64,000 nt of DNA, taken from contig CAWFJP010000010.1 of assembly GCA_963816145.1 (NCBI GenBank), positions 35,531-99,530 on the forward strand, in the 5' to 3' direction. This document shows, in pieces, positions 1 to 64,000 of the stretch. The notes below the pieces were generated by a model. It had not been told where the DNA came from. It did no database searches and saw nothing but the letters and a program-made list of their open reading frames with translations. This DNA is from an uncultured delta proteobacterium. GTDB lineage: Bacteria; Desulfobacterota; Binatia; UBA9968. The position numbers and the translations under genes are program-made. Numbering within the stretch: the stretch's first letter is position 1; every line of letters starts with the position of its first letter.

Positions 1-5
1 ATCAG

Positions 6-1682
6 TTGGCCCTGCGCCAGGGCAGCTTGTTCCCATTGTGTGCCAGCGCGGTGGCCGGTGTGGTGATTCTTTCGCCGGTGGTGGTCGTCATGTGGCGCAG
101 CTTCACCAGTGGGAAATTAGGCTTCAACGTCGGCCTCAACTTGGCTAATTACCTCCGCGTCATTAACGACAAGGATCTTTGGCCGATGCTCTACAATTCG
201 CTGGTCTACGCCGGCGGCTCGGCGCTATTAGGAACCGGCATCGGGGCCATGTTGGCCTGGATTGTCGCGCGCACCAATACGCCAGGAAAAGCCTTGGTCG
301 AGCTCATGCCGCTCTATCCGCTGTTGATGCCGCCGATAATGAAAAACATCGCCTGGATTCTTCTGCTGGCGCCAAGGTCGGGGATCTTAAACGGGATGCT
401 CGATCAGTTTCTCGGGATTACTTATCCAGTCTTTAACGCTTTCACCATGGTGGGGATGATTTGGACCTTCGGCATCGCATGCGTGCCGTTGGGCTACTTG
501 TTCCTGCTCCCGGTGTTCTTGTCTTTCGATCCGTCGCTGGAAGAGAGCGCCTATATCGCCGGCAGCAAGCCGGTGAACACCATGCTGAAGATCACTTTCC
601 CGCTAGCGGTTCCGGCATTCGTTTCCGCTTTCGTGCTCAACTTTTTGCGCGCGTTGCGATCCTTTGAAACTCCCGTGCTCCAAGGGACTCCGGGCAACAT
701 TAAGGTGTTTGTCAGCCGCGTCTACGATTCCATGGCTTTGGAATTCAACACCGGGCTGGCGACCGCCTATAGTGTCGTGCTCGTCATCCTGTCGGTTATT
801 ACGCTCTATTTCTATGTTCGGGCGACGCGCTTCTCCGAGCGCTATGCGACGATCACCGGTAAAGGTTACCGAGTGAAAGTAATCGACATCGGCCCATGGA
901 AATATTTAACGTTTGCCGCTGTCTGTCTCTACTTTCTCGCCGGCATTGCGATTCCGTTCGTAGTGTTGATCATCGTCTCGATCATCCCTTATTTCGACTA
1001 CGATACCTTTATGAACTTTCCCGCCCAGATGAGCTTGAAGAATTATTCAACGGTATTGCGCCATGCGAGCTTCGTCAATGGATTGCGTAACTCGGTCTTG
1101 CTGGCGGTGACGATCGCTTTGGTGACCGTATTGGCGGGCATCGTCATGGCGTTTACGATTCACCGCACACGCGCGTTTGGCACCAAGATCTTTGAGTTCA
1201 TCGGCACGTTGCCGCTTGCTTTCCCGCCGCTAGTGCTATCGGTTGGCTTGGTGATCATTTTTCTTGGCACGCCGCTTTACAATAGCCTTTGGGCGCTGGG
1301 TTTGGGGCTGTTCGTGGCCTACTTTCCTTACGCATTTCGCAATGCATCGGGCGCCATCGTCAATATTCACAAGGAGCTGGACGAAGCTGCGTGGGTCCAC
1401 GGCGCGCGTTGGCGCCACGTATTTTTCAAAATTACCCTGCCGATACTCAAGCCAGCAGTGGGCGGCGCGCTGTTCTATATTTTTATCGAGGCGATCCGCA
1501 ACGTCGATGTTGCGGTGTTGCTGACGGCCCCCGGTTTGGAATATGGTCCGGTGACATTGTTCGAGTATTTTCGTGTCGGCCAATGGGCCGAGGCTGCAGC
1601 CGGTGGCGTGATCTATTTGATTATCTTGATCGTTGCCGTGTCTGTGGCTAAATTCGCATTCAAAATGAAGTTCAGCCTGTGA
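6..1682 (+). CDS. ABC transporter permease, FbpB/ThiP-like (two fused BPD_transp domains); true start may lie at or before the window edge
   Basis: About 12 hydrophobic segments; two EAA loops (LEESAYIAG, LDEAAWVHGA); directly upstream of an SBP. Confidence 0.9.
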   Translation: MALRQGSLFPLCASAVAGVVILSPVVVVMWRSFTSGKLGFNVGLNLANYLRVINDKDLWPMLYNSLVYAGGSALLGTGIGAMLAWIVARTNTPGKALVELMPLYPLLMPPIMKNIAWILLLAPRSGILNGMLDQFLGITYPVFNAFTMVGMIWTFGIACVPLGYLFLLPVFLSFDPSLEESAYIAGSKPVNTMLKITFPLAVPAFVSAFVLNFLRALRSFETPVLQGTPGNIKVFVSRVYDSMALEFNTGLATAYSVVLVILSVITLYFYVRATRFSERYATITGKGYRVKVIDIGPWKYLTFAAVCLYFLAGIAIPFVVLIIVSIIPYFDYDTFMNFPAQMSLKNYSTVLRHASFVNGLRNSVLLAVTIALVTVLAGIVMAFTIHRTRAFGTKIFEFIGTLPLAFPPLVLSVGLVIIFLGTPLYNSLWALGLGLFVAYFPYAFRNASGAIVNIHKELDEAAWVHGARWRHVFFKITLPILKPAVGGALFYIFIEAIRNVDVAVLLTAPGLEYGPVTLFEYFRVGQWAEAAAGGVIYLIILIVAVSVAKFAFKMKFSL

Positions 1683-1726
1683 ACTTTCGTCAAATTAACG
1701 AATTGAAGGACAAAAGGGAGGGGAGA

Positions 1727-2893
1727 ATGCAAAATCAATCATCGGTGCTGATGGCGCTCGCGCTGTCCGCAAGTGTTGTTCTCGGCATGGCGCAGGCCGC
1801 GGAGAAAGCTCCAACTAAAGAAACGGTGAAGCCGGCTCCCGCGGCAGTCCCGGCTAAAAAACCGGCCGGGGGTCAACAGGTTAAGCGAGAAACCGCAGCG
1901 GCGGGCGCAACGGCAGCGGCGGCAAAGGCGTACGCGCAAGTGGCCGCTGAGCTTTATCCGAAAGCGAAACAAGAAGGAAATTTAGTCGTTTACTCGGTCT
2001 GGGATGTCGAACATCTCAAAGTCATCACGGACGCGTTTATGAAACGCTTTCCAGGGATCAAAGCGACCTACTGGCAGGGACGCAACCCGGAAATCGTCAC
2101 CAGGGCTTTGACCGAGTTCCAAGGAGGCCAAGCGAGTTGGGACGTGGTGCTGTCGGACAACGCGCCGCCGGTTATCAGAGCTGCCGGCGCGATCATGGAT
2201 TACAACACAGTGCAGCGCGATGTGTTGTATCTACACGATCCCAACATGGCGACGGTGAGCTTGCAGATTCAAGCGCTCGCTTACAATACCAAAAAAATGA
2301 AACCTGCCGATATGCCCAAGAGCTGGGAAGAAGTTGCCAATCCGAAATACAAAGGGATGGTTGCGCTGGATGATCCGATGCGAGCTGGACCGTTAAGCTC
2401 GATGTTGTCCGGATTGAAGACGCAGTGGAACGACGACAATCGCTTCAACAATTTCGTCAAAGGCTTGAAAGCGCTCAACGTTCCCGTGCACAAAAGCACG
2501 AGTGCCATGTTTCGCTTGGTGATCTCGGGCGAGTACCCGATCTGTATGCCTGCGTTGTTGCACGACGTAATGGAAGAAATGGGTAAGGGCACTCCTGTGG
2601 CCTATGTCAAAACTGTGCCTCCCGTGGTATTTCCACGCCAAGCGGGAATTTATGCTAAAGCGCCGAATCCTAATACCGCGAAGCTATTCGCCGAATGGTT
2701 GATTTCGGATGAAGGACAGAAAACCATCGATTCCGTCGGACGGGAATCGTCGCGCAATGATTTCAAGTCGCATACGTCGATCGAAGCGGCCTACGGCAAA
2801 GCCATGAAGCCGCTGCCGGTGACCGACCAGCAGTTTCTGGGTGATCCCAACTCTTGGCTGAATAAGTACGTAAAGCCGGTCTGGGAAGGATAG
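1727..2893 (+). CDS. ABC transporter substrate-binding protein (FbpA/AfuA-like)
   Basis: Purine-rich SD (GGGAGGGGAG) before ATG 1727; signal peptide; AKQEGNLVVYS, YNTK..PKSWEE..PKYKG and APNPNTAKLF motifs. Confidence 0.88.
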   Translation: MQNQSSVLMALALSASVVLGMAQAAEKAPTKETVKPAPAAVPAKKPAGGQQVKRETAAAGATAAAAKAYAQVAAELYPKAKQEGNLVVYSVWDVEHLKVITDAFMKRFPGIKATYWQGRNPEIVTRALTEFQGGQASWDVVLSDNAPPVIRAAGAIMDYNTVQRDVLYLHDPNMATVSLQIQALAYNTKKMKPADMPKSWEEVANPKYKGMVALDDPMRAGPLSSMLSGLKTQWNDDNRFNNFVKGLKALNVPVHKSTSAMFRLVISGEYPICMPALLHDVMEEMGKGTPVAYVKTVPPVVFPRQAGIYAKAPNPNTAKLFAEWLISDEGQKTIDSVGRESSRNDFKSHTSIEAAYGKAMKPLPVTDQQFLGDPNSWLNKYVKPVWEG

Positions 2894-2919
2894 TCGGCTT
2901 TTCAGCGGATTCAGTGACG

Positions 2920-2959
2920 GGGGAGCTTGCGGTTGATCTAACGCGAGCTCCCCTTTTTT
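2920..2959 (+). terminator. Rho-independent terminator
   Basis: GGGGAGCTTGCG...CGCGAGCTCCCC stem followed by TTTTTT. Confidence 0.8.
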
Positions 2960-3143
2960 GTTTGTATCCGGCGGATCACCGTGCGGTTTTGGGGTGCATT
3001 CTCTAGAAAAACGTGAATCGGTATGTTAGTTTCAGCGGACCTGTTAGAGCGTTTGGCTCCATGCGTCGTATCCGTCAAGACCAATAGCGAAAAGATGCAT
3101 GTTTTCTGGCGGCGATTGCCAGATCTTGAACTTGGACCGGCAC

Positions 3144-3234
3144 GGAGAGATGGCCGAGTGGTCTAAGGCGCACGCCTGCTAAGCGTGTGTACCCCAAAAG
3201 GGTACCGAGGGTTCAAATCCCTCTCTCTCCGCCA
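3144..3234 (+). tRNA. tRNA-Ser(GCT)
   Basis: GGAGAGA acceptor; anticodon arm CACGC-CT-GCT-AA-GCGTG; long variable arm; GGTTCAAATCC; encoded CCA. Confidence 0.97.
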
Positions 3235-3307
3235 TTTTGCCTTGCAATAGAGGCGATCCCAGATTCAAATTTCCCGAGTTGGAATTTGTAATCAAGGACT
3301 TAAGAAG

Positions 3308-3384
3308 GCGCCCGTAGCTCAATTGGACAGAGCACCAGACTACGAATCTGGGGGTTGGGGGTTCAAATCCCTCCGGGCGCGCCA
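3308..3384 (+). tRNA. tRNA-Arg(ACG)
   Basis: GCGCCCG acceptor; CCAGA-CT-ACG-AA-TCTGG; T-loop GTTCAAATC; CCA. Confidence 0.97.
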
Positions 3385-3441
3385 ACCGAGCGCTTTCATT
3401 AATCGACATTATCTACCGCCAAGTTTGGAGGAGAGTTTCTT

Positions 3442-3723
3442 ATGTCGAAGTCTTCGTATATCCAATTCAACCGGCTTCTCTTGCTGCTCACCATCGCTAT
3501 TTCGGCTCCCGGTTGCGTTACCACTTCCGAGAAGGTCGCGCCGTTTCAAGCAACCAGCCAAGACAAGCCGAGCGGATTTTTCGACCGGATGATGGATAAT
3601 TTTTCTGAACGCGTTTGTAACGTCGGGAAGTTTACATGTCCGTACGGGTCAGGCTCCGCTGGAGAGCCTTGTGAGTGCGTTGGCCCGAACAACGTTGTCT
3701 ACAACGGTCGCACCGTAAAATAA
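3442..3723 (+). CDS. Small putative lipoprotein with C-terminal 4-Cys motif
   Basis: GGAGG SD upstream; hydrophobic signal with lipobox-like APG-C; CNVGKFTC..CEC. Confidence 0.65.
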   Translation: MSKSSYIQFNRLLLLLTIAISAPGCVTTSEKVAPFQATSQDKPSGFFDRMMDNFSERVCNVGKFTCPYGSGSAGEPCECVGPNNVVYNGRTVK

Positions 3724-3893
3724 CCCCGCCTGACATAGTTGTTGCGGTCGCGTCGTACATATTTCGTACTGTACAAGTCTCGCAAAAGTTGATTGGGCGC
3801 TATCCAGCGGATGTCCTGGCAATCGAAGTAATGAACCGCGCCGGCGATGGGGTGAGTGCTTTCATATTCTGGCATGTTTTTGTCTATCGATTG

Positions 3894-3908
3894 AGGCATG
3901 CTTGTTGC
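3894..3908 (+). promoter_or_regulatory. Putative sigma54 (-24/-12) promoter
   Basis: AGGCATGCTTGTTGC has GG-N10-GC spacing and lies 33 nt before ATG 3942. Confidence 0.45.
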
Positions 3909-3941
3909 GTTTAATGCACTTCTTCGGATGTCTAGGAATTC

Positions 3942-4346
3942 ATGGTTAACGGCCAAGACAAGAAGATTCTGATCGTCGAAAAGCAGCCCAACTACACGCA
4001 ACAGCTGGTCAAGCAAGTCATGTTTGCCGGGCTGTCGCCGGTGGTCGCTGTGACCGGTGAGGGAGGACTTCGCAAGGCGATCGAGCATCATCCAGACCTG
4101 ATTTTGCTCGAGCTCGATCTTACCGACATGGATGGACTGCGATTCGTTACCTTATTAAAAGAACGTGAAAGCCTTCAAAACATTCCTATTGTCGCCATGA
4201 GCATCGTCGGCCAAATGAAAGCTGCAGCGCTCAAGGGCGGCTGTAACGACTTCATGGGTAAGCCTGTGAAGATGATCGAACTAATGGCCCGTATCCGGCA
4301 ATTTATCTATGGGTCTCCCGGCGCACCGATGAAGTCACTGGGGTGA
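3942..4346 (+). CDS. Stand-alone response regulator receiver (DivK-like), atypical active site
   Basis: KILIVE, PDLILLEL..DMDG, IPIVAMS, GCNDFMGKP; Glu in place of the phosphoacceptor Asp. Confidence 0.85.
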   Translation: MVNGQDKKILIVEKQPNYTQQLVKQVMFAGLSPVVAVTGEGGLRKAIEHHPDLILLELDLTDMDGLRFVTLLKERESLQNIPIVAMSIVGQMKAAALKGGCNDFMGKPVKMIELMARIRQFIYGSPGAPMKSLG

Positions 4347-4886
4347 CGGTCCCGCGGCAGGCGGCAGTCCGTGGTGCTTCGTTCTCGCTGCTAGCGACGG
4401 CGCGCGTTAAGGGCATCATGCTGTCGGTCGCAGCGCCAGACCACCTAGCCGCCAATCACGCTCACGACTCGCGTGCCGACGACGATCACCAGCGTCTGGT
4501 TTGTTTGGCTGGGGGGCGCTGCATTCCATTTTCGGGCCACTGAAACTCGCTACCTGAGGTCGGCTGAGTACGGTCGCAGCTTTCTTCGCGGCAAGCGCAG
4601 CGGCTCCAGTTCACGTTGAGGATTGACGCAGCGTTGACGCGTTGCACGATTCTTGGTTTTCCCTTGGCGCGCATCGCCAACGGAGGTGCCCTCAAGGTCC
4701 CTGAAACACTCTGCCGGGTTAGACGAACCTCGGTCTGGCATTAAGTGAATTCGAGTCGATGGAACGCAGGACTTGTCGCGGGCATTGGAAAGAGGTAGTT
4801 AGTCCGCTAAGCGATTTGCCTTGCGTGAGATCTCGGGTTTGCGGTTTGGTGGCTAGGAAAATTTGTCGACCGAAAGGAGAACGATT

Positions 4887-5705
4887 ATGTCGATCATAAC
4901 CATCGCTCACGGGGCCTATAGCGGCGGTAATGCGATCGCCGATATCGTTGCCAAGACTCTCGGTTACCAATCCATCGATCGGGAGGTGTTGATTGAGGCG
5001 AGTAAGCGTTACGGGATTCCAGAAGCAAAGTATGTCGAAGTTCTCGAGGCCGAAAGCCGCTGGTGGGAGCGCTGGCGCGAGAGTCTGAGGCTCTACCGGA
5101 TCACCTTGCAGGCGGCGATGTGTGAAGTCGCTCAAGGCGGCCAATTGGTCTACCACGGCCGAGCCGGACAGCAGCTGCTACCTGGCATCGGTCATGTCTT
5201 GCGGGTGCTGATTGTCGCGCCAATGGACTATCGCATCGGCGTGGTGCGTGTGCAGAAGGGCATGGACGAGCAAAATGCGCGGCAGTTTATTCATGAACTC
5301 GATCGAGTGCGCGGCCGGCGTTTTCGCGCCTTGTTCAACGACGATTGGCAAGACCCTGTGGGCTACGATCTCGTGCTCAACAGTGGGCGGTTAAGCGCAG
5401 AAACTGCCGCGTCAATCATCGTCGAATTATCAAGGCACAGCGAGTTTCAACTGACGCCGAGTTCCAAGACAGCGTTCGATGATCTGACCACGACCGCACG
5501 AGTGCAAGCAGCGTTGATCACGTCGCAAAAGACTCGCAACGTGGTTCTGAACATTCGCAGTGAGGCCGGCCGGGTCAGTATCTCGGGGATTCTCGCCGAC
5601 CCGGAACTGGAAAAAGAGGTTGTGCGCATCGCCAAGACTGTGCCGGGAGTCGCTGAAGTTGTTACGGACATCGAGCCGCCGCCCATGGAATATATGCACC
5701 CGTGA
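4887..5705 (+). CDS. Cytidylate kinase-like family protein with C-terminal BON domain
   Basis: AGGAG SD; IITIAHGAYSGG, VYHGRAG, DPVGYDLVLNS; C-terminal GRVSISG..AKTVPGVAEV (BON). Confidence 0.85.
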   Translation: MSIITIAHGAYSGGNAIADIVAKTLGYQSIDREVLIEASKRYGIPEAKYVEVLEAESRWWERWRESLRLYRITLQAAMCEVAQGGQLVYHGRAGQQLLPGIGHVLRVLIVAPMDYRIGVVRVQKGMDEQNARQFIHELDRVRGRRFRALFNDDWQDPVGYDLVLNSGRLSAETAASIIVELSRHSEFQLTPSSKTAFDDLTTTARVQAALITSQKTRNVVLNIRSEAGRVSISGILADPELEKEVVRIAKTVPGVAEVVTDIEPPPMEYMHP

Positions 5706-5767
5706 AGTTTGGGTGCTTAGTTGTGAATATTTGACGTTACCGAGTGGTGTGGGCGTGGCTATTAGCA

Positions 5768-6265
5768 ATGACTGCTAGCGACGAAGAATTCATGCGCCTA
5801 GCACTGGCTCAGGCAGAGGAAGCCGCGCGCCAGGACGAGGTGCCGGTAGGTGCGGTGGTCGTTTGCAGTGGAACGGTTGTCGGCACCGGCTACAATCAAC
5901 GCGAGTCCTGCCAAAATCCTTTGTGCCATGCCGAAATCGCCGCCATCGACGCGGCGGCGAAGCGGTTGGGGAAGTGGCGCCTGAGCGACTGTTCGATTTA
6001 TGTCACTCTCGAGCCCTGCATCATGTGTGTCGGAGCGATTTTACAAGCTCGTTTCGCCAAGTTGGTGTTCGGTTGCCTCGATGCCAAGGCCGGTGCGGTT
6101 GAATCTCTTTATCGTTTATGTGAGGATCGACGCCTTAATCATCAACTCCCAGCGGTCGGTGGTGTGCTGGCCCACGAAACCGGAGTGATTCTGGCGGAGT
6201 TTTTTACACGCCTGCGAGCGCGTAAGCGCGAGTGCAAAATTGGGGAGAGGTGGCCGAGCGGTTGA
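5768..6265 (+). CDS. tadA: tRNA adenosine(34) deaminase
   Basis: DEVPVGAV, HAE, TLEPCIMC, DAKAGA, RLNH motifs. Confidence 0.95.
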   Translation: MTASDEEFMRLALAQAEEAARQDEVPVGAVVVCSGTVVGTGYNQRESCQNPLCHAEIAAIDAAAKRLGKWRLSDCSIYVTLEPCIMCVGAILQARFAKLVFGCLDAKAGAVESLYRLCEDRRLNHQLPAVGGVLAHETGVILAEFFTRLRARKRECKIGERWPSG

Positions 6266-6333
6266 AGGCGCTTGACTCGAAATCAAGTGTACGGGGAACC
6301 GTACCGGGGGTTCAAATCCCTCCCTCTCCGCCA
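6244..6333 (+). tRNA. tRNA-Ser(CGA)
   Basis: CTTGA-CT-CGA-AA-TCAAG; variable arm GTACGG/CCGTAC; CCA; 5' end overlaps the last 22 nt of tadA. Confidence 0.96.
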
Positions 6334-6489
6334 AAGTCCTTTCTTGCTGATCTCAAATGAAGTAGTTGCAATCCGGTGGTGCGCCAAGCACGATCCATGC
6401 GACCTACAGGACCGAGTCCTGTACCTGCGATCACCCCACGATTGGCCCCGAGCCAAGACAGTCAAATCTTTACCCTTGTACCACTCTAG

Positions 6490-6740
6490 AGCCAAGGGCG
6501 CCGACGAAATAATGCGTGTTGTAAGCCGGCGACTTGGCGTCAAAAACAAAGAGATCCTAGGGAAACAAGCACGGGATATGGGAAAATGAGCCGCGGCGTT
6601 GGAGACGTTTTGCCCGTACGGGCAGATGAACCAAGCGTCGAACGGGAAAGTGCTGGCGGGCTCGACCACACGACGGTGAGCCATGAGCGGAAGCGGGTGC
6701 AGGAGGGTAAGCGGCGTGGCAGCGCCCGCCTCTCATGTGC
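6490..6740 (+). pseudogene. Frameshifted remnant of a DnaA-C-like HTH, as found at the C-terminus of some Y1/RAYT-type transposases
   Basis: Fragments in different frames: EIMRVVSRRLGV..EILGK, ALETFCPYGQMNQASNGKVL, GGLDHTTVSHERKRV (compare DnaA GGRDHTTV). Confidence 0.45.
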
Positions 6741-7016
6741 CGATGCCGCAGAGTTCCGCTTACCTGCTAGCGCAGTCACAAGTTTATAAACGGCTGGTAC
6801 CCTAGGTGACCGGTGCGGTCAGCACGCAATTAGAACGGTCCATATAAATAACGTTCCGGTTCTGTGCCAAAACCGGATGTCAAACGGTAGCACTCCCTAA
6901 CCACCCCAAAATGAAAAAGCCTGGGAATCCAGGCACTTTCACACTGACAATCATTTCTTGATTTTTTATTTTAGGCCCCGTAAAAGCAATTTGACACCCT
7001 ACTATGGGCTGGGCTA

Positions 7017-8141
7017 GTGAGATTCCAGGGCGTCACCGCGCTCGCGGATTTGCCGACTTTGGCTTTGCGTATGACAGGATTAACCATGCATAATGCGAAG
7101 AATATGCATACTGCGAAGAAAACGCGCGGTTACCTCTATCGACTGACAACGATTGGGCTGTTGTTAGTGGCCTGGTTCTGTAGCACGCTATTCGTCCCTT
7201 CCCTCTTTGCCGCTGAAGCGAAGGACAAAGAACCGGAAGGCAAGGTGGTGTTCTACTCCACCATGGGCAATGAGCACTCGAAGATCTTTGCCAGTGCGTT
7301 TCGGCAACTTTACCCAAAGATTGAACCTGAGTTTTATTCGACAGGCTCAGCGCCATTGGCGGAGCGTGTTCTCAACGAAGCGCGCGGCGGCAGGCATTTA
7401 TGGGACCTGGTGATCACTACGCCGTTTTACACTCAACTTTTCATGAAGCGAGGTCTGCTCGCCGCCCACAATTCTCCGGAGCGGAAATTTTACCCAGATG
7501 GCTATAAGGACAGCAAAGGGCTGTGGACCTCGACTTATACTAACTACGCCGTCTTTGGCTACAACACCAAGCTGGTCCCGCAAGTTCGGGTCCCCAAGTC
7601 ACATGGGGATCTGCTCAAACCGGAATGGCGCGGCCAGGTCGGCATGGATGCTAGGCCCTACGAGTGGTTTGCCGCATTCGTGAATCACATCGGGGAAGAC
7701 AAAGGTTTGGCTTTCATGCGGGCGCTGGTGCAACAAGAACCGCAATTGCGCAACGGCCGTACTCTCGTCGGTCAACTGGTCGCTGCCGGGGAAAATGCCG
7801 GCTCGCTGACCGCTTTTTCACAGAATTTTGAGAACATGAAACTGAAAGGCGCGCCGGTGGATTGGGTGGCGCTCGATCCGGTGGTTGGTTATCTTCATCC
7901 GCTATCGCTTTCGGCAAAGGCGCCGCATCCGGTCGCCGGTAGGCTATTTATCGATTTCTTGTTGTCCGCCAAGGGCCAGGACATCATGCGCTCTTTGCAG
8001 CGCATCCCCGATCGCATCGACACTCTTCCCGACACGCGTCGGCTAGTGGAAGGTATCAAGCCAGTGTTTCCGTCGGCGGATGTGCTGGACAATTTGGATC
8101 GCTATATCAAACTTTTCGATACTATTTTTAAGCGGTCGTAG
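7017..8141 (+). CDS. ABC transporter substrate-binding protein (FbpA/AfuA-like); true start probably 20-30 codons downstream
   Basis: Signal-like segment; EGKVVFYST, GYNTKLV..PKS..DLLKPEWRG, APHPVAGRLF. Confidence 0.85.
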   Translation: MRFQGVTALADLPTLALRMTGLTMHNAKNMHTAKKTRGYLYRLTTIGLLLVAWFCSTLFVPSLFAAEAKDKEPEGKVVFYSTMGNEHSKIFASAFRQLYPKIEPEFYSTGSAPLAERVLNEARGGRHLWDLVITTPFYTQLFMKRGLLAAHNSPERKFYPDGYKDSKGLWTSTYTNYAVFGYNTKLVPQVRVPKSHGDLLKPEWRGQVGMDARPYEWFAAFVNHIGEDKGLAFMRALVQQEPQLRNGRTLVGQLVAAGENAGSLTAFSQNFENMKLKGAPVDWVALDPVVGYLHPLSLSAKAPHPVAGRLFIDFLLSAKGQDIMRSLQRIPDRIDTLPDTRRLVEGIKPVFPSADVLDNLDRYIKLFDTIFKRS

Positions 8142-8356
8142 CAGACGAAATGCGCCGATCGGCCACAAGTATCTATACCGCATGACCTTCTGATCGATTC
8201 AACCAAGTGCGTGATCTAGAAAAAAATATTCAAATGCCAGCGGAACAAAAATCCTTGGCCGCCGAGCGTAAATTTGGATTCGCGAACGCGAAAATTTTGC
8301 TCCCGAAGTGGTTGGACAAAAGCACTTTTACCTTGCGTTTATGAGCGCTACCGAAT

Positions 8357-8382
8357 CAAATCATCGGCGCCGATTGTCAAGT
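8357..8382. promoter_or_regulatory. Conserved 26-bp upstream box with palindrome ATCGGCGCCGAT (copy 1)
   Basis: CAAATCATCGGCGCCGATTGTCAAGT is identical at 17192-17217. Confidence 0.6.
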
Positions 8383-8449
8383 TTCGTTTACCGGAATTCT
8401 CTTTAAATTCCATCAATCTCCCAGAGCAAAAACCTCATACTTTCCAGCC

Positions 8450-8478
8450 TTGTCTTCAATGTTACGCAAGCGTATAAG
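8450..8478 (+). promoter_or_regulatory. Putative sigma70 promoter of the NRPS
   Basis: TTGTCT-N17-TATAAG; same arrangement (TTGTCC-N17-TATAAG) at 17288-17316. Confidence 0.6.
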
Positions 8479-8536
8479 CGCGATCATACATGGCTGGACG
8501 GCAGACAATGACTTAAATTCCCGTCGGCGAGGCATC

Positions 8537-11500
8537 ATGAAATTTCCAGCAGAACAAGACGCTATACGGGCCAACTGTTTTCAATCGTCGGGACCGTTCA
8601 TTGAGTTCTCGATCCAAGATGTCGAGATGTCGATTCCGGCGCGGTTCGAAAAGATCGTCAAACAGCATCCAGATACGATCTCGGTCAAGACGAGCGACCA
8701 TAGATGTCCGACATACGCGGAACTCAATCACGAGGCGAACCGGGTAGCTCACGCGATCTTGGCCCAACGCGGAAATACTGCCGAACCGATAGGAATCTTG
8801 TTTCAGAATAGCATTGAGCAAATCGCGGTTATGCTCGGAGTTCTGAAAGCAGGCAAATTTTTTGTTCTTTTGGATCCGTCATTTCCAAAAGCAAGGGTCG
8901 AAAGCGTATTGAAAGACTCGCATGCGGAGTTGGTCATCACAGACCGGCACAATTTACTCTTCGCTCATGAATTGGGATGCAAAGACGATCGGCTAATGGA
9001 ATTCGAATCCATCGATTCGAGGCTTTCGCGCCACAATCCGTGCCCGTCAGTCGCTTCTAGCGCGCTCGCGTATCTCGTCTATACTTCCGGTTCGACGGGA
9101 CAACCCAAAGGCGTGATGCAGAGTCACAGAAACGTTTTGCACAACATAATGCTGCGCACGAACGTGACCCCAGTCTACGTCGAAGACAGAATCGCGTCCT
9201 TGGCCGCTGGCACTGCGCACGCGGTTAGCAATACTTTCTTCGCACTCCTAAATGGCGCGGCGTTATTCCCTTTTGATGTCAAGAAAGAAGGAATCGCTCC
9301 TCTCGCCACATGGCTCCAGCGCGAAAGGATTACATTACTCTGGATCAGCTCACCGCTATTCCGCAGTTTCTGCGATGTCCTGACAGGAAAGGAGGACTTT
9401 TCAAATCTTCGCCTCCTCCGACTCTCAAGCGAGACAATTTACAAAGCTGATATTGATTTGTACAAACGCTACTTTCCATCTAACTGTCCACTATTTGTCG
9501 GGCTTGCTTCGAGCGAAACGGGACTACTTCGGTCCTATTTTGTCAATCACGAAACTATCATCGCAGGCACGGAAGTGCCGGTAGGCTACGCAGCCGAGGG
9601 CAAAGAAATCTCACTTTTAGACGATAATGGCAATTCGGTTGGTTACAACCAGGTCGGTGAGATCGTTGTCCGGAGTCGCTTTTTATCTCCTGGATACTGG
9701 CGACGCCCCGACCTTACCGATGCAAAGTTCCAACCTGACCCGCACGATCCTGAGAAGCGTCTATATTACACTGGCGATCTGGGGTTGATGCTTCCAGACG
9801 GATGTCTGATTCACAAAGGGCGCAAAGACTTGCGCGTCAAAATCCATGGCTATGGAGTCGAGATTTCAGAAGTGGAGCAAGCTCTACGTCGTCATGAATT
9901 CATTAAAGACGCGGTGGTTGTTGCCGGCCAGGATGAATCAGGTGAGAGCCGATTAATGGCTTACTATGTGTGCTCGCGCCCACCAGCGGTGACTCTCACA
10001 CAGCTACGAAGTTTTTTGACCAAGGATCTTCCTGATTACATGATCCCTTCGGTATTTGTGCCGCTTGATTCGATGCCACTGTTACCCACAGGAAAAGTTG
10101 ATCGGTACGCGCTTCCTGATCCTGGGAAGGAGAGGCCTGAGCTTGACACCCCCTATGTTGCGCCTCGGACAGGAATTGAACAAAAATTGCGGCGGATCTG
10201 GACGGAGGTTCTCGGTCTCGATCAAATAGGCGTTCATGACAACTTCTTTGAACTAGGCGGTCATTCGCTGGCAGCCACGCGGGTGGTGTCACAAGTGATC
10301 AAAACATTTCAGTTGGAGCTGCCGCTTCAATCTTTGTTCCAATCGCCCACGGTTGCCGAGATGGCGGCCATCATCCTTGCCGAATCGACATTGGAACAGC
10401 GCATTGAGTTCGAATCACGGCTATCGCGGAAGAGCGCACTTGCTACCATCACCGCCATTCCCCGACGAGATAGCTTCTCGCCTTGTCCGTTATCCTTCGG
10501 CCAAGAGCGCCTGTGGTTCCTTAATCAACTAGAGCCGGAGAGCCCGGTCTACAATGAGTCGAGCGCACTGCGGTTGATTGGTTTGCTCGATGTGAACGCT
10601 TTACAAGAAGCCTTCAATTGCGTAATTGCGCGCCACGAAGTTCTACGGACCACGATTGCGCTTGTTGACGGAAACCCCATGCAGCGGATCGCGGCTCACC
10701 GAACGATTGAGCTAGCGGCGATAGATTTAAGTTCGCATGTCTCCAAGGACCGCGATACCGAAGCGCGCCGGCTGGTCGATGAGGCGATCCGCAGCCCATT
10801 CGATCTATCAAACGACCTCATGCTGCGCACTTTACTACTCCGGCTCGACCACCAAGAGCACATCCTTCTTGTGGTCAAGCACCATGTTGCTTCGGACGGA
10901 TGGTCCTCGGAAATCTTCTGGCGCGAAGTTGCGACGTCGTATGCTGGGTTTAGCTCTGGACAGACCGCCAATTTACCCGAGCTGCAGATCCAATACGCAG
11001 ATTACGCGGCTTGGCAGCGGAATTGGTTGGCGGGAGAAGTTTCAGAGCGTCAGCTTTCATACTGGCGAAAGCAGCTTCAAGATATTCCAGCTGCAATCAA
11101 TCTACCCACCGACAGGTCTCGTCCGGCGGTGCAGAGTTATCGAGGAGCAAGAGAATCCATCGAGCTGTCCAAGGAACTAACCCAGAAGCTCAAAGCGCTC
11201 GGCCGTAGCCATGGCGTAACGCTGTACATGACGCTTTTGGCCGCGTTTCAAACCCTGCTCTTTCGCTACACGGGGCAGGACGACATCGCCGTGGGTTCTC
11301 CCATCGCCGGTCGAACCCGCGACGAGACCGAGGGACTGATCGGCTTTTTTGTCAACACGCTGGTATTGCGAACGGATTTGACGACCAACCCAACTTTTCG
11401 TGAATTGATGGAACGAGTGAGTGGCGTTTGTTTGAATGCATACTCCCACCAAGATTTGCCATTCGAGAAAATCGTCGAGGAGTTGCACCCGGATCGACAT

Positions 11501-14500
11501 CTTAATCAAAACCCGCTATTTCAGATCGCCTTCCAACTAAACACCAATACGAGGAAACCACTAAACCTCCCTGGTCTGCGCGTTGAGAACATCGAATTAG
11601 AACACCCCATGTCGAAATTTGATTTGAGCCTATCCATGACGGACAGGTCAGAATCGATAAGCGGGCGAATTATTTACAATGCAGATCTGTTTGACGCCGC
11701 CACGATCGAGCGCATGGTCGGTCATTTCCAAGTCTTGCTCGAAGGCATCGTCGCCAACCCGGAGCAGCCGATCAGTGGACTGCCTTTGCTCACCGAAGCC
11801 GAAACGCATCAACTCCTAGTCGAGTGGAACGACACCAAGACCGATTATTTCAACGACCAGTGCATTCACCAACTGTTTGAGACTCAGGCCGAGAAGACCC
11901 CGGACGCTATAGCCTTGGTTTGCGAAGACCAGAATTTGACCTATCGCGAACTAAATAGCCGCGCCAACCAGGTTGCCCATTACTTGCAAGTTCTTGGCGT
12001 CGGTCCCGAAGCGCCCGTCGGCATCTGCCTGGAACGTTCTATCGAGATGATCGTCGGCCTGCTCGCCATACTCAAGGCCGGCGGCGCCTATGTGCCCCTT
12101 GATCCGGCGTACCCGAAAGAGCGCTTAAAGTTCATACTGGACGATTCACAAGCGCGGATTGTTTTGACGCGCCAACCTTTCCTGGATGTTAAACAATGGC
12201 CAATGGCGGGTGCCGAGTGGTGCTCGTTGGTCAGCGATACCCGTATCGAGAGAGTTTGCTTGGACCGCGATTGGTGCGACATCGAGAAAGAGAGCGGAGA
12301 GAATCTCGAAAACGAAGCAACTGCTGACAGGCTCGCTTATGTGATTTATACCTCCGGGTCCACCGGCCGGCCTAAGGGAGTTGGTATCGAGCACCGCAAT
12401 GCAGTTTCGTTTTTGACCTGGGCGCATTCGGTTTTCACCCGCGACGAATTTTTAGGCGTGCTAGCCTCGACTTCGATTTGTTTTGACCTCTCCGTGTTCG
12501 AGATTTTTGCTCCGCTGACTTGCGGCGGAACGGTGATCCTGGCGGAAAATGCGCTGGCTTTACGGACTATTGCCAATGCATCGGCGGTGACATTGCTAAA
12601 CACCGTGCCGTCAGCCATCACCGAACTGCTGAGCTTGGGAGCCCTCCCCACATCGGTGCGAGTGATCAACCTGGCCGGGGAACCGTTACGCACAGAAGTA
12701 GTGCGGAGAATCTGCGCGTCAACACCGGCGGCGAAGATCTACGATCTTTACGGGCCGAGCGAATGCACGACGTATTCGACGTGGATGCGCCGCACCCCGG
12801 AGGGCCGGCAATCCATTGGTCGGCCGATCGCCAACACGCAAATTTACATACTTGGTGGCCATATGCAGCCGGTGCCGATCGGAGTAGTGGGCGAGATTTG
12901 CATTGGTGGTTCCGGGGTGGCGCGTGGTTATTTGAATCAGCCGAAGCTGACCCAAGAGAAGTTCATCGCCGATCCCTTCAGCATCGACCCCGGTGCCAGG
13001 CTCTACAAGACTGGCGATCTGGCCCGTTACTTGCCTGACGGCAACATCGAATTTCTCGGCCGCATCGACAATCAGGTCAAAATCCGCGGTTTCCGCATCG
13101 AGCTCGGCGAGATCGAATCCGTGTTGGGGCAACATTCCGGAGTGCGTCAGAGTGCGGTGATTGTGCGCGAGGATACCGTCGACGAGAGGCTGCTGGTGGC
13201 TTACGTTGTCGCAATTGACGATCCCGCACCTTCTATTAACGATCTACGAAGCTTCCTGAAAGCAAATCTGCCAGAATACATGATACCTTCCGCCTTCGTG
13301 TTTTTGGAATCTCTGCCGTTGACAACCAATGGCAAGGTAGATCGCAAGGCGCTTCCGGTTCCCGATCAGACTAGGCCGGAACTGGACGCGATCTTTATGT
13401 CACCGCGTACTCCCATGGAGGAGATGCTGGCAGAGATCTGGGCCGAAGTCCTAAAAGTAGAGGGGATTGGCATCCATGATAATTTCTTCGATCTCGGCGG
13501 CCATTCCCTCCTGGCAACTCAAGTGGTCTCACGAATGCGTCGAGCGGTGCAGGTGGAAATTCCCTTGCGCGCCTTGTTCGAATCGCCGACCGTGGTCGGC
13601 TTGGCTGCTCGTATTGAAGAAATCCATCAGAAGCAACATGGACTGCAGGCTCCCCCCTTGCTTGCGGTTTCGCGGGACAAAGACCTTCCTCTTTCTTTTG
13701 CCCAGCACCGGTTGTGGTTTTTGGATCAGCTGGAGCCCGGGAGTACGGTTTATAATGTTCCCATCGCTGTCCGTATTCGAGGACCGCTGGATGTCGCAGC
13801 GCTGGAGCGAAGCATCAACGAAATAATCGCACGGCACGAGATTTTGCGGACGACGTTTTCGACCGTAGAGGGAGAAGCGGTTCAGATTATCGCTCCGTCG
13901 TCGAGCCATTCACTGCCAGTGGTGGATCTAAGCGGGCAGGCAGAGAGTGCGCGTGCGGAACAAGCGCGACGGCTGGCGCGGGAGGAAGCCTGGCGGCCCT
14001 TTGACTTGGCTCGAGGACCGCTCGTGCGGGTTACTTTACTTCGGCTTGGCCAGGAAGATCACGTTTTGCTGTTGACTCTGCATCATATTGTCTCGGACGG
14101 CTGGTCGATGAAAGTGCTTTTCCGCGAATTATCGGCTCTCTACAATGCTTTTTCCCAGAATCACCCCTCGCCGTTGAGTCAACTGCCCATTCAGTATGCC
14201 GACTTTGGCGCATGGCAGCGGCAGTGGTTGCAGGGCGAGATTTTAGAGACCCAGCTTTCCTATTGGAAGAAACAGCTAAAGGATGTTGTACCGTTGCAAT
14301 TACCGACCGATCGGCCACGGCCGGCGCTACCGAGTTATCGAGGAGCACGAGAGTCCATCGAGCTCTCGAAGGAACTGACTCAGGAACTCAAAGCGCTCAG
14401 CCGTAGCCATGACGTAACGTTGTACATGACGCTTTTAGCTGCGTTTCAAACCCTGCTGTTTCGCTATACGGCGCAGGACGACATCGCGGTGGGGGCTCCC

Positions 14501-16915
14501 ATCGCCGGTCGAACCCACGATGAGACCGAGGGGCTGATCGGTTTTTTTGTCAACACCCTGGTGCTGCGGTCTGATCTTTCCGGCAATCCTCCGTTTCGAG
14601 AGTTACTAGGCCGGGTGCGAGAAGTTGCCCTGGGGGCCTACGCTCATCAGGATCTACCGTTTGAAAAACTGGTGGAGGAACTCCAACCGGAACGTAACCT
14701 CGGCCACTCGCCGCTATTTCAAGTAATGTTTGTGCTGCAGAATACGGTGGCTTCAGCTCCGGTACGAGAGTTTGCCGGTATAAAGCTTCGATTATTCGGA
14801 GTGGAGAGTGAGCCGGCGAAGTTTGACGTGATGCTAACGATGCGTGAGGGTGCGGGTGGGCTGAAAGGTTCGTTGCTCTATAACACGGACCTCTTCGACG
14901 AGGTCACCATTAAAAGGATGGTGGGCCATTTTCAGACCTTGCTGGAAGGTATCGTTGCCCATCCCGAACAACGCATAAGCGAATTATCCGTACTCACGGA
15001 TTCGGAGAGACACCAGCTGTTGGTCGAGTGGAACGACACCAAGGGCGAATATCCGAGAGACAAGTGCATACATCGACTGTTTGAAGATCAGGTCGAGCGC
15101 AGTCCAGACGCAATAGCGTTGGCGAATGCAGACCAGCAGCTAACTTACGGAGCGCTGAACAGACGGGCTAATCAATTAGCACATTACTTGCGAAAACAAG
15201 GAGTGGGCCCGGAAGTTCTGGTTGGCATCTGCATGGAGCGCTCTCTCGATCTCATCGTCGGACTGCTGGGAATTCTTAAAGCCGGTGGAGCCTACGTTCC
15301 CTTAGAGCCTGACTATCCCAAGGAACGACTGGCATTCATGCGAGAAGACGCCGAAGTTTCGCTTCTTTTGACGCAGGAAAAATTCCTGTTTGAAATGAGT
15401 CGGCAGCCAGTGGTGTGTCTGGATCGAGACAGGGAGAAAATTGCCCAACAGAGCGATCGCAATCCGGTGAGTCAAGTCCGCGCAGATAACTTGGCCTACG
15501 TGATCTATACGTCAGGATCTACGGGACGACCAAAAGGTGTTCAGATCGAGCACCAGTCGCTGGTGAATTGCTTGTGGTCTATCGGGAAACAGGTCGGACT
15601 GAACAAAAAGGATGTATTGCTCGCGGTCACGACGGTTTCCTTTGACATTGCTGCGTTGGAGCTTTATTTGCCGCTAATTGTTGGTGCAACGGTTGTCTTG
15701 GCCGGGCGCGATGATGCTCTCGATGGAAGACGAATCGTTGATCGATTAAAGAGCTCCGGTGCCACGGTGATGCAATCAACGCCGTCTTCTTGGAAACTTT
15801 TGGTGGATGCCGGATGGGAAGGCCATGACGACTTTAAGATTCTTTGTGGCGGCGAAGCTTTATCCGAGCGATTGGCTGATCAACTACTGGAGCGTGCGGC
15901 TTCGCTCTGGAATCTTTATGGTCCAACTGAAACGACGGTCTGGTCGACTACTGCAAGAGTCAAAGCGAGTAAACGACCGGTTCCAATCGGTCGGCCCATC
16001 GCGAATACGCGTCTCTTCATTCTGGATTCTCATTTGCACCCGGTTCCAATTGGAGTGCCGGGGGAGTTGTGTGTTGGCGGAGACGGCGTAGCACGGGGCT
16101 ATCGGAACCGCCCCGACTTGACCGCGGAGAGATTCATTCTAAATCCTTTTAGCGATCCGCCAGAAGCGCGGCTTTATCGCACCGGTGATCTCGCTCGATA
16201 CTTACCAGATGGTAACATTGAGTTTTATTGCCGAATCGACAATCAGGTGAAGATACGGGGCTATAGGATCGAACTCGGTGAGGTTGAATCCGTACTTGCT
16301 CAACACCCCGCCATCCAACAGGCAGTGGTTATTGCAAGAGAAGACACACCGGGGGGCCGTCGCCTAGTGGCCTACTGCGTCGCTACTGCGGACTCTAACC
16401 CTTTGCCTCACGATCTGCGCAGCTACTTAAAACACAAGCTCCCTGACTACATGATTCCGTCGACTTTCGTGCTCTTGGATTCACTGCCGCTCGCTCCCAA
16501 CGGCAAGCTCGACCGAAAAGCACTGATGGCTCCCGACGGCGGCCGACCCGAACTAGACGATGGCTTTGCCGCCCCAAGGACTCCTCTCGAGGAGACTCTC
16601 GCTAATATCTGGGCCAAGGCCCTCAGACTCGACAAGGTAGGAATCCACGACAACTTCTTCGATCTGGGCGGCCATTCCCTGTTGGCCACGCAAGTGATGT
16701 CACGAATGCAGAACGCGTTTTCCGTCGAGTTGCCGTTACGTCAAATGTTTGAATCGCCGACGGTGGCCGAATTGGCAATCATCATCACGGAGACCCAACA
16801 CAAGCGCGGAAGCGACACCCAGCAAGCGCAGATACTACGTGAGCTAGATTCGATGACGGAAGAAGACGCACAGGGGCATATGGATGAAATTGATTCGACA
16901 ATCACCAAAGAATAG
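8537..16915 (+). CDS. NRPS with architecture A(atypical)-T-C-A(Ala)-T-C-A(Gly)-T; no TE, R or E domain
   Basis: Three YTSGSTG.PKG, three GGHSL, two HHxxxDG; codes DLFNNALTYK and DILQLGLVWK read by eye; start set at MKFPAEQ by homology with 17377. Confidence 0.93.
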   Translation: MKFPAEQDAIRANCFQSSGPFIEFSIQDVEMSIPARFEKIVKQHPDTISVKTSDHRCPTYAELNHEANRVAHAILAQRGNTAEPIGILFQNSIEQIAVMLGVLKAGKFFVLLDPSFPKARVESVLKDSHAELVITDRHNLLFAHELGCKDDRLMEFESIDSRLSRHNPCPSVASSALAYLVYTSGSTGQPKGVMQSHRNVLHNIMLRTNVTPVYVEDRIASLAAGTAHAVSNTFFALLNGAALFPFDVKKEGIAPLATWLQRERITLLWISSPLFRSFCDVLTGKEDFSNLRLLRLSSETIYKADIDLYKRYFPSNCPLFVGLASSETGLLRSYFVNHETIIAGTEVPVGYAAEGKEISLLDDNGNSVGYNQVGEIVVRSRFLSPGYWRRPDLTDAKFQPDPHDPEKRLYYTGDLGLMLPDGCLIHKGRKDLRVKIHGYGVEISEVEQALRRHEFIKDAVVVAGQDESGESRLMAYYVCSRPPAVTLTQLRSFLTKDLPDYMIPSVFVPLDSMPLLPTGKVDRYALPDPGKERPELDTPYVAPRTGIEQKLRRIWTEVLGLDQIGVHDNFFELGGHSLAATRVVSQVIKTFQLELPLQSLFQSPTVAEMAAIILAESTLEQRIEFESRLSRKSALATITAIPRRDSFSPCPLSFGQERLWFLNQLEPESPVYNESSALRLIGLLDVNALQEAFNCVIARHEVLRTTIALVDGNPMQRIAAHRTIELAAIDLSSHVSKDRDTEARRLVDEAIRSPFDLSNDLMLRTLLLRLDHQEHILLVVKHHVASDGWSSEIFWREVATSYAGFSSGQTANLPELQIQYADYAAWQRNWLAGEVSERQLSYWRKQLQDIPAAINLPTDRSRPAVQSYRGARESIELSKELTQKLKALGRSHGVTLYMTLLAAFQTLLFRYTGQDDIAVGSPIAGRTRDETEGLIGFFVNTLVLRTDLTTNPTFRELMERVSGVCLNAYSHQDLPFEKIVEELHPDRHLNQNPLFQIAFQLNTNTRKPLNLPGLRVENIELEHPMSKFDLSLSMTDRSESISGRIIYNADLFDAATIERMVGHFQVLLEGIVANPEQPISGLPLLTEAETHQLLVEWNDTKTDYFNDQCIHQLFETQAEKTPDAIALVCEDQNLTYRELNSRANQVAHYLQVLGVGPEAPVGICLERSIEMIVGLLAILKAGGAYVPLDPAYPKERLKFILDDSQARIVLTRQPFLDVKQWPMAGAEWCSLVSDTRIERVCLDRDWCDIEKESGENLENEATADRLAYVIYTSGSTGRPKGVGIEHRNAVSFLTWAHSVFTRDEFLGVLASTSICFDLSVFEIFAPLTCGGTVILAENALALRTIANASAVTLLNTVPSAITELLSLGALPTSVRVINLAGEPLRTEVVRRICASTPAAKIYDLYGPSECTTYSTWMRRTPEGRQSIGRPIANTQIYILGGHMQPVPIGVVGEICIGGSGVARGYLNQPKLTQEKFIADPFSIDPGARLYKTGDLARYLPDGNIEFLGRIDNQVKIRGFRIELGEIESVLGQHSGVRQSAVIVREDTVDERLLVAYVVAIDDPAPSINDLRSFLKANLPEYMIPSAFVFLESLPLTTNGKVDRKALPVPDQTRPELDAIFMSPRTPMEEMLAEIWAEVLKVEGIGIHDNFFDLGGHSLLATQVVSRMRRAVQVEIPLRALFESPTVVGLAARIEEIHQKQHGLQAPPLLAVSRDKDLPLSFAQHRLWFLDQLEPGSTVYNVPIAVRIRGPLDVAALERSINEIIARHEILRTTFSTVEGEAVQIIAPSSSHSLPVVDLSGQAESARAEQARRLAREEAWRPFDLARGPLVRVTLLRLGQEDHVLLLTLHHIVSDGWSMKVLFRELSALYNAFSQNHPSPLSQLPIQYADFGAWQRQWLQGEILETQLSYWKKQLKDVVPLQLPTDRPRPALPSYRGARESIELSKELTQELKALSRSHDVTLYMTLLAAFQTLLFRYTAQDDIAVGAPIAGRTHDETEGLIGFFVNTLVLRSDLSGNPPFRELLGRVREVALGAYAHQDLPFEKLVEELQPERNLGHSPLFQVMFVLQNTVASAPVREFAGIKLRLFGVESEPAKFDVMLTMREGAGGLKGSLLYNTDLFDEVTIKRMVGHFQTLLEGIVAHPEQRISELSVLTDSERHQLLVEWNDTKGEYPRDKCIHRLFEDQVERSPDAIALANADQQLTYGALNRRANQLAHYLRKQGVGPEVLVGICMERSLDLIVGLLGILKAGGAYVPLEPDYPKERLAFMREDAEVSLLLTQEKFLFEMSRQPVVCLDRDREKIAQQSDRNPVSQVRADNLAYVIYTSGSTGRPKGVQIEHQSLVNCLWSIGKQVGLNKKDVLLAVTTVSFDIAALELYLPLIVGATVVLAGRDDALDGRRIVDRLKSSGATVMQSTPSSWKLLVDAGWEGHDDFKILCGGEALSERLADQLLERAASLWNLYGPTETTVWSTTARVKASKRPVPIGRPIANTRLFILDSHLHPVPIGVPGELCVGGDGVARGYRNRPDLTAERFILNPFSDPPEARLYRTGDLARYLPDGNIEFYCRIDNQVKIRGYRIELGEVESVLAQHPAIQQAVVIAREDTPGGRRLVAYCVATADSNPLPHDLRSYLKHKLPDYMIPSTFVLLDSLPLAPNGKLDRKALMAPDGGRPELDDGFAAPRTPLEETLANIWAKALRLDKVGIHDNFFDLGGHSLLATQVMSRMQNAFSVELPLRQMFESPTVAELAIIITETQHKRGSDTQQAQILRELDSMTEEDAQGHMDEIDSTITKE
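11134..11370 (+). repeat. Intragenic direct repeat in C domain 1 (partner 14332-14568)
   Basis: 237 bp; 73/79 identical amino acids (SYRGARESIEL...FFVNTLVLR). Confidence 0.85.
14332..14568 (+). repeat. Intragenic direct repeat in C domain 2 (partner 11134-11370)
   Basis: Same 237-bp block as the partner. Confidence 0.85.
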
Positions 16916-17191
16916 TTTGTCCTTCTTAGCATATTGTCCTTACAGGATCCTCCGAGAGACTCGACCGAAACCAGCGCCACAGCTTAAGAGGGTGAGATTG
17001 AACTAATTGATCTCCTACAATCGAAGTATTCATCGATTGAAACTTGCGAGATATGATTGGAGCGCCTCACAGTTCGATCCTGTGGCGAGGTTGAACTTTC
17101 GCACATCACAACTCGAGAAGGAAATCTTCGATCTAGAGCTGTCTAACCACTAGTTGCGTGTTTTCTTTATTTACCGAAATTTGAGTTCTGC

Positions 17192-17316
17192 CAAATCATC
17201 GGCGCCGATTGTCAAGTCTCATTTCTTACCGCAAGTATCTTTAAATTCCGTTAATGCAACAGAACAATAACTTCATGACTGTGAGCCTTGTCCTCAATTT
17301 GCCATAAGCGTATAAG
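17192..17316 (+). promoter_or_regulatory. Second copy of the palindromic box and sigma70-like promoter
   Basis: Identical 26-mer at 17192-17217; TTGTCC-N17-TATAAG at 17288-17316. Confidence 0.6.
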
Positions 17317-17376
17317 CACGACTATGATGCGGATTGACGATTTAAATTTCCGTGAGTGACCCCTAGGAGAAGCGGT

Positions 17377-19339
17377 ATGAATCTTCCGCCGGAACAAGAA
17401 GCTATACGAGCGAGATGTTTTCATCCATCGGGGACGTTCGTCGAGTTTCCCAAAGAAGATGTCGAGACTTCGATCCCTGAGCGGTTTGAAAAAGTCGTGC
17501 GACTGTACCATGACCGGATTGCTGTAAAAATACAGAACAGGATTCTAACGTATGATGAGTTGAACAAATCGGCGAACCGGGTGGCGCGCGTGATCCTCGA
17601 CAGGCTTGGTAGAGAGAACCGGCCCGTCGTTATCGTCTCTGAGCAGAACCTAACAGCAATCGTATTGTTGTTTGCAATCTGGAAAGCGGGAAAAATCGTG
17701 ATTGCGATAGAACCCTCCTTTCCCGCAGAGCAGATCGTCTCCACTATCAACGAGTCTCAAGCGGAGGCGATCTTAACAACCAATGACAATCTCGGACTTG
17801 CCCCGACTGTGGCCCATAGTGCGATGATCCCAATTATAAATTTCGACACGTTGACAATCGACGGTTCGGACGAAGATTTAGAATTACGGATCCCTGACGA
17901 GGCGCCGGCTGAAATTCGCTATAGTTCGGGTTCCACCGGAAAGCCTAAAGGAATCGTTCGCAGTCATCGCAGGCTTCTTAGTAGTGCAAGGTCTACGATC
18001 AACTTGGCTCACACATGCCCCGAGGATCGTCTGATCGCCCTGACGAGGCTCAGATTTGGCACTCGAGATCTACTTCGATGTTTGCTCAGTGGCGCAACTC
18101 TTTATCCATTCGATATCGAGAAAGACAGTATGGGCAATCTCGTCCGCCTGCTCAACGTAGAAAGAATAACCTATTATGAATCAGTGCCAACAATTTTTCG
18201 ATATCTGATCGGACAGTTGGACGGAAAGACAGCATTCCCATTTATGCGTCTCATTCAGCTTGGAGGGGACCTTTTATATAGGAGCGACATAACGTCGTAT
18301 AAGAAATATTTTCCGGACCACTGTATTTTAATGAACCGACTAAGTGCGGGCGAAACGGGAAATCTATGCGTATTTTTTATCGATAAGAATACAGAGATCG
18401 ACACTTCGATTGTTCCCGTCGGCTATCCGATTGAAGGTAAGCAATTATTCTTGCTGGATGAACTACGAAATAAAGTCGGAGTGAACCAAATCGGCGAGAT
18501 CGCTGTGGCCAGCCGTTATTTGTCCTCCGGGTATTGGAATAATTCCGACCTTACCAACGAAAAATTCTTTCTTAGCAATGCGGGCAGCGATGAGCGGTTA
18601 TATGTTTCGGGCGATCTTGGGCGGATGTTACCCGATAGTTGCTTGGTCTACGTCGGGCGGAAAGATGACCAGGTCAAGATCAGAGGCGCCAAACTAGAGA
18701 TCGGTGAAATTGAGGCGGTACTATCGGAACATCCGCAGATAAAGCAATCAGCGGTGGCAGCGTTCGAACGATCAAGCGGAGACAAATACTTGACCGCCTA
18801 TATAGTCCGTCGTTCTCATCGGGCACTGACGGTGACTGACATCAATGACTATCTAAGAAAGAAACTGCCCCGACTACATGATCCCATCGGCTTTCGTGTT
18901 TTTGGAATCGCTGCCTTTGACCAATGGGAAAGTGGACCGAAAGGCGTTGCCTAAACCGGATGATAAACGACCGGACCTTGGTACGCCGTTTGCTTTGCCG
19001 AGAAACGAGATTGAAACGAGTCTGATACGGATTTGGGAGGAAGTCCTTGATGTTCGTCCGATAGGGATCCACGACAAGTTTTTCGACCTAGGAGGCCATT
19101 CGCTGTCCGCGACCCGAGTTGTGTCCCGGGTTATCGAGCAGTTTCAGTTAGAAATACCGCTACAATCGCTGTTTCAGTCTCCGACTATTGCCGAAATGGC
19201 CGCGGTGATCGCCGAACATCAAGGAAAGATGTTAGACCAGAGCCAGTTGTCGGCTATCTTAGACGAATTAGGGTCGATGTCGGACGCTGAGGCTCAGCGG
19301 CTTGTGAGGGAAAGTAATTCGACCATGACCAAAAAGTAG
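17377..19339 (+). pseudogene. Stand-alone atypical A-T didomain NRPS-like protein with a +1 frameshift at C4 18868-18871 (real or sequencing error)
   Basis: AGGAG SD; MNLPPEQEAIRARCF; YSSGSTGKPKG; KKLP|DYMIPSAF restored by removing one C; GGHSL T domain in 18878-19339. Confidence 0.85.
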
Positions 19340-19622
19340 TTTGCCCCTCTTACCATTTGTCCTGGCATGATCCCTGCGCGCGGCGACAACAAGCTGCGCC
19401 GCGGATAAAGGCGGACCGGCATCGGTTCTCAGGCGATGTTCTCCATCCGTAGGCTGAGATTATTCTCCGTCAATTGAATCCTCGGGTCGTGGTACTGTCC
19501 GAGTTTTGTCCGAGAAATGAGGTGGTCTTGGTGTCACGACAGGCCTTCAACCGATCAAGCTTAGATTCAATTTACCGTTCATATCTGTCGATGGTAGCCA
19601 ATAAGAGGGGACGGTGTAGGAC

Positions 19623-19680
19623 CTCGAAATCAAGTGTACGGAGATCCGTACTGGGGGTTCAAATCCCTCCCTACCTGCCA
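19623..19680 (+). repeat. Degenerate 3' half of tRNA-Ser(CGA) (attR-like)
   Basis: CTCGAAATCAAGTGTACGGAGATCCGTACTGGGGGTTCAAATCCCTCCCTACCTGCCA; 6 mismatches versus 6276-6333. Confidence 0.85.
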
Positions 19681-20729
19681 AAAACTTCCGTCTTGTTATG
19701 AGCCATAGAATAAACCTGATGATGGTGTCTTGCCGGTGCAATCGTGTGTAACTGTCCGTCCATCGCTGCTCCAGGCGTTCGTCCAGTTTTTCAAGTAAAA
19801 CGCGATGATGATCGGATGGAGCGACGAGCCCAGGGCGATGCCATTGTTGTCGCACCAGCAGAGCCCGACCCGCACAGTCGATAAGAAGACCGAAGGCTAT
19901 CGCATTCGCTCAACCCATCCGCCCAAACGGTCGACTAGCAGGTCGTGATCGCTGGCGGCGTAATACGACAGCAAGGCGGGAGGCGGCTGGGGCTCAATGG
20001 CGGTGGGTTTGATCTTGGGACCATGCGCCCTCGTCATCGAATACGGCTTCTTTGAAGAGGGTCTCGTAAAACACTTCGATCATCACTCCCTGGCCGCGTA
20101 TTTTCGCCCCTCGCAGTGAATTCCAGATGTCTTCCCATGGTATGAGTTTCATCGGTCCTCGTTCGGCGGTGATCGATGGATGAAGGGAATTTCCGTTTAC
20201 AGATACCTGCGGTTGACGAGCGGATAGGTCGGTTGATTGCGCATTCGTGGGTCCAGACTTGGATTGTCGTTGCATCAATGCGTCCTCTCGTCCTTCGCTG
20301 TTGGTCCAAAGCAGTGCCGCGACGCGCGTATCCCTCGCAGGATTGCAAGTGCGAGATGAGCAACGACAATGCCAAGGGTCGGAGCACTTTAGATTTCCGA
20401 TACTTACGAGTAGTTGTGGGGAGACAACGCTATGATCAAGCGTAAGTTAATTTGACAGAAAATTATACGAATAATTACACTCGCTCTAGCGGATGAAAAA
20501 TCGCTCTGTTATTCAGCGGTTTAGTCTATGAACTCTTAGGTGTTTTCTGAGTCGGCCAGTTCGTAAGCAAAGTTTACAGCGTGCGCAAGATTTGTTAATC
20601 GATCCGGGGCAAACTCATTGCTCTTTCTTCTATCCCGGTTCCATCCATTGAATTCCGCTTTGTAGAAAACAACAAAACACTGTGGTAGCGTCGGTTTCCG
20701 CGTGAGTTGTACCACCGCGGTGGAAGTCG

Positions 20730-20820
<91 letters not shown>

Positions 20821-20959
20821 CGATTGGCGAGGCGTTGCTGCTGCAGCCGGTTAAATTCGATTCGATTATTTCGCGAGCGGGTAAGAAAACTTGAAACTGT
20901 GAAATTTTCGGCGTACTGTTTTAATCGAACGCTAAAGCAGTAGCTGTGTATAATCGCGC

Positions 20960-21088
20960 GGATGTCGATTGCTGATAGTTAGGTCCTGTGCAAGGCGGCC
21001 CCGTGAACCCCGTCAGGTCCGGAAGGAAGCAGCGGTAACGGCTCTCCCCTGTGCCACAGGGGCACCTGGCTGTCAGCAATGGGCATCC
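20960..21088 (+). ncRNA. ffs: Signal recognition particle RNA (small bacterial type)
   Basis: Helix 8 core GTCAGGTCCGGAAGGAAGCAGC; long closing stem GGATGTCGATTGCTGATAG/CTGTCAGCAATGGGCATCC; TATAAT at 20949-20954; upstream of dnaX. Confidence 0.93.
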
Positions 21089-21187
21089 TCACCTCGTGGC
21101 TCTCTGCTTATTTAATCTCGAATCGCCGGTCATGGGCAGGATAGCTCAGCGCCGGCAGCTTCTGGTTTAAGATTTTCCAGGGGATCT

Positions 21188-22870
21188 ATGTCTTACCTTG
21201 TTTTGGCGCGGAAATGGCGGCCGCAAAACTTCGAGGATGTCGCCGGCCAAGAACCGATCATCCGCACACTCAAGAATGCCATCAAGGCCAACCGCATCGC
21301 CCATGCTTACCTCTTCACAGGGGTGCGCGGGGTAGGCAAGACCACCGCTGCGCGGATTCTTGCCAAGGCGTTAAATTGCGAACGGGGTCCGACCGCGACG
21401 CCGTGCAATCAGTGCAGTCAATGTGAAGAGATCACCAATGGTAGCTGCATCGATGTGCTTGAGATCGACGGTGCTTCGAACCGTGGTATCGACGAAATCC
21501 GGCAAATCATCGAAAACGTCCGCTACCAGCCGGCTCAATGCCGTTTCAAGATTTACATTATCGACGAAGTGCATCAGGTTACCAAAGACGCTTTCAATGC
21601 CCTGCTGAAGACGCTGGAAGAGCCGCCACCGTCGGTTAAGTTTATCCTCGCCACCACCGAGCCGCAGCGTTTGCCGGAAACCATTCTGTCGCGCTGCCAG
21701 CGCTATGATTTTCGCCGCATCAGTTTGCGGGAAATCGTTGAACGGCTCGCTGCCATCGGCAAGAGCGAAGGGCTTAACATTACCGATGAGGCTCTGGTGC
21801 TGCTGGCGCGCGAAGCGGACGGCAGCATGCGCGATGCGCAGTCGTTGCTTGAGCAGGTGCTCGCCTGCGCCATGCCGGCGGTGGGTGACGAGCAGCGGTC
21901 GACGGTCGACGCGGCCATGCTGCAAGAGATCCTTGGTCTGGCGCAGCGTAAGTGTCTTTACGACTTGTCTCAGGCGGTGCTCGACGGCGACCCGCGCCGG
22001 TGTGTCGAGTTGGTGGCGGAGGTCATCAGCCAGGGACGGGATTTGAGCCGTTTGTCGCGCGATTTGGTGGAGCATTTTAGAAATCTGCTGGTCGCCCGTT
22101 TGTCCGCCAGCCGAGTTGGCGCCAATCGCGCTGGCGGCGCGGATGTTTCGCAGTTACTCGATCTCCCGGATCAGGAGATTGCCGACTTAGAACGACAGGC
22201 CGGTCCAGTGCCGGTGGAAGCGCTGCTCGATTATCTCGATTTCATGGCCGCGGGTGATGAAGAGGTGGGGCGCTCGGCGACGCCCCGATTTGCCCTCGAA
22301 GCGGTGCTGATCCGGTTGGCCAACTTGCCTCAGTTGCTGCCGGTTGCAGAGTTAGTCAGCCGGCTCGAACGGTTGGAAGGGCGAGCTTCCAGCGGCCTGC
22401 GGTCTACAGTTGCGGCGGAGCGTCCCAAGGCGGTTTCAATACCTGCGCCGGTCATGCCAGCGGCAGTCGCGTCACCCCCCGATGCTGTCCCAGCGGCGGG
22501 TGACGATGCCGGCAAGTGGCATGAGTTCGTAGCCTTCGTCGGCAAAGAAAAAAAGTTTTTGGCATCGCATCTCGGTGCGACGGTGGCGCTCTCGTTGCCG
22601 CCGGCGCCGCTCAAAGTCAGCGTCGCCGAACGGCATCATCTGGGTTTTCTTCAGGACGCCGATAATCTTGCCTCGCTGCGGGAGTTAGCCAAGCGGTTTT
22701 TCGCTCAGGAGGTTACGATTCAATTCGTTGCTTCGGGCGTTGATGCGGCGTCTGCCGTGGCCGCCGATGTGTCGCGTACCAGCAGCGCCGTGGATGACCG
22801 CAGTGACATGGTAAAGGAAGCGTTGCGCATCTTCGGCGGTTCGGTCCGTTCGGTGCGGCGGGAAAGTTGA
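21188..22870 (+). CDS. dnaX: DNA polymerase III subunit gamma/tau
   Basis: LARKWRPQNF, GVRGVGKTT, DEVH, SRC, GSMRDA. Confidence 0.97.
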   Translation: MSYLVLARKWRPQNFEDVAGQEPIIRTLKNAIKANRIAHAYLFTGVRGVGKTTAARILAKALNCERGPTATPCNQCSQCEEITNGSCIDVLEIDGASNRGIDEIRQIIENVRYQPAQCRFKIYIIDEVHQVTKDAFNALLKTLEEPPPSVKFILATTEPQRLPETILSRCQRYDFRRISLREIVERLAAIGKSEGLNITDEALVLLAREADGSMRDAQSLLEQVLACAMPAVGDEQRSTVDAAMLQEILGLAQRKCLYDLSQAVLDGDPRRCVELVAEVISQGRDLSRLSRDLVEHFRNLLVARLSASRVGANRAGGADVSQLLDLPDQEIADLERQAGPVPVEALLDYLDFMAAGDEEVGRSATPRFALEAVLIRLANLPQLLPVAELVSRLERLEGRASSGLRSTVAAERPKAVSIPAPVMPAAVASPPDAVPAAGDDAGKWHEFVAFVGKEKKFLASHLGATVALSLPPAPLKVSVAERHHLGFLQDADNLASLRELAKRFFAQEVTIQFVASGVDAASAVAADVSRTSSAVDDRSDMVKEALRIFGGSVRSVRRES

Positions 22871-22926
22871 TGATGGAGTCGGCGTGGGCAGTTAGTGGCG
22901 AGGAAGCGTGAGTTAGGAGAAGAAAT

Positions 22927-23250
22927 ATGGCGAGCATTCCGGGAATGGGCAATCTGCTCAAGCAAGCGCAGGACATGCAGGCGCGTATGGCCAAGGTCCA
23001 AGAAGAGTTGGCGCATATGACCGTCGAGGGTTCCGCCGGCGGTGGCATGGTTCAGGTGACCGTCAACGGACAGTTCAATCTGACCGCGGTGAAGATCGAA
23101 CCCTCGGTCATCAGCGTGGAGGAAAAGGGCATGCTGGAGGATTTGATCCTCGCCGCGGTCAACGACGGCATGCGCAAAGCGCGTGAGATGGCGTCGGCGG
23201 AGATGGCCAAGCTCACCGGCGGCTTCAAAATCCCCGGGCTGATGCCGTAG
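22927..23250 (+). CDS. ybaB: YbaB/EbfC nucleoid-associated protein
   Basis: KQAQDMQ, EGSAGGGMV, MLEDLILAAVN; lies between dnaX and recR. Confidence 0.95.
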   Translation: MASIPGMGNLLKQAQDMQARMAKVQEELAHMTVEGSAGGGMVQVTVNGQFNLTAVKIEPSVISVEEKGMLEDLILAAVNDGMRKAREMASAEMAKLTGGFKIPGLMP

Positions 23251-23341
23251 TTATCCTGCCGAAACAGACCCCAACCAAAGTCAAAACAACCGCGAGTATG
23301 AAAACAAAGAACATCATCGCCTCGCAAAACGAGACCTGCTC

Positions 23342-23962
23342 ATGACCATGTATCCCGCGCCTCTGGCCCGTTTGATTCAAGAGCTTTCCAAGCTGCCGGG
23401 TATCGGTGAAAAATCGGCGGCGCGTTTGGCGTTTCATATGTTGAAGGGCAAACGGGACGATGTTTTTCGTCTCGCCGACAGCATTGGCCGGCTGCGCCAA
23501 GAAATGGGTTTATGCGACCGCTGTTTCGGTTTCAGCGAGGTTCACGCCCAAAACGAAGACGTTACGCAGTGCGACGTTTGCAAAAACTCGAATCGAGAAG
23601 AAGATAAGATTTGTGTCGTCGAAGAGCCGGCGGACATGATCGCGGTGGAAAAGTCCCAAGAGTACCGCGGCCAGTATCATGTGCTGCACGGCACGATCTC
23701 GCCACTCGACGGCGTCGGCCCCGACGCGTTGCGCATCAAAGAATTGCTCGAGCGGCTGCGCGATGGGGCGGTCAAGGAAGTCATCGTCGCGACCAATCCG
23801 ACGATGGACGGCGAAGCCACGGCGTTCTATCTATCGAAGTTGATCAAGCCGCTCGGCGTTTCCGTCACGCGCATCGCCCGCGGCTTGCCGATGGGTGGCG
23901 ATCTCGAATACACCGATGCGGTGACTCTGGGCAAAGCGCTCGAAGGGCGGCGCGAGATTTAG
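23342..23962 (+). CDS. recR: Recombination mediator RecR
   Basis: LPGIGEKSAARLA, Zn finger, YHVLHG, ATNPTMDGEAT, GGDLEY. Confidence 0.97.
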   Translation: MTMYPAPLARLIQELSKLPGIGEKSAARLAFHMLKGKRDDVFRLADSIGRLRQEMGLCDRCFGFSEVHAQNEDVTQCDVCKNSNREEDKICVVEEPADMIAVEKSQEYRGQYHVLHGTISPLDGVGPDALRIKELLERLRDGAVKEVIVATNPTMDGEATAFYLSKLIKPLGVSVTRIARGLPMGGDLEYTDAVTLGKALEGRREI

Positions 23963-24225
23963 CACATTCGTTCACCGTCGAGCAGAAAGTTAGTCGTTCT
24001 GCTCCGGCGTGCCTCCCAGCTTCACGGCTCCTCGACATTTCAACGACCGAAATTCCAGCGGCTCTGCTTTCTAATTTCTGCACTTGAGGGTTCCTGCGGT
24101 ATTCGCTATCTTAAGCGCCACGCTGGACGGCTTGCCACCGCTCCACTTGAGCACGGCGGCGAACAGCTTTACGGCGATTTTAACACTCAATTCGACAAAT
24201 CTAACTTCCAACCCGCGAGGTGATC

Positions 24226-25941
24226 ATGGCAACAGCGACGACCGATGGGAAGAATCAAGCATCCGGTCCAGTGATTTCTGGCGGCCACCTGGTGGCCAAA
24301 GCGCTCAAGAACGAGGGTGTCGAGGTGATCTGGACGCTGTGTGGCGGGCATATCATCGACATCTATGACGGCTGTCTCGACGAGGGCATCAAGATCATCG
24401 ATGTGCGCCACGAGCAAGTGGCGGCCCACGCGGCGGACGGCTACTCGCGCCAGAGCGGAAAGATCGGCTGCGTGGTGACCACGGCGGGGCCGGGAACCAC
24501 CAACGCGATGACCGGCATCGCCAACGCGTTTCGCGCCGAAAGTCCGCTGGTAATGATCGGCGGCCAGGGCGCGCTGTCGCAGCATAAGATGGGTTCGCTG
24601 CAAGACCTGCCTCACGTCGACATCATGTCGCCGATCACCAAATTTGCCGCCAGCGTGCCGCATACCGAGCGGGTCGCCGATATGGTGTCGATGGCGTTTC
24701 GCGAAGCGGTGAACGGCGCGCCGGGGCCAAGCTACCTGGAAATTCCCCGCGACATCCTCGACGCCAAGGTGCCGCTGGAGCGGGCGCGTATTCCCCAGGC
24801 CGGCGCCTATCGGGCGTCGACCAAATCGATCGGCGATCCCGCTGACATTGAAAAGCTCGCCGACATTCTCGTCAACTCGGAACGGCCTTGCGCGTTGTTC
24901 GGCACGCAGGTGTGGACCTCGCGCGGTCACGATGCCGCGGTCGAGCTGTGCCGCGCGCTGAACATTCCGGGTTACATGAACGGTTCGAGCCGCGGCATTT
25001 TCGCGCCGGGCGATCCGCATGGTTTTAACCGCACGCGCCGCGCCGCCTTCGACAAAGCGGATGTGATTCTGATCGTCGGTTGCCCGTTCGATTTTCGCTT
25101 GGGCTACGGCCGTCGGCTGCGCCCCGACGCGACTGTCGTGCAGATCGATCTCGACTACCGCAACGTCGGCAAAAACCGCGACATCTCGCTTGGCCTGGTG
25201 GGCGACTGCGGCGCGATTCTCAAAGCCGTCGAGCAGGCCGCAACTGGGCGCGCTGCTAAGGGCAAGGCCAAGCGCGGCGAATGGATGAAGGAACTGCGCG
25301 CCGGCGAGGCGAAGGCCTACGAAAAGCTTTTGCCGTCGTTCAAATCCGAATCGACGCCGATCAATCCATATCGCGTCGCCTATGAGATCAACGAATTTCT
25401 CACCGATAACACGGTCTACATCGGCGACGGCGGCGACGTGGTGACGATCACCGCGACGGCGGTGGAGCCGCGCAAGGCCGGCAACTGGATGGATCCAGGG
25501 CCACTGGGCACTTTGGGTGTTGGTACGTCCTTCTCGATGGCGACCAAGTTCGTCCATCCTGAGAAAGAAGTGTTGTGCTACTACGGCGACGGCTCCTTCG
25601 GCATGACCGCTTGGGATATGGAAACCGCGCAGCGCTTCAAGCTGCCTTACATGGCAGTGATCGGCAACAACTCGGCGATGAATCAAATTCGCTGCGGCCA
25701 GATCGGCAAATACGGTCCCGAGCGCGGTGGCGTGGGCAACAAGTTGGGCGATGTCGATTTTGAAAAATTTGCCGAGTGCTTCGGTGCCTGGGGCATCGCG
25801 GTGCGCGAGCCGAGCCAGATTCGCCCAGCGCTCGAAAAAGCGCGCGAACGCGTCGCCGGCGGCCAATGCGCCATCGTCAACATCTGGGTCGACATCAACG
25901 AATACGCCCCCGGCACCAAAGCGCAGACGATGTACAAGTAA
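24226..25941 (+). CDS. ThDP-dependent enzyme, oxalyl-CoA decarboxylase / 2-hydroxyacyl-CoA lyase-like
   Basis: VRHEQVAAHAADG, GPLGTLGVG, GDGSFG..NN ThDP motif; directly upstream of frc. Confidence 0.85.
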   Translation: MATATTDGKNQASGPVISGGHLVAKALKNEGVEVIWTLCGGHIIDIYDGCLDEGIKIIDVRHEQVAAHAADGYSRQSGKIGCVVTTAGPGTTNAMTGIANAFRAESPLVMIGGQGALSQHKMGSLQDLPHVDIMSPITKFAASVPHTERVADMVSMAFREAVNGAPGPSYLEIPRDILDAKVPLERARIPQAGAYRASTKSIGDPADIEKLADILVNSERPCALFGTQVWTSRGHDAAVELCRALNIPGYMNGSSRGIFAPGDPHGFNRTRRAAFDKADVILIVGCPFDFRLGYGRRLRPDATVVQIDLDYRNVGKNRDISLGLVGDCGAILKAVEQAATGRAAKGKAKRGEWMKELRAGEAKAYEKLLPSFKSESTPINPYRVAYEINEFLTDNTVYIGDGGDVVTITATAVEPRKAGNWMDPGPLGTLGVGTSFSMATKFVHPEKEVLCYYGDGSFGMTAWDMETAQRFKLPYMAVIGNNSAMNQIRCGQIGKYGPERGGVGNKLGDVDFEKFAECFGAWGIAVREPSQIRPALEKARERVAGGQCAIVNIWVDINEYAPGTKAQTMYK

Positions 25942-25945
25942 GGAA

Positions 25946-25977
25946 AATTGATAATGGAGAATGGAGAATTGATAATG
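25946..25977. repeat. Heptamer tandem repeat AATKGAK
   Basis: AATTGAT-AATGGAG-AATGGAG-AATTGAT-AATG, starting 4 nt after a stop codon; related copy at 36151-36180. Confidence 0.75.
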
Positions 25978-26071
25978 CTCGGAAATCATATCCGACATTC
26001 CTGCTCTTCGTGTCCTCCTTAGAAAATACATGTGCAAGTATGATCTGTGCGACGAATTGGCACGAGGTTTC

Positions 26072-26139
26072 CGTCATACCGGCGAAAGCCGGTATCCATC
26101 CCCTCCCACCCCTGGATGCCGGCCTGCGCCGGCATGACG
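26072..26139. repeat. REP-like palindrome pair (GTCAT family)
   Basis: CGTCATACCGGCGAAAGCCGGTATCCA...TGGATGCCGGCCTGCGCCGGCATGACG. Confidence 0.8.
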
Positions 26140-26256
26140 AATCTAGGGAAAAAACATGGGGTGGTGGGATGGTTGCGATTTCATACTCTGTGGACGAGTG
26201 TAAGCGCATGAACACTTCGTGGTGAGAACGAATTTTTATAAGGAGATAAGTTATTG

Positions 26257-27498
26257 ATGGCAAAGGCGCTCGATGGCATTCGCATTCTCGATATGACTCA
26301 TGTGCAGTCGGGGCCGACTTGCACGCAGATCCTCGCTTGGTTCGGCGCCGACGTCATCAAAGTCGAACTACCCGGGCGGGGCGACATTACGCGCGGACAG
26401 TTGCGCGATAAGCCCAACGTCGACAGTCTGTATTTCACCATGCTCAACTGCAACAAGCGCAGTATTACGATCAACACCAAGCATGAAAAAGGTAAAGAAG
26501 TGTTTCGCAGGTTGATCAAGTGCTGCGATGTTATGGTCGAGAACTTCGCGCCCGGCGCCCTGGATCGGCAAGGCTTTACTTGGGAAGCGATCCACGAGAT
26601 CAACCCGCGCTTGATTTATGCTTCGGTCAAAGGCTTCGGCCCCGGTCCCTACGAGGACTGCAAAGTCTATGAGAATATCGCCCAGTGCACCGGCGGCGCG
26701 GCGAGCACCACCGGATTCGACGACGGCCCGCCGCTCGTCACCGGCGCGCAGATCGGCGATTCGGGCACCGGCATTCATCTCGTCGCGGGAATTTTAGCTG
26801 CGCTGTTTCAGCGCGAGAAAAGCGGCCAAGGGCAGCGTGTCACCTGCGCCATGCAGGACACCGTGCTCAATTTGTGCCGGGTGAAATTGCGCGATCAGCA
26901 ACGCTTGGCCTCAGGGCCGCTGATGGAATATCCGCAGTACCCCAACGGGGTCTTCGGCGACGCCGTGCCGCGGGCGGGCAACGCTTCGGGCGGCGGCCAG
27001 CCGGGCTGGGCCGTGCGCACCAAAGGGGGCGGCCCCAACGATTATATTTACGTGATCATTCAGCCGCCGGGTTGGGAGCCTCTAATGAAGTTGTGCGGCC
27101 GGCTCGAGTTGATCACCGATCCGGAATGGGCGACGCCGGAAAAGCGTTTGCCCAAGCTCGACAAGTGCTTCGAGATCATCGAGCAGTGGGCGATGACGAT
27201 GGATAAACTGGAAGTGATGCGCCAGCTCAATCAATTCGACATCCCCTGCGGGCCGATTCTCGACATGGGCGAGATCGCCGACGAGCAGGCGCTACGCGAG
27301 ACCGGCACGGTGGTCGAAGTGGATCATCCCAAACGAGGTAAATTTTTGACCGTCGGCAATCCAATCAAGCTGTCGGACTCGCCGACGGAAGTGATAGCCT
27401 CGCCGCTGTTGGGCGAGCATACCGACGAGATTTTGAAATCCATTGTCGGCTGGAGCGACGCCGAGATCGCTGCGGCGCGCAAAGAAGGGGCGATTTAG
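26257..27498 (+). CDS. frc: Formyl-CoA transferase (family III CoA transferase)
   Basis: [51 protein letters not shown]. Confidence 0.93.
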
Positions 27499-27600
27499 GA
27501 GAAGGGATTTAATTACAAAGGGCACAAAGATCACAAAGTAGAGGATTCTGAGAATTAGCCCCGGGTCGGACCGGGAGCAAAACAAATTTGGAATCGTCAG

Positions 27601-27630
27601 GGGCGGGTTTAGTACTTGCCCCTTTTTTTT
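27601..27630 (+). terminator. Rho-independent terminator after frc
   Basis: GGGCGGGT/ACTTGCCC stem followed by T8. Confidence 0.7.
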
Positions 27631-27759
27631 GGCGGGCGCGTTCACGGGATTACTCAAAGATAGTTTCCACGCTTCCCAAAGCCTTGGTTGATGGAGTATT
27701 AGTCGCGGTGGTGTCGAGGGGATTGTGCGGATTCGTGAAACTACCCAACGGAGAATTCA

Positions 27760-28860
27760 ATGGCGGGACAAACCCTAACAGCGGTCGTCACCGAAAAACG
27801 CAAGATCGAGATGCGTTACTTCCCGGTGCCGAAGCCGTCTTCTGACGATGCGATCTTGAAGGTCGAGCTGTGCGGCATTTGCGGCAGCGATTATCACTAC
27901 TACATCGAGGGCCACCATTGGCCGTACCAGCCGCCTCCGCAGATTCTCGGTCATGAAGTGGTCGGGCGCATCAGCGATATTTCCGGCGAAGCAGCCAAGC
28001 ATTGGAAGGTCAGAGAAGGCGATCTGGTCATCGTTGAGTCGGCGGTCACATGTCATCGCTGCCGCTACTGTACCACCGGCAATTCTTCACTATGCTCGAC
28101 CAAGCGCAGCTACGGTATGAGCGCAAGCATGAACGAGCCGCCGTATTTATGGGGCGGCTACTCGCAATATATGTATCTTCATCCCGACGCGATTCTCCAC
28201 GTCGTGCCGCCGGGAGTCTCTGAGCATGAGGCTGTATTGTTCAGTGGTCTGGCTAACGGCGTCAAGTGGGCGCAGCGAATTCCGGCGTTGAGCCTCGGCG
28301 ATTCGATCGTCATTCTCGGTCCGGGGCAGCAGGGCTTGGGATGCGTGCTGGCGAGTTCGATTACGGGCGCCAATCCGATCATCGTTGCCGGCTTGGCGCG
28401 CGACGGCAAACGTTTGCAAGTCGCCAAGGCGCTGGGCGCGACGCACACGATCTTTTCCGATACAGCGCCTTTGTTAGAACAAGTTCGGCAAATTACTGGT
28501 CCCGAGCTCGCCGATGTGGTTGTCGACGTCACCGGTAGCACCGCGGCACAGGAGGTCGCCGTTGATCTAGTGCGGCGCGGCGGCACGGTGGTGCTCGGCG
28601 GACGAACGCCGAAAAAGACCATTACCTTCGTCATGGACAAACTCACCAGCCGCGGCATCAAAATGGTCGGCGTGCGCGCCCACGACTCGGAAGACGTGCG
28701 CAAGGCGGTGGCCGTCATATCAGCGCGCCGGGAGCAGCTTTCTCAGCTCCTCACCCACGAAGTGTCGCTTAAAGAGGCGGATCTCGCGTTGCGTCTGATC
28801 GGCCAGGAAGTTCCAGGTGAGGAAGCGATTCACGTTGCGATCAATCCCTGGCGCGATTAA
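27760..28860 (+). CDS. Zn-dependent medium-chain dehydrogenase (Tdh/sorbitol DH-like)
   Basis: CGICGSD, GHE, CHRCRYC..C, GPGQQG. Confidence 0.9.
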   Translation: MAGQTLTAVVTEKRKIEMRYFPVPKPSSDDAILKVELCGICGSDYHYYIEGHHWPYQPPPQILGHEVVGRISDISGEAAKHWKVREGDLVIVESAVTCHRCRYCTTGNSSLCSTKRSYGMSASMNEPPYLWGGYSQYMYLHPDAILHVVPPGVSEHEAVLFSGLANGVKWAQRIPALSLGDSIVILGPGQQGLGCVLASSITGANPIIVAGLARDGKRLQVAKALGATHTIFSDTAPLLEQVRQITGPELADVVVDVTGSTAAQEVAVDLVRRGGTVVLGGRTPKKTITFVMDKLTSRGIKMVGVRAHDSEDVRKAVAVISARREQLSQLLTHEVSLKEADLALRLIGQEVPGEEAIHVAINPWRD

Positions 28861-28900
28861 TCGTGCGATGTTCTGCTGTCGGCAAGCGAAACTCGGAGTA

Positions 28901-29012
28901 TCTCCCACAAAGACGCCAAGGCCGCAAAGGTCGGAGAAAGAGTACTAAAACTATTGTTACGTATGGTTAATTTTTTCCTTCCCAACTTGCCGTTTTTGCG
29001 CATTGGCGGGAG
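28901..29012. repeat. Inverted-repeat element with 9-bp periodic arms
   Basis: TCTCCCACAAAGACGCCAAGGCCGCAAAG ... CTTGCCGTTTTTGCGCATTGGCGGGAG. Confidence 0.65.
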
Positions 29013-29100
29013 GAATATCTGAATCCAGGAATTTTCGACACCATGACAATATGAGCGATCCGCGCAGGCTTGCCGCTGTGAAAATGAACAGGAGTTCGCG

Positions 29101-30201
29101 ATGAAAAAGAAAGCCCTCGCCGCCGTTATTGTCGACAAACGCCGCATGGAGATGCGCGAGTTCGCGGTGCCCGATCCCGGCGCCGATGACGCGGTGTTGA
29201 AAGTGGAAGCCTGCGGCATCTGCGGCAGCGATTACCATTACTACAAGGAACTCGATCATTGGCCCTATTTGAACCCGCCGCACATCATGGGCCATGAGGT
29301 GGTCGGGCGCATCGGCGCCATCGGTCGCAACGCCAGCCGGCAGTGGAAACTCAAGGAGGGCGATCTGGTCGCCGTCGAAGCGCCGGTGACGTGCCAGCGC
29401 TGCCGCTATTGTCTCACCGGCAACGCGACCTTGTGCGCCGACAAGCGCAGTTACGGCATCAGCGCCAGCATGGCCGATCCGCCGCATCTGTGGGGCGGCT
29501 ACGCGCAGTATATGTATCTCCATCCCAATTCGATTCTGCACCCGGTGCCGGCCGGAGTGACGCCGCAGGCAGCGGTGCTCTACACCTGCGTGTCGAACGG
29601 TTTGAAATGGGCGCAGCGGGTGCCGGCGCTCGGCCCCGGCGACTCTATCGTCATTCTCGGCCCCGGCCAGCAAGGGCTCGGCTGCGTCTTGGCCGCGGTG
29701 ATCGCCGGCGCGGCGCCGATCGTTGTCGCCGGTCTGGAAACGGACGCGCAGCGGCTCGCCGTGGCGCAAAAGTTGGGAGCTGCACACCTAATCTATTCCG
29801 AGCGCGCGCCGCTGGTTGAGCAGGTTAAAAATATACTGGGTCCAGAGATGGCCGATGTGGTTGTTGATGTCACCGGTAATGTGTCGGCCCAGCAAGCAAC
29901 GGTCGATCTGGTCCGTCGCGGCGGTACCGTGGTGCTCGCCGGCCGAACGCCCAATCGGGCCGTGCAGTTCGAAATGGACAAGGTCGCCAGCCGCGGCATC
30001 ACGATGATCGGCGTGCGCGGCCATGAGTCAGACGATATTCGGCGCGCCTTGAGCGTCATCGCCGCGCGGCCGGAAGCCGCGGCGCAATTGACAACCCATG
30101 AGGTGCCGCTCAAGGATGCCGACTATGCGCTACGGCTGATCGGCCAGGAGGTCCCCGGCGAGCATGCCATTCATGTTTCGCTCAATCCGTGGATATCGTG
30201 A
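29101..30201 (+). CDS. Zn-dependent medium-chain dehydrogenase, paralogue of 27760-28860
   Basis: Same length (366 aa) and colinear motifs. Confidence 0.9.
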   Translation: MKKKALAAVIVDKRRMEMREFAVPDPGADDAVLKVEACGICGSDYHYYKELDHWPYLNPPHIMGHEVVGRIGAIGRNASRQWKLKEGDLVAVEAPVTCQRCRYCLTGNATLCADKRSYGISASMADPPHLWGGYAQYMYLHPNSILHPVPAGVTPQAAVLYTCVSNGLKWAQRVPALGPGDSIVILGPGQQGLGCVLAAVIAGAAPIVVAGLETDAQRLAVAQKLGAAHLIYSERAPLVEQVKNILGPEMADVVVDVTGNVSAQQATVDLVRRGGTVVLAGRTPNRAVQFEMDKVASRGITMIGVRGHESDDIRRALSVIAARPEAAAQLTTHEVPLKDADYALRLIGQEVPGEHAIHVSLNPWIS

Positions 30202-30242
30202 GTGTTCGGATCAAGAAATTCCTTTACTTAGCTGTTCGGAAC

Positions 30243-30329
30243 ATCCCCCTTTGAAAAAGGGGGGACCGAGGGGGATTTGAAGTCCGCGCAGACAAGAAAA
30301 TTCTCTTTATCCCCTTTTCAAAAGGCGGA
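30243..30329. repeat. REP-like palindrome (CCCC-TTT-AAA-GGGG family)
   Basis: ATCCCCCTTTGAAAAAGGGGGGACCGAGGGGGATTT plus a decayed partner; relatives at 37904, 56290 and 56381. Confidence 0.7.
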
Positions 30330-30394
30330 TATTCGGAATCAAGACTGCATCTGTTAAACCAAGTTCTGAGTCATGACAATAAGGGGAAGCACAT

Positions 30395-30810
30395 TTGTGG
30401 TTCGTGACTTTGTCGAGCATTGAGAGGTATCCGCTTATCAAAGCGCTTCCGGTGCTTGGTCTCTTGTTATTTTTCGCTTTGATTCACATACCGGCAAGCG
30501 CCGCTCGTCTGCGCGCCGGTTTCGCCTTGCCGTCGCTCAATGTCACGATGCTGTGGATCACCCAGGAGGGCAAGCTCTGCGAGAAAAATGGCGTCAACGT
30601 CGAAGCGCTTTACCTGGAAAGCACGCTGGCGTAGAAGGCGCTCATCGCCGGCAACATCGACTTCTCGATGATGACGGCGATCAATATGGCCGCGCCCAAG
30701 CTCGCTGGCGCCGATCTTATCATGCTCGCCGGCTTCGTCATCCGCTTCACCTTTAGGCTGGTGCTCCGTCCGGAGATCAATGCGACCAGCGATCTCAAGG
30801 GCAAGCGCAG
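30395..30810 (+). pseudogene. Truncated SsuA/NMT1-type SBP pseudogene
   Basis: Signal peptide; KNGVNVEALYL; in-frame TAG at 30632-30634 (ESTLA*KALIAGNIDF); homology ends after DLKGKR. Confidence 0.75.
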
Positions 30811-30973
30811 AGGTCCAATCAAAGCAAACCATAGAGGCGACAACCGCGGCCAGCAACCATCCCCGGAGAATAAATTCTCAAGACATTCTTTTTCGTCCAT
30901 GGTACTTCTTGTGGACTGAATTGCGGCAATCTCAGTAGGATTACAGCGTGTCCGTCTGGAGGGGGAGCGGCCG

Positions 30974-31882
30974 ATGATGAGGTTCTGGAGTTTCGGTAAC
31001 CGGGGGTTGATCGCCGGGGTGTTGCTGCTGGTGCCCCAGCTGGTCTGTGGCGAAACTTTCAAGATCGGTTCAATCAGCGATTCCCCGGTGGCGGAGACGA
31101 GAAAGTTCTGGCCCTTTGCAGCTTATCTTGCGCGGCAATTGCAGTCCGAGGGAATCAATCAGGGGAAAGTGGTCGTGGCGGACAGTTTGTCAGGAATGTC
31201 CACGTTGTTGCAAACGCGGCAAGCGGATCTTTACATCGACAGTTTTTTCCCGTCGTTGGCGGTGAGCCGTTTATGCGGCAGCAAGTTGCTGCTGCGCCGT
31301 TGGAAGACCAGAAAAGGGGTACACCGGTCGGTAATATTCACGAATAAAGATAGCAACATCGGGCGATTGGAGGATCTCAGGGGCAAGGTCATCGCTTTTG
31401 AGAGCCCCTTCAGTTCATCCGGTTATTTTTTTCCAAAAATTGTCCTGCTGGAACGCGGGTTACGTTTGGTATTCAAGCGACTGGAAACCGACTCGGTGAA
31501 ACCCGACGAAGTGGGATATGTTTTCACTCACACCGACTCCAAAACGATCTTACTGGTGTTGAATAGAGTCGTGGCCGCCGGCGCGACCGAGGAGGAGAAG
31601 TATTTTACTACCGCGAGAAACCTCGACAGTTTCAAACTCCTTCACGAGACCAATCCGTTCCCGCGCCATTTGGTCAGCCATCGAGCGGATCTTCCCGCCA
31701 AGATGGTGGCGAAAGTTAAGGACATCCTGCTCAACATGCATCACACCGACGAGGGGAACCAAGTGCTGCAAGCCTTCGAGAGCACTACTCGGTTTGAAGA
31801 GATACCCACAAGAGACATCGACCTTGCCGCGGGCGTAATGAAGCACATTGATGCTGAAATAAAGCACCAACTGCAGCGGTAG
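30974..31882 (+). CDS. Phosphate/phosphonate-type (PhnD-like) substrate-binding protein
   Basis: Signal peptide; LEDLRGKVIAFESPFSSSGYFFP. Confidence 0.85.
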   Translation: MMRFWSFGNRGLIAGVLLLVPQLVCGETFKIGSISDSPVAETRKFWPFAAYLARQLQSEGINQGKVVVADSLSGMSTLLQTRQADLYIDSFFPSLAVSRLCGSKLLLRRWKTRKGVHRSVIFTNKDSNIGRLEDLRGKVIAFESPFSSSGYFFPKIVLLERGLRLVFKRLETDSVKPDEVGYVFTHTDSKTILLVLNRVVAAGATEEEKYFTTARNLDSFKLLHETNPFPRHLVSHRADLPAKMVAKVKDILLNMHHTDEGNQVLQAFESTTRFEEIPTRDIDLAAGVMKHIDAEIKHQLQR

Positions 31883-32125
31883 CTCGATCGTGGTGCAGAC
31901 GTAGATCCGCGGTAAAGATGCCACCGCAGCAACTCTTAGGACGCGACAAAGCTTGGATTACCTTTATCGCTCGGTGCCTTGTATAAGCTTTCGCGACTGA
32001 GCCCCGCTTCACGCGACACACTCGACATTTCTTGGGCACTAGGGTCCTCCTACAGATCGCGTGCTAGCGAAGGAATTTCGGCTTTAATATTACGGTTTCG
32101 ATCTGGCCGCAGTGCGGCAAGCGAA

Positions 32126-33148
32126 TTACCCTGTAGGGTTTTGTGTTTTCGCCAATCTGAACGCTTCCGCCAGGAGTTCGTAGGAGCGATGGCGCGGAGC
32201 GGGATCGTAGGTCCAGGTGACTACTACCAGTTCGTCGAGGTCGAGCGCGTTCGCGAGTTCTTGCAGTCGCGCGGCTACCTGTTCTGAAGATCCGACGATC
32301 GCTTTGCGGTGTAACTTTTCGGCCATTGCCAGTTCCGCAGACGAATAGGGACGATTGGCTTCCGCCGGCGGCAGCAGCGGCTGGCGGATGCCGAGTTTGC
32401 GATCGATCATGGCGCGTTCGCGCGACTTGAATTGGAACAACGCTTCTTCTTCGGTGTCGGCAGCCAGTGCCCAGACGCAGATCGTGCAAATCGGCTTGGG
32501 ATTGTTTTCGCTCGGGCGATAGTTCTTGCGGTAAAGATCCAGTGCTTGCTCGACACCAAAGCCGTCGCTAAAAAAGTACGCGAAGGCGTAAGGCAAGCCA
32601 AAGTAAGCGGCGAGTTGCGCGCCGTAGTCGGAGCTACCGAGTATCCACATCTCCGGAGTCGATGGTCCCGTCGGCTGGGCGGCGATTTTCTGAAAGGGGT
32701 GCCCCTCGGGTAGAGGTTTCCCGGACACCCAGTATTGTAGCTCCTGCACTTGCCGGGGGAATTGGTCGTGGACATTTTGCGGATTGGGATTAAGGGCGTA
32801 GGACGTCAATTGGTCCGAGCCGGGGGCGCGGCCGATGCCGAGATCGATACGGCCAGGGGCTATGGCTTCCAGGACGCGGAACTGCTCGGCGACTTTTAGC
32901 GCTGAATAGTGCGGCAGCATGACGCCGGCGCTGCCGATACGGATGCGCGGCGTGGTGGCGGCGATCGCTGCCATGAGTATCTCCGGCGCCGTGCCGACGA
33001 TGTTGCCCGAGTTGTGATGCTCCGAAACCCAGTAGCGATGATAACCCAGCGCGTCGCAATGGCGCGCGAGTTCGAGCGTTTCACGAATCGCCGTATCCTG
33101 GGTTTTGCCCTTTGACGCCGTAGATTGATCGAGTACCGAGAGTTTCAT
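32126..33148 (-). CDS. Luciferase-like (LLM) flavin-dependent oxidoreductase, YhbW type
   Basis: MKLSVLDQS, YWVSEHHN, IGSAGVMLPHYS..KVAEQF, GRIDLGIGRAPG. Confidence 0.92.
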   Translation of the reverse strand: MKLSVLDQSTASKGKTQDTAIRETLELARHCDALGYHRYWVSEHHNSGNIVGTAPEILMAAIAATTPRIRIGSAGVMLPHYSALKVAEQFRVLEAIAPGRIDLGIGRAPGSDQLTSYALNPNPQNVHDQFPRQVQELQYWVSGKPLPEGHPFQKIAAQPTGPSTPEMWILGSSDYGAQLAAYFGLPYAFAYFFSDGFGVEQALDLYRKNYRPSENNPKPICTICVWALAADTEEEALFQFKSRERAMIDRKLGIRQPLLPPAEANRPYSSAELAMAEKLHRKAIVGSSEQVAARLQELANALDLDELVVVTWTYDPAPRHRSYELLAEAFRLAKTQNPTG

Positions 33149-33248
33149 GGTGGCCAGTTTGTCGGGCACACTTTCTTCTAGGATTTTTGGAATTAGCGTT
33201 TACTACGAATGACACAGTGCGACAGGGCCGCATCCAAACCCCGGAAAA

Positions 33249-33348
33249 TTTCGCGCGAAGCTCGCAAAGTCCGGCCAAGTTAAGAGATCAAATCTCCTTG
33301 GGTGGGGTTGGGAGTCCATTGCGTGCTTGGCGCACTTTGTGCGCGAAA
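33249..33348. repeat. Inverted-repeat element with 9-bp periodic arms
   Basis: TTTCGCGCGAAGCTCGCAAAGTCCGGCCAAG ... TTGCGTGCTTGGCGCACTTTGTGCGCGAAA. Confidence 0.65.
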
Positions 33349-33356
33349 CCCCTCTG

Positions 33357-34271
33357 TTAGCCAAGTCGATCGCCAACGTTTAACCCCGCCTGCTTCGCGA
33401 ACTCCGCGCCGCTGACTTTGGCGCCATCGCCGCGAGCTTTTTTTACGCTCAGCGCGCCGCCGTTCAACGCGACGGTGATTGCTTCGGCACCGATTCCCGT
33501 CACTTGTCCTGCCGGCGCTGAGTTGGTTCCCGTCTGCAACCGAGCGTCGAAGATCCGCACAACCTTGCCGTTGTACGTCGTGTGCGCTCCCGGTTGGGGG
33601 TCGCAGCCGCGGATCAGGTTGTAAACTTCCTGCGCCGGGTTGGACCAGTCGATCTTGGCGTGCTCGTCTTTGCAGATGGGGTCGTAATTCGCCTTCGATT
33701 CATCTTGGATGATGCGCGGCGGATTGCCGGCTTGGATCAACTCGACGGCTTCACCGATGGCCTCGACGCCGATTGGGAAAATTTTATTGAAGTAGAGCGA
33801 GCCGGTGGTGTCATCGGGTTCGACAGTGACGGTTTTTTGCAACAGGATCGGTCCGGTGTCGATGCCTTGGTCGACCCAGAAGATCGTCAGGCCGGTGATG
33901 CTTTCGCCTTTGATCAGCGCCCAGTTGATGGCACTGGCGCCGCGGTACTTTGGCAAGATGGAAGGGTGAAAACAGATGCTGCCGAGCTTCGGCACGCTGA
34001 AGACTTGCGGCGGAACGATCTGGGTGACAAACGCCAATACGGCGAGATCGGCATTCAAAGCGATAAATTCCTCACGCACTTCCGGCGCTTTCAAAGTCTT
34101 ATGCTGGCGCACCGCAATGCCAAGGGCGAGGGCTTTGGTTTTCACCGGATCGAACTTGCCGCCGGGTGGATCGACGGGACAGTAGACCGCGGCGATGTCA
34201 TGGCCGTTGCTTACGAGCTTTTCTAAACTCTCCTCAGCAAACGCCGCTTGGCCGAGCAAAATAATTCGCAT
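33357..34271 (-). CDS. Formyltransferase-family protein resembling the 10-formyl-THF hydrolase domain of ALDH1L/FDH
   Basis: CFHPSILPKYRGASAINW, IFWVDQGIDTG, PDDTTGSLYFNKIFP, IRGCDPQPGA. Confidence 0.8.
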   Translation of the reverse strand: MRIILLGQAAFAEESLEKLVSNGHDIAAVYCPVDPPGGKFDPVKTKALALGIAVRQHKTLKAPEVREEFIALNADLAVLAFVTQIVPPQVFSVPKLGSICFHPSILPKYRGASAINWALIKGESITGLTIFWVDQGIDTGPILLQKTVTVEPDDTTGSLYFNKIFPIGVEAIGEAVELIQAGNPPRIIQDESKANYDPICKDEHAKIDWSNPAQEVYNLIRGCDPQPGAHTTYNGKVVRIFDARLQTGTNSAPAGQVTGIGAEAITVALNGGALSVKKARGDGAKVSGAEFAKQAGLNVGDRLG

Positions 34272-34345
34272 GTGGTTAACTCCCAATTTCAGCGATTCTG
34301 CCCGTCGGCATTTCTAACACGAGCCACGAACATGGCTTGACGATT

Positions 34346-34873
34346 TCAGTCGATAATCTTGTAATCGCCGCCCATGTAGCTCTTAGACAGGTTCACGTAT
34401 GTGGATGAACCCATCTTGATCCAATGAAGCGCTTCGCCGGTAATTTCCTTCTTGACCTTCGCGGGCGCGCCCGCTGCGAGCACCCGAGGCGGGATGACGG
34501 TGTGGGGCGTGACGACGCTGCCGGCGCCGATCAACGCTTCTTCGCCGATCTCGACGTTTTCCAAAAGAACAACGTTCATGCCGATGATGGCGCCGCGCTT
34601 GATCAGGGGGCCTTCCATAATGGCGCCGTGACCGATGGTGCAGTCTTCTTCGATAATCGTCGGTGCTTCGCCGGAGTGGATCACACAATTGTCTTGCACG
34701 CTGGTGCGCGCGCCGATAACGATGGGGTTGCCGTTCTGATCCGATCGGAGCACCGCACCCCACCAGATGCTCGCCTCGTCGCCGATGGTAACGTCGCCGA
34801 TAATCACGGCCGTGGGGGCGATGAAGGCGGTCGGTGATATGTTCGGTTTTTTGCCTTTGTATTCAATGATCAT
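34346..34873 (-). CDS. Gamma carbonic anhydrase family (YrdA/PaaY-like) hexapeptide protein
   Basis: GGAGG SD; IGDVTIG..SIWWGAVLRSD, VQDNCVIH, TIGHGA; start at MIIEYKG. Confidence 0.9.
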   Translation of the reverse strand: MIIEYKGKKPNISPTAFIAPTAVIIGDVTIGDEASIWWGAVLRSDQNGNPIVIGARTSVQDNCVIHSGEAPTIIEEDCTIGHGAIMEGPLIKRGAIIGMNVVLLENVEIGEEALIGAGSVVTPHTVIPPRVLAAGAPAKVKKEITGEALHWIKMGSSTYVNLSKSYMGGDYKIID

Positions 34874-35007
34874 TGAGAACTGACCTCCGAGATATGCCCG
34901 GCCACGATATTGGACGGACGGGGAGAAATCAAGATTGTTGTTTGTAACATCGACAGATCGGATTGACTCGATCGTTAAATTTGTTAAAGCTTTGCCAACT
35001 TTGAAGA

Positions 35008-35040
35008 CCCTCGCGCTCTCCCGCACGCGCGGGCGAGGGG
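35008..35040. repeat. REP-like hairpin
   Basis: CCCTCGCGCTCTCCCGCACGCGCGGGCGAGGGG. Confidence 0.5.
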
Positions 35041-35081
35041 ACATGAATGTACGGTGTTCGATATTCCATGGAGGTTGGACT

Positions 35082-36146
35082 GTGAAATTTCTGGTGGTAT
35101 TTTTTCTCTCGCTTTGGTCCCTGGTTGGCGCTGCGGATGTGTCGCTCGCGCAGAATCGCGAATCGACGCTGGCGGCGCTCGGGAAACTTCCGGCCGCTGA
35201 GCGCCAGGCGCGTTTGGTCGAGGGGGTGAAGAAGGAGAACGGGCTGGTTTGGTACTCGAGCACGACGGCCGAAGATGCGCTGGCGCTGAGCAAGAAATTT
35301 AATGAACAGCATCCGGCGATCAAGATCAACCACTTTCGCTCGTCGAGCGAGAAGTTGCTGGAGCGGATTCTCGCCGAGTCCCGCGCCAATGCCTTCAAGG
35401 CCGACATCGTCACCTTGCCGGAGTTGGAGTTGTCGCTGATGATCAAGCGCAAACTGCTGCTGCGCTACGAAGCGGTGGAGAATGCCGTCTACCCAGCCGA
35501 GACCAAAGATCCACGCGGCTTTTGGACCGGACTTTACACGTCGGCGTGGGTGCCCGGTTACAACTCCAAGCAAGTGACGAAAGATCAGGCGCCGCGGAGC
35601 TACAAAGATTTGCTCAATCCCAAGTGGAAGGGCAACATCGCGATGGATAACGAGCCCTACAACTGGTACGTGATCTCCTTGAATTACTTGGAAAAGCGCG
35701 ACGGCAAAGAAGCCGCAGCCAACTACATGAAGCAGCTGGCGGCGCAGCAAATGCAGTGGCGCAAGGGCCATTCGCTGATCGGCCAGCTGATGGCGGCGGG
35801 CGAGTTTCCCATCGCCGCTGAGCTGCAAGTGCACACCGTCGAGCGTGCCAAAGCGACCGGTGCACCGGTGGAGTGGTCGGTGTTGGACGGTGTGATTCCA
35901 ATTTCCAAAGTCGGCGCGGCGATCACCAGCACGGGCAATAACGTATATACGTCGGCGCTATTTTTCGACTTTCTCTTGTCGCGTGGCGGCATGGAGACGA
36001 TCCGCGCCAGCCGGCGCATACCGACAAGGCCGGATGTCACGGCGCCCTATCTGAAGCCGTATAAGTTGCTGCCGTTCGAACCGCATGCCATCGACGACTT
36101 CGACAAGTACGTGACGCTGTTCCGCGACACGTTCAAGCCGCAATGA
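35082..36146 (+). CDS. ABC transporter substrate-binding protein (FbpA/AfuA-like)
   Basis: GGAGG then GTG 35082; signal peptide; KKENGLVWYSS, GYNSK..PRSYKDLLNPKWKG. Confidence 0.87.
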   Translation: MKFLVVFFLSLWSLVGAADVSLAQNRESTLAALGKLPAAERQARLVEGVKKENGLVWYSSTTAEDALALSKKFNEQHPAIKINHFRSSSEKLLERILAESRANAFKADIVTLPELELSLMIKRKLLLRYEAVENAVYPAETKDPRGFWTGLYTSAWVPGYNSKQVTKDQAPRSYKDLLNPKWKGNIAMDNEPYNWYVISLNYLEKRDGKEAAANYMKQLAAQQMQWRKGHSLIGQLMAAGEFPIAAELQVHTVERAKATGAPVEWSVLDGVIPISKVGAAITSTGNNVYTSALFFDFLLSRGGMETIRASRRIPTRPDVTAPYLKPYKLLPFEPHAIDDFDKYVTLFRDTFKPQ

Positions 36147-36150
36147 CAAT

Positions 36151-36180
36151 AATTGAGAATGGATAATGGAGAATTGATAA
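36151..36180. repeat. Heptamer tandem repeat AATKGAK
   Basis: AATTGAG-AATGGAT-AATGGAG-AATTGAT, starting 4 nt after a stop codon. Confidence 0.75.
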
Positions 36181-36278
36181 CGTTGCTCACGCCGGTCTCT
36201 TCCGCTGTATGGGTTCGTTCTAATTCTTTCATGCTGTAATCGCCGGGTAGCAAACCCTGCGGCGGTGTGGTTTAACCG

Positions 36279-37745
36279 TTGGGTAAACCCGCACCGCTTG
36301 TGCACATCCGACCCGTGACATCACCGTTATCGACGCAAGATCGCGACGCCGTTCGTCGCCTGGTACTTATCAATTCCGTCTTGGGTGTGATCATCGCCGG
36401 GATTTCCACCCGAGTGTTCGTCATCTCGGTGCCAACGTTGGCGGCGGCGCTCCACACCGACATGTTGGGGATCTCCTGGGCGCTGATCGTCTATCAGATG
36501 GCCGGCATCGGCTTGGGCGTGATTTGCGGCCGGTTGGGCGATATTCACGGCCATCACCGGACCTACGGCATCGGCATGGCGATGATGGCGCTGGGCTCGC
36601 TGCTCTGCGGTTTCTCGCAAAATGTCGTGCAGCTCATCTTGTTTCGCTTCGTGCAGGGCGTCGGCGGCGCGATGATCCAATCTTCCGGCCGCACGCTGGC
36701 TTTCAAAGCGATGCCGACGGGGTCCGAGGGCAAAGCTCAAGGACTTATGGCCATGTCGCATCAGTTGGGATTTTTCCTCGGTCCGCCCATCGGCGGGCTG
36801 ATCATCGATTGGATGCATTGGCGCGGAATATTTTTTCTGCTCTTCGTTCCGGGGCTGGTCGGCCTGGGATTATGTTTCATCAATGGCCGCGGCGCGCCGG
36901 CGCCGCTAACCGGTTCTCGTGAGATCGACTATCGCGGCGCGGTTTTGTTCATTGTCCTCACGGTGATCGCCACTCTGCTGTTCGATCAGAAAGTCGCCCG
37001 GGCGGTGGGGACGGGTCAGGAGATCCTGCTTGGCGCAGTCTTTGTTGCCGTGTTTTGGATTTTTCTTACGCATGAGAAACGCGTGGCCAGTCCGATGATC
37101 AACATCGGAATCTTCTCCATGCCGATCTTCGCCTACGGCTCCGTGGGACTGCTCCTCAGCAACATCAATCAAAGTCTGACGACCTTCATCACGCCCTTCT
37201 ATTTGCAAGACGTGCTCAGGCTGTCGCCGAGCTTCATCGGCGTGCTGTTCCTGGTTCCGTCGGTGTTCAGCATGGTGCTCTCGCCGGTGAGCGGCGCGCT
37301 GACCGATCGCATCGGCTCGCGCGTGCTGCTCATCCTCGGCGTGCTTGTCCTGATGACGAGCTTCGTCGTCGGCGCGATGCTGCGCACCGATTCACACTGG
37401 GTTTTGTCGGCTATCTTGCTCGGCCTTGCGGGCATTGGATCGGCTTTTTTCAACACGGCATCGCAGGCGGCGATGATCCGCGCGCTGCCCAAGGAGCAGT
37501 GGGGCACCGCCATCGGCATTATCAACGGCATCTTCGGCTTGGGCCAGATGCTCGGCATCTCGCTCAGCGGCATTCTCCTGACCTGGGCGTTTCGTTACTA
37601 CTCGGGTGTGGCCGAGGCGACGCCGGACCCGGCAAATCGCGAAATATTCGTCGCGTCGATGAACTTGACCTATTGGATAGCGTTAGCCATCGCGTTTGTG
37701 CCACTCTTCACCTCGATGAAATTCAAGCGCAGCGAATATCGCTGA
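36279..37745 (+). CDS. MFS transporter, DHA2 (EmrB/QacA-like, 14 TM)
   Basis: GRLGDIHGHHR, FRFVQGVGGA, GPPIGG..HWRGIF, GALTDRIGSR. Confidence 0.9.
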   Translation: MGKPAPLVHIRPVTSPLSTQDRDAVRRLVLINSVLGVIIAGISTRVFVISVPTLAAALHTDMLGISWALIVYQMAGIGLGVICGRLGDIHGHHRTYGIGMAMMALGSLLCGFSQNVVQLILFRFVQGVGGAMIQSSGRTLAFKAMPTGSEGKAQGLMAMSHQLGFFLGPPIGGLIIDWMHWRGIFFLLFVPGLVGLGLCFINGRGAPAPLTGSREIDYRGAVLFIVLTVIATLLFDQKVARAVGTGQEILLGAVFVAVFWIFLTHEKRVASPMINIGIFSMPIFAYGSVGLLLSNINQSLTTFITPFYLQDVLRLSPSFIGVLFLVPSVFSMVLSPVSGALTDRIGSRVLLILGVLVLMTSFVVGAMLRTDSHWVLSAILLGLAGIGSAFFNTASQAAMIRALPKEQWGTAIGIINGIFGLGQMLGISLSGILLTWAFRYYSGVAEATPDPANREIFVASMNLTYWIALAIAFVPLFTSMKFKRSEYR

Positions 37746-37795
37746 CAGGCACCGATTCTCCATGTCTCCTTTAGCAAAGCCGACTGTGTCCTGTC

Positions 37796-37938
37796 TGTCA
37801 TTCCGAGGCAGAGCCGAGGAATCTCGATTTGTATGTGGCAGAGAAGACGAAATCTTTTGCTTCTGTCGAGATGACAGCAAGCTAGATCCTTGCATGCCTA
37901 AGAAAATCTCCCCTGGCCCGTCTTTTCCAAAGAGGGGG
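37796..37938. repeat. Cluster of REP-like elements between convergent genes (GTCAT pair plus CCCC/GGGG hairpin)
   Basis: TGTCATTCCGAGGCAGAGCCGAGGAATCT...TCGAGATGACA; AAATCTCCCC...CTTTTCCAAAGAGGGGG. Confidence 0.7.
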
Positions 37939-38038
37939 TAACGGAGGGTTCGCAATATACCGACTGTGACCGATATTTTGCTCTGGGTTCGCTACGATGA
38001 ACTCGTGTGTTACGATCTGGCGTTAGTAGCGCCGCCAG

Positions 38039-39268
38039 TTACTTCAAGCCAAAGTTCTTCTCAGCCATCGCGCATATACTCTGGCCGATGGCGAGGGACG
38101 CGGTGGCGCCGGGGGATGGGGCGTTCAAGACGTGAATTGCGTTGGGACTCTCTTTGATCACGAAGTCGTCGACCAGGGCGCCGCTGGCGGAGACCGCTTG
38201 GGCGCGCACGCCGGCGCCACCGGGTACAAGATCGTTTTCGCTGATCTCGGGCAAGAGTTTTTGCAGCGCGCGCACAAAAGCTTTCTTACTTAACGAGCGA
38301 TAAAGTTCACCGAAGCCGGTCTGCCAGTATTTCGCCGTGATCGCCCAGAAGCCTTTGAACGAAACCGTGCGCCATAAATCGCCAAGATTGATCTGGCTAT
38401 GGCTGTAGCCTTCGCGGGCGTAGGCGAAGACCGCGTTGGGGCCGGCTTCGACACCGCCGCGGGCCATGCGCGTGAAGTGGACGCCTAAAAAAGGAAAGGT
38501 CGGATCGGGCACTGGATAGATTAAATTTTTTACCAAGTATTCCTTTTCCGCTGCGAGCTTGTAGTACTCGCCGCGGAACGGGATGATGCGGTGCTCTTCG
38601 CCTTGACTGTCGCGGTTCTTGCCGCCCATCATTTGGGCGACGATGTCGGCTTGCAGGCCGCCGCAGTTGATCAAGTATTTGGTTCGGTAATCGCCGCCGG
38701 AGGTTTGCAGGATGATTTCTTCGCTGCGCTCGAGAATACCGACCACTCTTTGCGCCAGGCGAATATCGCCGTTGGCGTCGCGTACCTTGTCGGCGTAAGC
38801 CGCGGCGACTTTGCGGTAGTCAACGATGCCGGTCTCAGGCACGTGGAGCGCCTTGATGCCGCTGGCGTGGGGTTCGATCTCCTTCAATCTTTCCGGTCCG
38901 ATGATCTCCATGCCTTTGAGACTGTTGGCGACGCCGCGACGGTGCAGTTCTTCCAGACGCGCCAATTCGGCTTCGCTGGTGGCGACAACGACCTTGCCGC
39001 AGATTTCATAGGGGATGTCGTTTGCGTCGCAAAATGCCATCAGCTCGGTCCGGCCGCCGACGCAGCTCCGGGCTTTCAGCGATCCCGGCCGATAATATAG
39101 CCCGGAGTGAATGACGCCGCTGTTGTTACCGGTCTGGTGGCGCGCCAGCTGCGCTTCTTTCTCCAGGAGCAATAGCCGGATATTGGGATGGGCCGCGGTG
39201 ATCTTCAGCGCGGTGGCCAACCCGAGGATACCGCCGCCAATGATGGTGAGATCGTAATGCGAGGCCAT
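38039..39268 (-). CDS. lhgO: L-2-hydroxyglutarate oxidase
   Basis: IIGGGILG, HQTGNNSGVIHSGLYY, FRGEYY, PFLGVHFT, AGVRAQA, NAPSPGAT. Confidence 0.93.
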   Translation of the reverse strand: MASHYDLTIIGGGILGLATALKITAAHPNIRLLLLEKEAQLARHQTGNNSGVIHSGLYYRPGSLKARSCVGGRTELMAFCDANDIPYEICGKVVVATSEAELARLEELHRRGVANSLKGMEIIGPERLKEIEPHASGIKALHVPETGIVDYRKVAAAYADKVRDANGDIRLAQRVVGILERSEEIILQTSGGDYRTKYLINCGGLQADIVAQMMGGKNRDSQGEEHRIIPFRGEYYKLAAEKEYLVKNLIYPVPDPTFPFLGVHFTRMARGGVEAGPNAVFAYAREGYSHSQINLGDLWRTVSFKGFWAITAKYWQTGFGELYRSLSKKAFVRALQKLLPEISENDLVPGGAGVRAQAVSASGALVDDFVIKESPNAIHVLNAPSPGATASLAIGQSICAMAEKNFGLK

Positions 39269-39281
39269 AGTCCAATAAACT

Positions 39282-39319
39282 CGTTCAAGCCGTTCAATAC
39301 GTTCGAATCGTTCAAGCCG
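39282..39319. repeat. 9-mer tandem repeat CGTTCRA-
   Basis: CGTTCAAGC-CGTTCAATA-CGTTCGAAT-CGTTCAAGC. Confidence 0.7.
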
Positions 39320-39329
39320 AGGTTGAAAA

Positions 39330-40265
39330 TTATAGGCGCAGCAAGCGGCGCGAATTGCTTTCCGTGAAATATTTGAAGTGCGCCGGATCGGCGAGGCCGT
39401 TGACGCCGTTGAAGGCCTTGCTCAGCGGACCCAAACCGCCGCAGTAGTCAGAACCGAAGACGATATTTTTCTCGCCCATCTTATGCACTAGGAACGCCAG
39501 GGTTGTGGCATCGGAGCTGGCGCAGTCGATCTGAAAATGTTCAAGAAAGATCTCCGAGTATTTTTTCTCGCCCTCGGGTCCTTTGTGCTTCCAGAAAAAC
39601 CGGTGCAGCAAGAGCGGTATTCCGCCACCGGAGCTGCGAATGACGATTTGCAGGTTTGGGTGGCGGTCGAAAACGCCGCTGGCGATCATGCGCAGGCAAC
39701 ATTCGGCGACTTCGCCGTCGGACAGGACGGCGTAAGCGACGCCGGCGCCGCCGTCTTCGAGCTTTTTCAGCGACAGACTCTGGGCCGTGCCGGCGCCGTG
39801 CAGAAAGATCGGCAAACCCAGCGCATTGATCTTGGCGTAAAGCGGTTCCATGGCCGGTGTGTCGACGAGCATTTCGCCATCGACGTGGGGATACATGAGC
39901 ACGGCGCGAAAGCCTTGTTTGGCCATGCGCTCGATTTCGCGCACCGACTCGGTGATGTTTTTCAAAGACAAAGCAATGATGCCGCTCAGGCGGTCTTTGT
40001 GCGGCGCGATGCGCTGAGCCAAGACATCATTGGACTGGTGCATTACCTCGAGCGCCTGGGCGCCGCTCAACTGATCGGCGTAGATGCCGGCGCCCTGGCA
40101 AATCAGCTGCATATCAATGCCGACCTCGTCCATGTCTTTGACCCGTTTGGCCAGGTCAGGGGAGTCGTAGGCGTCGATATGCGGCTTTTTGCCGGTTAAC
40201 TCGCCGATGCGCTCGGCGACTTCCGGTGCGGTGTGATGGGCGTGCCAGTCAATTACAGTGGCCAT
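39330..40265 (-). CDS. Amidohydrolase-2 family protein (ACMSD/LigJ-like)
   Basis: IDWHAHH, PIFLHG, GVFDRHPNLQI, FGSDY. Confidence 0.85.
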   Translation of the reverse strand: MATVIDWHAHHTAPEVAERIGELTGKKPHIDAYDSPDLAKRVKDMDEVGIDMQLICQGAGIYADQLSGAQALEVMHQSNDVLAQRIAPHKDRLSGIIALSLKNITESVREIERMAKQGFRAVLMYPHVDGEMLVDTPAMEPLYAKINALGLPIFLHGAGTAQSLSLKKLEDGGAGVAYAVLSDGEVAECCLRMIASGVFDRHPNLQIVIRSSGGGIPLLLHRFFWKHKGPEGEKKYSEIFLEHFQIDCASSDATTLAFLVHKMGEKNIVFGSDYCGGLGPLSKAFNGVNGLADPAHFKYFTESNSRRLLRL

Positions 40266-40500
40266 GACGCGTCTCCTTCGCTGGCTCGGTTGAGTTGGCA
40301 ATACTGCGTCTGACTTATCACAGTCAAGAGCGCAATGGTAAGTAATCGTGTGCCGCGTAACGAGTCAGTTTTGATTTCTGGCACGGTGCCCAGGCTAAAC
40401 AGATTCCTCGCTGCGCTCGAAATGACAGATTTACTGAACCGCGTCACTGTTGGGGTGATGGCGACCGCGCTTGCGAACGATTTTGGAAATTAGCCGGCGC

Positions 40501-41127
40501 CTATTTTTTTGGCGCGCCGGCGAATTCGTTCTTGTCTTTGAGGCGGCGCACCAGCTCTTCGTAGGAGGATTTGGCGATCACGCGGTTGAACTGGGAGCGA
40601 TAATTGTTGACCAGGCTGATGTTCTCGGCAACGACATCGTAGACCTTCCACTCGCTGCCGACCAATTGAACGCGGTAGTTGAGCGAGTATTCTTCGCCCT
40701 TGGTGGTGACGACTTTACTGTTCACGTCGGCATAGCCGCCGTCGACTTTTTCGGTTAAGTAGACGATTTCTGCCTCACTATAGGATTCGATAATGTCGCC
40801 GTAGGCACGTTCAAGCACCTCGGTGAACAGGCGGACGAATTCTTCTTGTTCTTGAGGCGTGCGCCGGGACCAGTTGGGGCCGAGAGAACGCTTGGCCATC
40901 TCGGCAAAGTTGAACCGGCTAAATAGCACCTGTTTGAGTTGTTCGCGCCGCTCGGTCTGTTTGGCCGGCGGCTTCAAACGGGGATCTCGCAGCACCACTA
41001 ACGCCTTGTCGACCGTGGTCTTGATCTGGTCCGTGGGCAGACCCGCACGGGCCTGGGAGGCGGCCAGTGTCACTGCCGCAATCAATAGGGCCTTTAGAAG
41101 TTTCACGGGATTATTTAGAGGGTTCAT
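40501..41127 (-). CDS. mlaC: Phospholipid-binding protein MlaC
   Basis: MAKRSLG, WKVYDVVAENISLVNNYRSQF. Confidence 0.92.
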   Translation of the reverse strand: MNPLNNPVKLLKALLIAAVTLAASQARAGLPTDQIKTTVDKALVVLRDPRLKPPAKQTERREQLKQVLFSRFNFAEMAKRSLGPNWSRRTPQEQEEFVRLFTEVLERAYGDIIESYSEAEIVYLTEKVDGGYADVNSKVVTTKGEEYSLNYRVQLVGSEWKVYDVVAENISLVNNYRSQFNRVIAKSSYEELVRRLKDKNEFAGAPKK

Positions 41128-41596
41128 CTTTATTTTCTTTCTTTTCATTTTTAGACGTAAGATCGCCGCCAACTACTTTGCCGATCAAATCGGCGATATC
41201 CGGCGGTGAGTCGGTTTCGCGGATTTTCCCGCCCGCAGGGATGATTTTATCCGATGCGCCCGGTGAGACCAAGACAAATTTGTCGCCAATCAGGCCGCGC
41301 GCCCGGACCGAGGCGATGACATCTTCCTGGAGTTTGACGCCGTCGTTAAGCCGCAGGGTCAGGCGGGCCTTATCCTCAGCCAGCGCCATGCCTTCGACAC
41401 GGCCCACTTTGACTCCGGCGATCTCCACCGGGTCTCCTGGCTTTAGACCGGCAACGGAGGCGAAATCGGCGAAAAGCACGTAGCCGTGGGCGCCGTACAG
41501 TTCCAGTTTGCCCAGGCGGATAGCGAGATATGCCAGGCAGGCCATGCCAATCAGGACAAATATGCCGACTGATATTTCAGTTCGTGTGTGATTCAC
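41111..41596 (-). CDS. mlaD: MCE-domain protein MlaD
   Basis: VGIFV, GLKPGDPVEIAGVKVGRV, GLIGDKFV..SPG. Confidence 0.93.
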   Translation of the reverse strand: MNHTRTEISVGIFVLIGMACLAYLAIRLGKLELYGAHGYVLFADFASVAGLKPGDPVEIAGVKVGRVEGMALAEDKARLTLRLNDGVKLQEDVIASVRARGLIGDKFVLVSPGASDKIIPAGGKIRETDSPPDIADLIGKVVGGDLTSKNEKKENKDEPSK

Positions 41597-41607
41597 TGTC
41601 GCAACTC

Positions 41608-42354
41608 CTAGAGTACTTGGATCGGTCCTTCGGTTCTCCCATGGATGAATTGCTGTACCACTGGATTCGCCGATGCGCAGAACTCCGCCGGCGGTGACAT
41701 GTCCTCGATAATGCCCCCCGCGAGCATAGCAATGTAGTCCGAGATTTCAAAGACTTGCGGAATCGTATGGCTGACGATGATGCCAGTATAACCGAACTCG
41801 TTCTGGGTGCGGGCGATCAGTTGATGAATGCTGGTTGCCAACACGGGGTCCAAGCCGGTGGTCGGTTCGTCGAACAGGACGATTGCCGGGTCGTTTACCA
41901 GCGCCCGCGCCAATCCCGCGCGTTTTCTCATGCCACCGCTCAGTTCGGCGGGGAGTTTGCTCCCCATCTTGCCCAGGCCGACCTGCTCCAAGCGTTCATC
42001 GACCTTCTTTTTGATGTCGCTTTCCGTCATGCTGGTTTTCTCGCGCAGGGGAAAGGCGACGTTATCGAAGACGTTGAATGAGTCCAAGAGCGCCGCGCCT
42101 TGAAACAGCACGCCGAACTTGCTGCGTACTTCGTAGAGGTCTTTTTGGCGCAATTTGGTAATGTCGACGCCATCGACAAAGACTTCGCCGGCATCGGGAA
42201 GATAGAGGGCGTTCAAATGTTTCAGCAATACCGTTTTGCCGCAGCCGCTGGTGCCGACGATGGTGGTGATCTTGCCGCTGGCGAACTCCAAATTTACCCC
42301 GTGCAGAACCTGTTGGCCGCGAAAGCCCTTATGTAGATTGGTGACTTGGATCAT
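41608..42354 (-). CDS. mlaF: ABC ATPase MlaF
   Basis: GTSGCGKT, LFQGAALLDS, LSGGMRKR, DEPTTGLDP. Confidence 0.93.
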   Translation of the reverse strand: MIQVTNLHKGFRGQQVLHGVNLEFASGKITTIVGTSGCGKTVLLKHLNALYLPDAGEVFVDGVDITKLRQKDLYEVRSKFGVLFQGAALLDSFNVFDNVAFPLREKTSMTESDIKKKVDERLEQVGLGKMGSKLPAELSGGMRKRAGLARALVNDPAIVLFDEPTTGLDPVLATSIHQLIARTQNEFGYTGIIVSHTIPQVFEISDYIAMLAGGIIEDMSPPAEFCASANPVVQQFIHGRTEGPIQVL

Positions 42355-42358
42355 GGCG

Positions 42359-43129
42359 TTAGAGCATGATGGAAGTCAGGAAGTAGTCCCAGACCAGAAT
42401 GAAGACAAACGACAAGACCACCGATTCGGTGGTCGCCTGACTGACACCGGTGGCCATGGGCGGGGCGTGAAAGCCCTTGTAGCAACAAATCCAGGTGATG
42501 ATCAGACCGAAGGAAATCGATTTGACGATGCCGCTGTAGACATCGTGGAACACCACGCTGTTTTCGATGCCGACGAAAAAACTGCCCGAGCTCACGCCTA
42601 GCATGGAAACCCCGACCAAATAGGAACCGAAGATGCCGATGACATCGAATATGGCGGTTAGGAGGGGCATGGCGATCAGGCCGGCGATGATGCGCGGCGA
42701 AACCAAATACTTAATAGGATTGATCGCCATGGAATCCAGGGCGTCGATCTGTTCGGTGGCGCGCATCGTGCCCAACTCGGCGGCCATGGCGGAGCCGGTT
42801 CTCCCCGTGACCATGAAGGCGGCTAGCACCGGCCCCAATTCACGTATTAACCCGAGGGCGGCGGCGGAACCGAGAAAACTTTCGGCGCTGAATTTGCGCA
42901 GGCTATAATAGCCCTGGAAACCCATCACCATGCCGGTGAAAAATCCCGATAGCGCGACTACCGACAGCGAATCCACACCGACGGTTTTGATGTGGTAGAC
43001 GATGAGACTTAGCTTGGCCGGGCGGCGGAACACCAGCATAATCGAAGACAGGAGAAAGTTGAACATTTTCCCCATGCCGGCGATGCGTTCTAGTGAGAAT
43101 CGGCCGATGCGCCCTACAAATGCAATCAT
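42359..43129 (-). CDS. mlaE: Permease MlaE
   Basis: RELGPVL, GRTGSAMAAELGTM..TEQIDAL, GVSQATT. Confidence 0.94.
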   Translation of the reverse strand: MIAFVGRIGRFSLERIAGMGKMFNFLLSSIMLVFRRPAKLSLIVYHIKTVGVDSLSVVALSGFFTGMVMGFQGYYSLRKFSAESFLGSAAALGLIRELGPVLAAFMVTGRTGSAMAAELGTMRATEQIDALDSMAINPIKYLVSPRIIAGLIAMPLLTAIFDVIGIFGSYLVGVSMLGVSSGSFFVGIENSVVFHDVYSGIVKSISFGLIITWICCYKGFHAPPMATGVSQATTESVVLSFVFILVWDYFLTSIML

Positions 43130-43311
43130 CAGTGTTAAAAGTGAATTAAAATGAAATGTGATTTTCGAATTAAATATAGAAAACTGCTAATCTTTGCAAG
43201 GTTTCCCGGAAAATACGCGATGCTCGTGCTGGTGCCAGAGAAAATATTTTTTGAGTTTCTCGCGCGCGCAAACGAGCCGAGATGCGAATCGAATCGAGCT
43301 TACTTACTAAC

Positions 43312-44061
43312 ATGGGCGACGATACTTTAGATACTCTCATGGATGGAAAGTTGCGGTTATACCAGAGCCGCATGGGCTACCGTTTTTCCATCGACGCGTT
43401 GCTGTTGGCGCACTTTGTCACGGTGAAAAGGCGCGAGCGGGTTGGCGATCTTGGCGCCGGCAATGGCACGATCGCGCTGTTGTTGAGCCATTTGCATCCT
43501 TCGGCATCGATTATCGGCCTGGAGGTGCAGCCGGCGATGGCTGAGCGCGCAAAGCGCAGCGTTGCCCTCAATGGTCTCGAAAAGCGGGTGGCCATCGTCG
43601 CCGGCGATCTATGCGCGATCGACTCGCTGTTTGCGCCGGCGTCGTTCGATGCCGCCGTCAGTAATCCACCGTTTCGTAAGCCCAGCAGCGGCCGGATCAG
43701 TCCGCACCAGGAAAAACAGATCGCCCGCCATGAGATCAAAGGCGCCTTGCAGGATTTCCTCACCGCCGCGGTTTATTTGCTGCGGCCCAAAGGGCGGCTG
43801 GCGCTGATCTACTCCGCTGAACGGGCGGTCGAGTTGCTCACTGCGCTGCGCGGCGCCGGTCTCGAGCCCAAGCGGCTGCGCTGGGTGCATTCGTTTGCCG
43901 GAGATGGGGCGGTGCTGGTGTTGGTCGAAGCGGTCAAAGGCGGCCGCAGCGGCGTCGAGGTAGCGCCGCCGCTGGTGATTTATCGTGCGGCCAAGGAATA
44001 TTCATCGGAAGTCGTTGCGATTGTTGCCGGTATCGCCAAACCAAGCGGTAGCGTGGCGTAG
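43312..44061 (+). CDS. tRNA1(Val) adenine(37)-N6 methyltransferase family (YfiC/YabB-like)
   Basis: GYRFSIDALLLA, DLGAGNG, SNPPF, IARHE, EPKRLR. Confidence 0.88.
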   Translation: MGDDTLDTLMDGKLRLYQSRMGYRFSIDALLLAHFVTVKRRERVGDLGAGNGTIALLLSHLHPSASIIGLEVQPAMAERAKRSVALNGLEKRVAIVAGDLCAIDSLFAPASFDAAVSNPPFRKPSSGRISPHQEKQIARHEIKGALQDFLTAAVYLLRPKGRLALIYSAERAVELLTALRGAGLEPKRLRWVHSFAGDGAVLVLVEAVKGGRSGVEVAPPLVIYRAAKEYSSEVVAIVAGIAKPSGSVA

Positions 44062-44139
44062 CCGATCGCCGATTAGAATAATTTCAAATGAACTGGCGGC
44101 GCCGCGCTCCGTTGTCGATTGCAATGATTGCTGTGAATA

Positions 44140-44601
44140 TCATTTACGCTTGGTTTGACGGCGGGCAAAGCTGCTTAAGAGTTTCTTAAATGCGTCGCGG
44201 ATCTCCGGGTCGTCTATGGTTTCGATGAAACTAGCATCGATCAAGCGCGGCGCTGTCGAGGCGGCCGGTAGCGGGCTTTCATCGGGCGGCAGGTCGACGC
44301 GTCCGACGACGAAGAAGATATTCTTGACGACGGTGCCCTTGAGTTGGTCGTTGAGTTTTGCGGCGATCATCTCCTTCATGAATTGCAGTTGCTGCATCCA
44401 TACCGGGCTGCTCACTTTGACCATCAATGTGCCGTTGCGAATCTTCTCAGGCTGGGCGTTGCGGGCGATGGCGGCGCCGACCGTTTGGTTCCAAATCGTC
44501 CAGACGCCATAGTCGTCCAGGCGCGCATTCAAGTCGAGGCGCTTGAGCGAGATTTCCAGCACGTCGCCGAGCCTTTCGATGGGCGGGTCTTTTCTAGCCA
44601 T
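44140..44601 (-). CDS. DUF721 / DciA-family protein
   Basis: WNQTVGAAIARNAQP..LMVKVSSPVWMQQL. Confidence 0.85.
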   Translation of the reverse strand: MARKDPPIERLGDVLEISLKRLDLNARLDDYGVWTIWNQTVGAAIARNAQPEKIRNGTLMVKVSSPVWMQQLQFMKEMIAAKLNDQLKGTVVKNIFFVVGRVDLPPDESPLPAASTAPRLIDASFIETIDDPEIRDAFKKLLSSFARRQTKRK

Positions 44602-44762
44602 GAGTAACGTTCCGGTGCTTCCTAGGTAACAGATCGGTGCCGCGCATGCTAGCCGGCTCGATGCCCCTTCAAGTCCATAAAAACTCTCAAAAGGGGCGAA
44701 AAATCACAACAAATTACCGCGCTAATAATTTTTATTGACAACCAAGGGAATTGTCACTAAAA

Positions 44763-44809
44763 GTACAATCTCTAGTGCACATCTGAGTGATTCACACCAT
44801 ATATTGGGA
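44763..44809 (+). promoter_or_regulatory. Tandem NrdR boxes
   Basis: GTACAATCTCTAGTGC (44763-44778) and ACACCATATATTGGGA (44794-44809), 31 bp apart, upstream of an RNR; TTGACA at 44735. Confidence 0.8.
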
Positions 44810-44839
44810 GAGATCAGGGGAGAAGGGAGAGACGGAGCG

Positions 44840-47611
44840 ATGGCAATTTTGACATCCGAGGCGACTGAACTGGGGGCCAATCAACAACCGGTCCGAGACC
44901 GCACAGGGCTGAAAATCCCGCGCTATTTTAGCCGGGCGGGGATCAGTCCTTACGACGAGGTGGAATGGGAGCTACGTACCGCCACCATTACCAACGAGAA
45001 GGGTAAAGTTGTCTTCGAACAGAGCAACGTCGAGATCCCCAAATTCTGGTCGTTGATGGCGACCCAAGTGGTGGTGTCGAAATATTTTCGCGGCCCGCTC
45101 GGCACGCCGCAGCGGGAGACCAGCGTGCGCCAAATGATCGGCCGGGTGGTAAACACGATTACCGGCTGGGGCAAGAAAGACGGCTACTTTGCCACGGACG
45201 ACGATGCCCAGGCGTTTTCCGATGAGCTGACCCATATCATGCTGCATCAAAAGGCCTGCTTTAACAGCCCGGTGTGGTTCAACTGCGGCATCGAAGAAAA
45301 GCCCCAATGCTCGGCCTGTTTCATCTTGTCGGTCGACGACACCATGGACTCGATACTCGACTGGTACCGCAAGGAAGGCGTGATTTTCAAAGGCGGCTCC
45401 GGCGCGGGCGTCAATCTGTCGAAGATCCGTTCCGCCAAAGAGCAGCTGGCCGGCGGCGGCACGGCGTCGGGTCCGGTGTCGTTCATGAAAGCGGCCGATG
45501 CCTCGGCGGGCGTGATCAAGTCCGGCGGCAAGACCCGCCGCGCCGCCAAGATGGTGGTCTTGAACATCGATCACCCCGACATCGAAGAGTTCGTCAAGTG
45601 CAAAGTCGAGGAAGAGAAGAAAGCCTGGGCTCTAATCGAGGCCGGCTATGATTCGAGTCTGGACGGCCCGGCGTACGGCAGCGTGTTTTTTCAGAACGCC
45701 AACAACTCGGTGCGGGTGACCGATGAGTTCATGCAGGCGGTGCAGGAAGACCGCGAGTGGCAGACCAAGTACGTTCTCAACGGCGAGCCCTGCGAGACCT
45801 TCAAGGCTCGCGACCTGATGCGCATGATCGCCGAGAGCACGTACTTCTGCGGCGATCCCGGCATGCAGTACGACACCACGATCAACGATTGGCATACCTG
45901 CTCCAACACGGCGCGCATCAACGCGTCCAATCCGTGCTCGGAGTACATGCATCTGGACAACTCGGCGTGCAACCTGGCTTCGCTCAATCTGCTCAAGTAT
46001 TTGCGCGAAGATGGCGTCTTCGACACCGAGTCGTTCCGGCGCGCTGTCGATATCGTGATTCTCGCCCAGGATATTCTGATCGATAACTCGTCGTATCCGA
46101 CCGCGGAGATCACCGCCAATGCGCACGCGTTTCGCGAACTCGGCATGGGCTACGCCAATCTCGGCGCATTGCTGATGACTCTCGGTCTGCCTTACGACTC
46201 CGATGGCGGCCGCGCCTATGCGGCGGCGGTGACCGCTTTGATGTCAGGGCAGGGCTATCTGCAGTCGGCGCGCAACGCCGCGGCCACCGGCACCTTCGCC
46301 GGCTACGAGGTCAACCGCCAGCCGATGCTGCGCGTGCTCAACAAACATCGCTCGCAGGCCTACAAGATCTCGCCGTCCCATGTGCCGCTCGATTTGCTCA
46401 CCGCGGCGCGCGAGGCGTGGGATCAGACCTGTGCGGAAGCGGAGAAATTCGGCGTCAAGAATTCGCAGATCTCGGTTTTGGCGCCCACCGGCACCATCGC
46501 CTTCATGATGGATTGCGATACCACCGGCGTCGAGCCCGACATCGCACTGGTCAAATACAAAAAGTTGGTCGGCGGCGGGCTGTTGAAGATCGTCAACAAC
46601 ACCGTGCCGCGGGCGCTCAAGCGCTTGGGCTACGATGTCAAACAGATCCAGGACATCGTCGAGTACATCGAGGAACATGACACCATCGAAGGGGCGCCGG
46701 ATTTACGCGACGACGATCTGCCGGTGTTCGACTGCGCCTTCAAGCCCGCCAATGGCAGCCGGACAATCCATTACATGGGCCATGTGCGCATGATGGGCGC
46801 GGTGCAGCCGTTCATCTCGGGCGCGATTTCCAAGACCATCAACATGCCTAACGAGGCGACGGTCGAGGATATCATCCAGGCCTACACGGAGTCGTGGAAG
46901 CTCGGGCTCAAGGCGGTGGCGATCTATCGCGATGGTTCCAAGCGCACCCAGCCGCTCAACACGGCGAAGGACAAAGAAGAGAAAAAGGGCGTCGCGGAGG
47001 GCAAGGAGCCGCAGGTGCTGCGCCGCCGGCTGCCCGACGAGCGCCGCTCGATCACCCATAAGTTCGACATCGCCGGCCACGAGGGCTACATCATCGCCGG
47101 CATGTACGAAGACGGCCAGCCGGGCGAAATTTTCATCACCATGTCGAAGGAAGGTTCGACGATCTCCGGTCTGATGGACTCCTTCGCCACGGCGATCTCC
47201 ATCGCGCTGCAATACGGCGTGCCGCTCAGAGGTTTGGTCGACAAGTTCAGCCATATGCGCTTCGAGCCGTCGGGCTTCACCAAGAACCCCGACATCCCGA
47301 TGGCCAAGTCGATCATGGACTACATCTTCCGCTGGCTGGCGAGCAAGTTCCTCGACAACGAGGCGCAGCAGGAGATCGGCATCGTGCAGAAGCAAGAGCC
47401 GGCCGAGACCGCGCAGCCGAACAACCATAACAATAAAGTCGTAGCGCTGGCCGCCCACGCACCCCGCGGCGGCGCGCCCGCCAGCATCAGCAGCGTTACC
47501 AGCCTGTATCAACAAGACGCGCCGCCTTGCCCGGACTGCGGCGCGATCATGATCCGCAGCGGTGCTTGCTATAAATGCATGAACTGCGGCGCTGTGAGCG
47601 GGTGTTCGTGA
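44840..47611 (+). CDS. nrdJ: Class II (adenosylcobalamin-dependent) ribonucleotide reductase with TSCPD domain and C-terminal Zn ribbon
   Basis: FNSPVWFN, QCSACFI, SNPCSEY, APTGTI, SGAISKTIN, CPDCG..C..CG. Confidence 0.96.
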   Translation: MAILTSEATELGANQQPVRDRTGLKIPRYFSRAGISPYDEVEWELRTATITNEKGKVVFEQSNVEIPKFWSLMATQVVVSKYFRGPLGTPQRETSVRQMIGRVVNTITGWGKKDGYFATDDDAQAFSDELTHIMLHQKACFNSPVWFNCGIEEKPQCSACFILSVDDTMDSILDWYRKEGVIFKGGSGAGVNLSKIRSAKEQLAGGGTASGPVSFMKAADASAGVIKSGGKTRRAAKMVVLNIDHPDIEEFVKCKVEEEKKAWALIEAGYDSSLDGPAYGSVFFQNANNSVRVTDEFMQAVQEDREWQTKYVLNGEPCETFKARDLMRMIAESTYFCGDPGMQYDTTINDWHTCSNTARINASNPCSEYMHLDNSACNLASLNLLKYLREDGVFDTESFRRAVDIVILAQDILIDNSSYPTAEITANAHAFRELGMGYANLGALLMTLGLPYDSDGGRAYAAAVTALMSGQGYLQSARNAAATGTFAGYEVNRQPMLRVLNKHRSQAYKISPSHVPLDLLTAAREAWDQTCAEAEKFGVKNSQISVLAPTGTIAFMMDCDTTGVEPDIALVKYKKLVGGGLLKIVNNTVPRALKRLGYDVKQIQDIVEYIEEHDTIEGAPDLRDDDLPVFDCAFKPANGSRTIHYMGHVRMMGAVQPFISGAISKTINMPNEATVEDIIQAYTESWKLGLKAVAIYRDGSKRTQPLNTAKDKEEKKGVAEGKEPQVLRRRLPDERRSITHKFDIAGHEGYIIAGMYEDGQPGEIFITMSKEGSTISGLMDSFATAISIALQYGVPLRGLVDKFSHMRFEPSGFTKNPDIPMAKSIMDYIFRWLASKFLDNEAQQEIGIVQKQEPAETAQPNNHNNKVVALAAHAPRGGAPASISSVTSLYQQDAPPCPDCGAIMIRSGACYKCMNCGAVSGCS

Positions 47612-47638
47612 GTCGTTGAACTTTACATAGGACGCGAG

Positions 47639-47676
47639 AAAACGGGTCGGTCGAAAACGTTCGGCCGGCCCGTTTT
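47639..47676 (+). terminator. Hairpin terminator after nrdJ
   Basis: AAAACGGGTCGGTCGAA/TTCGGCCGGCCCGTTTT. Confidence 0.7.
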
Positions 47677-47744
47677 GGTTCCCGACCAAACCAGTACCGG
47701 GAACGATGCACGATTAATTAATTTAATAGAAATTGGAGACGGCG

Positions 47745-48836
47745 ATGGCGAGCGAACAGATTTCGTTATTCGACGATGGCATCGGGCGGACGGAAGCCGA
47801 GTCACTGAGCCTGACGTTAGCATCGCGCCGGGGCCGGGCGCTCACCAAGGCCCAACGAACCTTCAATCGTCTGGTCGGAGAAGTCGAAGAACTCCGGTCC
47901 AAGATCGAGCGCGAGAGCCGGCGGCTTGACGAAGCGCTCGCCTATTACGGCCAGCACCTCCATCCACGCCTGCGCCGTCGCAGCGAATTGCGCAAAGTGT
48001 ACGTGCGCGCGCTTGCCGCCTTTATCGATGGCAAAGGGCTCAAGGGCAAACGGCTACGCGCCACGCTCTACGAGATTATCGCGACCGAACTCGAAGAGGT
48101 CCATTTCGAGGAGGGCAGGTTGGCCGATGACGACTTGCGGGATTTGTACGAGCGCCTGCACGGACGGGGAGTCGCCGACGTTGAAGCGGAGAAGATGGCG
48201 GAGGCGCGCGAGGAGATCGAATCAATGCTTAACGACTTCGGCATCGAGCTCGATCTTTCCGAGCTGAAACCGGGAGTGAGCGATGAAACCCTAGCCGCCA
48301 AGGCCGCGGAAATTGCCAACCATGTCCGAGATGCCGAGGAAAATTGGCGCTCGTCCAACCGGCCACGGCGCCAGACGCAACGCCAGCTGCAAAAGGAAGA
48401 ACAGCTACGACAAGCGGAAGAGCTGCGCAAAAAAACCGTGGCGAGCCTGTACAAACAGCTCGCCCGCGTGTTGCATCCCGATCTCGAGCTCGATCCAGCG
48501 CTCAGGGAGCAAAAACAAGCTCTCATGCAGGAGCTGACGGTCGCCTACCGCAACAACGACATGCATACGCTGCTGCGGCTCGAGCTCGAATGGATCGCGC
48601 GCGAGGAAGGCAACCTCGAACGGCTGAGCGACGAAAAGCTCGCCATCTACAATCAGACGCTAAAGGAACAGGTCGTCGACCTGCGGCGGGAACTTTACGA
48701 ACTGCCATGCCATCCGCGCTACCAGCCCATCGCCGAGTCCGACGGTCCGTTCGGCGTTACGATAAGGGCCAACGGCCCCGCTGAAGCGCGCGCACTGGAC
48801 GACGGCATCGCCAGCCATGGAAGCGAGCATTCGTGA
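47745..48836 (+). CDS. Coiled-coil protein with internal J-domain-like HPD motif; 3' end probably disrupted (intact ORF likely ran to about 48938)
   Basis: GGAG SD; LYKQLARVLHPD..MQELTVAY; apparent +1/-1 indels at about 48816 and 48857. Confidence 0.75.
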   Translation: MASEQISLFDDGIGRTEAESLSLTLASRRGRALTKAQRTFNRLVGEVEELRSKIERESRRLDEALAYYGQHLHPRLRRRSELRKVYVRALAAFIDGKGLKGKRLRATLYEIIATELEEVHFEEGRLADDDLRDLYERLHGRGVADVEAEKMAEAREEIESMLNDFGIELDLSELKPGVSDETLAAKAAEIANHVRDAEENWRSSNRPRRQTQRQLQKEEQLRQAEELRKKTVASLYKQLARVLHPDLELDPALREQKQALMQELTVAYRNNDMHTLLRLELEWIAREEGNLERLSDEKLAIYNQTLKEQVVDLRRELYELPCHPRYQPIAESDGPFGVTIRANGPAEARALDDGIASHGSEHS

Positions 48837-49327
48837 TCTCCAGTCCAGAGGGGCGTTGAGACGCTCAAGTCGATTATTCAGTCCTTTCGCGAGGAACAGC
48901 GCGCCAGGAAAAGGGACTTCCGACGGTTTCGCTTTTGATCCCGAGCGAGGAGCCGGACAGGTGATAACAATTCCGGCGCGGGAGTTTGGGTTTCGCATTT
49001 GGGATTGGGCTTAGGTGTGATTTTACCAGGCTTGCGCCATTGATAAAGATTTGACCCTAATCTCCAGGACTAATCTCCAGGAAACGTCGGCCTCTCGTTT
49101 TTGGAGCTAGAATTGGCGATATACATGTGGACCTCGAAAGACTTCCATGAGACGCTGCTGATCAGCGTACCTAGTCGTATCGGTTGTTGAGAAGTAAATC
49201 GTGCTGATACGGGCGTTCAACGAACAAAGGCGCAGTTACTTCTGTCACCAGGTAACCGTTTGAACATCGATCTGAATTGAAATAGTGGCCAGCGGGCAAA
49301 AAAACCCAACATCCCCGTCATACTCAA

Positions 49328-50016
49328 ATGGATCTTCCCAGCAAAGCGGTCGTTGATGTTTTGAGCTACTTGATGCCAGGCTTCATCACGGCTGCGATCA
49401 TGTATAATTTGACTCCTGCACCACGACCCATTCCCTTTGAGCGAATGGTTTTAGCTCTAATCTTCACCGTAATTGTGCAGGTACTAGTTTTGACACTCAA
49501 GCACTCTTTATTTCTGGTGGGATCTTGGACAATAGTTGTTGGAGCCTGGATCAATGAAATCCAACTGGTGTGGTCAGTACACTCTTCGCTCTACTCTTAG
49601 GGATGCTTGTAGCGTGGCTCGCCAACACTGATCGACTGCATGCGCGGCTCCGCAGGATGGGAATCACACAGCAAACTTCATACTCATCGGAGTGGTATGG
49701 AGCACTGTCTCAAAACCTTGGATTTGTAGTCCTTCATTTGAATGGTCAGCGACGGTTGTACGGATGGCCTGAAGAATGGCCGAGTACAGCAGAGCAAGGA
49801 CATTTCGTCATTACCATGGCCGAATGGCTTGACGGCGATCAAAGACTACCAATAACAGGCGTTGAGAAAGTAATGGTCAAAGCAACCGAAGTCGAGATAG
49901 TAGAAATTATGAGTAGCATTACTGAAGAGTTAGACGGAGGTCACAATGGGAGATCGCAAAGCGCCAACACCGCCACCAACAACACAGCGAACGAAAGTCA
50001 TACAGAGGAGTCATAA
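49328..50016 (+). pseudogene. DUF6338-like membrane protein split by one frameshift near 49578 (real or sequencing error)
   Basis: LMPGFI..FERMVLALIF (frame 1) continues as ALLLGML..SEW..VVLHL..RRLYGWPEEWPS..GHF..AEWL (frame 2). Confidence 0.7.
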
Positions 50017-50089
50017 CTTAAATCCAGCACCACGTCCGGAACGAAAACCACCACCGCCGCCGGCTCCCCCTCCTAAGAAAAGTAGTTAA
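49946..50089 (+). CDS. Unannotated 47-aa Pro/Lys/Arg-rich peptide MGDRKAPTPPPTTQRTKVIQRSHNLNPAPRPERKPPPPPAPPPKKSS
   Basis: GGAGG at 49936-49940, 5 nt before ATG; overlaps the 3' end of the DUF6338-like gene in another frame. Confidence 0.65.
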   Translation: MGDRKAPTPPPTTQRTKVIQRSHNLNPAPRPERKPPPPPAPPPKKSS

Positions 50090-50180
50090 AGTTGCCCCGG
50101 TTTGACTTACATGACGAGGGGAGCCGCTACTAGTTAAAATTACGATGTTGATTAGCTGGGCAAACTCAAGGAGATTTAAG

Positions 50181-50279
50181 GGACGTTGTTGACTAGCTGG
50201 ACAAAGTGTTTCAAACCATGCCCGCCATCGAGTCAATTGCCGACCGCCCTAGAGTTTGTCCAGTCAGTCAACAACGTCC
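50181..50279. mobile_element. 99-bp MITE-like element with 25-bp terminal inverted repeats
   Basis: GGACGTTGTTGACTAGCTGGACAAA / TTTGTCCAGTCAGTCAACAACGTCC (23/25). Confidence 0.65.
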
Positions 50280-50514
50280 TCTAGTTATCCTCAGTTATCC
50301 TCTGAAGTGCAAGCACTGCGGCCACGACTTCACCAAGGTTGCCGGCAGTGAGTCATGGTCTGATAAACCGATCCCGGCACCCGATGCCGAGAAAAGAGAG
50401 TAGAAAAACCCGCCGAAGATCTATAAACGGTCGCCCTCATCTACTTGATAATTTGTCAAGATTGACCTATATTCAAGGCCATCGAAGTTGCGCAACATGG
50501 CCGATATTTTGAGA

Positions 50515-50793
50515 ATGCACAATCCTGGCAACTACCCCATGACCATGGCGCGCATCAAGAAGCTATGGCGGGATGGCGAAGTAAAAATCACCGGTCACGC
50601 TCAGCAGCGGATGACGCAGCGCCAAATTGACATGCTCGACATTCAAAACTGCATCCTGCTGGGCCGGATCATCGGACATAGCAAGCCGGGGCCCAACTGG
50701 AGATATGAGGTGGCGGGCAAGGCCGTGGACGGCGACTCGATGAAGTGCGTGGTCGAAATCAACGGGAGGTTGATCGTGATCACGGTGATGTAG
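50515..50793 (+). CDS. DUF4258-family putative toxin (RelE-like fold)
   Basis: ITGHAQQRMTQRQI..DI..CILLG, RYEVAG, LIVITVM; upstream of a Zn-finger/HTH antitoxin. Confidence 0.8.
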   Translation: MHNPGNYPMTMARIKKLWRDGEVKITGHAQQRMTQRQIDMLDIQNCILLGRIIGHSKPGPNWRYEVAGKAVDGDSMKCVVEINGRLIVITVM

Positions 50794-50819
50794 CCGAAGA
50801 GAGAAAGGCTGGATTGGAT

Positions 50820-51341
50820 ATGAAAAAGGCGGGAAAGACGGGATTGGTGTGCGATCACTGTAAAGGGTTAGTGGAGGTCGAGCGGGCGACATCGGAGCGG
50901 CCTTATCGTTACGACATGAGCGGGATCGGCAATATTTTCCTCGTCGGGATAGACGTCGAGGTCTGCAAAAAATGCGGCAGCCGCTCGCCGATCATCCCCA
51001 AGGTAGCGGGGCTGCACAAGGCGATCGCCGAGGGGTTGCTCGACAAACAGGATCTACTGGCTGGGGAAGAGCTGCGCTTTCTACGCAAGCATGCTGGTAT
51101 TGCCGCGAGCCGATTCGCCGCGCTGCTCGGCGTCGATCCGTCTTATCTGTCGCGTTTCGAAAACGGTAAGACCGAGACTCTTAGCGCGGCCGCGGATAAA
51201 CTCGCGCGCGCCATAGTGCTCGCCGCCCAGCGCAGCGACGCGGTCAATACACTCTTAATGGCGTTGACGGATAAATCTCATCAGGCCAAGCCGGCGACCT
51301 TCGGCATCAAAAATGATCACTGGCAAAGACTAGCGGCATGA
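50820..51341 (+). CDS. MqsA/YgiT-type Zn finger plus Xre HTH antitoxin
   Basis: CDHC..CKKCG; ELRFLRKHAG..FAALLGV..YLSRFENGK. Confidence 0.85.
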   Translation: MKKAGKTGLVCDHCKGLVEVERATSERPYRYDMSGIGNIFLVGIDVEVCKKCGSRSPIIPKVAGLHKAIAEGLLDKQDLLAGEELRFLRKHAGIAASRFAALLGVDPSYLSRFENGKTETLSAAADKLARAIVLAAQRSDAVNTLLMALTDKSHQAKPATFGIKNDHWQRLAA

Positions 51342-51552
51342 ATGACCTAGAGAAACCCAACGGGGTCTACCATCAGACTTTTATTTCTTAACAATCGCAG
51401 TCGGATCTTCGTTGCTTGTACTCTCGAAGGGTTGCTGACTTTAACGCAAATCCTGGGGCGTTGCCCCGGCGTTTGCAGTAGCACACCGGGTTTTTAGGTC
51501 AGGCGGCGCCGCGGAAGTTGGGGCGTTTCTCGATCACCATCGTGCCCGCCTC

Positions 51553-52050
51553 TTAGTTGTAGCGGCCGCGGGCGATGTTCTCCAGATTGGTGCCGGTGAC
51601 GCGGATGAATCGAGCGCCGGCGGGGTAAGCGATGGAGTGGATGGCGCGGTCCTGGAAGATGCCGGCCTGGCCGCGCTCTATTCGGTAGGTCTTCGCCTTT
51701 TCGATCGTCGCCTTGCCGGGAACGGAGCCATCATCGGTGCGTTTCCATTCGGTCATTTCGGTATGTTTGACCGCCTGGCCATAAATCGCCCAGGAGTCGC
51801 CATGATCATGGGGTCCACCGGCATAGTCCCGGTCCATGATATGTGCCAAGATCTGAAAGCCGAGTTCCGGGTCGTCATACAATATATTTGTGCCGACGCT
51901 GGCGTTCGGGCCGCAATTGGCGGCGACGAAGTCGTCGTTCATCAGCAAGTCATGCAATTTTGTTCGCACCGTATCGCGTCCCGCCGGGCCGGCGTCGGCC
52001 TTGAGGATGCGACGGCAGTCGGCGGTGAAGTCATCGAGTGTATACGCCAT
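51553..52050 (-). CDS. Cupin metalloprotein, cysteine dioxygenase-like
   Basis: PHDHGDSWAIYG and AIHSI (3-His site). Confidence 0.75.
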   Translation of the reverse strand: MAYTLDDFTADCRRILKADAGPAGRDTVRTKLHDLLMNDDFVAANCGPNASVGTNILYDDPELGFQILAHIMDRDYAGGPHDHGDSWAIYGQAVKHTEMTEWKRTDDGSVPGKATIEKAKTYRIERGQAGIFQDRAIHSIAYPAGARFIRVTGTNLENIARGRYN

Positions 52051-52312
52051 GTCATGTCTCTCGATCTATGGGAATTTTGAACAGCTCTTTTTCTGACGCG
52101 AGCTTTAACGCCGGACCGCGGAGATGTCAATCGGCCTTCTGTGAGATTCGTCAAGTACAAAACGAATTGACAACTCTCCCGGTCGTGAGATATGGCTCCG
52201 GCCATAGAAAAGGTTGGTTAAAAGACCTATCCATAACAGCAGTCCATACAAGCAGGAATTTACTAATGTGGATACCTGATCAGAGCAGTCCGCGGCAAGC
52301 CGGGGTAAGACA

Positions 52313-53302
52313 TTGCTATCCCTAATCATCATTGTTTCCCTGCTTTTTCCCGGTCTATCACTCGGGGCAAGCCAAAATGCGGCGATCGACGGCGCTAAAA
52401 AAGAGGGTAAGTTTGTTCTTTATACGGCGATGCAGCCGGAAGATTCGACTAAGCTGATCGAATTGTATCGCAGCCGCTATCCGTTCGTCGACGCGAGCTT
52501 CTTCCGCGCCGGCAGCGCGCCGCTGCTGAATCGCATCTTGACCGAGAGCCGTGCCGGGCGTTTTCTTTTCGATGTGGTGTCAGGGAAAGTTTCCGATCTT
52601 CTCTTGCTGCAAAAGCGCGGCTTGTTGGGCACGATCTTGTCTTCCGAGTTGGCCGCCTATCCGGATAAATTTAGAGACAAACAAAATCGCTGGGTCGACA
52701 TCTACAACAACTACTACACGATTGCTTACAACAGCCAACGCGTCCGGCCGTCGGAAGTTCCGGCCGGGTGGGATGATCTGCTCGATCCCAGGTGGAGTGA
52801 TGGCAAGATTACGCTCGATCCGCGTTCGTACGATTGGTACTTCGGCATGATGACCGCATGGGGCGGTCAGAAGGGCGGCGATTTCATGCGCAGACTCAAT
52901 CGGCAGAAGTTGGCCTTGCGCGACGGCAACGTATTGATCGCCAACCTGCTTGCGGCCGGGGAATTCCCCGTCGCGATCACCTATGCGCATCTCATCGAGC
53001 GTCTAAGAACGCGTGGCGCGCCAGTTGACTGGGTCTCGGTTAAACCGATGGTCGCGGCGCCGATCTCGATTGCCTTGGCGGCGCGGCCGATGAATCCAAA
53101 CGCGGCTAATCTGTTTGTCGATCTGGTGTTGTCCAAAGAGGGATCGGAAATTCTTAAGTCCATGGGCCGCGTTCCCACCCGCGGCGACGTGCAGCCCTCT
53201 GCCAAACGGCTTGATGCCAAAGCTCTCGATTTATTTCCGCTGCACGTCAGCAGCGATGAAATGGACCCGGAAGATTTCCGCAAAAGTTTTGGGCTGCGCT
53301 GA
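52313..53302 (+). CDS. ABC transporter substrate-binding protein (FbpA/AfuA-like)
   Basis: Signal peptide; GAKKEGKFVLYT, AYNS..WDDLLDPRW, NPNAANLF. Confidence 0.87.
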   Translation: MLSLIIIVSLLFPGLSLGASQNAAIDGAKKEGKFVLYTAMQPEDSTKLIELYRSRYPFVDASFFRAGSAPLLNRILTESRAGRFLFDVVSGKVSDLLLLQKRGLLGTILSSELAAYPDKFRDKQNRWVDIYNNYYTIAYNSQRVRPSEVPAGWDDLLDPRWSDGKITLDPRSYDWYFGMMTAWGGQKGGDFMRRLNRQKLALRDGNVLIANLLAAGEFPVAITYAHLIERLRTRGAPVDWVSVKPMVAAPISIALAARPMNPNAANLFVDLVLSKEGSEILKSMGRVPTRGDVQPSAKRLDAKALDLFPLHVSSDEMDPEDFRKSFGLR

Positions 53303-53309
53303 AGATTTT

Positions 53310-53390
53310 CACCACGAAGGACACGAAGGTAAGAGAAGGAATATTCAAATGTCTTCATCCGAACCTCGTGATCTTCGTGTCTTCGTGGTG
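53310..53390. repeat. Inverted-repeat element with 9-bp periodic arms
   Basis: CACCACGAAGGACACGAAG ... CTTCGTGTCTTCGTGGTG. Confidence 0.75.
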
Positions 53391-53441
53391 CATAATCCGG
53401 ATAAATTACTCACAACATCAGACACTACACTAGGAGGCGCT

Positions 53442-54221
53442 ATGCGTAGCGCAGAGCAGTTCAAGGAAGCGATTCTCGATGTATTGGAGGAAGGGCGGTG
53501 GACCGTCCCGACCCTGCTCGAGACCTACAACGCCGATCACATGACGCGCGAAGGAGCGCGCGTCTACGCGCTCGAACATTGCGTGTTCGCCGCGAACTTT
53601 CCGCGCTGGCTGACCAACATAACCGGCAACTGCCCGATCCTCGAAGTGCGGCAGTACCTGATCGAAAATGCCTTCGTGGAGGAAGTGCGCGATCCGACGA
53701 TTATCACCGGCCATTACGAAAGCCTGGTCGACTTTGCGGTCGCGCTCGGCCTCGATCGCGACTACATCTACAACTATCAGGGCGCGCCGATCACCAAGAT
53801 GCGCATCACCTATTGCGAATATGTGAGCCGCTATCGCCCCTGGCTCGAAGCCTTCGCGAGCATCGCCGGCAACGAGGTCGCCCGCGGCAAGGCGATGATC
53901 AAGCGGGTCGGTGATCGCGCTCGGACGTCGCGCGAGAACTGGGACAAGCTGAAACTTGACGACAAGGCTCTAGCGCACTGGGATGCGGCAGATGAGGCGG
54001 ATTCGTCCGACGGCGGTCACGGCGACGCGCCCCTCGATATTCTCGCCAAGTACGCCGACACGAAAGAAAAGCAGGACGCCTGCCTCCAGGCGATCCGCGA
54101 GCGCCAGGCGGTCAACCGCATCTGGTCTGACCAGATCGGCGTGTGGGCCTACGAGGCGTCCGGCCTCACGCCGCCGACACTCGACGGCCGATTCAAGTGG
54201 CCGCAGCCGCGCCTGAGCTAA
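53442..54221 (+). CDS. Heme-oxygenase-like fold protein (PqqC/CADD/TenA superfamily; candidate diiron oxidase)
   Basis: AGGAGG SD; FPRWL..NCP..ENAFVEE..GHYESLVDFAVALG; GNE; DEAD..GGH. Confidence 0.75.
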   Translation: MRSAEQFKEAILDVLEEGRWTVPTLLETYNADHMTREGARVYALEHCVFAANFPRWLTNITGNCPILEVRQYLIENAFVEEVRDPTIITGHYESLVDFAVALGLDRDYIYNYQGAPITKMRITYCEYVSRYRPWLEAFASIAGNEVARGKAMIKRVGDRARTSRENWDKLKLDDKALAHWDAADEADSSDGGHGDAPLDILAKYADTKEKQDACLQAIRERQAVNRIWSDQIGVWAYEASGLTPPTLDGRFKWPQPRLS

Positions 54222-54985
54222 TGCCTATGCGTCGCGCCGAGCTTCCTGATCATCCGCGCTCGAGCGTCGTCACGGGCGGCGCTTCGGGGATCGGACTTGT
54301 CATTGTCAGCCATTTTCTCACGCTCGGCGGCTCGGTCGTCGCCGTCGATCGCGATGCCCAAGCCTGTGCAAGCGCGCGAGTTGCGCTGGCGGCATTCGGC
54401 GATCGCCTCAGGGTCGTCGAAGCCGACATCGGTTCCGAGCAGGGCGCGGCGTTGGCCGTCGACGCGTCGTTGCAGGCCTTCGGCTCGCTCGATCTGCTGT
54501 GCAACAACGCTGCCTATCATCCGCTAGAGACGATCGAGACGCACAAGCTCGACACCTGGCGAGAGACCTTCCGGGTGAACGTCGACGGCACGATGCTCTG
54601 TTGCCGCGCCGCCATTCCGGCGATGCGGCAGCAGGGCTATGGCACGATCGTCAACATCGGCTCGGTCAGCGGCGTATCGCCTTACGCGACCGGCGCCGCC
54701 TATGCAGCTTCGAAAGCGGCAGTGGCGATGCTGACGCGCGCCCTGGCGCTCGAAGTCGGTCGCTATGGGATCACCGTCAATTGCATCGCACCCGGATCGA
54801 TCCGTCACCGAGCCGGGGCCGATCCTGAAGCGGAGGCGCCAAACATTCCGATGGGCTACCACGGCAAGCCAAGTGACGTGGCCGAAATGGTCGCCTTTCT
54901 CGCGTCGAATGCGGGACGCTACATGACAGGCGCGACGCTGGTTCTCGACGGCGGCGCAACAACAGGAAGACTGCGCGCCAGATAG
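54221..54985 (+). CDS. Classical SDR oxidoreductase
   Basis: TGGASGIG, NNAA, YAASK, NCIAPG; TAATG coupling to the upstream gene. Confidence 0.92.
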   Translation: MPMRRAELPDHPRSSVVTGGASGIGLVIVSHFLTLGGSVVAVDRDAQACASARVALAAFGDRLRVVEADIGSEQGAALAVDASLQAFGSLDLLCNNAAYHPLETIETHKLDTWRETFRVNVDGTMLCCRAAIPAMRQQGYGTIVNIGSVSGVSPYATGAAYAASKAAVAMLTRALALEVGRYGITVNCIAPGSIRHRAGADPEAEAPNIPMGYHGKPSDVAEMVAFLASNAGRYMTGATLVLDGGATTGRLRAR

Positions 54986-55010
54986 CGCCAACGGTTTCGG
55001 GAGGAATGCC

Positions 55011-56174
55011 ATGTCCATCGCTTACCTGCCGGCGGACGCCGCAGTCGCGATCAACGATATGCTCGATTGTTGCGCGGTTGTGAAGCCAGGCCAGCACGTG
55101 CTGATTCTCGCGGCGGTCGATGGCCTGCACGGCGGCCGTAATCTCGTCGACGAACAGACAATCGCATGGATTCAATCGGCAGTGCAGGCGCGCGGCGCGC
55201 ATCCCAGCGTGCTGTGGGTCGACATGCCGAGCCGGCCGAAGGTGATCTGGCCCGATATTCCGACACCGGAGACGGCCTGGAAGATTCCGCCGATCGTCAA
55301 GGCGGCGATGAGGGGCGCCGATCTCTTGATCAATCACATCAGCGATCTCTCGTCCGAAGAACACCTCAAGGAATTTCCCGAGCTCCTCAAGGAGCTGAAG
55401 CTGCCGATGGTCCGCAATATGGCGACCACGACGGGTCTGCTTATGAGCGACTGGGCGCGCACGCCGCACGATCTCATCGCCGAGATCCGCTACCGCATGG
55501 CGGAACTGATCACGCCCGACGAAACCTGGAGCCTGACCCACCCGAACGGCACGCATCTCGAAGGCAAGGTCGGGTCGCCGGGTCGCGGCGGCGAAGGCTA
55601 CGCCTACTGGCGTCGCGACGGCTACTATCGTCCGTTCCCGGACGGCATCTATCCGGCGGTGAATCCTGTTCGGACGAACGGCCTCTATGTGTTCGATCAG
55701 ATGATGCCGGTCTGGGCGAAAGAGATCGGCGTGCCGGTCCGTTTCGCTGCGCCGGTGCGGATCTCGGTTGAAGACAATCAGATGACGAAGATCGAGGGCG
55801 GCGCGGAAGCGACAGCCATTTGTGGATTTCTCGAAGCTCTCGCGCGGCGCGTCGGGGAGAAGAACGCGTACGAAATCCGTGGACCGCACGGTGGCGTGCA
55901 TCCGCACGCGATCGTGTCGCCGGCGCAGTGCCCGGATGAGGAATTTCGCGAATTCGTCGCCTCGTTCCACACCGGTGCGGTGCACATGCACCTCGGCCAG
56001 GCGGGCAAGAGTGCTTCGTTTCCGTTCAATCTGCACACGGCGGCGGAAGCGCGCGGCGCGACGTTCAAGGTCGGCAGCAACGTGTTGCATGACCGCGGGC
56101 GGCTTGCGGTCGCCGACGATCCGCGGGTGAAGACGGTGGCGGCGCGTTACCCCGGACGACCGGGCATTCAATAA
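55011..56174 (+). CDS. M29 aminopeptidase-fold / NicX-like metalloprotein of unknown function
   Basis: GGAGG SD; CAVVKPGQHVLIL, HPNGTHL, FPDG, VEDNQMTKIEGG, HGGVHP, GAVHMHLG, LH. Confidence 0.6.
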   Translation: MSIAYLPADAAVAINDMLDCCAVVKPGQHVLILAAVDGLHGGRNLVDEQTIAWIQSAVQARGAHPSVLWVDMPSRPKVIWPDIPTPETAWKIPPIVKAAMRGADLLINHISDLSSEEHLKEFPELLKELKLPMVRNMATTTGLLMSDWARTPHDLIAEIRYRMAELITPDETWSLTHPNGTHLEGKVGSPGRGGEGYAYWRRDGYYRPFPDGIYPAVNPVRTNGLYVFDQMMPVWAKEIGVPVRFAAPVRISVEDNQMTKIEGGAEATAICGFLEALARRVGEKNAYEIRGPHGGVHPHAIVSPAQCPDEEFREFVASFHTGAVHMHLGQAGKSASFPFNLHTAAEARGATFKVGSNVLHDRGRLAVADDPRVKTVAARYPGRPGIQ

Positions 56175-56289
56175 CTCGACCTCTGCGGGTCGGACTAAGG
56201 GCAGGCACGTCTGTAACCCTTGACTTGTCTGCTAATGGGTGACCCCGTGAGAGAACATCCCCGTAGCGGCCTGGACGCGTGAAACAATC

Positions 56290-56416
56290 AAATCCCCCTG
56301 TTTCCCCCTTTTTCAAAGGGGGAGTATCAGAAGCCGAACTCCTGTTTACTGATTGAGAATGCGCATCATCCAAGTGCCGGTTCCCCTCTTTGGAAAAGAG
56401 GGGCAAGGGGAGATTT
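56290..56416. repeat. Pair of CCCC-TTT-AAA-GGGG REP-like palindromes
   Basis: AAATCCCCCTGTTTCCCCCTTTTTCAAAGGGGGAG ... TTCCCCTCTTTGGAAAAGAGGGGCAAGGGGAGATTT. Confidence 0.75.
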
Positions 56417-56489
56417 GTCGAGTTGCGCGGGGGGTCACAATTTTTCACAGCTCTCCTGACACCAGGAAATACCGTCACACGGCGCGCAT

Positions 56490-57035
56490 ATGAAGCTTCT
56501 GCTTTCCCGAACGTGGCAGATCGTCGCAGTGCTCGTGATCCTTGCGTTGATCGCGACGTGCTTTTACCTGAGGTTCATTGGGTGGCGCCATCCATTTGCC
56601 AAGTTCATCGGTGCTTATGAGTACCATGTTGTTACACTCGGGGAATACGTCCGATACAAGCTAGCTCCAAAGCGATTTTACGATGAACATTCTGCGGCAG
56701 CCCTGAGCTTTAATTGCGAGCAAATCCGAGATGATTTGGTGAAGTTGACTCAATCGATCATCTCACCGGAGCTATCGACATCAGCAGAGACAATGGTTTG
56801 GCGGGAAGGCCGCACGCTTCATCTTGCCGATCGCAGCGTCGCCGGGAGTGAAGCGTTTGCGGCGTGGAAGAACCAAGTGTTCAAGGTAGCTACGACCCAG
56901 CACCCACGGGAGGCGGGCCACTACGGAACGCTACTCCAGGCTCTTTTCGCATCTGTCACGATACACGGAAACAATGCGGATGAAGAGTTTAGCGTGGAGA
57001 CCAAAAGAAACGGTGAGTTCGATACATGCGGGTGA
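56490..57035 (+). CDS. Hypothetical protein with N-terminal membrane anchor
   Basis: 181-aa ORF; N-terminal TM segment; no recognised motif. Confidence 0.5.
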   Translation: MKLLLSRTWQIVAVLVILALIATCFYLRFIGWRHPFAKFIGAYEYHVVTLGEYVRYKLAPKRFYDEHSAAALSFNCEQIRDDLVKLTQSIISPELSTSAETMVWREGRTLHLADRSVAGSEAFAAWKNQVFKVATTQHPREAGHYGTLLQALFASVTIHGNNADEEFSVETKRNGEFDTCG

Positions 57036-57373
57036 ACCGCACCATATGCCATAAGTAAAGATTTGTCCCTCTTTATATCACTGAATAAGACCGAATAGTG
57101 AGACCGAATAGGGTGATTTACTTGAGGCGGACGTTGCCAAATTAATCGTCGTGCAGCCTTGCTCAACCATGCTGGGCCACGCGCTGGCCTGAACTATCCG
57201 AAGCAAAACCGAAACTTGTAACCAACACTTGTGTGCTCAACGACTAGCCGGTGCGGCGAGATATCTCGCTAGATAAATAAAGAGTGCTCTAATTTCCTAT
57301 ACAGATACAGGCAAATGGTTCGTCCATAGCAGCCGGTGCTTGAAGGCGGCGGGCCAATGGCAGTCAGCTGCTT

Positions 57374-57664
57374 TCACGCCGCTAACGCCTTCAGCACGGC
57401 TTTCGGGTTAGTCTTGATCGCTCGCAGCAGAGCCTTGGCCGGCCCAGTGGGCTCTCGTCTGCCCTGTTCCCAATTGCGCAAAGTACCGACGTCGACGTGC
57501 AAGAGCTTGGCGAACTGCGGCTGACTGAGGCCCGTCATGGCGCGAATCTCCTTGACCTTTGCGGCATCGACATAGAACTCACGCGACGGCGCGCGAACGC
57601 CGCGCACGATTTCATCCATCTGCCCCATGCTTTCCACTAATCGTTTAAACAGCTTCTTGTCCAT
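57374..57664 (-). CDS. HigA/NadS-like Xre HTH antitoxin
   Basis: VKEIRAMTGLSQPQFAKLL..TLRNWEQGRREPTGPAKALL. Confidence 0.9.
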   Translation of the reverse strand: MDKKLFKRLVESMGQMDEIVRGVRAPSREFYVDAAKVKEIRAMTGLSQPQFAKLLHVDVGTLRNWEQGRREPTGPAKALLRAIKTNPKAVLKALAA

Positions 57665-57666
57665 CG

Positions 57667-57978
57667 TTACCACTCCGCATTAATTTTGCGTAACACAGTC
57701 TTTTCCTTGGGCGTCAGATCGTCCTTGATGCCCTTGCGATAGATCAGAATCATGCGAATCTGAGCTTGTGCGGCTACATGGTAGTAGATCACCCGCGTGC
57801 CGCCGCGTTTGCCCCGTCCCGCCGTCGTCCATCTAATCTTTCGCAAGCCGCCGGTGCCAGCGATGACGGCGCCGGCATCCGGTTGGCTGACCAGATGCCG
57901 CTGCAGGGCCGCATACTCCTTATCGCTGAGCAGTGATTGCACATCTGCAGTAAAAATCGGCGTCTCTACGAAGACCAT
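57667..57978 (-). CDS. RelE/HigB-family toxin
   Basis: FVETPIF, GAVIAGTGGLRKIRW..GKRGGTRVIYY. Confidence 0.92.
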   Translation of the reverse strand: MVFVETPIFTADVQSLLSDKEYAALQRHLVSQPDAGAVIAGTGGLRKIRWTTAGRGKRGGTRVIYYHVAAQAQIRMILIYRKGIKDDLTPKEKTVLRKINAEW

Positions 57979-57987
57979 AGCCTACAA

Positions 57988-58020
57988 TACACCAATGACG
58001 TTTACTACGCCAATGACTTA
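57988..58020 (-). promoter_or_regulatory. Two operator-like repeats overlapping the TA promoter
   Basis: TACACCAATGACGTT and TACGCCAATGACTTA, 18-bp period. Confidence 0.5.
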
Positions 58021-58393
58021 GCTTCGAGGCAACAAAGAGCGAGCGCCCGGACGGGAGGGAGACTTGGGGTCACCCATTAGCCGGCAGGTCAAGTAGGCAC
58101 GGACATTCGCGCGGAGAAGAAGTGCCCGGGTGCAAATCCCGCGTCGGACCGAGACAACTTCTTGATTTGACAATACAAGGTGGCATAGAACGCATTATTT
58201 AAAAGCCTAGAGGTAGCTTTTTGACCGCAAAAACGGCCATCAAAACTCTTATTAAAGTTTGCGCGTGACCGACGCCGTTACTTGCGTCCCTGTTCGAGGC
58301 GAAAAAACGCTGGGGTCTTTGGGTGCTTGAATACGCGGTGACCTGCAACCATAGTTCATCGCGATTAGAAACGCTGCTGTTGAAGGAGATCAG

Positions 58394-58777
58394 ATGCCTA
58401 AGAAAGAAATTGTTCAGATGAATCTTGCTGCGGCGAATCCGAATCTCTCCCCGGCCACGCGTTTTGGCAATCTGGTGTTCGTCGCCGGTCAAACCGGCCG
58501 GCACCCAATTACCGGGGAGGTCGGCAGAGACGTTCGCGAGCAGACTCGCTACGCCATCGAACGCATCGAGACGATTTTGGCAACCGCGGGCACCTCTCTC
58601 GACAATGTTCTGACGGTATTGACACATCTGACTAAACGCGAGGACCTTGCAGCCTACAATGAGGAGTACGCCAAGTTTTTCCCGACCAACAAACCAGCCC
58701 GGACCACGGTGGAAGCGATGTTGAACTTCCCCGAACTCCTTGTGGAAATAACCGTCACCGCTTGCATACCCGAATAG
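58394..58777 (+). CDS. RidA/Rid family enamine/imine deaminase
   Basis: LVFVAGQ, AGTSLDNV, YNEEYAKFF..PARTTV, LVEI. Confidence 0.9.
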   Translation: MPKKEIVQMNLAAANPNLSPATRFGNLVFVAGQTGRHPITGEVGRDVREQTRYAIERIETILATAGTSLDNVLTVLTHLTKREDLAAYNEEYAKFFPTNKPARTTVEAMLNFPELLVEITVTACIPE

Positions 58778-58862
58778 GCGATTTCTTGTTTGTTCGCGTG
58801 CCTCGTATCAAAGTAGAAATCGTGTTGCGGCTCGGGCCAAGTCGGAGTAAAGCTCGTGATCT

Positions 58863-60269
58863 ATGGCCAGCAGTGATTTACCAGCTACCCCAGCTACCCT
58901 GGTCCAACAAATCGCCGGCAACGTGCTCAGCGTTGCTGCTGCGGCAATTCCACTGGAGGTCATTGAGCACACCAAGGCGTTGATCCTCGACGCCATCGGC
59001 TGTGCTTTGGCCGCGGCCGAGGAGGCCGCATTTGTTCGCGCCTCGCGCGTCTTTGCGCAACTCGGCGGCAACCCGGACTGCACCGTGATCGGTTCAGCGC
59101 GGCGGGTTAATCTACCGCAGGCCGTGTTGTTGAATGGCATTTTGATTCGCTCGTTGGACTTGAACGATGCCTACATCGGTCCCGGACAGATGGGACATCC
59201 GAGCGACAATATCGCGGTGGCGCTTTCGGTCGGCGAAAAGTTTCGCGCCTCCGGACTGAACGTGATCGCCAGCGTGGCGCTCGGTTACGAGATTTACTGC
59301 CGCATGCAGGACATCATTCCAACTCGTGGCACCTGGGACCACACGACGGCATCGGCATTGGCGGCGCCTTTGATCGCCGGCCGGTTGATGGGATTGAACG
59401 CGGAGCAGCTTGCCCATGCGGCCGCGCTGTCGGCCACGCATGGCAACACGCTCGCTGTCGTGCGCACCGGGCAGCTGGCCAACTCCAAAGCGAACGCCAA
59501 CGCAATGGTGGCATCCCAAGCGGTGCTATGCTCGTTGTTTGCCGCCGAGGGCATGAGCGGTCCACTCGGCGTGATCGAACACCCGCGCGGGCTGAGCACC
59601 GGCATGCTCGCCGGGGCAAAATTGGATCTGCTCGCGCAACCGATCGGCGAACGCTATAGAATCATGACTTCCGCTATCAAAGCCTATCCCTGTATCGGCA
59701 CGGCCCAGACCATGGTCGCCGGCGTGCTGCAGGCGCGCGCCGGCATCGCCAATCCGGCGCGAGAAGTCGAGCGCATCGAAGTCGTCATGGCCGATATCCC
59801 GATCGTCAGGGCTCAAGTGGCGGACGAGCAACGGCGCTACCCGGCAAGCCGCGAAAGCGCGGATCATAGCTTCTACTATCTTGCGGCAGCGGCTCTTTCG
59901 GACGGCGAAATTACTGAAGCGCAATTTGCCCCTGGGCGCTGGCTGCAACCCGAAATGAGAGAAGCGATGGCGCGGGTCTCGGTGCGCACCGACGCGAGTT
60001 TGAACAAGTACACGCCCGGCAGCTACCCGGCCGTGGTGACATTGATTTTGCAAAGCGGCGAGAGCCGGGAAGTCGAGGTCAGTTTTCCCAAAGGCCATCC
60101 CCACAATCCCATGTCGCCGGCCGAAGTCGAGGCCAAATTCCGCGCCTGCGCGCGCGGGAGAATGCCGCCAGCACGCCAGGAGACAATCATCGCGAAATCG
60201 CGTGAGTTGGACAAACTGGCGTCGGTGGTTGAGCTGATGAACGATTTGGCGGCGGAGAAAACAGACTGA
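58863..60269 (+). CDS. MmgE/PrpD family protein
   Basis: ILDAIGCALAA, RSLDLND, GHPSD, IKAYPC, ESADHS, PKGHP.NPM. Confidence 0.9.
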   Translation: MASSDLPATPATLVQQIAGNVLSVAAAAIPLEVIEHTKALILDAIGCALAAAEEAAFVRASRVFAQLGGNPDCTVIGSARRVNLPQAVLLNGILIRSLDLNDAYIGPGQMGHPSDNIAVALSVGEKFRASGLNVIASVALGYEIYCRMQDIIPTRGTWDHTTASALAAPLIAGRLMGLNAEQLAHAAALSATHGNTLAVVRTGQLANSKANANAMVASQAVLCSLFAAEGMSGPLGVIEHPRGLSTGMLAGAKLDLLAQPIGERYRIMTSAIKAYPCIGTAQTMVAGVLQARAGIANPAREVERIEVVMADIPIVRAQVADEQRRYPASRESADHSFYYLAAAALSDGEITEAQFAPGRWLQPEMREAMARVSVRTDASLNKYTPGSYPAVVTLILQSGESREVEVSFPKGHPHNPMSPAEVEAKFRACARGRMPPARQETIIAKSRELDKLASVVELMNDLAAEKTD

Positions 60270-60303
60270 AGCGGGCTAGAAGATGACGTTTGTGTGTCGC
60301 AAG

Positions 60304-60378
60304 TTGTCATTTCGAGCCGGCGGCGAGAAATCTTTTCGTTGATTAATGCAAGATCTCTCACTTCGTTCGAGATGACAA
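60304..60378. repeat. REP-like palindrome pair (GTCAT family)
   Basis: TTGTCATTTCGAGCCGGCGGCGAGAAATCT ... AGATCTCTCACTTCGTTCGAGATGACAA; half copy at 40401-40427. Confidence 0.75.
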
Positions 60379-60463
60379 ATTGGTGCCTTTCATGCGTTGC
60401 GACCCAGTCTCGGCGCGCAGCAGGTCGGCGAGTCGCTACGCTAACCCAATGGGGGATATTTTC

Positions 60464-61423
60464 ATGAAACGTTATGTCCCTATAACTTTGTTCTTCGTGG
60501 CCGCGTTAATGTTAGCCAGTCCGGGATTCGGCCAAAAGCTTCGACCGGTTACGATCGGAATGACCGGTAGAACCATGGCGACTTTGGCCTTTGAAATGAG
60601 CATCAGGAACGGTCATTTCAAGCGGGAGGGGTTGGATGTCAAGTTGATCACGATTCGCCAGAGCGACGTTATCATCAAGGCAACTATGGCGGGTGAACTG
60701 AACTTCATGAGCATCATCCCAACCGCGATCCTCGCCTCGGTTCGAGGCCTACCGATTCGCACGCTAGCGGTCAACGTCGATACCGCTCCCTATGTTCTAT
60801 TGGGCCGGCCGCAGGTCAAAAGCATGAATGATTTGAAAGGCAAAAAAATTGCCGTGAGTTCGTTGGGCAGCATGAGCACCTTGGTTGTCCGCGAGATCGT
60901 GGCGCGCAGCGGTCTCGACCCGGATCGAGACGTGACTTACTTGGCTGTCGGCGGCAGCGAAGCGCGCACCGGCGCTATGGCGGCGGGGTTCGTCGACGCG
61001 GCTCTAATGATCATCCCGATGAACTACACCCCTGAACGGCAAGGTTACAATCGTCTCGCCTGGGGTCCCGATTATGTGCACTATCCAACCAACGGAATCG
61101 CCGGGTTGCCGGATTACTTCGCCGCCAACCGCGATTTGGTTCTTGCCGTTCTCCGCGCCATCGCCGGAGGAGTCCGTGACGCGAAGCAAAGGAAGTCCGA
61201 AATGATACCTTTCCTGAAAAGCTATCTCGACGTGCCGGAAGACGAAGCTGCCAAGAGCTACGAATTTCTGGTCAGTCATATGCCGGACAATATGATCGTC
61301 GATGACGCGGTGATCAAGAAGGGGATGGAATTCGCGGCCTCCGCACTCAAACTGAAGCCCGATGCCATCCCCGACATTGCTAAAGTTCGCGACTGGTCCT
61401 ATGCCCGCGCCGCGACAAAATAG
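60464..61423 (+). CDS. SsuA/NMT1-type ABC substrate-binding protein
   Basis: Signal peptide; GHFKREGLDV, DLKGKKIAVSSLGS, GLDPDRDV. Confidence 0.88.
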   Translation: MKRYVPITLFFVAALMLASPGFGQKLRPVTIGMTGRTMATLAFEMSIRNGHFKREGLDVKLITIRQSDVIIKATMAGELNFMSIIPTAILASVRGLPIRTLAVNVDTAPYVLLGRPQVKSMNDLKGKKIAVSSLGSMSTLVVREIVARSGLDPDRDVTYLAVGGSEARTGAMAAGFVDAALMIIPMNYTPERQGYNRLAWGPDYVHYPTNGIAGLPDYFAANRDLVLAVLRAIAGGVRDAKQRKSEMIPFLKSYLDVPEDEAAKSYEFLVSHMPDNMIVDDAVIKKGMEFAASALKLKPDAIPDIAKVRDWSYARAATK

Positions 61424-61471
61424 CGGGACGCGCAATGATCAAAACTGAAATAATAATCAATGGAGGTGTTT

Positions 61472-61867
61472 ATGCCGGTTAAGCGTATCGATGTCAGCGA
61501 GCACCCGTCTGTAAAAGGAATTGTCGGACTTGGCAAGCATGACAATCTGCTTTTTAACTCCGCTACCTCTCATGTCTGGATTCACAATAGCCCTCCGGGT
61601 GACAAAGGTCCGATGCACAGACATACCGCGGATCAAACCTTCTACGGTCTAGAGGGCGAATGCTGGCTAAATTTCCCGGATGGAACGCGGCAATCAATTA
61701 CTCCTGGTGTCTTGGTCGTGATTCCCAAAGGACAATATTACCAGCAGGAAGCGCCGAGCCACACGGGTTATGTATTCTTGGGAACGCGGGCAGAAACCTA
61801 TGAAAACTCCCGCTTTGGCCCCGAAGGGCAAGAGATCAAGGCGGGTGGTAAAGCACCGATGGATTAG
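61472..61867 (+). CDS. Cupin domain protein
   Basis: GGAGG SD; MHRHTADQTFYGLEG..LVVIPKG. Confidence 0.8.
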   Translation: MPVKRIDVSEHPSVKGIVGLGKHDNLLFNSATSHVWIHNSPPGDKGPMHRHTADQTFYGLEGECWLNFPDGTRQSITPGVLVVIPKGQYYQQEAPSHTGYVFLGTRAETYENSRFGPEGQEIKAGGKAPMD

Positions 61868-62105
61868 CTTCGGATGTGATTAGCCTGCGATGCTGGCTCA
61901 AGCATCCGTATCGCCTTCAAATCACTAAGCACTCGCGATTTCGGCGGCGGTTTGCTCGTACGCCAACTCGCACGTAGCAATCACTGCGGCCATCATTCTA
62001 TGGTTGAATTTTATCACTTTTCAAAGTAGCGCGACTAGCACGGCAGCGGAGAATATCAATAGTAAAGATCTGACCGGATGTGTGCCGACCGATGTCCGCC
62101 GACGG

Positions 62106-62770
62106 ATGATCCAGTTACTTCACACCGCAGTTGCTTTCTTAGGCACACTAGCCCTCTTTGGGGCTTACACAATTTCACGCGAACCGCTTGACGTTCTGTG
62201 GAATGCACACATGTATGCAGGTACTCCTGGAGCGTACTACGACGGAAAGGAATTCGTTCAAAGTCGTCCTCCCAGAGAGGCGTCATTCGAGAGCGCCGAT
62301 GGGCGGCCCGGGACAGTATGGCCGTCAAACAAAGGGATTCGAGTAGACGATCTAAGAGAAACTCGCTTTTGGGGGATTTTGCGATGGGGTGGTTGGCGAA
62401 TGGAAGGGGGACTGCTAGCACGTGCATCAGAAGGTGCAGCTTTTGTTGAACTCTACGGTAAAAGCGTCTGGAAGGTGCCAGCGGTGCTCTTTAGCTTCGG
62501 TAAGTCGCCACCCTGGTTTGCGGAGCACTCCTATGAGTTTTTTTATTGTATCGGCCAGGAGAAGACGAGAAAGCAACTTTGCTGAAAAAATGGGTAATTC
62601 CACCAGAGCAGATTCCGTATGACTATTATCTGCGTGGAGTTCTTCGGTACGACTCCACACAAAAAGCAGCAACGGTAAATATTACCGATGTCGAGAGTAA
62701 GCGCACGTTTCTAGAGGAATCAATTGATCTGTCTCGAGCTAACATCAAAAACAGTGGAAAACGCAAATAG
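62106..62770 (+). pseudogene. Hypothetical membrane-anchored protein split at a T7 run (62538-62544); start uncertain
   Basis: Adding one T fuses ORFs 62004-62585 and 62546-62770 (YEFFLLYRPGEDEK). Confidence 0.45.
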
Positions 62771-62812
62771 GTGGCGTACCCTTTCGAGCGGAAATTAGGG
62801 TCTTTATTTATG

Positions 62813-62859
62813 ACTTACGCCTGTGGCCGGTATTCCCTTTGCGCCACGTCAATCAGCTC
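62813..62859. repeat. 47-bp direct repeat, copy 1 (partner 63953-63999)
   Basis: ACTTACGCCTGTGGCCGGTATTCCCTTTGCGCCACGTCAATCAGCTC, 45/47 identical. Confidence 0.9.
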
Positions 62860-62866
62860 CAGGCTC

Positions 62867-63075
62867 TCACCCCTCGGGCCAAATTTTCCGCGCAGCGGCT
62901 GCAACGACTGCCAATTTCGCGCGCTGAATTTCATGGGTGAGATGCACGCCCTCGATTAGGTTAGTCGAGAAGCCGCACTGTGGAGCGATCGCCAATTGCG
63001 CCAGTGGAATATCGCGGCTTGCCTCCTCGACGCGACGTTTGAGGTCATCGATATCCTCGCTGCGCGGGGCTGTTC
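62867..63075 (-). pseudogene. C-terminal fragment of a cobalamin-independent methionine synthase II-like protein
   Basis: EDIDDLKRRVEEA..LAIAPQCGFST..QRAKL..ARKIW. Confidence 0.8.
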
Positions 63076-63150
63076 GGCGCGATGAGATTGCTGCTGCCAG
63101 TGGTTTGGTATGACGCGGATTCGGTTTCGAGAATATGGCAGTGTCTACGC

Positions 63151-63570
63151 TCATTCCCTCAGCAGCGCGACGAAGCCGGCTTGTTCAAAATGCTCGTCGG
63201 TAGTCAGGGCTTCGCTCAATCCGCGCTCGCGCATGACGACAAACGAGATGCAGTCGGTGATTCCCCATTCTTTGTCGGGTCGGTTTTGAAACAGGTCAAA
63301 CCCTTGCGCATAGAGTTCCTCAGTCAACGGCACAATTTCAACGTTCGGGTCTCTCTCGAGAGACTGAAGTAACGCTACCGCGGCCTGACGGTAACGTGGT
63401 CGCGCCAAGGCGTTGCCGATTTCAAGTACAACAGGTCGCGCGGTGATGAGTTTGACGCTGCTTGATTCTAACTGCTCAGCAAGTTCAATCGCTTTGCGAT
63501 GATGCGCGTCCGTCGACGACGAAAGCGCGATTGCGTAGGCCGTATCGAGAAAAACGCTAGTCGATATCAT
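63151..63570 (-). CDS. PIN-domain (VapC-like) toxin
   Basis: VFLDTAYAIA, VVLE, WGITDCISFVVM, TTDEHFEQAGF. Confidence 0.92.
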   Translation of the reverse strand: MISTSVFLDTAYAIALSSSTDAHHRKAIELAEQLESSSVKLITARPVVLEIGNALARPRYRQAAVALLQSLERDPNVEIVPLTEELYAQGFDLFQNRPDKEWGITDCISFVVMRERGLSEALTTDEHFEQAGFVALLRE

Positions 63571-63790
63571 CGACTCGTTTTCCATAGAGATAATCTTCGA
63601 TGCTTTCGGACCAATCGGTTGGGCCGTCCAGGTTGAGTTGGCGGGCGGTACCAAGAAATGACATGGATTTTGACTTGACAGCGTCCGAGGAGTCGATGGT
63701 GATACGAACGCGCGTATTGGGCCGTAGGTTTAGTTTTTCATCCGGCCGCAAAACTTGGCCATCGTATAGAGCCCCTATGGTCTTAGTCAT
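63557..63790 (-). CDS. Putative antitoxin (DUF104/AF2212-like)
   Basis: TIGALYDGQVLRPDEKLNL..VRITI; GPTDWSE..YLY; overlaps the PIN gene. Confidence 0.8.
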   Translation of the reverse strand: MTKTIGALYDGQVLRPDEKLNLRPNTRVRITIDSSDAVKSKSMSFLGTARQLNLDGPTDWSESIEDYLYGKRVDDID

Positions 63791-63952
63791 AAACCCCTCC
63801 CCCGGTGAATAATAGCACACTCGGGCTAACTGTCGAAAGAATCGGTGTCGATGTGGGCTGCGCGAATTTCTTAGCCAAATTTACCAGCCCTTTCGTCGGT
63901 AAATCTTAATCAAGCCCGGGACAAAACGCATAGGGTCAAATTTTTGCTCAAA

Positions 63953-63999
63953 ACTTACGTCTGTGGCCGGTATTCCCTTTGCGCCACGTCAATTAGCTC
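63953..63999. repeat. 47-bp direct repeat, copy 2; likely the 3' end of a minus-strand gene entering from beyond the window
   Basis: Minus strand reads ELIDVAQREYRPQT*; copy 1 reads ELIDVAQREYRPQA*. Confidence 0.8.
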
Positions 64000-64000
64000 G

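Follow-up and report, generated by a model that had tools for sequence, protein, structure and literature searches.

In the part of the study relied on here, natural recombination of nonribosomal peptide synthetase (NRPS) genes has its breakpoint in the carrier (T) domain, within the FFxxGGxS motif, and the second half of T follows the tree of the downstream condensation (C) domain (10.1101/2022.12.02.518901). Intragenomic recombination also reshuffles paralogous NRPS genes and leaves incongruent domain trees (Baunach et al. 2021, PMC8097286; Ca. Endobryopsis, PMC11428043). In the portions of these reports that we draw on, the exchanges are swaps of adenylation (A) domains or subdomains and of modules inside clusters, whereas the locus described here concerns dispersed single-gene units that have promoter-side and 3' non-coding elements in common. 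Small stand-alone subunits are known from RXP-type systems, which are single-module NRPSs with promiscuous docking domains (PMC6195595), and in both cases terminal docking elements could permit combinatorial assembly; as excerpted from that source, RXP subunits are C-A-T proteins with docking of the beta-hairpin type, whereas here we find A-T proteins with a two-helix tail and one TubC_N domain genome-wide. In PAX-type three-helix-bundle docking, according to the section consulted, a two-helix C-terminal docking element binds a single-helix N-terminal docking domain (PMC9113145).

The window (the whole 64,000-nucleotide stretch of DNA analysed) holds two neighbouring NRPS genes, one large and one small, that are alike at both ends and in the DNA around them. 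We consider it fairly probable (roughly 0.65) that conservation of the ends of a gene family, together with recombination that shuffles what lies between them, explains this likeness.

A tRNA-Ser island with two NRPS genes

Both genes lie on a 13.4-kb island (6334..19683) that also carries a solute-binding protein gene (SBP_bac_6/1/11 by Pfam, 7017..8141, forward strand), whose product has 43 matches at E <= 1e-40 in the genome. The left border, on the attL side, is a tRNA-Ser(CGA) gene (6244..6333, forward strand) called by ARAGORN and aligned with the tRNA of relatives. The right border is an attR-like stretch (19623..19683, forward strand) in which alignment shows a decayed second copy of this tRNA's 3' ~60 nt; blastn matches it at 85-90% to the 3' half of the relatives' tRNA, and Rfam gives a weak match there. 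The island is absent from all four syntenic relatives, which are congeners (G036, G040, G039 and G014): in these, a homolog of window positions 258-6364 is followed directly by a homolog of ~19990-22900. Islands integrated at tRNA genes are inserted at the tRNA 3' end, carry the 3' part of the tRNA as a direct repeat at their far end and are absent from relatives. The present island shows the same three traits, but no integrase or recombinase domain was found in the four small island ORFs tested. The repeat has diverged by ~10%, which suggests an old or immobilised island.

Architecture of the two genes

In the Pfam and phmmer domain map the large gene (8537..16915, forward strand) reads N-extension-A1-T1-C1-A2-T2-C2-A3-T3-tail, with three AMP-binding, three PP-binding and two Condensation stretches in Pfam, which is the adenylation, carrier, condensation order of a modular (type I) NRPS. 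Its probable start is the ATG at 8537; the ORF listing opens at TTG 8450. The approximate phmmer limits, all on the forward strand, are 8627-10156 for A1, 10202-10411 for T1, 10487-11821 for C1, 11867-13396 for A2, 13421-13621 for T2, 13673-15031 for C2, 15077-16516 for A3, 16547-16756 for T3 and 16757-16912 for the tail. The small gene (17377..19339, forward strand; Pfam and domain map) consists of N-extension, A (about 17470-18885), T (about 19040-19216) and tail (19217-19336), with AMP-binding, AMP-binding_C and PP-binding matches in Pfam. The architectures A-T-C-A-T-C-A-T and A-T given by an earlier, sequence-only reading of this DNA are borne out by Pfam. No TE or R match was obtained with Pfam as a terminal release domain in either gene, and the large enzyme would condense a starter acid with two amino acids to an N-acyl dipeptidyl thioester.

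That reading had the A-T content of the small gene right and overlooked its split into two frames in this assembly, where an ORF at 17356..18954 is continued in another frame at 18878..19339 by a +1 shift at a CCCC run (18868-18871). Contigs from three independent metagenome runs (X1, X2 and X4) have one letter fewer at 18868, which indicates that the gene is intact in related populations; in a fourth run (X3, depth 21.9) the deletion was not seen. The shift is therefore either an error of the assembly or a mutation that arose very recently.

Both genes end, after the last T, in a tail of the form ...L.E(L/V).(S/A)(L/M)(S/T)(D/E).(E/D)A.... In an AF2 model of a relative (pLDDT 85.6) the tail forms helices at 621-632 and 636-644 and then a disordered end. 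Two alpha-helices tethered C-terminally to a carrier, as predicted here, are also found in PAX-type docking as presented in the cited section, but the tail has no sequence resemblance to solved docking domains or chains, and no single-helix N-terminal partner for it was identified. A docking pair of the beta-hairpin (TubC_N) type is not supported: the single TubC_N acceptor domain genome-wide (C29:133722) has a C-terminus of another kind as its partner. The tail may serve to dock the large and the small protein to a partner whose gene lies elsewhere, be it a release enzyme or the next subunit.

A family of starter units

Each of the two genes is a member in its own right of an NRPS starter-unit family that is large and lineage-specific. 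An N-terminal motif, LPPEQEAIRAKCFHPSG...SIPxRFEK, stands at the protein start in both (HMM scores of 80.4 in the large and 100.1 in the small gene) and is carried by 28 ORFs in the genome, mostly A-T-tail proteins of ~650 aa, a count that could be slightly inflated since the genome contamination estimate is 6.7%. Several other family ORFs in the genome are broken, in the light of the CCCC run possibly through errors of assembly. Homologs number 4893 at E <= 0.001 among 7998 scored; most have ~650 aa and the same N-terminus and tail, and their sources are MAGs from soil and wetland, with titles that name Candidatus Binatia, uncultured delta proteobacterium and, in some cases, Chloroflexota. 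Among 55 family N-termini in other genomes, 37 belong to A-T genes (tail detected or not), three to A-T-TE, two to A-T-C-A-T, one to A-T-C and one to A-T-A-T-C-A-T-tail, and 11 are cut or short; A-T-TE relatives elsewhere include P0088 and P0009.

A MAFFT alignment of 74 A domains shows S, A, G, N or a gap in the starter A domains where A2 and A3 have the Asp of the FDxS motif, A1 reading GT--AH and the small-gene A domain RF---GT, against FDLS and FDIA in A2 and A3. We take this residue to be Asp235, which binds the alpha-amino group. Lacking it, the starter A domains probably load a carboxylic acid without an alpha-amino group. For the anabaenopeptin synthetase, Rouhiainen et al. are said to have described, in 2010, alternative starter modules, two in one cluster and both loading amino acids. 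There as here, several loading units could feed one downstream assembly line, but in our genome about 28 starters lacking Asp235 are scattered over the genome.

Likeness of the two neighbours

All five similarities noticed by the sequence-only reading (box and promoter region, N-terminus, T1, C-terminal tail and post-stop DNA) are present at the following positions. Exact copies of the 26-bp box CAAATCATCGGCGCCGATTGTCAAGT stand at 8357-8382 and 17192-17217, and 100 shuffles of the window yielded no match; with up to four mismatches, the 7.8-Mb genome holds the copies at 8357 and 17192 plus a single four-mismatch copy at C29:202398. An upstream region common to both genes does exist, and the match enclosing the box (17192-17498 against 8357-8658) reaches 72% over 308 nt. 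The N-termini are MKFPAEQDAIRANCF in the large gene (ATG 8537) and MNLPPEQEAIRARCF in the small gene (ATG 17377). The small-gene T region (19028-19203) matches T1 of the large gene (10193-10368) at 70% over 176 nt. The tail plus ~35 nt past the stop matches between the two genes (19274-19373 against 16850-16950) at 75% over 101 nt.

The same reading explained these similarities by a tandem duplication at this locus: an A-T cassette, promoter and terminator region included, would have been copied, and C-A-T-C-A-T then inserted in one copy, after T1 and before the tail. The two genes are indeed adjacent on the same strand, the exact box is found in them only, and their third-codon identity, for which misaligned sequence gives a baseline of 25%, is slightly above saturation at the N-terminus (23/45) and in the tail (23/46). 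Nevertheless, the pair is less alike than the family median, both in the N-termini (57.8% against 60%) and in the A cores (39.3% against 41.4%), where the two genes take ranks 24 and 11 in each other's order of relatives. At third codon positions, identity is close to saturation in the A cores (144/434, 33%) and between the small-gene T and T1 (24/66, 36%, with 47/66 amino acids identical). In the A-core tree the large and small genes fall in different well-supported clades, and the AU test rejects a clade of the two (p 3e-35). The nearest relatives of every segment of both genes are on other contigs, and the small gene has an intact 669-aa ortholog (78% nt identity) that is solitary in another MAG, L027. 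The T1-C1 junction is common to the large gene and a different three-module line (C3:597992) at 80%, which indicates that the expanded architecture was not made at this locus. The pair therefore shows neither mutual closest relationship nor low synonymous divergence, as a recent tandem duplication should. We regard such a duplication as very unlikely; the pair are unremarkable members of the 28-gene family and not each other's sisters, and the five similarities are family traits. In our preferred reading, the pair is likely to be alike at both ends because the ends and flanks of the family stay constant as recombination exchanges the middles; the likeness would not stem from recent copying of either gene.

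Recombination inside the carrier domain

A tract of the large gene (10193..12123, forward strand), made up of the second half of T1, the T-C linker and C1, recurs at C3:599718-601645 in the paralog C3:597992, at 79.8% nt identity over 1934 nt. Third-codon identity between the large gene and this paralog rises from 180/534 (34%) in A1 to 259/329 (79%) in the tract (Fisher 3e-39). The step falls between 10256 (GGHS) and 10313 (LELPLQ), ~19 residues past the T1 serine, and the tract ends downstream at about 11300-12123. A breakpoint inside the T domain, as the sequence-only reading had proposed, is directly visible in this jump. The small gene and C5:106334 have the T end and tail in common: third-codon identity is 135/434 (31%) in their A cores and 58/81 (72%) across the T end and tail (Fisher 1e-11). 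On the A-core tree, the AU test rejects the grouping of the large gene with C3:597992 (p 5e-6) and of the small gene with C5:106334 (p 1e-49), and in each gene the nearest paralog differs from segment to segment. These genes are mosaics, and the recombination had a breakpoint inside T1.

As in the XUT exchange units, the breakpoint is inside the carrier, ancestry changes within T and the second T half moves with the downstream C, with which it has one history, in a T(part)-C-... unit. In comparison with the part of the XUT account relied on here, three features differ: the step lies past the serine and not in FFxxGGxS, the junction joins a starter unit that probably does not load an amino acid to elongation modules, and a second type of tract runs from the second T half through the tail into conserved non-coding DNA.

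A history without recombination would require ancient duplications after which the A domains diverged and purifying selection preserved the docking tail, the carrier and the regulatory DNA. This would suit flank elements standing beside family genes of other genomes whose coding parts are only ~50% identical, the patchy, motif-like conservation of the flanks, and the T likeness of our pair, which is at the protein level only. However, selection on the protein alone does not conserve synonymous sites, and the third-codon steps within gene pairs, from 34% to 79% and from 31% to 72%, argue against it; the A-core tree is also contradicted by the segment trees, with p values of at most 5e-6. We consider this history unlikely.

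A starter unit of this family comprises an N-terminal helix of ~16 residues, an adenylation domain, a carrier domain and the C-terminal tail with its two predicted helices. Most members end at A-T-tail, and some, such as the large gene, have elongation modules between the first carrier domain and the last one with its tail. The N-terminus, carrier, tail, an upstream promoter- or operator-like element of ~250 nt and a downstream element of ~150 nt are conserved family-wide. Homologous recombination or gene conversion has probably occurred repeatedly, its tracts terminating within the carrier and around codon 30-45, and in this way A-domain cores and elongation blocks would be shuffled between these constant ends.

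Elements flanking the genes

With nhmmer, the 5' element extends over 8295..8542 at the large gene (box included; E 1.8e-61) and over 17136..17381 at the small gene (box included; E 1.3e-71), and the 3' element over 16913..17048, beginning at the stop codon of the large gene (E 1.9e-22), and 19337..19483 (E 7.1e-35), all on the forward strand. In this genome the ~250-nt 5' element has nine copies and the ~150-nt 3' element 12, always beside family genes, all 12 of the latter directly after tail-bearing genes. The two elements are combined independently of the A core and of each other. The flanks are presumably regulatory. The small gene has a promoter-like TTGCCA-18-TATGAT at 17299-17328 (promoter scan 10 of 12), and GGAGAA precedes the ATG in its 5' element; the promoter scan gave no sigma-70-like site in the 5' element of the large gene. 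No consensus RNA structure was obtained for the 5' or 3' elements (alifold -0.29 and -1.06 kcal/mol), folding of the elements had z-scores of -0.9 to +1.3 in 9/9, and Rfam at E <= 1 over 8000-21300 returned only tRNA, SRP RNA and overlapping matches, with no RNA family in the flanks.

At 62 loci of other genomes, the G000-type 5' profile matches seven and the 3' profile three. Each of these 5' matches runs right up to the start of a family gene, and one 3' match (L032) starts directly past the stop of the gene; other flank types are common to six assemblies. Single-sequence blastn of the flanks against 30 relatives matched two other genomes, both congeners. A number of modules that varies while N-terminus, tail and non-coding flanks stay the same, for which the sequence-only reading had asked, is seen in this genome and in others.

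Since diverged genes in different assemblies have the same flank types, and family genes occur in tandem arrays, for example six A-T genes in L028, and our pair lies within a tRNA-bounded island, the elements might be taken for the ends of a mobile cassette, integron-like or MITE-like, with which a site-specific recombinase moved whole starter genes between loci and genomes. We find this quite improbable, given that the elements have no inverted repeats or folding, the 3' element has no attC-like fold, no integrase or other recombinase gene was found in the island (four small ORFs tested), the 5' element ends like an ordinary leader in a Shine-Dalgarno sequence and start codon, and the 5' and 3' elements are independent of each other. 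Within the 5' element, conservation is patchy and motif-like. Between genomes, conservation of the flanks fits purifying selection as well as exchange.

The two genes and their shared ends

The large gene (ORF 8450..16915) encodes an NRPS that Pfam resolves as A-T-C-A-T-C-A-T (three AMP-binding, three PP-binding and two Condensation domains), and no release domain was found in it by Pfam. The small gene is spread over two ORFs, 17356..18954 and 18878..19339, which overlap in different frames and carry an A and a T domain, respectively, according to Pfam. The blastn dot plot aligns the upstream DNA and first codons of both genes (17192-17498 with 8357-8658, 72% over 308 nt), the T domain of the small gene with T1 (19028-19203 with 10193-10368, 70%), and the tail together with about 35 nt past the stop (19274-19373 with 16850-16950, 75%). 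All the similarities that the sequence-only reading had listed, namely upstream box, N-terminus, T1, tail and past-stop DNA, were thus confirmed. Exact copies of the 26-bp box start at 8357 and 17192; 100 shuffles of the window produced none, and a search of the whole genome gave no further copies at up to three mismatches. A likeness of the small gene's A10 region to A2 and A3 (79-83% nucleotide identity over 48-95 nt) was dismissed as ordinary motif conservation because third-codon identity there is only about 40%. Within the large gene, C1 and C2 are 76% identical over 490 nt (10973-11496 and 14210-14694), and the rest of modules 2 and 3 lies well below this stretch, at 65-68%, which suggests conversion between the two C domains.

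A frameshift splits the small gene, a feature missed in the earlier description: after ...KKLP comes CCCC at 18868-18871, and the protein continues as DYMIPSAF... in another frame. One letter is missing at 18868 in contigs (about 98-99% identity to the window) from three independent soil and wetland metagenome runs, so the small gene is intact in related populations; a fourth run (X3, depth 21.9) did not show the deletion. Metagenome contigs also bridge the junction from the large to the small gene. In another MAG, an ortholog of the small gene (L027) is an intact, solitary gene of 669 aa with 78% nucleotide identity over 17363-19240; the homology ends before the tail, therefore L027 has a different 3' end. 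Broken NRPS ORFs are numerous in the window's own genome (e.g. C3:591769, C3:596484, C3:604722, C30:347872-349651 and C31:112899/113533), and homopolymer errors in the assembly may account for some of them, since the CCCC shift of the window is absent from other samples.

Origin of the pair

The pair had been interpreted as one cassette duplicated locally, with one copy expanded by two modules. This history was not borne out. A maximum-likelihood tree built from 25 A cores puts the pair in separate clades (SH-aLRT 100 and 95), and the AU test on A cores rejects a clade of the two (p 3e-35). Their A cores are 39.3% identical (family median 41.4%; ranks 24 and 11) and their N-termini 57.8% (median 60%); the T domains, at 67.7%, reach the 90th percentile of the family but rank only 6 and 9. 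At third codon positions the A cores agree at 144/434 sites and the T domains at 24/66, against a misaligned baseline of 25%; somewhat higher values come only from the N-terminus (23/45) and the tail (23/46). Among 30 congeners, the search for orthologs of the large gene's A1 gave nothing above 56% identity. What stood of the earlier interpretation are the constant ends, the variable module number and the recombination in T; the specific history did not.

Recombination with a breakpoint in the carrier domain

Recombination is visible, and its breakpoint is in the T domain. The segment 10193-12123 of the large gene (T1 and C1) matches C3:599718-601645, inside another three-module line of the same genome (C3:597992), at 79.8% over 1934 nt, and the A1 domains of the two lines are only 50% identical as proteins. 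Third-codon identity between them is 180/534 (34%) in the A1 core, 259/329 (79%) in residues 591-920 (Fisher p 3e-39 against the A1 core) and 89/191 (47%) in residues 1000-1190. The step lies between GGHS (window 10256) and LELPLQ (window 10313), and a clade of the large gene with C3:597992 is rejected by the A-core data (p 5e-6). The small gene shows the same kind of step against the paralog C5:106334, where third-codon identity rises from 135/434 (A core) to 58/81 once the second half of T and the tail are reached (p 1e-11), and here the similarity runs on into the 3' flank at 88%. At the 5' end, comparison with the paralog C14:680021 starts at 77% amino-acid and 50% third-position identity (first 60-codon window) and drops to 50% and 18% in the window from codon 31. 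The pattern found here matches a preprint (10.1101/2022.12.02.518901), which reports that a breakpoint occurs naturally in the T domain and that the second half of T groups phylogenetically with the C domain downstream of it.

Conserved non-coding flanks

A 5' element of about 250 nt upstream is 73-81% identical among five genes (the large and small genes, C13:225173, C14:680021 and C29:202571), and a profile search of the own genome added four weaker copies. Within it are the box, whose core is ATC-N6-GAT, a pair of TTAAATTCC(C)GT repeats, hexamers resembling those of a promoter and, before the ATG, GGAGAA. By consensus scan, a sigma-70-like site with 10 of 12 matches is flagged in the 5' element of the small gene, and none was found for the large gene. 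The genes that share the 5' element are scattered over the A-core tree, therefore flanks and cores were combined independently. The 3' element, of about 150 nt from the stop codon, occurs in 12 copies, always after a gene with a tail ending ...STI(T/A)KK-like, and also follows lines that begin with a different starter. We discarded the possibility that the flanks are RNA elements: there is no Rfam match, and RNAalifold energies are near zero (8 sequences of the 5' element, 11 of the 3' element). Single-sequence folds of the 3' element were no better than shuffles in 9/9, and no intrinsic terminator was found on the + strand after either gene.

When profiles of this genome's flank type were run on 62 family loci from other genomes, seven matched for the 5' and three for the 3' element, and all 5' matches end at the start of a family gene. 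At one of the matching loci (L032) the protein is only 54% identical to its best paralog in the own genome. Six assemblies share other flank types among them. Single-sequence blastn of the flanks had given only two weak matches among 30 other genomes, which is not evidence of absence because the profile searches on family loci found flanks later. Judged by this conservation, the flanks are a conserved part of the family unit. Probably selection and exchange both keep them alike, in shares that these data do not separate.

The family and its architectures

The family is large. By tblastn, the own genome (7.8 Mb, 31 contigs) has dozens of paralogs, and 28 ORFs score above 50 bits with a profile of the N-terminal 45 residues; the typical protein is an A-T of about 650 aa, often with a tail. 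Longer lines are the large gene, C3:581535 (A-T-A-T-C-A-T-C-A-T-tail), C3:597992 (A-T-C-A-T-C-A...) and C3:609308 (A-T-C-A-T). Outside this genome, 4893 of 7998 scored proteins match at E <= 0.001, many of them 650 aa long and alike in both N-terminus and tail, with some A-T-TE proteins among the matches; the source titles are Candidatus Binatia, uncultured delta proteobacterium and a few Chloroflexota MAGs. The 62 loci from other genomes hold 55 family N-termini: 37 A-T with or without a detected tail, 3 A-T-TE, 2 A-T-C-A-T, 1 A-T-C, 1 A-T-A-T-C-A-T-tail, 3 longer forms cut by contig ends and 8 short or cut A-only ORFs. At family level, across the own genome and these 62 loci, flanks stay constant while module number varies, as the sequence-only reading had anticipated.

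Several arrangements deserve mention. In another MAG (L028), about 20 kb are taken up by a tandem array of six family A-T genes, whose 5' and 3' flanks resemble one another. At C3:581535-591786, and also at G012:C57 and G014:C2 in two related genomes, one family A-T unit runs straight into another, head to tail, without an intervening C domain, and the fusion has lost the tail as well as the ~17 residues that open the second N-terminus; these losses would fit tail and N-terminal helix as a docking pair. At L007 (C29:128099-137338 of the own genome), downstream of a 5' element copy lies a decayed remnant of the family N-terminus (MKLPPEGMASRDRCFRLSG..., then a stop); some 170 nt past it an NRPS ORF begins inside a C-A linker, in a line that is broken in frame at several places, includes the one TubC_N docking domain of the genome and ends in tail and 3' element. 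The starter N-terminal helix (residues 5-16, e.g. window 8549-8584) occupies the position of the C-A linker helix (...LLVEWNDT...) of elongation modules, and a truncated line at C29:128623 begins exactly at the C-A linker. Family starters may derive from elongation modules by loss of the C domain.

Substrate and docking

The Asp of the FDxS motif binds the alpha-amino group. The starter A domains lack this Asp; A2 and A3 keep it. We infer that the starters would load a carboxylic acid without alpha-amino group.

The AF2 model of an intact paralog (pLDDT 85.6) shows the N-terminal residues, with confidence, as a short helix (5-12) lying on the A domain, and the tail as two helices (621-632, 636-644) with the last 8 residues disordered. 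Alignment with ordinary A domains starts at about residue 17, so the true N-terminal extension is of about 16 residues. The predicted two-helix tail is similar in form to the PAX-type C-terminal docking domain, as a review presents it (PMC9113145), and its sequence matches to solved chains were only at chance level. Beta-hairpin docking was set aside, the genome having a single TubC_N domain. One complex prediction of the tail with a family N-terminal helix and A core (score 0.02, mark 0.32) is neutral on binding.

Significance

The locus illustrates clearly, at the level of synonymous sites, how carrier-domain recombination rebuilds NRPS lines in nature. The recombination principle is already in print, and the carrier-domain region of the natural breakpoint is the fusion point now used by engineers. 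What is new is a starter family with conserved non-coding flanks on both sides, together with a cleanly readable natural junction. This junction joins an unusual, probably non-amino-acid starter to elongation modules, and is therefore a natural junction for starter-unit swaps. The family has 28 copies in the own genome and thousands more in metagenomes from soil and wetland. That its genes are flanked on either side by conserved non-coding DNA points to common regulation, and would allow an experimental search for the family's regulator and docking partner.

A broader reading, to which we give roughly one chance in five, is that the constant ends (shared promoter/operator element, N-terminal helix, second half of the carrier domain plus two-helix tail, 3' element) form a natural plug-and-play system. 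About 28 acid-loading units per genome, each of different specificity, would be co-regulated, and their common tail would dock them to one small set of acceptor or release enzymes, giving a combinatorial library of N-acylated products. A cores and whole elongation blocks would be continually swapped, inside single genomes and from one genome of the lineage to another, by recombination between the constant ends.

Genomic setting

In 4/4 congeners with the syntenic region (G036, G040, G039 and G014), the homolog of 258-6364 directly joins the homolog of ~19990 onward, a block with tRNA-Ser(GGA), SRP RNA and dnaX. The extra 13.4 kb of the window (6334-19683) starts right after tRNA-Ser(CGA) (6244-6333) and ends with a copy, of about 60 nt and about 10% diverged, of the 3' part of that tRNA (19623-19683). 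The repeat and the insertion are the signature of a putative island integrated at a tRNA gene, tRNA-Ser(CGA) being the integration site. No integrase domain was found in the four small ORFs examined. Metagenome joints between two tRNA-Ser genes, with sides of <30 letters, were taken as cross-matches of other organisms' tRNAs.

The SBP gene that opens the island (7017-8141) belongs to a family with 43 matches at E <= 1e-40 in the own genome and similar numbers in congeners; with so many paralogs it is useless as a synteny marker, and DnaX was used instead. The unpublished genome G005 is counted only in the flank-blastn, SBP-match, DnaX and A1-ortholog tallies. Within 5 kb of family genes, SBP occurs near 6, NMT1-like SBP near 5, Amidohydro_2 near 4 and UbiD near 3, recurrences from which we draw no conclusion because these families are so expanded.

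Three tRNA-Ser genes (GCT, CGA, GGA) and a tRNA-Arg(ACG) lie within 18 kb (window 3144-3234, 3308-3384 and 6244-6333, besides tRNA-Ser(GGA) at 20730-20820). An sX4 match below threshold overlaps tRNA-Ser(GGA), which together with a small SRP RNA (20977-21074; 72 bits, gathering threshold 40) stands just upstream of dnaX (21188-22870), and recR follows at 23342-23962.

Follow-up and report, generated by a model that had tools for sequence, protein, structure and literature searches.

Described relatives of the assembly line

A close described counterpart of the NRPS studied here, which is encoded in a 64,000-nucleotide stretch of Binatia DNA (the window), is the saframycin pair SfmA and SfmB, with the same order starter-T-C-A(Ala)-T-C-A(Gly)-T and likewise no release domain (PMC6274189, excerpt). 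SfmA and SfmB hand N-acyl-Ala-Gly over to another protein, SfmC (PMC6274189, excerpt). The starters are different: saframycin synthesis uses an acyl-CoA ligase paired with an ACP to start from a fatty chain, whereas the first adenylation domain of the window NRPS (A1) is of the NRPS type and its pocket is basic. Furthermore, no SfmC-like C-A-T-R partner was found for the window NRPS, and the genome contains no fused R. The locus was therefore not assigned to a saframycin-type cluster, since the Ala-then-Gly modules are present but both the acyl-CoA ligase starter and the C-A-T-R partner are missing.

Other features of the locus have different counterparts. The feeding of one line by several starters, with diversification of position 1, has been described for anabaenopeptin AptA1/AptA2 (PMC8402340, excerpt). 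In that case two amino-acid starters share one cluster, while the genome bearing the window (G000) holds 37 paralogous A1-type domains (X domains) at about 25 loci, and the 33 not preceded by a C domain all lack the Asp of the pocket. The docking pairs PaxB/PaxC, CurG/CurH and Bam_5925/5924 combine an acidic two-helix tail, such as the window NRPS also has, with a basic single-helix partner (PMC9113145 and PMC11221535, excerpts), but in contrast to known type-2-like/3HBa pairs a single tail type is found on 35 proteins of G000, with almost no free partner.

Concerning the starter, the AAE3/Pcs60-like oxalate-CoA ligase A-T starters use a small anionic acid and have Arg299 and Ser301 as A1 does. 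That A1 is itself an oxalate-CoA ligase homologue was discarded because AAE3/Pcs60 formed a separate outgroup clade and A1 grouped with NRPS amino-acid A domains. The keto-acid A domains (StsA, A-KR-T) are devoid of Asp235 like A1, but no KR was found within the module in the window NRPS, and the A-KR keto-acid route is thus absent. Single-module A-T-TE enzymes resemble the X-T-TE relatives of A1, an architecture found in 11 of the 120 top homologues, although the window gene has no TE. A search of solved chains returned no sequence similarity of A1 to characterised keto-acid or A-T-TE members.

The insertion at tRNA-Ser and the NRPS gene

The locus was inserted at tRNA-Ser, in a genome of 7.82 Mb and 31 contigs with 99.5% completeness and 6.7% contamination. 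The features of the insertion and its ends given below are on the forward strand. The left end is tRNA-Ser(cga) (6244..6333), and the right end is an att-like 55-nt repeat of the 3′ half of this tRNA, 89% identical (19628..19682). Between them lie a solute-binding protein gene identified with Pfam (7017..8141), the NRPS gene (8537..16915) and a sister gene for a stand-alone X-T-tail protein of 653 aa (17377..19339). Two features of tRNA-targeted genomic islands, a directly repeated tRNA 3′ end and an empty site in relatives, are present. Among nine congeners with tadA and dnaX on one contig, the gap between these genes was ≤3 kb in six and 7.7–20.7 kb in the other three, versus 14.9 kb here. 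No integrase was found on the contig (C10), the 11 PF00589 matches of the genome being all on other contigs. Sequence comparison revealed a conserved non-coding leader of the NRPS gene (8356..8536), common to the sister gene (17192-17376) and to paralogues on contigs C13, C14 and C29 (~71–77% identical), in which a promoter scan detected no sigma-70-type promoter. A Pfam scan of the 55 ORFs of the window gave no TE, R, MbtH or PPTase, and the MFS gene closest to the NRPS lies beyond the insertion, ~19 kb downstream at 36279; the sequence-only reading was thus right that neither these functions nor an exporter are encoded nearby.

The NRPS gene is a single frame of 2792 aa. With Pfam it shows three A, three T and two C domains and no other notable feature. 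Together with the ORF and motif data, this gives the order X(A1)-T1-[putative relic of a basic helix]-C1-A2(Ala)-T2-C2-A3(Gly)-T3-acidic tail. The GGHS motif is kept in all three carrier domains, including T1 (10157..10381; residue 574) and T3 (16571..16786; residue 2711), and HHxxxDG in both condensation domains (residues 782 and 1849), so that the active-site motif of C1 (10487..11806) and the motifs of T2 and C2 (13397..15007) are intact.

The codes of the A domains were extracted by alignment, with GrsA numbering anchored on sequence motifs, and were DLFNNALTYK for A2 (11867..13366) and DILQLGLVWK for A3 (15107..16540). The pocket stretch of A2 matched McyA (PDB 8jbr) with 217 bits and identical pocket motifs, and the best single-stretch matches of A3 were AB3403 and DhbF (177 bits each); we take McyA as matched by A2 to be an Ala domain, and AB3403 and DhbF to be Gly domains. 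With reference substrates assigned in this way, the pockets of A2 and A3 are identical or nearest to those of Ala and Gly domains, and the earlier assignment of both codes as Ala and Gly signatures held. A literature text search for the two codes yielded no match.

Residues 601-1200 of the NRPS, which cover C1 and the beginning of A2, are ~70–92% identical to another gene of the genome (C3:597993), versus 21–68% in the flanks. At the DNA level, C1 is 80% identical to the first C of that gene, forming a recombination tract, after which the A core is Thr-coded in C3:597993 and Ala-coded in the window NRPS. Such an identity tract with divergent flanks indicates that the NRPS gene is a mosaic, a structure described for other NRPS families (PMC8097286, excerpt). 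In 31 genomes of the genus, a DNA-level search found no orthologue of the C-Ala-C-Gly stretch, the best long matches being ~70%. The Ala-Gly line alone is ordinary; it is the starter family that is unusual.

The starter domain A1 and its clade

A1 (8537..10126) was assigned by alignment and tree to a clade of adenylation domains, here called X. Where FDxS would be expected it has GTAHAV, its A5 motif reads VGLASSETG, and the A3 loop and the A10 Lys are kept, in agreement with what had been read from the sequence alone. The seven-position pocket is AHSWRSG (positions 235-322; positions 330/331 are displaced by one between two alignments). The residue at 235 is Ala, so A1 departs from alpha-amino-acid A domains, whose Asp235 binds the alpha-amino group of the substrate (PMC11355689, excerpt), and no other acidic residue able to bind an amine is present in the pocket. 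The P-loop, E327, the A7 Asp and the A10 Lys are intact, and the catalytic motifs of NRPS A domains (A3, A5 Glu, A7 Asp, A8 Arg, A10 Lys) are present, save for His at the second A8 Arg (KIHG instead of KIRG), which is fixed in the alleles.

The predicted structure of A1 (pLDDT 87.7) is an ANL fold closest to NRPS A domains; its top Foldseek matches were ApnA, Txo2, LgrA and PheA at 28–29% identity, and the solved relatives among the matches listed did not exceed 29%. Searches of NCBIfam, the PDB and the ESM Atlas gave generic A-T matches only, the best solved chains being LgrA and Tyc-type modules, and a metagenome scan found no close relative (best, 61%).

The combination of Arg299 and Ser301 found in A1 occurs also in three oxalate-CoA-ligase-like starters of G000, and we take the Arg at position 299 to have a role in oxalate binding. 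Such a role is not stated in the excerpt of PMC8905533. Arg or Lys is present in 29 of 34 Asp-less pockets, versus 6 of 30 canonical ones. The basic character of the A1 pocket favours an anionic acid over one of the fatty or aryl type and, judging from these residues, A1 probably loads a small anionic acid without an alpha-amino group.

The genome contains 37 X domains with 37 different seven-position codes, a family that lay beyond the view of the sequence-only reading; 29 start a protein, four follow a C domain, one follows a T domain and three follow a domain that, from its motifs, we take to be PaaK-like. Their loci were weakly enriched near tRNAs (6 of 25, 2.5 expected, P 0.028). In the tree, these domains and 150 outside homologues, 187 sequences in all, formed a single clade (support 1.0) in which 133 distinct codes occur; the sample is biased to the subclade of A1. 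The catalytic residues are near-invariant in the 187 domains (E327 in 187, A7 Asp in 186, K517 in 180), while the second A8 Arg is His in two, and G302 and G324, like Asp235, are replaced in most members. Orthologues in other species have identical codes and, with dN/dS of 0.14–0.22 in five of seven pairs (the other two being saturated), they are under purifying selection. The 133 codes on a fixed catalytic background make up a natural panel for A-domain recognition of acids without an alpha-amino group, for which current specificity codes give no prediction, and the stand-alone X-T proteins, of ~650 aa, are directly assayable.

Matches to X at E 1e-100 were obtained in 17 of 24 same-genus genomes and in none of the 16 genomes searched from other families, the best ≤35 candidates being scored per genome, and seven of the eight top homologues with an organism name were from Ca. 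Binatia. Among the matches listed, which are mostly generic A domains, X members at 40–45% identity occur in records of Chloroflexota, Methylomirabilota and Calothrix. The tree places the origin of the clade among Asp-bearing elongation domains that have the code DAMHVGG and occur in cyanobacteria and other groups; the literature searched gave no substrate for this code. Three Binatota clusters are reported in PMC8692599, the excerpt of which says nothing on the X family. No description of this family was found in the literature on Binatota/Binatia NRPS, in a search with most subscription papers outside its scope, which therefore does not establish absence from print.

Within the clade, the presence of Asp235 correlated with the position of the domain. 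Considering the 72 X-labelled domains of metagenome loci L169-L241, which are not independent, Asp235 was present in 23 of 25 located after a C domain and absent from 43 of 47 located elsewhere; the X label was given by a best BLAST hit to A1, and the count leaves out six weaker loci and alignments shorter than 380 aa. In G000 the corresponding figures were three of four after C versus none of the other 33. The retention of Asp235 after C and its loss elsewhere supports an acyl, i.e. non-amino-acid, starter for A1. Consequently, of the acyl, aryl or keto-acid cap formerly predicted, the non-amino-acid character gains support, while the aryl option is disfavoured by the basic pocket and the keto route by the lack of a KR. 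That A1 activates an ordinary alpha-amino acid, through a pocket that dispenses with Asp235, would be in line with the descent of the clade from DAMHVGG domains and with its NRPS A fold. However, this is highly improbable considering that the residue that binds the alpha-amino group (PMC11355689, excerpt) is kept where an amine is needed and lost elsewhere, and that G302 and G324 are replaced in most X members.

Three Asp-less X domains do follow a C domain, one in G000 (C3:20728) and two of the 25 metagenome cases; a nucleophile may thus be part of some substrates of Asp-less X domains. If the X unit of the window NRPS were a beta- or omega-amino acid or a hydroxy acid, the tripeptide could leave T3 by uncatalysed cyclisation or hydrolysis, with the tail as a mere passenger of the cassette. 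The tail and downstream DNA do travel with the gene cassette, and a route needing no release enzyme would fit the absence of TE and R from the genome. On the other hand, most Asp-less X domains are not after C, and the A1 pocket has no acidic residue for an amine. Moreover, a TE is fused to 23 of 46 N-terminal X genes of the metagenome loci, which indicates that catalysed release is the rule in the X family. A self-releasing product is thus quite improbable.

The acidic tail, its candidate partners and product release

The acidic two-helix tail of the NRPS (16790..16912) is a putative C-terminal docking domain, and the same tail ends 35 proteins of G000 and 92 of the 120 top homologues. The C-terminal docking domains of type 2 or PaxB type show an acidic residue followed by hydrophobics at i, i+3, i+8 and i+12 (PMC11221535, excerpt). 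The spacing of the type-2/3HBa pattern was present in 29 of the 35 tails, including that of the window, versus 25% of shuffles. Among the matches listed, tail genes of congeners directly precede genes starting with a basic helix and a C domain (L149, L153, L154). Genome G043 has seven stand-alone X-T-tail genes in one operon, which terminates with helix-C-A-T-TE (L153, L154), and genome G014 has the same junction of tail gene and helix-C gene (L149). A role of the window tail as a helical docking domain for the hand-off of T3 is thus supported at the family level, by comparison of sequences and gene order. A PEARL scaffold as the function of the tail was considered and set aside.

The picture in G000 itself is different. 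Downstream of the 35 tails there is a C gene in one case, another X in six, other genes in 16, and no gene within 700 nt in 12. The sole free basic-helix C gene keeps the helix and the T domain, but most of C and A is missing in 13 of 13 alleles, and no longer relative of it was found above 53% identity. Among longer relatives of the helix-C start, 11 of 46 have a TE.

Concerning release, no NRPS-type thioesterase was found in G000, where one search gave three weak matches in frames of 279-319 aa and another a best iE of 0.25, and no fused R, as all 16 PF07993 matches lie in frames of 286-375 aa; by comparison, a frame of at least 750 aa contains a TE in 16 of 23 congeners. The genome does contain two PPTases, one of them Sfp-sized, and one MbtH. 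The fused release candidates, a domain that we take to be ATP-grasp-like and another with TTG and DDSGP motifs, belong to other lines only. TTG and DDSGP are motifs of a terminal amidation domain (bioRxiv 10.1101/2024.10.28.620694, excerpt). With 35 tails, no NRPS thioesterase and a single, deleted free acceptor, the release of the product is unexplained, and it poses a clear question. Of the hand-off in trans proposed in the sequence-only reading, the role of the tail is supported at the family level; a partner for a dispersed line was not found elsewhere in G000.

Our leading interpretation, tentative and with somewhat less than an even chance, is that the gene is a working line for initiation, in which X-Ala-Gly is built on T3 and passed via the tail to a separate helix-bearing protein. 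A1 would adenylate a small acid without an alpha-amino group, most likely anionic (dicarboxylic or similar), and load it on T1; C1 and C2 would add Ala and Gly, to give X-Ala-Gly on T3; and the acidic tail would present T3 to a separate protein with a basic helix. Across the genus the typical acceptor would be helix-C-A-T(-TE); that of G000 may be absent from the assembly, or it may be something other than a C domain. A1 would then be one member of a diversified library of starters that share the tail. The architecture, the motifs, the integrity across strains, the family size and the correlation between Asp and position are established by the data, and the substrate class, the docking and the existence of an acceptor are inferred from them. 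If one tail does let many starters feed one acceptor, this would be a ready-made means of N-terminal peptide diversification.

The same absences suggest another interpretation, namely that the terminal helix-C-A-T-TE acceptor has been lost and that the window line and most X-T genes release nothing and are in early decay. It is favoured by the failure to find TE and R genome-wide at the completeness given above, by the internal deletion of the only free acceptor in all its alleles and by the fragmentation of some X/NRPS genes (e.g. C30:271302-273531 and C4:454747). The odd A8 residues point in the same direction: the KIHG of A1 and the CRxD of A3 (for GRxD, in 3 of 3 covering alleles) are both fixed across the covering alleles, which rules them out as strain-private errors. 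Furthermore, in the cluster of eight NRPS members, four of the seven others are shorter than the reference, three with out-of-frame ends.

Nevertheless, the NRPS gene is intact across strains. Three members of the cluster are full length (2792 aa), with no stop and only 14-35 residue differences from the reference; the A1 pocket motifs are unchanged in six of six other covering alleles; and, among the rows listed, five of six SNPs are synonymous and the indel in the gene is in frame. The shorter members may be assembly errors, as was the case with the sister gene, whose A domain, as previously read, is also without Asp and has a different pocket (RFGTRD). The apparent frameshift of the sister at 18868, an extra base in a C run, is an assembly error and the gene is intact: the base is missing from the contigs of four of four independent runs, and four of five cluster members encode 653 aa, so the possibility of a pseudogene was eliminated. 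The dN/dS of X orthologues, of about 0.2, is also contrary to decay, though it reflects older history. The suggestion of a relic locus was only half borne out, in that no release partner was found but the gene is intact, and loss of the acceptor followed by decay is unlikely.

A further possibility concerns what the tail recruits. A putative relic of an N-terminal basic docking helix lies between T1 and C1 of the NRPS (10385..10471), and a similar relic is present in C3:597993. For the window NRPS, this points to an origin by joining of an X-T gene and a helix-C gene. When aligned with nine other helices, the internal helix of the window was 22–34% identical to free-standing ones and 62% to that of C3:597993. 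The partner in this docking class is a single basic helix, and the class is predicted also on domains other than C (PMC9113145, excerpt). A Binatia helix profile recovered three sites in G000, all three belonging to its training set. With an independent profile, made from docking helices of other bacteria, the top match genome-wide was the C-terminus of a GT4 glycosyltransferase beside a tail-ended NRPS (iE 0.0025). A second GT4 of G000 and two of congeners have a similar C-terminal helix and adjoin tail-ended FkbH-T genes. The presence of helix-ended GT4s beside tail-ended carriers at two loci of G000 and two of congeners indicates that recruitment by the tail may extend beyond C domains.

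On this basis, the tail could recruit a non-C enzyme or the fused helix before C1. C1 would then be primed in trans by free X-T proteins, or several copies of the NRPS would be linked head to tail, and enzymes such as the helix-ended GT4s would act on the carrier-bound product. We consider this rather unlikely, because the window contains no such GT4, thioester cleavage by a glycosyltransferase is not obvious, and the internal helix has lost its first hydrophobic position and was not detected by the independent profile, which gave 4.7 bits to the helix of C3:597993. Complex prediction for the window tail and the internal helix scored 0.01, versus a mark of 0.32, but as controls were not folded it has no weight either way. 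Comparison of tail and helix profiles (38-45 residues) with the PDB gave no significant match to solved docking domains.

Beyond hand-off to a separate acceptor, which remains the preferred reading, a broader view may be considered, although it is doubtful as a whole. It would see in the genome a combinatorial library in which the loss of Asp235 from one amino-acid A domain was followed by radiation into dozens of pockets for different anionic acids, with one docking helix wiring all of them to a few acceptors, among them the helix before C1 and non-C enzymes such as glycosyltransferases, and with release without a thioesterase.

Concerning its occurrence, no RNA run among those listed held the stretch, which has no bearing on expression. 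The stretch was found in at least 20 sequencing runs of soils and wetlands, each with half or more of its words, and the X family would represent unexplored chemistry in a lineage common in these environments.

Possible cassette behaviour and surroundings of the NRPS gene

The non-coding leader (window 8356-8536) and trailer (16915-16990) of the NRPS gene are kept, on sequence comparison, among its dispersed paralogues, as if the gene moved as a cassette. Around window 19352-19462, the contigs of other runs switch to differing sequence that either ends in a T domain or starts with an X domain (the adenylation clade of the NRPS starter), and these differing junctions hint at a number of cassettes that varies from strain to strain.

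The locus is flanked by tRNA-Ser(gct), tRNA-Arg(acg), tRNA-Ser(gga) and SRP RNA (window 3144-3384 and 20730-21074). Upstream of the window, about 5.5 kb of sequence is present as two tandem copies (C10:3802-14085 of the same genome, G000), which represent either a true duplication or an assembly artefact. Genome-wide in G000, a single tripartite-transporter-like solute-binding protein counts about 100 paralogues.

Starter enzymes

Judged from its sequence, an operon of the congener G043 (L153/L154, C15:1084741-1118561) is the clearest example of a putative combinatorial starter array among the loci examined. It combines seven X-T-tail genes that each stand alone with one X-T-C-A-T, one oxalate-CoA-ligase-like A-T and modules that have the basic helix ahead of C and terminate in a TE. 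Three NRPSs (L001:6749, L013:8301-13490 and L012:7233) begin with such an oxalate-CoA-ligase-like A-T, matching PDB 5ie0 (385 bits), which suggests that their peptides are oxalyl-capped. The TPP enzyme and family III CoA-transferase encoded at window 24220-27498, 5 kb outside the insertion holding the NRPS gene, resemble oxalyl-CoA decarboxylase and formyl-CoA transferase.

Free-standing X-T-TE enzymes occur often in the metagenome loci, where they account for 23 of the 46 N-terminal X genes (L170, L172, L193, L207 and others); the pocket code GASHKGG recurs in 10 X domains. In G000, an A-T (L018:6968-9895, C4:500959) continues into a 360-aa domain with zero matches in a Pfam search, which resembles an ATP-grasp.

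Possible docking partners of the acidic tail

GT4 glycosyltransferase genes encoding a C-terminal basic docking-like helix (L012:13951-15300, L017:5474-6775, L249 and L250) adjoin those of carrier proteins bearing the acidic tail. A 272-aa protein composed of helix, C fragment, A fragment and T (L007:12490-13308, G000 C3:608460) would be either a relic or an adaptor; its reading frame is open and its length constant across 13 alleles.
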